The notes under the pieces are model-generated. The model did not search any database. It saw only the letters and a list, made by a program, of their open reading frames with translations, and was not told the DNA's origin. From Octopus sinensis (taxonomy: Eukaryota): DNA of 33,983 bases. Location of the stretch: contig NW_021831939.1 in the NCBI RefSeq assembly GCF_006345805.1, positions 1 to 33,983 on the forward strand, read 5' to 3'. How positions within the stretch are numbered: the first letter of the stretch is position 1; the number at the start of each line of letters is the position of its first letter. The position numbers and the translations under genes were made by a program. Shown in pieces: positions 1-33,983 of the stretch.

Positions 1-151
1 CACGCCGGACGTAAGTCACTTTTCAAAAATTTATAACATTTTGGATATATTAATATTTTCTATATAATAAAATCATTAAAAAATCACAATTTTTTAGTTA
101 ATATTATTTATTATTGTATTTTATGTCCGGCGTGGCTCACGTCTGGACTGT
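1..151. mobile_element. Small inverted-repeat element (MITE-like), left end cut by the window edge
   Basis: CACGCCGGACGTAA (1-14) and TTATGTCCGGCGTG (121-134) form a 13/14 inverted repeat around an AT-rich core. Confidence 0.4.
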
Positions 152-204
152 GACAATAAATTAGTGTAATTCATATGACTTGAAAATAATAATTAAAAAA
201 TTTT

Positions 205-364
205 AATGGCGTTGTATCGAATAAGGCATATAATTCGGCGTGGGAATATCTGAGTGGCGGGGTTTGGTATTATAAAGAGAAATTCAAAGAATAACCAAAA
301 AATGACGTGAAAATAAGCGGGGTGGCATTATAAGGGAATTGCATTATAGAGGGGTTTATGTGTA
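205..364. mobile_element. Degenerate Tigger/pogo-like terminus
   Basis: Repeated GGCATTATAA/GCATTATAGAGGGG motifs ending ...GGGGTTTATGTG-TA, resembling the subterminal repeat architecture of the other Tigger ends in the window. Confidence 0.3.
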
Positions 365-707
365 TATCATTTTTTATTTCTTAATAACATTTTTTAAGAT
401 CAAAATTTTCTCACATATGTCTAATACACATTTAGATAATTTCAAAAAATTTTTATTTATCCCCAAAGCCATTAATTCGGCATCAATATGTCTGTGCTTT
501 TAGGAATATATTCGGTTCGCTGTTTTTGAAAGACTAATGTCAGTAAAGGACTTGAATAATCAAAAATTGATTTCTTTCTTTTTTGAATTCAGACACTACA
601 GACAGAGTTTACTGTTCGCTAGATTTTACATTTGGAAATCGCTTTTTTGAAAATTTAACGTTATTCGGTGGATACAAAAAATAAATCAAGACACTTCTTT
701 TGTATAC

Positions 708-884
708 TCATGTAAGTCGAGGACATCGTAGTTGTTCATTTTAACCAAAATGCAGAAAATTTTTTTTTAATTTTTTTTTGGGGGGAAGGTTTTAAGGACC
801 TCATCATGTAAGTCGAGGACATCGTAGTTGTTCATTTTAACCAAAATGCAGAAAATTTTTTTTTTAACATGATGAGGTCCTTAA
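708..884. repeat. ~63 bp direct repeat whose second copy is bracketed by a 14-bp inverted repeat with TTAA on both sides
   Basis: 708-770 matches 804-867. TTAA-GGACCTCATCATGT (792-809) and ACATGATGAGGTCC-TTAA (867-884). Confidence 0.8.
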
Positions 885-1444
885 GATCCCAATAGTGGCT
901 GTATTTCGGAAGATTAAATTATTCTAAAAACTTTCAAGATTATAACCTCCCAAAAAATTAATTTCTCATCGTTAATGACTGGAATTTAAAGTTCGGATTA
1001 CGAAAGAGGTTTGTTAGATCACATTAAAAAGGTATCAGGAATTATTCTGGCATGGTCCAATGAAGTTTGATTTTTTTCTGCAATAGTCGATTCTAATACC
1101 TTCACGTTAAACAACCAGGAACACTAAAGTTTCTGCCAAGAGACTTAACAAAAATCGACAATTGAATGATTAAATCATCACTCGATTACACATGAACATT
1201 CAGAAGATCTTATAGAAGTGTCTCTTCAACGTAGTTTTAAACTGTTAAAAAGTTATATCCGTGGCGGATAAATACATTAGAAAATCTAAACTGTTAATGC
1301 GAATCCGTTAAAATAACAGAAAAAAATGAATATCAACACCTTTCAATGAAATCCCCGGGAATGTTAAATCAGATGATAGCTACAAAAACTATCCAAAACA
1401 TTGAAAAAATAATCGTATTCAAAAATTTTAACAAATCCACAAGA

Positions 1445-2384
1445 ATCCGGGAAATTTATTGATTTCAATAATCAAAATTCGGGACTTTCCGGGACAAAAA
1501 AATTTTCACAGAAAAACAAGAAAATATTTTTAGCTGAAATTAACTAAGAAATTCGATTATGTTTTTGAACTGAATAAACTTTATCTAGAAATTTTTAATT
1601 ATTTTTGATTTTTTCAAAAAATTATGAAATAAAAAATATGATTGTAGGCCTTCATATAACTGGAGAATTCTTTCACCTGCTATTAACAAAGACAAAAATC
1701 TTGTATTTCCGTTGTGAAGAATTTTCTTGTATTCTATTTCTACAGAGCTACAACATTCCTTTAGTTCTGTTACACGCACCATGTAAATATAAAAACATTT
1801 GTAAATTCTAACGACAAGACATTCTAAATAAATTGGAAGTAAATCAGGTGCATGTTGAATGCAGTTGTGTGCTACATGAGCACCACATCAAATACCAATA
1901 ATATCTCTCTCAAGTTTTTTTCAATCGATAATAAACATTTGTTGGTTTTTTTCTGTTAAAACGTCAAAATTTGTCACTACAAAAACCTACAACTTTATTG
2001 GATAGATTATGTTTTTCCAATTTAGAATGTATGCAGTCAACTATAACTTCTGAGGTTTCACAGGTAAATGAACAAAAATAAAGAAGTTTAACCTTCATTC
2101 ATACCTCTGGTAAAAAATATCTGACAACAATTCTTTTCTATTTGACGTGTCAATCGTAATAGATACAAAACGGACCGTCATTAATTCAGTTTCCAATTCT
2201 TCTTGGGCCAATAGAAAAATTGCATTACATATTAAAGCTTCAGTTTTCGTTCTAGCTGAAGTGAACATTGGCTCTAATAAAATAGATATTAATTTTGAAG
2301 TACAGTCGGAAACATCAAAAATAATTTTATGAAGCGCATAAATCCGGGACAAGGCTCTATTATCCGGGACGGATGGTAAGCCTA
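1445..2384 (-). mobile_element. Degenerate hAT transposon (Blackjack/Tip100-like) with transposase remnants
   Basis: Minus-strand terminus TAGGCTTACCATCCGTCCCGGAT at 2384 with CCGGGAC subterminal repeats (also at 1445-1496). ORF fragments SARTKTEALICNAI..FVSITIDTSNRKE and YKKILHNGNTRFLSL resemble hAT transposase. The second TIR was not found. Confidence 0.65.
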
Positions 2385-2615
2385 CTTATACATAATGACC
2401 TCAAATAATAGAGTTGTTTATATGACATAAAATGCCTGGCATTTACCAGGAAAGGACTTATTCTTTTGCTTTTAGTAATTATTAATGTTAGGACTCTCTC
2501 TATGTGAATCTCCAATGACCCCAGTATTTGATATTATTTTTTTGCACTAACTAAAAATCATAAGCCAATTATTTTTTTTATTGTGTCACGGTCAGTATTT
2601 TTCACACAAGCGCTT

Positions 2616-2947
2616 TCACGGCCTTCCCGTTATTCGCTCTGGTTTCTCATTGATATGATTTAAAAAAATTTTATTAATAATATTAAGTAATTCCGCAATA
2701 CTGTTTGTGACTACACAAGTAAAGAATTTTTAATTTTACCAAATATGGGAAAAAACAAACCAAAGGCCCACCAAATTGTTTTCCAACGCTTAGTTGTAGA
2801 ATGTGTCATTTGCCAAACCTTGAACGGTAGGAAGAAAAATCCAGCAAGACAATCAGGAACAGTGGTCTTTGTTGTTAGAAAGTTCCAATCAGCTTCCCAA
2901 GTTTCTGTATAGGTATCTGAATTCATGCGAAAAACGTGTATTCCATT
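2616..2947 (-). CDS. Last two exons of a small hypothetical protein with hydrophobic, Trp-rich segments; 5' exons unresolved
   Basis: Exon 2947-2740 (NGIHVFRMNSDTYTETWEADWNF...WWAFGLFFPIF), a 29-nt GT-AG intron at 2739-2711, then an in-frame exon to TGA at 2618-2616. Head-to-head with WASHC3. Confidence 0.4.
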
Positions 2948-3232
2948 CTAATTTAATCCTTTCGACCTCATTATCGTACTACTCAAGTGTCCTTTCAGAA
3001 ACCCGATTTACTCTTTTATTTTAATGAAGAATTCTTTTTATTCTTTAAGTTCTTGATAACAAGTATATTTGTTTATAAAATGTGGGAAAGGTATCAACTC
3101 AAAAAAGCATGTCTCAAACTAAAGATTTTACATGATGCAAATTTAATTTTATAATTAATTATTTTGTTTTTTTATTAAATTCCCTAGTTAATTAATTCCA
3201 AAATAATAGAATATTTCAAATTAAGACAATCT

Positions 3233-3732
3233 ATGTGCTTTAATGAAATCGACAAAATATCAATCCAAATTAACAATTTTTTAATATCTAGCACGTCTTA
3301 TTGCAACAATCTAATGAAAAAGATCTCTAATGACTTACTAAAATTTGATTCCCGTCTTGGAAAGATAGATAGATCCCTTTCTATTCTGGAATCCAGGATT
3401 CAATCTATTCCCTGCCCGGAAGAACCCAAAATAACGGTAACCCAAGTTCCACAGCCAGCGGATACCGAAAAGGTAAAGTTGAGAATTGAAATATCTTAAA
3501 GGTAACAGAGGAAGAGACTCCCATTGTTGAAGGAATTTTAGTTAAAGACGATCCAAGATTTTCCCCATTTTTTAAGCGTTTACGATTGGTTAGTGACTAT
3601 GATAATGTCGTAGGGAATTCCATTTGCGGCAGTGAAACATATGATGGTTACTCAGGGAGTTGATCCTTCATTCTTAGAGTAATTGTTATTTTATTTTTTG
3701 TTAGTAAAGGGGATGAGTTGGCACCACAATGA
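3233..3732 (+). CDS. WASHC3: WASH complex subunit 3 (CCDC53)
   Basis: N-terminal INNFLISSTSYCNNL..RLGKIDRSLSILESRIQSIP and C-terminal VKDDPRFSPFFKRLRLGIPFAAVKHMMVTQGVDPSFLD match the CCDC53 motifs. Introns 3473-3501 (29 nt), 3589-3613 (25 nt) and 3679-3704 (26 nt) give a continuous frame. Confidence 0.9.
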
Positions 3733-3942
3733 TCTAATTTTTTTGATTTAATTTAAATTGTATTTTATTGATAAAAAATATTCTAATTTTCACATTTTGT
3801 GGTTTTGATAAACAATTGTTATTTTTTCTCCAAAAACATTAATATTTTTTATTTTGATCATATTAATTGTTTCATTATAATTAATATTTTTATATGTTTT
3901 TAGTATATTTCAAATTTTTGAAATAATTAAAAATCAAATTTA

Positions 3943-5260
3943 ATGTGTCCTATAACGTGTGTAGCGCCTATTAATATTGCTGTAATAAAATACTGTAAAA
4001 ACTGATACAAATTTAAATTCAGGGGGGAAACGAGACAGCGAACTAATTTTGCCAATAAATTCTTCTCTAAGCGTCACCCTCGACGTGGATCAGGTTCACA
4101 GTCTATTTTAGCGACACTAGTTATGCACGAAAACTACAGTTTACATAAAGCCAGAATTACCCGACAACATCTTGTTTCTGAATGGAAGGTTTAATTCAAT
4201 TTTTAATATAAATAGACAAACAGAACTACCAGAACGGGCCAGAAGAGTCATAGAAACTAGTCAGACTTGTCAGTAGAAATTTCTTTAAGTTCAGCGAGCG
4301 AGAAAAGATCAGTCAAATAATGCCAAACTCTGCATTGTTTCAGAAAACAATTTTCCCACTGCTGCTGGACTTGCCTCCTCCGCCTCGGGGTACGCATGTC
4401 TTGGTTAGTACCCCAAATCTCAACTACTAGCATGTGCAGTTGCAAAACTCTACCAAATAGAAATATCGCCAATTTTTGCTCGGTTATTTAATAAATGATG
4501 AATTTTAAGTATTGGGTCTGGAAGTGCATGTCGAAGTATGTACGGAGGATTTGTCGAGTGGGAAATGGGTGTTCGAGACGATGGGGAGGACTCTACGGCG
4601 GTCCCCTTTCCTTACAACTGGCCAGGACTTCGTGTTCTTGTTTTCGTGGCCAGTGATTCTCAAAAGTCTGTGAGTTCAACTGGAGGTATGCAAACGACAG
4701 TAAAAACGAGTCGTCTTTTGTCTTACCGAGTCACCAGCACTGCTTTTGAACGTTTGGAAGAAATTAAAGAAGCCATAAAACTGAGGGACTTTTCCAGTTT
4801 TGGGTATCTAATGATGAAAGTTGTTGATATAAAGTGATATTTCAGGATAGTAACGAAATGCATGCAACAATGATGGACTCTTATCCCCCAATTCGGTATA
4901 TATCTGACTCTGCTTTTTCTTTATTGTCATATATACATCGAATGAATGATTTGATGGGCCGGACGGTGGCTGCATATACATTCGATGCAGGATCAAATGC
5001 ATTTGTTTTTACAATGGAAGAGGATGTCGATTCGGTTTATGGATATCTTTCAAAAGTGGCCGGAGTTCCAGGTGGATTGCCGGTTGTTGGACTACCATTG
5101 CAAGTTTCAAATTCAATCAATGGCTTTGTGGATGTAGTCTCAAGTGATGTACATATTAAATATGTAATCAGCACGAGGGTGAAAATACCATTCTTTATTT
5201 TAGCCTGGAGATGGTCCTCGTGAGTCTACTGATCATTTAGGCATGCCTGAGAGTCATTAA
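3943..5260 (+). CDS. MVD: Diphosphomevalonate decarboxylase
   Basis: Motifs APINIAVIKYWGKRD, NNFPTAAGLASSASG, ARIGSGSACRSMYGGFVEW, SSTGGMQTTV, DSNEMHA, AYTFDAGSNA. Eight introns of 25-30 nt: 3995-4022, 4094-4120, 4189-4215, 4260-4289, 4404-4430, 4483-4509, 4820-4845, 5179-5203. Confidence 0.96.
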
Positions 5261-5391
5261 TTTAAAATCTTCTAATTCTGGTCTTAATTATTTTGGTTTT
5301 AATTCACAATTAATTATTTTATTTATTCCATTTAGGTTATTTTCTCTACAGATAGTAGATGTAATCACACCAACAGGGTTAAATTACACTA

Positions 5392-6472
5392 CAGTACGAC
5401 CCCGGTTTGGGGCAGACCCCATGGGTGGGGCACCCTCGGGTTTTGGGGCACCCCCGCTTTTAGGGGCAGTTTTTTGAAAACAGTAAATTTTTCATTCTAT
5501 TATTTATTTTTGATGACCCCGGTTTGGGGCACTTATTTAATTTATTTAATTACAAAATGTTAGTTTATTTATTAATTATTAATTAATACTATTATTTCAC
5601 GTGTTTATTTTGACTTTAGTATGGTTCGTAAAAAGAATTCAAAGATTAATTATGAAACAAAAATTAAAATCGCTAAAGATATAAAACATGGTCAATTTTC
5701 AGAAAGAGATCTTGCTAAAAAGTATAAAACGAGCAAAGGTATCTTTTTTAACTAATTATTAATTACAGGTACTATTACAGGTATTAAAACGAGCAAAGGT
5801 ATCTTTTTTAACTAATTATTAATTACAGGTCTTATATTTGAAAAAGAACAGCTTTCTGATTTGAATTTGAATAATGTCAATCTTAGACAAGTCATTACAG
5901 TTGTCGGGGAGGCATGGAAAATGATGTCAGAGACAACGATAATTAATTGCTGGCAGAAATAAATGAAAACAGATCAAAAATTTCGGATAATGTACAGTTG
6001 GACGAAGAATTAATAGATGACGTGATTTCAGATGTTATTTCAATGGATTCGACAGATATTATGAGGACAAAATTACTTATGATGGATATGAATCTAAAAA
6101 ATCATCAATTAAAGAAATCATAAACATCGTGAATTCTCTAGAAGAATATTTTTCAGTACATGTCCACAATTTTGAAATCTACTACGAATTTAGAAAAAAC
6201 CTATCAGGAGAACTGAAAAAAAACCATTCGGTGAGAAATTACTGATTACTTTTAATAGTATTTTTTGTTGGATTTATTAAAATTTTTAAATTTTATTAAG
6301 AAAGGACTATGTTAGAATTTTATTAATATTAATATTTTAATTTATAGTCTAAAATGCAATAAAAATCTATTGAGGAGAAAATAAAAGCAAAAATCTTTAC
6401 CCTCGCATTTTGGGGCACCCCCGCTTTTTGGGGACTATGATAAAAATGCTGCCCCAAACCGGGGTCGTACTG
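5392..6472 (+). mobile_element. Internally deleted Tigger/pogo (Tc1-mariner superfamily) element
   Basis: Perfect 24-bp TIRs CAGTACGACCCCGGTTTGGGGCAG with TA on both sides (5390-91, 6473-74). HTH-like N-terminus MVRKKNSKINYETKIKIAKDIKHGQFSERDLAKKYKTSKG from 5620 and C-terminal remnant AWKMMSETTIINCWQK; catalytic core missing. Confidence 0.92.
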
Positions 6473-6699
6473 TAGTAAGTTCTCCTAAGAGACGAAAACG
6501 CAAAATTTTTGATAAACTCTGGAAATGTCCGAATGTTTTATAGAAAAAGTTTTAATTTCAAGCAAAAAACTTCCTGCCACCAAGAGAAATATTTATTTAG
6601 TTTGGGTTATTTCTATTATAGAGTGTCTATTTTTATTTTTACGTGTTTACTATATACCAAAAAATATTTTATTAGTAACAAATCAGTTTAGTTGTTAAT

Positions 6700-8781
6700 T
6701 CATCCTAGCTTTTGATATTTCAGTTGTCGACTAATCAAATTTAAAAACAAGATAAGTAATCCTTGCGGGCAGACAGTAATGCAAAATATGTATTCCAGAG
6801 TTTGAGAAGAATCGAACCGAACAAAAAATACTAAAATCCAACACAATCCTGTCAATAATGAATTTCATCTTTACTACCTGATAAGAAAAATGCAGAAAAC
6901 AAAACAATATTCTTTAAACAATTCATTTTAGAACTTGCATTTTCTTCAATTTTAAGTTTGTAGAACAAAATAATAAACAGAACCATGTTTATCAGCAAAA
7001 TTGCTGCTGAAGGAATAAAAAGACTCAAGTAAAATGCCAACCCAGTCAAAAAACAACTTAAAAATAAACTTTTTGCTAAAAATACCTCTCATTTGGGTTA
7101 TATGAGTTTCGATTTGCTAGAAAAACCGTCAAGACAATAAATAAAGGTACTCCTGAAATAAAAATTAAATAAAACCCCAATTGCAGATAAAAGATTTGAG
7201 AATCAAATTAGAAGTTTCGCGTTTCACAATTTTAACAAATTTAAGAAAGTGAAAATAAGTTTCAGTTAACATCCACATAAACTGTGACAACAATCCATAA
7301 TGTAATACAGCACCAAAAACTGTACATTGATTTTGGGTTTTGGTGTGAACAAAATACATTCCTACTATAAAATCAAGGTCCACGATTAAAATTGAAATTT
7401 CTAAGTTTAATAAAATTAATTGAAATTTTGATTTTAGAAGAATTCTAAAAATATATTGAATATTTTACTGATATTCTAGGAAAAATATTATAATCGAGAT
7501 AATAATTGAAATGATGGAGGATATCAGTCCAATTAATGTAATTTGTGAGATTAATGATATTTTGTTTCCGTCAATTTTATACTTTTCCGGGTTCTATGTA
7601 TATTATTATTAATGGTATTTTAAAATACAAATATAACTGCGAAACTTGACAGATGGTTAAAACTGCACAAAATTTTTTTTTCCATTTCGAAAATAATCGT
7701 CTTTCCGCCAATTGTATCCCAACTTGTATCATTCGCGTTGTAAAAAGCACACTCATTTTGAAAAACTAAATATTTTCAAAGTGATAACTGGAATGATTTG
7801 TGACGATTGGGAAACTTATACTTATATTTTTGATAAAAATTGTCGATGAAATGGAGATGATATCAGAGTGTAAAGTTTGTTTTTTTCTGATGGGGAAGAT
7901 ATCGTCATTTTTCCATTTTATGATACGAACTAAATTGTGTTTTTTATTGCAAACTATTTTTAGAATTTGATTTATCAAAATTTAGAAATATTTTGACATT
8001 ATTTGAAGAATTGGTTTTGTCGTATATTGTTTCTGTGAATTTATCGGCATGGATATTTTTGTCGACAATTATTACATCTTGGATAATCAAACTTCGGTTT
8101 AATGGTTGAACAGTTGGTTTTTCAAAATGGATCTTATTCTAATCGGATTTAAGCTGTAATATCCAACTTTGATTTATTCCTTGACACCGTCATAATTTCT
8201 GAAATAAGCTCATTAATCTTGACAATTTCCTATATAAAAAATTCTATAAAACTTTTTTATCCTTTTTTCCTGGCGTGTTAAATATAAAATATACTTTTGT
8301 TTAGTTTGTTTATACCGTCTGATTTAGGCCGCTTGGCTAAATTTTAGTCAATAATTTATTGGGAAATTTACAATTATGAAATTTATTGGGAAACTTGAAT
8401 TTTTAATTGAATATTTATTATTTCCATGAAAACGGTTTATAATTCTACTAACTTTTTAATTTGTTGCTTGTTAATAAATTTGAACTTCCAGTATAATTTA
8501 TAATGCTATTAATTTCGGTTGTCATTTTTATATATGTAACTGAGCTGAAATCACTTTAAAATCAAATTTAGAAACAGACTGTTTATTTTTATTCTTTTTT
8601 CTGAATGTTTTTGAGAGATCATTCACAACTTGAACTAAAGTCATAAATATTTACATTTTTTCTTTATTTTAAGTTTATGGTGGTCGGTTTTTTGTTGAAA
8701 GGTGTCTAAATATTGATAGTACATTAAACCCGAGTCACTTAAACATGAAGTAATAATAAATAAATTAAGCAGTAGATTCAT
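6700..8781 (-). CDS. Adhesion GPCR (signal peptide, GAIN/GPS, 7TM), full-length copy; possibly pseudogenised in its 5' exons
   Basis: Start MNLLLNLFIITSCLSD; GPS ECAFYNANDTSWDTIGG...LCSFNHLSSFAVIF; TM3 CTVFGAVLHYGLLSQFMWMLTET; TM7 YIFCITVCPQGLLILFLNL; TGA at 6702-6700. Versus copy 2 it has 1-nt losses near 8123 and 8380 and a lost splice acceptor near 8425 (real or assembly error). Confidence 0.88.
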
Positions 8782-8879
8782 TTTGCAACGACAATATATT
8801 TTTTAATAAATATATGTGTGATTCGGGCGATATGAATAATTAGGATAGAAATTCCATAAAATTAGTGATAATAAATTTA

Positions 8880-10146
8880 TTATAAATTAACGTTTTTAGT
8901 TACTAATAACTAACTAATCTGTATAATTCTCCTCCTTTTTGAACCGTTGCACTGGATCTGCGTATTCTCATCCTTTAACACTTCATATGACACATGAGAC
9001 ACATCTTCCGGCAAATCTGGTGGATCTGTTGTTTCTCTAGCCAATTTTAGGAGGTGGTTGGTGGCCCTCGAAACTTGTTCCTCATGTTTTTCAATTTCCA
9101 CTCCATGTTTATGTTCAACAAGCATGGTCTCCAATGTCTTTTTAATCGTCAGCGATTGTATATACGATCTAGTGGAAGCATCCAACTTCAGTCTTTCCAT
9201 ATAAGACTTATAGAATTTAGAAACTATCCCGTCCCATGTGAGGACAATGGGATTATCGTTACCTTCGCACCGTGGATTTGAGATAATTCTCCAGCAAGAA
9301 GATCATATTTATGTAGTTTTTCTACTTCCACTTGCTTTAACATGGCGTGGGAAGTAATTCCGACTTCAATTAGAGTGATTTCGTTTTTCGTTTTATCAAG
9401 GACAAAGATATCTGGTCTATTGTTTTTTACATGAACATCTGTCTGCAAGGTGGTGTCCACTCTTATCTCTACTTTATGATTTGAGCTAACCGACTGGACT
9501 GTGTGTGACTTTAACCTTTTGGTTTTCTTGATTCCATATTGGCGGCAGAGATGCAAATAGATGCATCTTATAACTTCATTATGTCTTCTGGTATAATCAC
9601 TGTTCAGCATTTTGCTACATCTTGTAGCCATGTGATCAACAGATTTTTTAGCTTGATTACAATGATTGCACATTTCTCCGTTATCGTTGAAAAATATATT
9701 TTGATCCTGAATAATACAATACACTGCTTCTGATATCGGACTGTTGTTTCCATTCACTAGCCATTCCGTAGACATATTGATGTCGACATTCTGATCCTCA
9801 CAACATTTGAAAAGCACGGAATGCAACATCTTCGATTTAATAATCTTCATTAGATTTTTTGTTGATTCTCCTTGATTATGTTTATATTCAATTCTGAAGG
9901 ATCTTCAATATTGTATTTGAAGGTAAGAAATCTTGCGATAGTGGCCAGATGTGTTTTCTTTATTTTCAAGACCCGCAAGATTCCAGACTTTCTGAGACAC
10001 ATTGTAGACTTTCTTTCAAGATCAGTCAAAAATTGGTATAACATGCATTCACTTTTATGGACAATTGAATTAAGTCCTCTTCCAAATTTCTTCATTAATG
10101 AGTATCTTGTTTTCGTCTAATAATAGTGTTATTTCTTCATTTATCA
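8880..10146 (-). mobile_element. 5'-truncated non-LTR retrotransposon with restriction-like endonuclease (R4/Dong/NeSL-like), frameshifted
   Basis: GRGLNSI, CCHC finger CNHCNQAKKSVDHMATRC, YTRRHNEV, and PD-(D/E)xK RLE motif NRPDIFVLDK..LIEVGIT..EKLHKYDLLA. Split over three ORFs. Confidence 0.9.
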
Positions 10147-10370
10147 CAACGGTTCTCACCCTGGGTCGAAAAATGGGTTAGAAATGGGCTGGCTCGCAGG
10201 ATTGAGAGACAACGAAGGATGCAAAAACGGCCATTTTGTCAAAATTGATATAAAATATCAAAATTAAATGTTCCATTGTCAATTTGATGAAAAGAGTGTC
10301 AAAATTGAACACCGCATTGTCAAAATCGATATAGAAATGTCAAAATTGAACTGAACTGGTATAGTCAAAA
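10147..10370. mobile_element. Probable hAT terminus with TGTCAAAATTGA subterminal repeats (also at 19421-19650)
   Basis: CAACGGTTCTCACCC resembles the hAT end CAGCGGTTCTCAACC at 33825. About 7 copies of (T)GTCAAAATTGA follow. It abuts the truncated 5' end of the retroelement. Confidence 0.5.
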
Positions 10371-12389
10371 GGATGAGAAATACAAATATTAATTCTTAGT
10401 TAAAATCTACAATATAAAACGAGCAAATAGAAAGAACTATGGGATTAAATTGCATTCAAATATATTTTAAACGTGTTTATTTTAATTTTTGTGACATCAT
10501 CGTCTCAGGCCGTTCATGTAGGCAGGATCGAACCTTTCAGAAGGATCTCCCTCGCTTGAATCGGGGATCACGAGGATAATAATAATTAACTGGCTTACCC
10601 GTGTTTGGTCTTTAAATAAATAAATAAAAATTTTAATTTTTGTATGTATTGATTTTTTTTAATTGGTCGTAAAATTTTTATATACCAAAAATGGGAAATT
10701 TGCGATGATTTATTATATGTACATACTTTTCAATTTTTGTTAAACAACCAAAAATGCAAAACCTCAATTGCTCGTCGAATTCTATATCTCGTAAAAATTG
10801 GGTCGGTTTCATAATATAGCAAGTCTTAGAGGTTTTACTATACATTTTGATTAATCGAAAATATCCGATCAACAAGTTTTTATCAAGTTTCGGGAACTTT
10901 AACTTTTTGATTGTTTTTGTAGATAAATTTTTAGTTTTGAATTGTTCCATAATTGACTCAACACTCACTAAAATTAGCTGTTTTTCCGCAAATGTTCAAT
11001 TTAAACAAGAAGGAAAATTTATTGACAATTATTTGGCATGATAATAAGTTGTTGTCGTCCTTATAACGCAATATTTGCATTTTTTGATAGTTTTCTTGTA
11101 TATCATTCAGTCAATCACAACCGGGCATGGTAAAACATAGTTTTACTGTTGTCATTTTCAAATTTTCACTAAAATTGGAAATTTTTTTAAAATTTGCAAA
11201 TTTAACGGAGTCTAGTGTTCATGACTTAATAAGATTATATTTTGAATTACAATAAACGTTTTTAGGCACCTTATAATGAAAAAGTGATGGTGCTGATAAA
11301 TGAGTCTTGCTTAAAAAGGATCCGAAACAACAACCACTTAGTTCATATTTTGTTTTTATAAAAACTTAAACTATTTAAAATTGATTGCTGTATTAATTTA
11401 TTCCTTTCGGTTTGAATCATTCCTTAGCTTTTTAACTGCAATCTTTTGTTAACCATCACGAATCTGATCTTCACTTTAGATTTTAGGCAAAAAATAAAAA
11501 TTACACCCCTTAAATAGAAAAAAGTTAAAAAATTACTTTATAACTGACAAACAAATGGGAATGTTACCTACAATGTAATCTATTACAGAAAAGTAAAATG
11601 TTGATGTGAAAATTTTGTTTACAAATTTTTATTGGCTTTGCTATTCGCGAGGCTAGCCGAGCGTCTCATGAGACTATTAGGTAATTTATAACTTGCTTGT
11701 TTGCATTTGCGTGTTTTAAAAAAAATTCTTGTTTATCACATTTAATAGTTTTATTCGAACAAATTAAGAAACTCACACTTTTTATTGTTTTCGCACACAT
11801 AAAACATAATGGAAAGCCACTTGACACTAATATAATTATTAATCATATTATAAATCAATTATATCCATTATTATCTTAAATCAAATTAAAAAAAGAACAG
11901 CAAAATAATTAGCACAAATGCGGTTATTCGTAATTAATAAACGAAATTCATTAACGAGAGAGAGCTCACTGTGCGTGTGAAACCACAAAAACATAAAATA
12001 GATATTGAATTAATGACATTATTTTTGTAGATTACTCACCTTTTTGGCATAAATCAGATTTTTGAGAATAAACTGAAATTTTAGATAAACTAAATTTTTA
12101 CGTATTGATGCGTTTTGAGTTTTTTTGATAGCCAGAAAATACACGACCGTTATACTAAAATATCTTAAAACAGAAGCCGAATAACCAACCTGATCTTTGA
12201 TTAAACTAAACATTGTTTGTCACGTGCCATTTAACAAACATCAAATTTGATTGATGGCAATCATGCCTAAAATAATCTATCGATTCAGTCACAAAATCTA
12301 AACAAAACCGTGAAAGAAAATAAGCAAAAAAGCATTTAAATCCAGAAAAATAATTAACTTGGCATTATTTGGATTAGATGACGTATATG

Positions 12390-13056
12390 TTAAAGATGTT
12401 TCTGGTGTTTCGGGTTGTGGCCACGTTTCTTGTCAACAAACACAAATTCATCAACACGACTGCTGTCATGCTCCACCAAATAATCTTCCGTATCACTGCC
12501 AGAGTACACAAAATTCGACGAAGAATTAGAAGACCCGGAATTGACAGGATTAGACGTAGGGGCATTACAAATCAACGAAGGGTCAGGAACTACTTTTTGA
12601 CGACAAAAAACTTTCCGGATTCCCTCCAAACGAGCATCTTTGAGTTCCGCATTTATCTCGACAGTTCCTGATTTTAGCATTTCGGCTGAAATTTAGTAAA
12701 ATAATCAACTTAGAGAATTTTCAGCTTTAAGTTTTTCTCTGAAGGTTGCTATTTTGCAATCAAACTTGAGTACCATTCCATTCAAAAAATAAATGTAGTC
12801 ACGTGCTTTTTGAAGGATTTTGGCACGTGGAATCTTAGATTGAGTCGGATTAAGAATTTTACTCGTTCTCTGGATGAGGGAATGATATCTTTCAAGTCTT
12901 GAAAACAATTTTTATATTTTTTCTGCGCTTTCTCTCAAGGGCATTGTGAATAGCACGACGAGACTGAAAGTTTATATATTGAATGATTTCATCATTTTTA
13001 TTGACATCATCGGTGGACCTTCCTGAATTCAGAGAATGTAAATGATTGAGTATCAT
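12390..13056 (-). CDS. MAX: Max-like bHLH-ZIP, copy 1; frameshifted as assembled (T5 vs T6 near 12909)
   Basis: RRAIHNALERKRRKNIK..LKDIIP..PRAKILQKARDYI matches the Max bHLH (HNALERKRR). Two small introns. Start codon uncertain. Confidence 0.75.
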
Positions 13057-13532
13057 ACAACTATAAGATGATTTCAAGTTTTAAAGTAAATAATTATCAA
13101 GGATCGATTAAAGCATGCAAACACGCATATACCTACGTTTGCTTGTTATGAAATTTCTTTTATTATTTTTTAAAACGTTTTAATAAAAATTATTCATAAA
13201 TTATAATTACTATTAATCAAAAATTAATTTTACAGGATTTGGTTTTAAATCAAAAAGTTTTAATAAATATTTAATTGCAGCAGAGGATAAGATGGAATGG
13301 CAATTCCCAAGCAAGTAATCCACAAATAATCAATTTCATCAGCAGTTGCCAGATATTAATGATTTTGTCTTAGTAAATAAATTCTTTAAATTTGAATTCA
13401 ACAAAAACTAAAAATGGCTACATCATTAAAATTGACGAATCCAGAATTACACAAACATTGTAATTGTCTAAAACAAAAATAAACATATGGTTTATTTAAA
13501 TGTATAGAAAATGTAATCAAAAAATTTTTACA

Positions 13533-15533
13533 TCATTTTCCCACCCTGCCTTTCACTTTGCGTTTACGGTAATCTTTTTTCTTCAAAATCTTGTCCTTTT
13601 TGGGCACTGCGTTTAACATCTCGTCAAACTAAAACATTAATAAAAATCGCAAACTTCCTCAGCGGTTTTGGTCATGTCCTGGAAATCACTTTCTAATGAA
13701 TCACTGCAATCGTCGCTCAATGAAAAATCGGAAGAATCCGCCTCGACCTTCTGCTCTCCAACGAGCATATCAAAATCACTATCTTCCACAGCTTCGGTTT
13801 TAATATCCGTTTTAACACAATAAGAACACCCTCCCGACGAGTCTACTCCAATCATGCGAAAAAAACTATAAAAATAATCATTTTTGTTTCACTGGTGTAA
13901 ATATCGTTCATCCAAAGGAATCGATGATTGATGACTATTTATAAACTGAACACTGTTCACAGGTAAGGCACGGATGCCTACACAATGACGAATTTTCTTC
14001 TGTGACATTATAACGCGACCTTCCTCTTCTACAAAAATATTTGACAAAAAACTCATTGGACGAGGCTTTTTGAAAACAAAACGGTCAAGAAATCTAATTG
14101 AACTGAAATCTTGTAATGGATGTCCTTGATAGGAAATAGATTCCCGCTATTAAATATAAAAAAAAGGAATACTTCGGTCAATGTTGTCGCAAAATATGAA
14201 ATTGTGGGGTGAACGTGCGAAGAAAGTAGTTCCAACTCATTTCTACAAACACAGAGAAAGCCCAAAGAAGCATCAACGCCACAAAAACGTGGATTTCGTT
14301 CTGTGGGATTGAAACGGTCCTCATTCTCTGAAGTGCCAGTAGTTTCGAAAAGAATCACGTGTATCTTTGATGTTATTTCAGAAATCATGATCAAAGATGC
14401 TGCCACAAAGGCAGGATTGTGATGTTGAAGACAAACTTGAAGCAAACGTTTAATAAATGCCTAAATATTGTTAAAATTAATAAAATAACCAAAATCCTAT
14501 TCATATCCTTGTCACCAGCCAACGCCTTATATAGCAAAGTAAGAAACATTGCAGGCTTTGAACAGTCAAATAGACGCACATCAGCAAGACGAGTGTAAAG
14601 CGCAGAAAAAAAGCGATCAGTCACAGCTCTAAATTATAAAACCACAAATGTTCACTCAATCGATATTGTAGATATGACATGAAGAATTTGAAGAACTCTT
14701 ATAGAAGCAGAGAAAGAAAGAGAGTGAGAAAGCAAGTAGAGAGTGTCAATATTTTCATCAAACAGTGAATAATGTTCTCAATAATAAACAAATATAAACT
14801 TACTCTCTGCATAAGGAATAGCTCGATATATTGCATCAAGGAGTACAGACATTGTCTTTGAATGTACAGTGTCATTTGGAATGAGAGTTTTGAAGTAAGA
14901 AAGGTATATTCCAATCAACAACCCTGCCAGACTAGATCCTGCATCGTCAGACGTAAAGATAAACTGAGACAAGCAACAAATAGCATAAAATCTAATAAAT
15001 TCAATAAAATATTTACTGAGTTCGACTCGAAACATTTGGGCGGAACAGCACCATTTCTAACTGCTTTCCAATTACTTGATTACAATGAGGCATTCTCCGA
15101 ACCAATGATTGAATATAAAAGAGAGCAGTCGATGCCAAATCCTTATTCTGATCCCCCAATTTATTAACCAACAACTCGATGGGTTTCTTGCAAAATTAAA
15201 GAAAATAAAAACATGATTTTGTAATGAGCGACAAATGGCCAAACGAAATGTAAATTGAATGGATTTTTTCCTGATTGAGGGTATACTGTCTTCCATACTA
15301 GTCTTGAGAAGGTCACATAATTTGGTCAGATACAATATGAGGCGGTCCTCAAACCATAAACACGTCAAATCAATTACAGATAGTTCATGTTTAAATGATT
15401 TAACAGCCTAATTAAATTTATTTTTAAATACTGTTACTTGATCAATGCTGATTAATTTCTTTCTCGGAAGTAAATATTTTGAAAAAAGTTCAACCAAACC
15501 TTCCAAGGCATGCACAGATTCTCCGAGAATCAC
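13533..15533 (-). CDS. CEBPZ: CEBPZ/Noc1/Mak21 3' portion lacking its own N-terminus; 3' partner of the junction chimera
   Basis: VNKLGDQNKDLAS, FRPNVSSRTQFYAICCLSQ, DRFFSALY, HVHPTISYFA, HPLQDFSSIRFLDRFVFKKP. Away from the junction the only indel versus the full copy is intronic (~14160). Confidence 0.9.
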
Positions 15534-17077
15534 TTTAAGAAAGTGAAAATAAGTTTCAGTTAACATCCACATAAACTGTGACAACAATCCATAATGTAAT
15601 ACAACACCAAAAACTGTACATTGATTTTGGGTTTTGGTGTGAATAAAATACATTCCTACTATAAAATCAAGGTCCACGATTAAAATTGAAATTTCTAAGT
15701 TTAATAAAATTAATTGAAATTTTGATTTTAGAAGAATTCTAAAAATATATTGAATATTTTACTGATATTCTAGAAAAAAATTATAATCGAGATAATAATT
15801 GAAATGATGGAGGATATCAGTCCAATTAATGTAATTTGTGAGATTAATGATATTTTCTTTCCGTTAATTTTATACTTTTCCGGGTTCTATGTATATTATT
15901 ATTAATGGTATTTTCAAATACAAATATAACTGCGAAACTTGACAGATGGTTAAAACTGCACAAAATTTTTTTTTCCATTTCGAAAATAATCGTCTTTCCG
16001 CCAATTGTATCCCAACTTGTATCATTCGCGTTGTAAAAAGCACATTCATTTTGAAAAACTAAATATTTTCAAAGTGATAACTGGAATGATTTGTGACGAT
16101 TGGGAAACTTATACTTATTTTTTTGATAAAAATTGTCGATGAAATGGAGATGATATCAGAGTGTAAAGTTTGTTTTTTTCTGATGGGGAAGATATCGTCA
16201 TTTTTCCATTTTATGATACGAACTAAATTGTGTTTTTTATTGCAAACTATTTTTAGAATTTGATTTATCAAAATTTAGAAATATTTTGACATTATTTGAA
16301 GAATTGGTTTTGTCGTATATTGTTTCTGTGAATTTATCGGCATGGATATTTTTGTCGACAATTATTACATCTTGGATAATCAAACTTCGGTTTAATGGTT
16401 GAACAGTTGGTTTTTCCAAAATGGATCTTATTCTAATCGGATTTAAGCTGTAATATCCAACTTTGATTTATTCCTTGACACCGTCATAATTTCTGAGATA
16501 AGCTCATTAATCTTGACAATTTCCTATATAAAAAATTCTATAAAACTTTTTTATCCTTTTTTCCTAGCGTATTAAATATAAAATATACTTTTGTTTAGTT
16601 TGTTTATACCGTCTGATTTAGGCCGCTTGGCTAAATTTTAGTCAATAATTTATTGGGAAATTTACAATTATGAATATTTATTGGGAAACTTGAATTTTTA
16701 ATTGAATATTTATTTCTTCCTATTGAAAACGGTTTATAATTCTACTAACTTTTTAATTTGTTGCTTGTTAATAAACTTGAACTTCCAGTATAATTTATAA
16801 TGCTATTAATTTCGGTTGTCATTTTTATATATGTAACTGAGCTGAAATCACTTTAAAATCAAATTTAGAAAAGACTGCTTATTTTTATTCTTTTTTCTGA
16901 ATGTTTTTGAGAGATCATTCACAACTTGAACTAAAGTCATAAATATTTACATTTTTTCTTTATTTTAAGTTTATGGTGGTCGGTTTTTTGTTGAAAGGTG
17001 TCTAAATATTGATAGTACATTAAACCCGAGTCACTTAAACATGAAGTAATAATAAATAAATTAAGCAGTAGATTCAT
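15534..17077 (-). CDS. Adhesion GPCR 5' portion (signal peptide, GAIN/GPS, TM1-3), copy 2; 5' partner of the chimera
   Basis: ATG at 17077. Exons trace in frame through the GPS motif. An A7 run at 15774-15780 is one base shorter than copy 1, giving a TAG just after TM1 as assembled. Confidence 0.85.
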
Positions 17078-17175
17078 TTTGCAACGACAATATATTTTTT
17101 AATAAATATATGTGTGATTCGGGCGATATGAATAATTAGGATAGAAATTCCATAAAATTAGTGATAATAAATTTA

Positions 17176-19420
17176 TTATAAATTAACGTTTTTAGTTACT
17201 AATAACTAACTAATCTGTATAATTCTCCTCCTTTTTGAACCGTTGCACTGGATCTGCGTATTCTCATCCTTTAACACTTCATATGACACATGAGACACAT
17301 CTTCCAGCAAATCTGGTGGATCTGTTGTTTCTCTAGCCAATTTTAGGAGGTGGTTGGTGGCCCTCGAAACTTGTTCCTCATGTTTTTCAATTTCCACTCC
17401 ATGTTTATGTTCAAAAAGCATGCTCCAATGTCTTTTTAATCGTCAGCGATTGTATATACGATCTAGTGGAAGCATCCAACTTCAGTCTTTCCATATAAGA
17501 CTTATAGAATTTAGAAACTATTCCGTCCCATGTGAGGACAATGGGGATTATCGTTACCTTCGCACCGTGGATTTGAGATAATTCTCCAGCAAGAAGATCA
17601 TATTTATGTAGTTTTTCTACTTCCACTTGCTTTAACATGGCGTGAGAAGTAATTCCGACTTCTATTAGAGTGATTTCGTTTTTCGTTTTATCAAGGACAA
17701 AGATATCTGGTCTATTGTTTTTTACATGAACATCTGTCTGCAAGGTGGTGTCCACTCTTATCTCCATTTTATGATTTGAGCTAACCGACTGGACTGTGTG
17801 TGACTTTAACCTTTTGGTTTTCCTGATTTCATATTGGCGGCAGAGATGCAAATGGATGCATCTTATAACTTCATTATGTCTTCTGGTATAATCACTGTTC
17901 AGCATTCTGCTACATCTTGTAGCCATGTGATCAACAGATTTTTAGCTTGATTACAATGATTGCACATTCCTCCGTTATCGTTGAAAAATATATTTCGATC
18001 CTGAATAATACAATACATTGCTTCTGATCTCGGACTGTTGTTTCCATTCACTAGCCATTCCGTAGACATATTGATGTCAACATTCTGATCCTCACAACAT
18101 TTGAAAAGTACGGAATGCAACATCTTCGATTTAATAATCTTCATTGGATTCTTTTGTTGATTCTCCTTGATTATGTTTATATTCAATTCTGAAGGATCTT
18201 CAATATTGTATTTGAAGGTAAGAAATCTTGCGATAGTGGCCATATGTGTTTTCTTTATTTTCAAGACCCGCAAGATTCCAGACTTTCTGAGACACATTGT
18301 AGACTTTCTTTCAAGATCAGTCAAAAATTGGTATAAAATGCATTCACTTTTATGGACAATTGAATTAAGTCTTCAGCCTTCTTAGCTGCAGATTTGGCCT
18401 CCAGGGCACATGAAGTTAAGTGAGAAGCAGAAAAGGTGTCGCAGCAGGTTGCGTCCCAAACGAGGCCTTTTCCGCCTTCGAAGGGGAAAAGGGTCATCCC
18501 GTCAGGACGTTTCCCGTCGCCGCGGTCAAGGCCCGGTGGCTCGAGGACCGAAGGAAATCCCGCCGAGTCGAGGGCCCTCCGTATGATGTCGTTCATAGCA
18601 GAGTGCCTCGGAAAACGTCCGGCACTCCTCTTGCACGATAAAGGGTGCAGACCGAAAGGGTCAACAGTGCAGCCACAGCGGCACGTGTGCGGGACACATT
18701 GCCTTAGTCCGAGTCGCAGAGAGACTCCCATCCTTACCGCTTCATCGTCAAGGAGAGTGCCAGATGGGGCATTCGGGAATGCACAAAGCCAAGCTCCGCT
18801 AGCCGGGTATGCTGCCGACAGAAGGCAAGCGCGGCGGTGCTGGTTGGACGACTCGAGCAGCAGATTGAAAGTTTGCTTGCATCTAATTCGATCCCAGGCT
18901 CGTTGAGACATTCGATCTTCCGGAAAGTCAAGGCCTTGTTCTCTCCAGACTTCGCTGAAATGAGCAACATTTGTGTCCAAGGAAAATTCAGAAAAGGAGC
19001 GTAGAATTTGTGCCCTGGAGGCCAAATCTGCAGCTAAGAAGGCTGAAGATTTAAAGCTTTTAAAATATTCTGCCCTCTCGGAGAAGTTTTCCGTGGTGCC
19101 GATCGCGGCTGAGACGTCGGGTGCTCTCGGTCCAAAAACTGAAAAGTTCCTTCGCAAGCTCGGAGCCAAAATCTCAATGCGCACCCATGATCCTCGGGAG
19201 GCGAACTGGCTAATGCAACGGCTCTCGATTGCCATTATCCGGGGAAACAGTTTGGCAATCCGCCAAGCTACATATCCACCATAAACATAATTCTATCTTT
19301 TCATTGATTATTGTTATTTATTTGTAAGTAAAAATAAAAATTGAATTAAGTCCTCTTCCAAATTCCTTCATTAATGAGTATCTTGTTCTCGTCTAATAAT
19401 AGTGTTATTTCTTCATCTAT
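17176..19420 (-). mobile_element. Second copy of the R4/Dong/NeSL-like retroelement fragment, interrupted by a CRE-like insertion
   Basis: Same protein motifs as 8880-10146 (ORFs 17206-18324); resumes at 19339. Confidence 0.9.
18372..19338 (+). mobile_element. CRE-like non-LTR retrotransposon 3' fragment with inverted 5' part and 14-bp TSD
   Basis: TSD AATTGAATTAAGTC at 18358-18371 and 19339-19352, single in copy 1 (~10062-10075). 18372-19008 encodes SGAWL..LRLG..CRCG..HPLSC..RH..RPDGMTL..WDAT on minus; 19009-19284 encodes ..PIAAETSGALG..QRLSIAIIRGN on plus, followed by an A-rich tail. Confidence 0.92.
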
Positions 19421-20226
19421 CACAACGGTTCTCACCCTGGGTCGAAAAATGGGTTAGAAATGGGCTGGCTCGCAGGATTGAAAGACAACGAAGGGTGCAA
19501 AAAGGGCCAATTTTGTCAAAATTGATATAAAAAATATCAAAATTAAATGTTCCATTGTCAAATTTGATGAAAAGAGTGTCAAAATTGAACACCGCATTGT
19601 CAAAATCGATATAAAAATGTCAAAATTGAACTGAACTGGTATAGTCAAAAGGATGAAGAGAGTACAAATATTAATTATAGTTAAAATCTACAATATAAAA
19701 CGAGCAAATAGAAAAAACTCTGGGATTAAATTGCATTCAAATATATTTTAAACGTGTTTATTTTAATTTTTGTGACATCATCGTCTCAGGCCGTTCATGT
19801 GGGCAGGATCGAACCTTTCAGAAGGATCTCCCTCGCTTGAATCGGGGAAATTTGCGATGATTTATTATACGTATATACTTTTCAATTTTTGTTAAACAAC
19901 CAAAAATGCAAAACCTCAATTGCTCGTCGAATTCTATATCTCGTAAAAATTGGGTCGGTTTCATAATATAGCAAGTCTTAGAGGTTTTGCTATACATTTT
20001 GATTAAATCGAAAATATCCGATCAACAAGTTTTTATCAAGTTGCGGGAACTTTAACTTTTTGATTGTTTTTGTAGATAAATTTTTAGTTTTGAATTGTTC
20101 CATAATTGACTCAACACTCACTAAAATTAACTGTTTTCCCGCAAATGTTCAATTTAAACAAGAAGGAAAATTTATTGACAATTATTTGGCATGATAATAA
20201 GTTGTTGTCGTCCTTATAACGCAATA

Positions 20227-22040
20227 CAGTCGGACCTCGGTTTGAACCACTTGATGGCTCATAAACCGAGGTTGTATCATAAACCGAGGTTCGCTAATAA
20301 TCCTAATTAACAGTACTTTAAGTAAAAAATAGTTCACAAGAAACAGATAGAAACAGTTCATAAGTTATACTTTTTGGAAATAATGCGTAATCTTTTTTCC
20401 AAAACGATTTTTATCCCGTAAATTAATCATTATTTTTTTCCTTAGGGCGTAGAAATCATTTGATAATTCTGGAGAAAGTTTGCATATATTTTCCTCCATA
20501 TTATTAATAAGAGTCAGTGGATCTATGATTTCTGTTGATTTAGGCCCATTATAAAAATTTATTTTGCTTTCAAGCAATTCTTCGACAAAGACTTCGTTCA
20601 CCATTTCTGTCACGTCCGTATGAATCTTCGACTTGATATTTATTGTTTCCTCCCATCTACACTCAAAAATTTTTTTCCAACAATTTTGAATTTGATTTGA
20701 AGTTACATTGGCCCAGGCTTCAGAAATTAGTTGCATCACATTCCGTAAATTGAGACTTTTGATTGCTTCCAAAAAATTGCTTCTATTTTCACAAATGCAT
20801 ACGAATTCGATAAGTAAATTACTGTAATTTGTCTTCAGTGCTTTAATTATGCCCATATCAAATGGCTGAACTAACGATGTAGTGTTTTAGGTAAATATAA
20901 AAATTCAATGTTTGAATAATCGGATAGTCTATGAGAACTAGCATTATCCAACAACATGAATATTTTTCGGTTTTCAGAAAGCATTCTGGTATTTAATTAA
21001 AAAACCCAGCTTTTAAAAATTTCAGTTGTCATCCACGAATTTTTAGAAAAAGAGTACATGACGTTAAAAACATCAGGATTGAATTGTTTTAAGCACCGAG
21101 GGTTTCGATATTTGCAGATAATTAAAGGCTTCAGTTTCTCTCCAAGATAACTGCAGCATAGAAGCAAACTAACCCTTTCCTTGTACTGCTTAAAACCAAA
21201 CAAATTTTCACCACATTGTACAAATGACTTAGTTGGTGTATTTTTGAAATAAAGTGCAGTTTCGTCGCAATTAAATACATTTTCTTTACCATAATAAACA
21301 ACTTTTGTATCTAATTCTTGGAAAAAATGAAGGAGCATGGATGTATCTGCGGAACCCTTTTCACCACACAATGTTTTGTACTGTAAATTATGTAGTTTCT
21401 TGAATCTTTGAAGCACCATTAGACAATTTGAAATTATTCAATGATAATTTTGAAGCGACCATCGACCCAATTTTCTTAATGGTCGGTCCAATTAAGGGCA
21501 TTTTTTAAGTCTCAATTTGTGAAAAATTTCCAAAACTTTAAGATCGAGATTTTTAAGCTTTTCAGAATCACTAGTTTGCTCGGATAAATCAGAATAAATA
21601 GTTCCATTATCAAGAAAAGGAAAATCTTTTTTATACGTGAAATTGTAGCCCTGCTAACTTTGAAAATTTCCGCTATTCTGCGCTCTGAAAGGTGGTTCCG
21701 TTTAATATTGGGCTATTTCGAGTTTTTTTCGTGATCAATTTTCATTTTAAGCATCTAGAAAACATAGAACAGTGGAAAATACTTCAACAAAGATAACAAC
21801 GTGACAAGAAAAAAATTCTTTAAAATAAACGATAAAATATATAAAATAAAAATAATATATTACAAAATATTAAGTTTATAGCAATTTTTAGATGGCTCAT
21901 AACGAGGTCTATTTTTAATTGATTTTTACAAACCCCTTAGGAAAAAAGCAGTTTCAAAAAACGTGGCTCAAAAATAGAGTTTGTATCATAAAGCGAGTAT
22001 GGATCATACCCGAGGTCTGGCTCATAACGAGGTCCGATTG
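20227..22040 (-). mobile_element. Tigger/pogo element with frameshifted transposase
   Basis: Imperfect 23-bp TIRs (CAGTCGGACCTCGGTTTGAACCA / CAATCGGACCTCGTTATGAGCCA), TA TSD, empty TA site at 11072-11073 in copy 1. Motifs LCGEKGS, FNCDETALYF, KERVSLLLC, SWMT, MGIIKALK. Confidence 0.95.
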
Positions 22041-22636
22041 TATTTGCATTTTTTGATAGTTTTCTTGTATATCATTCAGTCGAATCACAACCGGGCATGG
22101 TAAAACATAGTTTTGCTGTTGTCATTTTCAAATTTTCACTAAAATTGGAAATTTTTTTTAAAATTTGCAAATTTAACGGAGTCTAGTGTTCATGACTTAA
22201 TAAGATTATATTTTGAATTACAATAAACGTTTTTAGGCACCTTATAATGAAAAAGTGATGATGCTGATAAATGAGTCTTGCTTAAAAAGGATCCGAAACA
22301 ACAACCACTTAGTTCATATTTTGTTTTTATAAAAACTTAAACTATTTAAAATTGATTGCTGTATTAATTTATTCCTTTCGGTTTGAATCATTCCTTAGCT
22401 TTTTAACTGCAATCTTTTGTTAACCATCACGAATCTGATCTTTACTTTAGGGTTTTCTTTGGCACAATAAATTTTTTTCTACCTCGACCATCTTTAGCAT
22501 TTCCCGAGAAGTGATTCAAAATTTCTCTTCTCTAAAACTAACTAAGAAAAACAATCTTTTTCTTATATATAACAGAAAGCAATTCACTTCTACGCCGATA
22601 AAACACACATGCCATGAAAAGTAGAGAAATCACATA

Positions 22637-24124
22637 CAGTAAAACCTCTGGTGCTCGCCATTTTCGGGACCGAAGAAAAAATGGCGAGGAATAGAATTTG
22701 GCGAGCAATGGAAATAATCAATAAATTTTTTGACTTTGAAATTTTGAAAACATCTCGATTTTCGATACTTTCCGATCATATTCATGATTAATAAAATCAT
22801 CTTTATCCACCGAATCCAAGATTTTCAAGATATTTACCATTTGATCATAATTATCAATTTCAACAGTTGGTCTTTCGAGTTGATTTTCACATTCGATCCA
22901 TTTTGAATGTCCGAAAAATTTGTAATTGTTTTGGTCTTTACTTTTTCCAGGCAAAATATGTCAAAAGAAGACCGTCTTTTAAGGTTAATTTTTTATGATT
23001 TTCTTTTTAAGGTTAATTTTTTATGAGCTTCCAGTGGATTTTCTCCATTTTCAACTTTTTCTAACATAAACTCAAATTTAAGTTTATTAAAATGTCCTTT
23101 GAAGGATCTAATGATTCCTTGATCCATTGGTTGTAGAATTGTTGTAGTCTTCGAAGGTAGGTAAACTTCAATTGACTTTAAATCAGCGTAAAGTTTATGG
23201 GATGGGCATCGATCCACAGCTAAAAGAATTTTTCGTTTTTTTAGATGCCTATCCCATGTAAAAAGCCATTTGTTAAAAATTTTATTTGTCATCCATGCTT
23301 TTGGTGAATGACAGTAAGGATTTTATGTCCATATCGAACCTTCTGACAAACACTTTTTGAAGGGATAGATTTGTAAAAAATCCCAGTTTCATCAGCGTTA
23401 TAAATGTTTTCAGCATTATATTGTTGAATCTTTGCAGAGATCAAAGAAGTAAATGCATCAATTTCTTGCTTCTGATCAACTGCAGTAGATCCTGATTCTC
23501 CATGTAAAGTACTCAATGTTAGGTTGTTCCATATCTTGAACTCACTTAGCCATCCATCGCTGGCTTTAAACTCTTTAATTCCATAAATATTTGCAATGTT
23601 CTTTGCTTTCAACAAAATTGAATTATCGTCCAGAAACCCCCCTCTAAGCTCAATGCATTACATCTAAGTTAATATTTCGGTGTCAATAACAGAATAAGTT
23701 GAGTTAGATAATCTCTTCTTATTGGAGAAAATAGGATCAGTAGACATTATTTTCTCTTTTCCAAATCTTAAATCGTTCAAAGCCCTTCGAGATATTTTTT
23801 TCTTCAAAACAAAAGAAAAAATGTAAGCTATAAGGTCCATCGTGAGACTTTTGTTCTCCTCCATGCACGCAATAATGCGACGTTTTTCATTAAAAGACAA
23901 TCCTGTGCACTTACGCATGTTGAATTTAGCGTGGTTGAAATATTTTATATAAAAAATAGTTTAACCAAAAAAAATATTTTTAAAAATTAATGGCGAGATT
24001 TAGAAAATGGCGAGCAATAGAATATTTATCAAAATTTACTAGAAATTTTTAATTTTTTGAAAAATATGTGGCGAGCAATAGAGGTGGCGAGTAACAGAGG
24101 TGGCGAGCACCAGAGGTTTTACTG
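22637..24124 (-). mobile_element. Tigger/pogo element (second family), deleted and frameshifted transposase
   Basis: Perfect 24-bp TIRs CAGTAAAACCTCTGGTGCTCGCCA with TA flanks. Motifs FKASDGWL, LHGESGS, YNADETGIFYK, QPMDQGII. Confidence 0.95.
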
Positions 24125-25043
24125 TAGTTAATTATTTTAGGCAAAAAATAAAAATTACACCCTTTAAATAGAAAAAAGTTAAAAAATTACTTTATAACTG
24201 ACAAACAAATGGGAATGTTACCTACAATGTAATCTATTACAGAAAAGTAAAATGTTGGTGTGAAAATTTTGTTTACAAATTTTTATTGGCTTTGCTATTC
24301 GCGAGGCTAGCCGAGCGTCTCATGAGAATATTAGGTAATTTATAACTTGCTTGTTTGCATTTGCGTTTTTTAACAAAAAAATTCTTGTTTATCACATTTA
24401 ATAGTTTTATTCGAACAAATTAAGAAACTCACACTTTTTATTGTTTGCGCACACATAAAACATAATGGAAAGCCACTTGACACTAATATAATTATTAATC
24501 ATATTAAAATCAATTATATCCATTATTATCTTAAATCAAATTAAAAAAAGAACAGCAAAATAATTAGCACAAATGCGGTTATTCGTAATTAATAAACGAA
24601 ATTCATTAACGAGAGAGAGCTCACTGTGCGTGTGAAACCACAAAAACATAAAATAGATATTGAATTAATGACATTATTTTGTACATTACTCACCTTTTTG
24701 GAATAAATCAGATTTTTGAGAATAAACTGAAATTTTAGATAAACTAAATTTTACGTATTGATGCGTTTTGAGTTTTTTTGATAGCCAGAAAATACACGAC
24801 CGTTATACTAAAATATCTTAAAACAGAAGCCGAATAACCAACCTGATCTTTGATTAAACTAAACATTGTTTTGCCACGTGCCATTTAACAAACATCAAAT
24901 TTGATTGATGGCAATCATGCCTAAAATAATCTATCGATTCAGTCACAAAATCTAAACAAAACCGTGAAGGAAAATAAGCAAAAAAGCATTTAAATCCAGA
25001 AAAATAATTAACTTGGCATTATTTGGATTAGATGACGTATATG

Positions 25044-25711
25044 TTAAAAATGTTTCGGGTGTTTCGGGTTGTGGCCACGTTTCTTGTCAACAAACACAAA
25101 TTCATCAACACGACTGCTGTCATGCTCCACCAAATAATCTTCCGTATCACTGCCAGAGTACACAAAATTCGACGAAGAATTAGAAGACCCGGAATTGACA
25201 GGATTAGACGTAGGGGCATTACAAATCAACGAAGGGTCAGGAACTACTTTTTGACGACAAAAAACTTTCCGGATTCCCTCCAAACGAGCATCTTTGAGTT
25301 CCGCATTTATCTCGACAGTTCCTGATTTTAGCATTTCGGCTGAAATTTAGTAAAATAATCAACTTAGAGAATTTTCAGCTTTAAGTTTTTCTCTGAAGGT
25401 TGCTATTTTGCAATCAAACTTGAGTACCATTCCATTCAAAAAATAAATGTAGTCACGTGCTTTTTGAAGGATTTTGGCACGTGGAATCTTAGATTGAGTC
25501 GGATTAAGAATTTTACTCGTTCTCTGGATGAGGGAATGATATCTTTCAAGTCTTGAAAACAATTTTTTATATTTTTTCTGCGCTTTCTCTCAAGGGCATT
25601 GTGAATAGCACGACGAGACTGAAAGTTTATATATTGAATGATTTCATCATTTTTATTGACATCATCGGTGGACCTTCCTGAATTCAGAGAATGTAAATGA
25701 TTAAGTATCAT
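25044..25711 (-). CDS. MAX: Max-like bHLH-ZIP transcription factor, copy 2 (intact frame)
   Basis: QSRRAIHNALERKRRKNIKNCFQDLKDIIPSSRER / IPRAKILQKARDYIYFL joined by a 29-nt intron, then a second small intron before the C-terminal exon. Start codon uncertain. Confidence 0.82.
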
Positions 25712-26188
25712 ACAACTATAAGATGATTTCAAGTTTTAAAATAAATAATTATCAAGGGATCGATTAAAGCATGCAAACACGCATATACCTACGTTTGCTT
25801 GTTATGAAATTTCTTTTATTATTTTTTAAAACGTTTTAATAAAAATTATTCATAAATTATAATTACTATTAATCAAAAATTAATTTTACAGGATTTGGTT
25901 TTAAATCAAAAAGTTTTAATAAATATTTAATTGCAGCAGAGGATAAGATGGAATGGCAATTCCCAAGCAAGTAATCCACAAATAATCAATTTCATCAGCA
26001 GTTGCCAGATATTAATGATTTTGTCTTAGTAAATAAATTCTTCAAATTTGAATTCAACAAAAACTAAAAATGGCTACATCATTAAAATTGACGAATCCAG
26101 AATTACACAAACATTGTAATTGTCTAAAACAAAAATAAACATATGGTTTATTTAAATGTATAGAAAATGTAATCAAAAGATTTTTACA

Positions 26189-28600
26189 TCATTTCCCCAC
26201 CCTGCCTTTCACTTTGCGTTTACGGTAATCTTTTTTCTTAAAAATCTTGTCCTTTTTAGGCACTGCGTTTAACATCTCGTCAAACTAAAACATTAATAAA
26301 AATCGCAAACTTCCTCAGCGGTTTTGGTCATGTCCTGGAAATCACTTTCTAATGAATCACTGCAATCGTCGCTCAATGAAAAATCGGAAGAATCTGCCTC
26401 GACCTTCTGCTCTCCAACGAGCATATCAAAATCACTATCTTCCACAGCTTCGGTTTTAATATCCGTTTTAACACAATAAGAACACCCTCCCGACGAGTCT
26501 ACTCCAATCATGCGAAAAAAACTATAAAAATAATCATTTTTGTTTCACTGGTGTAAATATCGTTCATCCAAAGGAATCGATGATTGATGACTATTTATAA
26601 ACTGAACACTGTTCACAGGTAAGGCACGGATGCCTACACAATGACGAATTTTCTTCTGTGACATTATAACGCGACCTTCCTCTTCTACAAAAATATTTGA
26701 CAAAAAACTCATTGGACGAGGCTTTTTGAAAACAAAACGGTCAAGAAATCTAATTGAACTGAAATCTTGTAATGGATGTCCTTGATAGGAAATAGATTCC
26801 CGCTATTAAATATAAAAAAAGGAATACTTCGGTCAATGTTGTCGCAAAATATGAAATTGTGGGGTGAACGTGCGAAGAAAGTAGTTCCAACTCATTTCTA
26901 CAAACACAGAGAAAGCCCAAAGAAGCATCAACGCCACAAAAACGTGGATTTCGTTCTGTGGGATTGAAACGGTCCTCATTCTCTGAAGTGCCAGTAGTTT
27001 CGAAAAGAATCACGTGTATCTTTGATGTTATTTCAGAAATCATGATCAAAGATGCCGCCACAAAGGCAGGATTGTGATGTTGAAGACAAACTTGAAGCAA
27101 ACGTTTAATAAATGCCTAAATATTGTTAAAATTAATAAAATAACCAAAATCCTATTCATATCCTTGTCACCAGCCAACGCCTTATATAGCAAAGTAAGAA
27201 ACATTGCAGGCTTTGAACAGTCAAATAGACGCACATCAGCAAGACGAGTGTAAAGCGCAGAAAAAAAGCGATCAGTCACAGCTCTAAATTATAAAACCAC
27301 AAATGTTCACTCAATCGATATTGTAGATATGACATGAAGAATTTGAAGAACTCTTATAGAAGCAGAGAAAGAAAGAGAGTGAGAAAGCAAGTAGAGAGTG
27401 TCAATATTTTCATCAAACAGTGAATAATGTTCTCAATAATAAACAAATATAAACTTACTCTCTGCATAAGGAATAGCTCGATATATTGCATCAAGGAGTA
27501 CAGACATTGTCTTTGAATGTACAGTGTCATTTGGAATGAGAGTTTTGAAGTAAGAAAGGTATATTCCAATCAACAACCCTGCCAGACTAGATCCTGCATC
27601 GTCAGACGTAAAGATAAACTGTGACAAGCAACAAATAGCATAAAATCTAATAAATTCAATAAAATATTTACTGAGTTCGACTCGAAACATTTGGGCGGAA
27701 CAACACCATTTCTAACTGCTTTCCAATGACTTGATTACAATGAGGCATTCTCCGAACCAATGATTGAATATAAAAGAGAGCAGTCGATGCCAAATCCTTA
27801 TTCTGATCCCCCAATTTATTAACCAACAACTCGATGGGTTTCTTGCAAAATTAAAGAAAATAAAAACATGATTTTGTAATGAGCGACAAATGGCCAAACG
27901 AAATGTAAATTGAATGGATTTTTTCCTGATTGAGGGTATACTGTCTTCCATACTAGTCTTGAGAAGGTCACATAATTTCGCCAGATACAATATGAGGCGG
28001 TCCTCAAACCATAGGCACGTCAAATCAATTACAGATAGTTCATGTTTAAATGATTTAACAGCCTAATTAAATTTATTTTTAAATGCTGTTACTTGATCAA
28101 TGCTGATTAATTTCTTTCTCGGAAGTAAATATTTCGAAAAAAGTTCAACCAAACCTTCCAAGGCATGCACAGATTCTCTTCGAGAATGACGGCTTGAAAA
28201 CTCAAAAAGCACATTTATTGATTTCAAATGAAAAAGCGGCAATTCTTTAGTCAAAATAACGTGGGCGGAAATTTTATCTTTAAAAGCACCGTCTTTAATA
28301 ATTTTTCTCATCCAATTCAAACGAGAATCTTTTTTCGAATTTTGATCTGCAGTTAAAATTTTAGTTTCTCAACCTTTCTCAAATAAATCGACAATTTGAT
28401 TATAAACTAATTCAGCCTGTTTGACTTTACTTATTTTTTTATCTATGACAATTTTCTCCTTTAATTTAGTGACAATTTCTATGCAAGTGTCCATACAAGA
28501 TAATTCATCTTCGTCAATGTTTTCTTTAGGTTCTTCTTTTGAAAAATTTGCACGTTTTTTGCTGCAATTTATATAATGTTGAATACATGGAAAAAGACAT
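26189..28600 (-). CDS. CEBPZ: CCAAT/enhancer-binding protein zeta (Noc1/Mak21, CBF domain), full length
   Basis: ATG at 28600 (MSFSI/KKRANF..), WMRKIIKDGAFKDKISA, VNKLGD, DRFFSALY, FLDRFVFKKP, acidic then basic C-terminus, TGA at 26191-26189. Many mini-introns. Confidence 0.92.
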
Positions 28601-28719
28601 CACAAAACAAAATTAAAGTCACGTTATTAAAATTAAAAAATAGTATTTAAGATTTTAATAATAAAATTAAAATAATTAATTTATATTTTAAAAAATTCTA
28701 AGTGAAATTGAATAGATAG

Positions 28720-29240
28720 TGGTAAGAACTTCAAAACGGCACTCTCTTTTCTGAATTTCAGAATCAACTCTCTGAGGTGGTCCTTTGTTTCGGCCAGTAT
28801 GCGTTGAATCAACAGCATAGTGAAAATTATTGATGTTCATGCCTTCAATTTTCATCCCGACATTCGATACAGTATCCAATTTAGTCATGATCATTTCGGC
28901 ATCAATGTTGACTAAGACAGGAGATAATAAGCAACCGTTTCTTTCCCCTTTACATATTTTGAACGGGTCGGTGTTTTCGTACACTGTTCTAACAGTAGCT
29001 TCTTGGTTCTTATAAAGAGATTTGATAAGCACTATCAAATAGGCATCGAATCCAAATTCTTTCGAAGCAAACCACAGCTTGTCGTTTATAACGGAATCAA
29101 AAGCTTTCCGATAGTCAATGAAGCATATGTATACACTTTTTTGGGATTCTTAGGCTTTCTTCATAATCCATCAAACATTTGGTGCCCTGTACCTCGTCCC
29201 TTCTTTGATTCTGCTCGGAAATTCGGTAAAATCATTTTGG
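28720..29240 (-). mobile_element. Degenerate RTE-clade reverse transcriptase fragment
   Basis: KGRGT, VYICFIDYRKAFDSV, LIKSLYKNQEATVRT, KGERNGCLLSP, INNFHYAVD (decayed YADD). Confidence 0.85.
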
Positions 29241-29699
29241 CATTTGACATTAGGCGAACGCTGCGGGTTACCCTGGCGGACTTATAATAAAATCAAGAAA
29301 AAACTTGAAATTTTATTTTTCAAATTAATATACTTAACTTCAACCAGCTAGGTGTTTGAAATGACAAACCAATTTTGCAAAGGCCCCTCGGATGAAACAA
29401 ATGGACAAATTAGTATTGCTCGGAAAGTGATAGTACGTTGTTGGACAGTTTTCCCGAGAAGAGAAAAATTTCAGGAGACCAGAATCAATGAATTAGTTAA
29501 TTTCTCATTTTGAATTTAGTTGCTGTTAAATAATAATGGTATTTTGTAAAGCTTGATAACATTTTTTGGTAACAATTTTTCGCTTATCAACATCGTCATC
29601 TTGTGTCAAATTTACACCTTCGTCTTTTGTATTATTATCTTCAGCAAAATTATCTTTTTTACTTGAATTATATTTGAAGAAACTCGTCTTTTTCCATAT

Positions 29700-30060
29700 G
29701 ATCAAGTAAATTAACTATGGAAATAAAAGAAATTTTAAATTTATCAATTCTCAGCTAACGTTAAAGTTTGATTTGTTTCCAACATGCACCAGCTTGCATG
29801 TTTACTTTCTACTTCTAGAATGTCAGATAACTTTTTAGACAAGAACAGTGCTTTCAAAGTCCAATTGTTGAAGTGCAGTTGTTGCATTACCAGGTAAAAA
29901 ATAACTTCGATGGTCTTTAATTGAACATCTATTTTAAAAGCAGGACAATTATCAATAATTTTTTTCGAATTTTTTTCTATTTTGAAATCCGATTCTAAAA
30001 GCCAGTTGTTAAAAATTTCAATTGTCATCCAGGATTTCGAAAAATCGTAAATAACCCTGC
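29700..30060 (-). mobile_element. Old Tigger/pogo transposase remnant
   Basis: KSWMTIEIFNNWL..IIDNCPAF..LKTIEVIF; no TIRs found. Confidence 0.7.
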
Positions 30061-30425
30061 CGCAAAATGTAAACGACATGTAAACGACATGTCGCCTATC
30101 TCGTTTAGGCCGGCCACACTTTTTTTATAGTAGGATCAAGACAGAAAGAGAACATGTTACCAAGGAACTAACTAATCGAAACGAATTCATGTGTCTCTTC
30201 TGCTCTATCTTGTCTCTTCTTTTTTTGTTGTGTTGCCGATGAAGACATCCGGTTCCGCAGTGATAGCACTGATGAGGGCTTCACTTGTCAATCCTGGTGC
30301 ATATTGAATGCATGGAACCTTCAAACATTTTTATAATTGAAAAAAATGTAGGATCAAAACTCAAAATTGCTTTTTTCACGAAATAGTTCAAATTACTTTT
30401 CATTTATCAATCGATTTGTGTATGA

Positions 30426-31740
30426 CAGTGATTCTCAAGCTTCTTTACTCAGGGGCCGCAAATAATTTTTAACAATTATTTATTAACTAAATAACCAAAG
30501 TTAAGTTTAATTCTACTAGTTGAAATACGTAACAAATCACATAGATGAGTATCAGTCAATCTGCTGCGAAACTTTATTTTAATTCGGACAAGTTTACTAA
30601 ATGTTGATTCGCAAACATATGTTGATCCAAATATCGCTAAATTTTTCTTTGCATTATTGACTAGATTCGGTAATCAGTTCTCTGGAATTTTCGAATAAAA
30701 TTTTTATCACTACTTCAGAAACATTTTCCATTTTAATATTTTTGGAAATTAGGTTTTCCTGATGAATAATGCAATGATGCCATAATATTGGAGTCCAGTT
30801 ATTATCACACCTCCATAAGTCCACGAAAACCAGTTTTACTGCCAATCATATAAGGGGCTCCATCAGTTGAAATTGAAACTAATTTCCTTGGATCCAGTTG
30901 ATAATCTTCAATTAATTTCACAATTAGAGAAAAAATCTGTGTTCCTTTAGTTTCTCCGTGAAGTGAATACAATGAAAAAAATTCTTCATATATTCAAAAG
31001 TCAGATGTTACTCCCCTTACAAACACTACTAATTGTTCGATATCTGAAATATCTTTGGAACAATCACTCGCAAAAGAATAATATTGAAAATCTTTACAAA
31101 TTCTACAAATTACGAAACAATTTGCATACTGTGAAAGTTCGTTAATCAGATTATCTGATATATCACTGACTCTTCTAGTAACAGTATCGTTACTTAGAGG
31201 TAACTTGTGTGCAATATCAAAAACAGCGGGCGAACAACATTCCGATGCAAATATTTCGATTGCCGTTTTATATAATTCGCCATCAGAATAAGGCTTCATA
31301 TTTTTAGCCAATAGGTAACTAATTTTGTATGATGCCAGGTTAATATTAGACGAATATGTGCCACTTTTGAAAGTGAATGATCGCTTTAAATAATCTTCTT
31401 TCATTTGTATTAGTTTTTTCGTCCGAGAAACACAAGTGAATTTTTCATAAGCCGTTCGATTGTATACGTTTTTAGAGTTACAATAATAGAACTTCATATT
31501 AGGCAAAGAGCCTTTCCATTGACCTCAATAATGAAATATTTTTCTTCCCAGATATGTTGAAAAATCCTATTTTCCTCGGAAATTTTTCGACAACGTTTAG
31601 AATCCGACATCACAACAACAAATAAAAAAACGTGACAATTTTCATTCATAAAATTTAAAAATATTAAATTAAAAAATTAAATATTTAAAAAAACATAAGG
31701 CCCTCAATTAAATTCTAGGGGCCGCACTTGAGAATCACTG
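30426..31740 (-). mobile_element. hAT Buster/Charlie/SPIN-like element, internally deleted
   Basis: 14-bp TIRs CAGTGATTCTCAAG / CTTGAGAATCACTG and perfect 8-bp TSD GTGTATGA (30418-25, 31741-48; nnnTAnnn). Motifs KPYSDGE, LPLSNDTVTRR, DISDIEQLVVFVRG, HCIIHQENL. Confidence 0.95.
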
Positions 31741-32399
31741 GTGTATGAGAGAAGAAACCTCTTTTTTATAGTCCTCCAGATAACTTAGAATAATATTTCT
31801 CATTTTCCATCTCGAGCGTTTTGAGAAAAGGGGAGTGAGACTGTCTATCGTTAAAATGCTAACTTCTGATACCGGAGAAGCTCAATCGCTTGTCATCCAT
31901 TATAGTGAAACTATAATCAATTAAGTATGGTTGTTCTATCAGATATACAATTTTATTAAACGTCATTATTATTTTATCGTAATTCTCAATCCTTATATCT
32001 GTTTCTTGCGCTTGATTTTCATATGTAATGCATTTAGAATGCTTTGTTGAGTAACGCTTTACCATCCAAAATACCTCATTTAAATTCAGTTTTTTATGTG
32101 AATCGACAAAATGAGTTTTATACATGTCCAACTTTTTTGTCAATAGTTGAATATGTTAGATTGAATAAACGTTTTTTGCCTGAGAAAAGAGAATTACTAT
32201 TAAGTATTTTTTTCTCAAGCCTGAGATCATTGGTCGATCTTCATGAAATTTTTTTCTCAAAATTGAAGAAAAAACAGCGGCTATATGCTCCATTGTAATA
32301 TGTTTTTGTCATCGATGTAGACTATTATGCGTCTTTTTTATTAAACGTGAGTTTAATACACTTGGGCAAGTTGTAACAAAACAAAATTTTTTAATAATG

Positions 32400-32500
32400 A
32401 AAAATAGCGACAAGATTTAGAATTTGGCGAGGAATAGAGGTTTCTTTAAAAATTTTCAAATTTTTAAAAAACTGTAACAGGCAATACAGGTTTGACTGTA
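32400..32500. mobile_element. Isolated Tigger terminus related to the 22637-24124 family
   Basis: TGGCGAGGAATAGAGG and ..CAGGTTTGACTG-TA resemble the right end of 22637-24124. Confidence 0.45.
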
Positions 32501-32502
32501 TT

Positions 32503-33800
32503 TTGTTCGGCCACACATGCTGGAGCAGATTGCAAAGACTCTAAAATGAAAGAATGTGTCAACTTCGGTTTTTCGAGCTACTTGGCAAATTGTCAGGTCT
32601 ATGAAAAAACTAAAGAAGCTTTAAAGCTAAAAAAATGAGAAAATATTAGTGCAGAAACTGTTAAAGGGAGCTTCCGAAAATAGCAAATCAACCAAACGGA
32701 TATAAAAATGCAGCACTGAAGCCATAGACAGAATGGAACGTTCCAAAAGTGAGGAAAACAGCTGAAGTTAGAATACAGACAGAAAAAATGACTATATATC
32801 TCTTACTCAGCTGCGCAGGCTTTGTCAACTTCAAAAGCTAAGTCAATGACAAATCGATTTCAAGCTGATTTAATCAGTTCAAAAGGTCTATTAAAAGTGT
32901 GACCAGAACTTTTACTTGGTTTGGTGGCTTTCCTAAAAGAGGGAAGCAGCATTAAATAAATCAAATGTAATCAGGGTTATCCTGGTTAGTCACCTTCTTT
33001 AAAAGCGGGCAGCAGAGCTGACATCTCTTATCAGCACGGTTTATTAACGAGAAGAAAATGACGAAGTCTGGAAGTATCACTATTCCCGGTTACAGCTCAA
33101 TTAATATTCCTTGGTATCCTGATACTATCTTGTCTTAGCTGGCACAAAAACATCAATATTTTACAAAAAGTCTATTCATATTCGGAATCCAAGAATAATT
33201 GAACAAAATGTATGTGAATTAGCGTCCATTGGTTTAAAAACTCATAATAGATGGATAACCGTTGGACTTTTATACTCCAAAAGGCTGAAAACTATTTGAT
33301 TATCAAAAATTTTATGGAAGAAAATGAAAATCCAATTCGCGTTGGAGACTTAAATGCGAAGCTTACTGGATGTAGATTTGTGAAGTCAAATCAAAATGGA
33401 AACTGTTTATTTGAAATTGAAAAATTTTCAAATAACGTCTGAAAAGCTTAACCACTTTCAGCAGCAAAGTGGTGATTGATTAAGATTGTTTACTGATGCA
33501 AATGCCATTAATGGTTTGTATGACCGGACTTAAGTTGAAAATGATGTGGGGAATTACCATCTTTTATAAACAATAAAATTACGAACGGGGACAGTTCTTA
33601 CTGAGGATTTATTTTTGGTCATAACATCAACAATTTTTAAATGTTTATGAAATTAGCAAATACTCAAGAATTGAAAGTACTAGAAAAGTATAACAGAATT
33701 GTTTATTTTTCACATAAAAACGCGTTAATAAATTAAAAGAGTAAGAGAAAGAAAAAAAAGAACCAAACGAAATCAAGAAAACAAAAGAACCGAGTTTGTT
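32503..33800 (+). mobile_element. Heavily decayed APE-type LINE (ORF1 zinc knuckle plus endonuclease)
   Basis: CSATHAGADCKDSKMKECVN (gag-like knuckle) at ~32503; ITIPGYS; NPIRVGDLNAK..SNQNGNCL (APE GDxN motif) in ORF 33251-33442. Confidence 0.7.
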
Positions 33801-33824
33801 TGCTGAATGAGATATACTCTAATG

Positions 33825-33983
33825 CAGCGGTTCTCAACCGTGGTCCCCGGGGACCACTAGTGGTCCCCAGAAAATTTTTAGTGGTCCCCAGGAATTTTCG
33901 AAAAATAAAAATATATTAAAGTTAAAACTAATTGTACAATTAAGTATAAATCAAAAAACATTGAAATTTATCAAGCGGTTTTC
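33825..33983. mobile_element. Terminus of a hAT (Buster-type) element running off the window
   Basis: CAGCGGTTCTCAACC start, GTGGTCCCC subterminal repeats, preceded by CTCTAATG (nnnTAnnn target pattern). Confidence 0.7.

Follow-up and report, generated by a model that had tools for sequence, protein, structure and literature searches.

An adhesion-GPCR reading frame continued into CEBPZ/Noc1 across the join of a tandem duplication seen in one contig

The locus and its duplication

The window, i.e. the whole stretch of 33,983 bases that was analysed, constitutes one entire contig (C8410) in a 2.7-Gb assembly. Self-BLAST of the window revealed a direct tandem duplication in which a first copy (copy A or copy 1; 7240-15533) is followed by a second one (copy B or copy 2; 15534-28190) that is 98-99% alike and that, according to self-BLAST and to a comparison with other contigs, contains three additional transposon insertions. 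The arrangement is head to tail, with a unit of about 8.3 kb, and there is no N anywhere in the window and hence no assembly gap between the copies. In agreement with the sequence-only reading of this DNA, which had placed both breakpoints in coding exons of the same strand, they fall inside exons of two minus-strand genes whose parental forms are present on either side. These parents are a full seven-transmembrane (7TM) receptor gene with an approximate 3' end, which is broken as assembled (6700-8781, minus strand), and a CEBPZ/Noc1 gene that shows an open frame without a resolved start codon (26189-28599, minus strand). Two other contigs of the assembly, C8695 and C9055, contain both genes once each, unfused and in the same order as in the window. 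The neighbouring genes encode CCDC53, of the WASH complex (3188-3630), and mevalonate diphosphate decarboxylase (MVD; 4000-5223). A frame (12390-12692 / 25044-25346) and a bHLH gene (25359-25735) that is presumably Max-like lie within the duplication and are doubled whole.

The window is gene-dense, its 21 modelled introns measure 20-35 nt (mean 26.7 nt), and the identity of the MVD exon does not exceed 60% to any sequence among the matches listed (120 of 218). Taken together, the very short introns, the gene density and the low MVD identity point to a compact-genome, short-intron organism that was sequenced along with a larger host. These features would suit a dicyemid, the excerpted genome report of Dicyema japonicum giving introns of 38 bp on average, a heterozygosity of 1.24% and 49% of repeats (PMC6736024), and a myxozoan-type parasite (PMC13644364) may be an alternative. 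The window contig, C8695 and several others resemble several haplotypes of the co-sequenced short-intron organism within the large host assembly, and gene counts taken from such haplotype contigs would come out inflated.

The public runs that cover the locus (X1, X3 and X5) were all compared as contigs, which drop rare alleles. They belong to six listed runs, among which no RNA run appeared; four of the six were compared, and the fourth, X2, yielded no records. Run X1, with a depth of 55-75, possibly derives from the sample behind the assembly, and X5, from a separate study, is a relative that is about 92% alike. The difference between copies A and B is 0.98%, and those between A and C8695 and between B and C8695 are 0.65% and 0.85%, respectively; the divergence between the copies ranges from 0.77 to 1.45%, and that to other contigs from 0.47 to 1.59%. 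To judge from these values, the two copies appear to differ at the allele level, like population haplotypes. The left flank and copy A are nearer to C8695 than copy B and the right flank are (24/6133 versus 39/5789 in the flanks, p 0.04). Within the 40 of 315 rows of the comparison that were listed, the copies share an allele that is absent from C8695, C9055, X1 and X5 at no fewer than four sites (at least 14143, 16997, 17006 and 17027), and copy A groups with X1, C8695 and C9055 versus copy B and X5 at a minimum of three (at least 15604, 16497 and 16776). Transitions exceed transversions 2-4 to 1, several alleles of the window recur in runs X1, X3 and X5, and the transposons private to one copy carry terminal repeats and target duplications, which together argue that both copies hold real alleles.

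Regarding these mobile elements, a fragment of a non-LTR retrotransposon private to copy 2 (18375-19338) shows a target-site duplication and an internal inversion, and with its 46-bp inverted match (18365-18410 / 19009-19054) and its open frames on opposite strands it resembles a twin-primed insertion. The insertions at 20227-22040, 22451-24133 and 5392-6472 are missing from C8695 and C9055. The first two of them encode DDE_1 (pogo/Tigger-like) transposases, terminal inverted repeats and TA duplications were found at the first and the third, and 28 matches to the initial 300 nt of 20227-22040 occur in the assembly. Conversely, at the place matching 16853/16854, on an intron-exon boundary of the receptor gene, C8695 and C9055 contain an insertion of 431 nt and its target duplication of 12 nt, which are missing from the window and from run X1.

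The chimeric reading frame and its two deletions

Read on the minus strand, receptor copy 2 passes into CEBPZ copy 1, and the frame is stop-free across 15533/15534 as ..FHFLK-VILG-ESVHAL.., as the sequence-only reading had observed. The resulting chimera would consist of an adhesion-GPCR signal peptide, a GPS motif and TM1-3, followed by the last 582 codons of CEBPZ/Noc1. Its exon model, hand-built and predicted from sequence alone, has 22 exons and 21 GT-AG introns. As assembled, the first stop appears at codon 338, just past TM1, and limits the product to 337 amino acids, and the introduction of a single N at 15780 opens the model for 994 amino acids, in which GPS HL/S cleavage would occur at about residue 292 and residue 409 is the last one before the join.

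The receptor-derived 5' part (15534-17077, minus strand; 13 predicted exons with introns of 20-35 nt in the hand-built model) starts with a predicted signal peptide of about 15 residues (17033-17077, minus strand, cleavage site inferred; hydropathy 2.36 over residues 3-14) and contains ahead of TM1 a GPS motif with its HL/S site (15925-16047, minus strand) that matches PF01825 above the cut-off (E 2.8e-7), so that the ATG, the signal peptide (as a prediction) and the GPS motif attributed to this part by the sequence-only reading are retained. TM1 (15774-15830, minus strand, ends approximate) shows a hydropathy of 2.64. The stretch coding for TM2-TM3 (15534-15738, minus strand) matches 7tm_2 (PF00002, E 1.2e-7), with a hydropathy of just 1.37 for TM3, and the seven-helix domain is incomplete, since it ends past TM3 and only profile positions 32-105 of 250 are matched. 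Comparison with paralogues shows that the receptor breakpoint lies at the conserved end of TM3. Such paralogous adhesion-type receptors were observed in C9495, C8153, C9567, C11947 and C8294 and are 47-50% identical across TM2-TM3.

The CEBPZ/Noc1 3' part (13533-15533, minus strand) comprises 582 codons, from ESVH to the stop, of which 2 encode residues different from those of the parent copy in the window. It includes the CBF/Mak21 domain (14188-14615, minus strand; PF03914, E 6.7e-16), an identity with which 30 of 30 atlas hits agree. The breakpoint-containing exon aligns to residues 266-341 of yeast Mak21 (E 1.1e-9) and is cut near residue 319; it gave one hit in a PDB sequence search, in which two other CEBPZ exons gave none. 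About 130 N-terminal codons of the parent CEBPZ model are thus lost, including some 53 residues of the conserved Noc1 core. The predicted topology and the domain order follow from the sequence, and they would place the CEBPZ region in the cytosol after three membrane passes, as previously proposed.

Bases 17002-17025 carry an in-frame TAA in C8695, C9055, X1 and X5, and these bases are therefore most likely a 24-nt first intron (GT..AG, minus strand), which explains the TAA at codon 24 of the other haplotypes better than a null allele. A base missing after 16871 in copy 2 was considered as a second frameshift and discarded, because it falls in predicted intron 3 (16851-16875), and an extra A at 14158 is also intronic in the predicted exon model.

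The continuity of the frame depends on two other deletions. The residues VILG are encoded by CEBPZ-derived DNA (junction-proximal 10 nt, 15524-15533, minus strand) that differs from all three unfused CEBPZ copies in a substitution at 15531 and in an adjoining 2-nt deletion at 15523/15524, in disagreement with the earlier view that the CEBPZ part had no coding indel. This deletion, 10 nt from the join, sets the frame of the fusion, which in its absence would be out of frame and meet a stop 27 codons past the join. The probability that a join is in frame is about 1 in 3, which means that chance could account for the frame by itself. Two changes within 10 nt have a chance of 5e-4 at the local rate, and they look templated in post hoc comparisons: an inverted repeat of 6 bp reaches 7 bp through them, an effect that 15 of 546 random edits also have, and a match to 8 of the 10 junction nucleotides lies in the receptor gene 35 nt beyond its break (chance 0.019). 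As both possible local templates explain the same base, at least one of them is a coincidence. The two changes in 10 nt also fit an unpolished contig end or one noisy read.

The second deletion affects a run of seven A (15774-15780, plus strand), where a 1-nt loss causes a frameshift and generates a TAG (15771-15773). The sequence-only reading had noted this stop after TM1 and ascribed it to an A8 shortened by one base. The stop was indeed found; the missing base, in contrast, is the T of an A6-T-A stretch, which is how C8695, C9055 and run X1 read, and A8 was consequently rejected as the original allele. Its suspicion of a sequence error is reasonable, because private exonic 1-nt deletions occur in the receptor gene of 4 out of 4 assembled copies (five common to C8695 and C9055, two in copy 1 and one in copy 2) and run X1 lacks them. 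The X1 contig differs from the copy 2 receptor by just four gap letters, one of them restoring the frame; receptor copy 1 is broken by its two exonic 1-nt deletions and by a lost splice acceptor, and a GC-richer stretch (2830-5317) shows no indels among three copies. The A7 deletion is thus probably a consensus error in AT-rich DNA. A full-length chimera requires that the junction deletion is real and, at the same time, that the deletion at 15780 is an error.

If both the join and the A7 run were real, the product could be a one-helix receptor isoform composed of ectodomain, GPS and TM1 that tunes the full receptor like Drosophila Cirl-1TM does. The as-assembled frame of 337 residues ends exactly past TM1, and one-helix isoforms are described, in the part of the preprint consulted, as binding and modulating 7TM receptors (bioRxiv 10.1101/2023.01.11.521585). 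Nonetheless, such a product has no cytosolic tail, its stop is followed by 10 introns, the allele is private and the assembly shows a broken 7TM partner on this contig, so that we regard this isoform as barely credible.

Search for the join and origin of the fusion

The junction is present at one place only in the assembly, in one contig. Independent sequence spanning the join, whose absence the sequence-only reading had named among its refuting conditions, was looked for in the contigs of X1, X3 and X5, which drop rare alleles, and none of the 24 records listed (a further 29 being unlisted) bridges it, an outcome that goes against the chimeric gene within the limits of such contigs. The X1 and X5 records leave the window at 15523 into the parental CEBPZ and enter it at 15534 from the parental receptor, an entry also shown by the X3 records. 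The depths of the bins at the join, as predicted from parental records and as seen, were 52.17 and 52.2 for X1, 62.23 and 62.3 for X5, and 1.93 and 1.92 for X3; since the parental records by themselves add up to the depths seen, there is no room for an unlisted bridging record, although records can be lost to the filter applied in the comparison. The word share of X1 (0.78) matches that predicted from its major allele alone (0.784), which indicates that alleles private to either copy are likewise missing from the X1 contigs and that the missing bridge means "not dominant" rather than "false". These data show that the join lies outside the dominant genotype of the runs examined, although misassembly is not thereby proven, and that the fusion is not a species-level gene.

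One explanation is an end-to-end misjoin, in the assembly or in a chimeric read, of two haplotypes from a single locus (1-15533 and 15534-33983), which would give a false heterotype duplication and a false chimeric gain. Besides the absence of a bridge in the three covering runs, this artefact would account for copies that differ like haplotypes and each resemble their own flank, and for the changes concentrated in the last 10 nt ahead of the join. The assembly did retain redundant haplotype contigs, as the neighbouring MVD stretch is found in three copies and a receptor paralogue on four contigs, three of them collinear haplotypes, and false chimeric gains are an error class described in the excerpts of a published survey (PMC9516828). 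According to the same excerpts, gaps between the duplicated pair are a main mark of false duplications (PMC9516828), and such a gap is absent here. Moreover, by estimate rather than computation, it would seldom happen that a random chimeric read unites, in direct order, two molecules that both stem from one 10-kb region. The end of C9055, 215 nt from the CEBPZ breakpoint, may reflect the artefact or, just as well, a genuine fork in the read graph. We consider a misjoin a serious possibility, albeit of somewhat less than even probability.

The reading that we favour, by a small measure of confidence above even, is that the join is a real but rare tandem-duplication breakpoint and the fusion its functionless by-product. 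The contig is gap-free and the join offers no shared sequence to an overlap assembler, so that a molecule across the join would be the simplest source of the contig, and we take a junction-spanning molecule to be probably real. Further points in favour of a real event are the genuine alleles and transposon insertions of both copies, the sites at which the copies share an allele against the four other sequences, the seemingly templated junction changes and the transposon-bounded tandem duplication in C8153. The absence of shared sequence at the exact join, together with the 2-nt deletion and the substitution within 10 nt, suggests that a non-homologous, error-prone template switch or end-join would have created the duplication, and the open frame would have arisen by chance. 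The join would be carried by a minority genotype of the short-intron organism co-sequenced with the larger host, and the intact CEBPZ copy alongside would keep the carrier viable. A point against a rare real duplication is that the copies do not appear to be sisters: they differ from one another more than either differs from C8695, the sites that group copy A with X1, C8695 and C9055 separate them, and each resembles its own flank, which is what a haplotype join would give.

Other direct duplications were found in the assembly. Contig C8153 (4110-12896) holds a tandem duplication of some 4 kb with a 0.9-kb insert that ends in a transposon-like end at the join. The duplicated stretch of C8153 is single copy in C11947, and all 46 substitutions lie in its second copy. 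The start of C10167 (1-5197) recurs 17 kb on (17024-22534), with 99.8% identity over 2.7 kb and then 95%. Direct duplications of at least 2 kb were thus observed in 2 of 6 other small contigs (C8153 and C10167), and in none of the 10-kb starts of six contigs with neighbouring numbers, a background that agrees with both a rare real duplication and an artefact.

With respect to the fate of a real fusion, the as-assembled allele, if transcribed from the receptor promoter, would yield a 337-residue single-pass stub, and the 10 introns that follow its stop make the transcript a likely target of decay. If the deletion at 15780 is an error, a three-pass protein of 994 residues would instead expose the cut Noc1 core to the cytosol, away from Noc2 and pre-rRNA. 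GPS cleavage is extracellular and frees only the ectodomain, so the cytosolic Noc1 remnant would have no known release. A decayed transcript or an inert protein next to an intact CEBPZ are the likely outcomes.

The alternative of a working new gene, which takes up the candidate chimeric gene of the sequence-only reading, holds that the 994-residue, autoproteolysed three-pass protein tethers most of CEBPZ/Noc1 at the cytosolic face of the membrane and was selected in one lineage. One unknown base at 15780 leaves 994 codons without a stop across 21 GT-AG introns, and the chimera retains its own promoter region, ATG, predicted signal peptide and GPS. The CEBPZ part is nearly identical to its parent, although such identity is expected from youth alone, and 1-nt deletions of the assembly are common in the AT-rich receptor gene, where the A7 run may well be an error. 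Nevertheless, a working gene needs a real join, a real junction deletion and a false deletion at 15780, and the join is absent from all other copies and from the related organism X5. In addition, the loss of some 53 residues of the conserved core concerns a protein that, according to the portion of the structural report available, pairs with Noc2 to form a helical-repeat heterodimer surrounding a pre-rRNA helix (PMC10191850), and TM3, deprived of TM4-7, has a low hydrophobicity. The modelled exons of the chimera gave no indication of purifying selection, as their comparison with X1 yielded 10 nonsynonymous and 10 synonymous differences, too few for testing. With a join seen in one contig, no bridge and a frame that hangs on the junction deletion, the proposal of a new chimeric gene is unsupported, and a working gene appears very improbable; equally improbable would be an expressed, membrane-tethered ribosome-biogenesis factor of one lineage with a GPCR ectodomain, three helices and a cytosolic CEBPZ/Noc1.

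Comparison with known systems

A search of open-licence papers did not retrieve any published fusion of an adhesion GPCR with CEBPZ, and neither this search nor a weak search for longer proteins with the chimeric exon, in which not one of 181 candidates gave a score, returned a membrane-tethered CEBPZ/Noc1 architecture. The partner pair is new and the kind of event is already known; the existence, frame and expression of the fusion are unproven. Under both leading readings it is ordinary, the fusion being either private to one duplication join or spurious. It is useful as a warning, since whoever accepts the open frame has to believe one deletion and doubt another in a set of redundant haplotype contigs. 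If the join, the frame and the expression were true, the fusion would be a young gene of unusual design, and it would be worth testing whether a cut receptor re-routes a nucleolar protein.

When compared with its parental families, the chimera resembles adhesion GPCRs (PF01825 and PF00002) in its predicted signal peptide, ectodomain, GPS HL/S site and TM1-3, but it lacks TM4-7 and would therefore have no G-protein-coupling bundle. It also differs from Cirl-1TM, a product of intron retention that possesses a tail of its own. With respect to CEBPZ/Noc1/Mak21 (PF03914; yeast Mak21, PDB 8E5T chain 5), it keeps the CBF domain and the C-terminal acidic and basic tail, but it would be membrane-bound and without the N-terminal codons.

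At the level of the event, TFG is, as the name of the fusion implies, the 5' partner in TFG-GPR128, whereas the receptor is the 5' part of the window chimera. TFG-GPR128 (ADGRG7) is likewise a germline copy-gain polymorphism, found in healthy people, by which an adhesion GPCR gene becomes fused with a neighbour unrelated to it, and transcripts of it are seen, with no established new function in the portions of the reports cited here (PMC5772337, PMC6774566). The false chimeric gains described in the survey excerpts share with the window adjacent allele-like copies, joined exons of different genes and, as far as the contigs examined show, the lack of independent support, but in the window no assembly gap separates the copies (PMC9516828). 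Finally, fusions at the joins of tandem duplications are common as a class, and the chimeras of Drosophila tandem duplications, which in the excerpted study amount to about 10% of the gene-capturing duplications (78 in D. yakuba and 38 in D. simulans), were identified by means of read pairs from population samples, whereas the present one was found in one contig and is frameshifted as assembled; as in the window, their breakpoints lie in coding exons of parallel genes and the parents are kept on either side (PMC4069613).

Follow-up and report, generated by a model that had tools for sequence, protein, structure and literature searches.

The stretch of DNA analyzed here (positions 1–33,983 of the forward strand of contig NW_021831939.1 in the Octopus sinensis assembly GCF_006345805.1; 33,983 nucleotides, termed the window) carries a retrotransposon insert whose front part is inverted relative to its rear part. 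How such an insert was formed is the question raised by this locus. Twin priming is established for mammalian L1, and the twin-priming model for 5'-inverted L1 insertions is said to go back to Ostertag and Kazazian in 2001. A first-pass annotation of the window had offered the same mechanism for this insert. We read the locus as a single 5'-inverted insertion of a multicopy, CRE-like element of the restriction-like endonuclease (RLE) type, with twin priming as its likely origin.

Anatomy of the insert and its target site

The window contains a tandem near-duplicate (7240–15533 and 15534–28190, 96–99% identity). The insert, 981 bp in length, lies in the second copy of the duplicated region and is absent from the first. 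An identical 14-mer was found at both ends of the insert (18358–18371 and 19339–19352), with no extension possible on either side, and the same 14-mer occurs once more, unbroken, at 10063 in the other copy, where it constitutes the empty site. The features of the locus are as follows:

10063–10076, plus strand: target site in its empty form, within the other copy of the duplicated stretch; this form is also present in sequencing runs X1, X3, and X9
17411–18357, minus strand: second, unrelated retroelement remnant that hosts the insertion; frameshifted, with CCHC and RPD-like motifs recognized by eye
18358–18371, plus strand: left target-site duplication, up to 14 bp; the putative second primer is its 3' end, and its last two bases match the element too
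18372–19009, minus strand: inverted 5' part, 638 nt, open over 213 aa that cover a linker, the CCHC zinc knuckle, and the start of the restriction-like endonuclease; putative second cDNA
18372–18410, minus strand: overlap, inverted copy, 39 nt, exact reverse complement of 19009–19047
18453–18683, minus strand: knuckle and RLE motif (C-x-C-x9-H-x3-C, RH, E, RPD, and a downstream D; residues 110–186 of P0001)
19009–19009, no strand: inversion joint, one base (T) common to both halves, with no extended homology
19009–19047, plus strand: overlap, sense copy, 39 nt
19009–19284, plus strand: 3' part of the ORF in sense orientation, 91 aa followed by a TAA stop; putative first cDNA
19048–19054, plus strand: putative internal priming site, a 7-base stretch complementary to the left duplication at its 3' end (six Watson–Crick pairs and one G:U)
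19285–19338, plus strand: 3' UTR, 54 nt, AT-rich, ending in a short A-rich tail
19339–19352, plus strand: right target-site duplication, of which the first AA may be tail

Because its first AA could be part of the A-rich tail and its last TC part of the element, the duplication measures 10–14 bp. The 14-bp duplication described in the first-pass annotation is therefore the maximum of this range, although the 14-mer does stand at both ends and at the empty site; the uninterrupted copy at 10063 also backs the boundaries that had been drawn from it. The inverted part makes up the front two-thirds of the truncated element copy. The sense part as a whole (19009–19338) is 330 nt in length including stop codon, UTR, and tail, in agreement with its earlier description as a sense 3' part with an A-rich tail. 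When the halves are placed in element order, they form a single open frame of 290 codons. The longest of the 295 inverted-repeat pairs in the window joins 18365–18410 to 19009–19054 (46 nt, 98%), and 599 of the 638 bases of the inverted part have no counterpart in the sense part.

Contigs of runs X1, X2, X3, and X9 were aligned to the locus at 85% likeness, and 32 of 939 pieces were listed. Loose ends in X2 and X3 at 19009 showed the upstream family sequence running on from this position; thus, 19009 is a 1-nt overlap at the joint, and the inverted part, correctly recognized as such and previously delimited at 18372–19008, ends one base further on. Similarly, the 41-bp overlap reported earlier is present in both orientations, but only 39 nt of it are element, the other two being flank bases.

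The remnant into which the element was inserted appears to be truncated at its own 5' end about 10 bases to the right of the target site, as contig loose ends at 18371 indicate. By eye, this second remnant looks to be of the RLE type as well. Its two frames gave no Pfam family in a scan of 11 proteins, no PDB match, and no blastp match to stored proteins.

The element and its family

Relatives of the insert were sought among longer proteins, which gave 356 matches at E ≤ 1e-10; the best 120 of the 356 were examined. These 120 proteins were 47–63% identical to the insert, and most of them carry the reverse transcriptase (RT) domain PF00078. The inverted part matched all 120 of the listed homologues and the sense part 114 of them, and in every one of the 114 proteins matched by both, the sense part lay downstream of the inverted part. 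Across 52 aligned proteins, the knuckle, RH, E, PD, and downstream D were invariant or nearly so. Furthermore, the best PDB matches of the relatives' profiles were R2 proteins, over the RT. The insert itself has no RT domain, and a Pfam scan of both halves returned no family. In a predicted model of the inverted half only, the nuclease part fell mostly below pLDDT 50, and two fold searches gave no clear match; the nearest ESM Atlas clusters were eukaryotic, with no name attached. The RT of the relatives, the element order, the conserved motif, and the R2-like profile matches together identify the insert, at the level of sequence, as the 3' third of an RLE-type non-LTR element.

Affinity with the CRE clade was approached from several sides. 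A relative named by its source as "Retrotransposable element SLACS protein" was 54% and 49% identical to the inverted and sense halves, respectively, and a protein source-named "SLACS protein" was 50% identical to the RT of a relative. We take it that the RT motifs of the insert's relatives resemble those of CRE. The relatives also share with the CRE clade (CRE1/2, SLACS, CZAR, Cnl1, MoTeR, and FoTeR) a single ORF with the RT followed by CCHC and RLE. The spacing of the motif was compared by eye with the SLACS/CRE1/2 pattern printed in the available part of PMC12857005. The order of motif residues was as in SLACS/CRE, with spacers of 9, 8, and 15 against 7–8, 9–10, and 12–14, and RHS in place of RHD/N; the spacing is off by one residue at three places, and a search of the insert ORF for the pattern with a last spacer of 12–14 gave no match.

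The target was duplicated on insertion, as in CRE, a trait that is not specific to CRE: all known CRE and R4 elements duplicate their target according to the accessible text of PMC3636483, which also defines the group. The element entered an AT-rich site close to where another retroelement's remnant ends, and not a spliced-leader gene or a telomere repeat, the targets of many but not all CRE members. According to the parts of the Cnl1 report at hand (10.1101/2021.08.11.455996), Cnl1 makes 1–12 bp duplications, leaves truncated copies, and inserts in ordinary genes too. Thus, membership of the CRE clade is possible despite a target outside spliced-leader genes and telomere repeats, and we use the term CRE-like for the element, an assignment to which these similarities point indirectly.

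The sequencing runs gave information on the family. Part of 17900–19800 was contained in 10 of the 19 listed runs, and no RNA run was listed among them. The summed depth in X1 was about 5,800–23,000 over the insert versus 55–200 on the least repeated bins of the right flank. This contrast suggests a multicopy family, though it yields no copy number. An X3 contig links 18411 to 19009, on opposite strands, through the 41 shared letters, which corresponds to the un-inverted family form. Together with the colinear order in all 114 homologues, this contig shows the family to be un-inverted, which answers the first of the refuting conditions set in the first-pass annotation. The 39-mer is present once in the family; an inversion between pre-existing inverted repeats was rejected for this reason. 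Among the variant rows (40 of 154 listed), 19 fell in the insert ORF and 11 of these 19 were synonymous, a share in keeping with a family under selection. The flanks are identical and the frames open, which suggests that the insertion is recent.

No filled junction was spanned among the 32 listed of the 939 pieces, an absence that the filter on the listed pieces makes uninformative. Among the X1 flank contigs listed, those extending to the site have the empty form. One of these empty-form contigs showed three differences, the same number as the first copy in the window, and two were listed at the same positions. In the contigs of X1, X2, X3, and X9, the sole strand-switch joint was the canonical one; the joint was missed even in the deeply covered X1, so these contigs are uninformative on the frequency of inversions.

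Related loci were examined for the same layout as well. The profile of the relatives was used to fetch 61 loci from metagenome and genome contigs, of which 59 were matched by 15 query proteins, and the window itself was recovered as the positive control. The same layout was seen in 0 of the 59 related loci, a weak test in that most of these loci are short, distant, and without a 5' junction. The sole locus with opposite-strand matches, L038, consists of two different family members placed head to head, with arms 56% identical, and was rejected as a case of twin priming.

Pairing at the junctions and the competing explanations

Over 7 nt, the implied RNA at 19048–19054 is complementary to the left flank's 3' end, with a G:U pair at the third position. 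A 7-nt run with wobble is found at 2 of 849 implied-RNA sites, the observed one included, and this holds for three possible nick positions. The earlier claim that TTAAGTC pairs with GAUUUAA exactly at the internal priming point, with six Watson–Crick pairs and one G:U, was thus borne out. The strict uninterrupted Watson–Crick run is 2 nt, which 130 of the 849 sites also reach. When Watson–Crick matches were counted over increasing lengths (4/5, 5/6, 6/7, 6/8, 7/10, and 9/14), 18, 5, 2, 4, 4, and 2 of the 849 sites, respectively, were as good; with a paired terminal base required, 1 of 849 sites remained for 6/7 and 1 of 849 for 9/14. The primer pairing exceeds chance provided that one mismatch or wobble is allowed. 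The helix is weak (−2.9 kcal/mol, with RNA–RNA parameters as a stand-in) and ranks second among the 849 sites, and the predicted accessibility of the priming site, at the 41st percentile, is unremarkable. Position 18369 carries the G of the target and not the A of the element, which fits target DNA as the primer. At the inner joint, 1 nt is common to both sides, and the match over 3–14 nt is at chance level (455–644 of 879 sites as good; over 7 nt, 455 of 879 equal or better).

If twin priming was at work, the endonuclease would have made a nick in the bottom strand, and reverse transcription would have been primed in the A-rich tail by the TT end set free there. A nick in the top strand 10–14 nt away would free an overhang, whose 3' end would pair with the RNA at 19048–19054 and prime the second cDNA, running 638 nt toward the 5' end of the element. 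The first reverse transcriptase would overrun the priming point by 39 nt, which on one RNA would amount to strand displacement, an activity of which the R2 RT is capable. The cDNA ends would be joined with 1 nt of homology or less, and gap filling would leave the duplication. With a single RNA serving both primers, the first enzyme would have copied less than about 285 nt by the time of the second nick and the second priming. The first-pass annotation had spoken of a 14-nt staggered cut made before cDNA completion; the stagger is 10–14 nt, with 14 as the upper bound, and the timing holds only if one RNA was used. In avian R2, the second-strand nick depends on domains freed by cDNA synthesis, with a second protein recruited (PMC13486585, in part). 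The passages of that paper at hand do not state complete synthesis as a requirement, and by analogy the behavior of R2 would be compatible with the proposed order.

Several points tell against twin priming: there is one copy only, the low count of pairing sites depends on a wobble or mismatch at the third base, the overlap demands an extra step (displacement or a second RNA), and snap-back with an off-center hairpin opening yields the same sequence. In this last pathway, the main rival and a credible one, although clearly less likely than twin priming, one cDNA would fold back at 19009 and prime itself about 600 nt earlier, with no second priming on RNA; a nick would open the hairpin at a point 39 nt inside its stem, and microhomology-mediated end joining would link the end, once filled in, to the overhang of the target. 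When followed on the sequence, these steps would reproduce the product exactly, overlap included, and the 7-nt match could equally serve the joining of DNA ends. Snap-back junctions, including those between upstream target and antisense transgene, are described for avian R2 proteins, which are of the RLE type, in parts of PMC11371274 and PMC11331408, and hairpin remodeling of L1-made ends has been proposed to lead to local inversions (10.1101/2024.12.14.628481, in part). However, the fold-back would rest on 1 nt of complementarity, at chance level over 3–14 nt, the nick would have to fall in the stem instead of the 600-nt loop, and the strong pairing sits where twin priming requires pairing. 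The outer junction falls exactly at the end of the duplication. Because pairing is strong at the outer junction and at chance level at the inner joint, twin priming is favored over snap-back with hairpin opening and stands, as first proposed, as the best reading of a 5' inversion made in one retrotransposition event. Snap-back without hairpin opening was rejected, as it could only duplicate sequence of the sense part, and the 599 bases noted above are absent there. Dual priming on two RNAs, in which each target end would prime a separate family transcript (two ribonucleoproteins), would explain the overlap directly, without displacement, and would be mute on nick timing; we consider it improbable. 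The inverted part shows about 9 differences in 527 nt (X2) and 5 in 340 nt (X3) from the listed contigs, whereas the sense part shows none over 215 nt (X2) or 157 nt (X3), with a hand-calculated p of about 0.05 for X2; recruitment of a second R2 protein for the second nick (passages of PMC13486585) would also accord with two RNAs. Nevertheless, the asymmetry between the halves is explicable by uneven conservation along the element, and both copies of the overlap are identical. Moreover, breakpoints 39 nt apart in an element of about 3 kb (relatives of 885–985 aa) would be a coincidence with two RNAs and are expected with one.

A long-read or amplification chimera, arising in the library or the assembly, would be in line with the absence of filled junctions among the listed pieces, a finding deprived of weight by the filter, and with an assembly that is not clean, as is evident from frameshifted host genes and a region present twice at 96–99% identity. 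However, a chimera would have to switch strand twice, once exactly at the end of the duplication, and then regain the correct flank, and the duplication, tail, and empty site are hallmarks of a genuine insertion; an artefact of this type is therefore quite improbable. We give still less credence to a later rearrangement, through template switching in replication, of what had been an ordinary 5'-truncated copy, or to two separate insertions at one site, even though the 7-nt match could steer a DNA template switch and head-to-head pairs of different family members do exist, as in L038. One breakpoint matches the duplication end to the base, the halves share the 290-codon frame and an exact 39-nt overlap, and the inverted part lacks a separate 3' end, tail, or duplication.

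Comparison with known systems, wider bearing, and genomic setting

The insert resembles 5'-inverted human L1 copies in its inverted 5' part, in its sense 3' part with tail, in an outer microhomology exceeding the inner one, and in the length of its duplication (10–20 bp in L1 and 10–14 here). It differs in that the endonuclease of L1 is N-terminal and of the APE type, whereas the family of the insert has a C-terminal zinc knuckle and restriction-like endonuclease; the host is non-mammalian, and the halves overlap by 39 nt. Overlapping halves form a minority class among L1 inversions. According to the accessible text of PMC2912911, microhomology in human L1 copies with a 5' inversion is greater at the 5' junction than where the inversion is joined, and inversion joints can also lack it. 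Parts of PMC4245944 report that L1 inversions accompany 10–20 bp duplications, which are tied to 10–20 nt overhangs, and that in human cells inversions occurred with L1 only, a single insert of Nimb-2_DR excepted. Avian R2, as used in PRINT (PMC11371274 and PMC11331408, in part), is alike in having an RLE protein and in joining upstream target to antisense element. In contrast to the insert, the R2 products are engineered, site-specific insertions in human cells and are read as DNA-primed fold-back of the cDNA, and the second nick of R2 lies 2 bp upstream, against a 10–14 bp duplication here.

Literature on natural RLE elements was also searched. A word search for 5' inversion in the available text of the MoTeR (10.1101/845669), FoTeR, and Cnl1 (10.1101/2021.08.11.455996 and PMC11343200) papers gave none. 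Across titles and the beginnings of abstracts, with few subscription papers and no Repbase Reports included, no report was found in which CRE or any other natural RLE element had undergone twin priming or 5' inversion. The accessible portion of PMC6895275 mentions twin priming for L1 only, and in those of PMC2718515 and PMC5389967 the term appears in the reference lists only. The R2 snap-back examples in PMC11371274 (Extended Data Fig. 7 and supplementary tables), a source seen in part, may bear on the novelty of this layout among RLE proteins. The insert is likely twin-primed, by a known mechanism in a clade, of an older type than L1, for which these searches gave no report of it.

A broader proposal is that twin priming is a regular outcome in this animal CRE-like lineage, with a 3' stagger of 10–14 nt and a second nick made within the first few hundred bases of cDNA; we advance it tentatively and regard it as doubtful. 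If it is true, a second reverse transcriptase acting on the same RNA would take over the freed overhang. Overhang length and the moment of nicking would then govern twin priming, rather than L1, an APE endonuclease, or repair in mammals, and the second nick could be timed in vivo from the family's natural inversion breakpoints. An explanation by overhangs accords with a natural RLE inversion that has a 10–14 bp duplication, and such a case suggests that the pathway can do without both L1 and a mammalian cell. [quoted passage not shown] A single copy gives no rate and cannot tell twin priming and snap-back apart; a census of the family, which appears abundant, could do both.

The genomic setting of the insert was examined as well. 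The window contains the eukaryotic host genes CCDC53, mevalonate decarboxylase, and CBF/Mak21, which are frameshifted. Mevalonate decarboxylase scored best against animals but shares only 40–44% identity with two cephalopod proteins, whose identity to one another is 83%, and is broken by candidate introns of 23–28 nt. Among the listed matches, several of the insert's nearest relatives that carry a name come from the annotation of short scaffolds of Octopus sinensis. Dicyemids are parasites of cephalopods. The dicyemid genome has a mean intron length of 38 bp, 49% repeats, and 1.24% heterozygosity (PMC6736024, in part). Given this parasitism, the short introns, the repeats, and the heterozygosity, it is plausible that a dicyemid is the host of the element and that the two copies in the window are two haplotypes assembled in tandem.

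Tandem near-duplicate and neighboring elements

The window contains a tandem pair of near-identical segments, which encloses a CBF/Mak21 gene broken into pieces. Four large indels distinguish the two copies, which may represent either a genuine duplication or a pair of haplotypes that the assembly placed in tandem. Elements within and upstream of the pair are as follows:

7240-15533 and 15534-28190, tandem near-duplicate pair, 96-99% identity
20227-22040, insert in the second copy only, with short terminal inverted repeats adjoining TA and remains of a DDE_1 transposase
22451-24133, insert in the second copy only, with inverted repeats of 26-33 nt at 22628 and 24101
5388-6476, 1.1-kb element bounded by perfect 28-nt terminal inverted repeats and carrying a 35-nt direct repeat inside
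3943-5240, gene for mevalonate decarboxylase, whose candidate introns are 23-28 nt long

The insert at 20227-22040 was taken to be a polymorphic DNA transposon of pogo/Tigger-like type, and a weak Tc5 DNA-binding match was found in that at 22451-24133. The 1.1-kb element is MITE-like. The top scores for mevalonate decarboxylase were to animals, and the gene is fast-evolving.

Host remnant and target site of the CRE-like insertion

The CRE-like insert, a 5'-inverted retrotransposon copy of 981 bp, is hosted by a second retroelement remnant, whose RLE motifs were judged by eye:

17411-18357 and 8910-9904, minus strand, RLE-type retroelement remnant

The insertion point is approximately 10 bases from the apparent 5' truncation of the remnant at 17411-18357. 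By blastp, the remnant is unrelated to the insert, and a search for its own target duplication revealed none.

At the empty target, a 4-bp inverted repeat, GGAC/GTCC, surrounds 11 AT-rich bases (18354-18372; 10059-10078). Because this repeat frames the target, both inferred nicks of the proposed twin priming fall at or near a GTCC on their own strands; this is probably due to chance.

Relatives of the insert

Many of the listed relatives, including P0056, P0063, P0076, P0114, P0210, and others, carry PF00443 (ubiquitin carboxyl-terminal hydrolase) or PF00628 (PHD finger) in addition to RT; accessory domains in such number are unusual among RLE elements. Among the matches listed, the closest named relatives (P0004, P0006, P0009, P0013, P0016, P0189, P0191, P0192, and P0194) are annotated as Octopus sinensis and lie on scaffolds of 25-670 kb; they may derive from a parasite within that assembly.

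At L038, a locus retrieved with a profile of relatives, positions 788-1608 hold two distinct CRE-like 3' fragments, arranged head to head with a gap of 3 bases. The fragments share 56% identity, and the points at which they are truncated nearly coincide in the protein, at P0007 residues 843 and 845.
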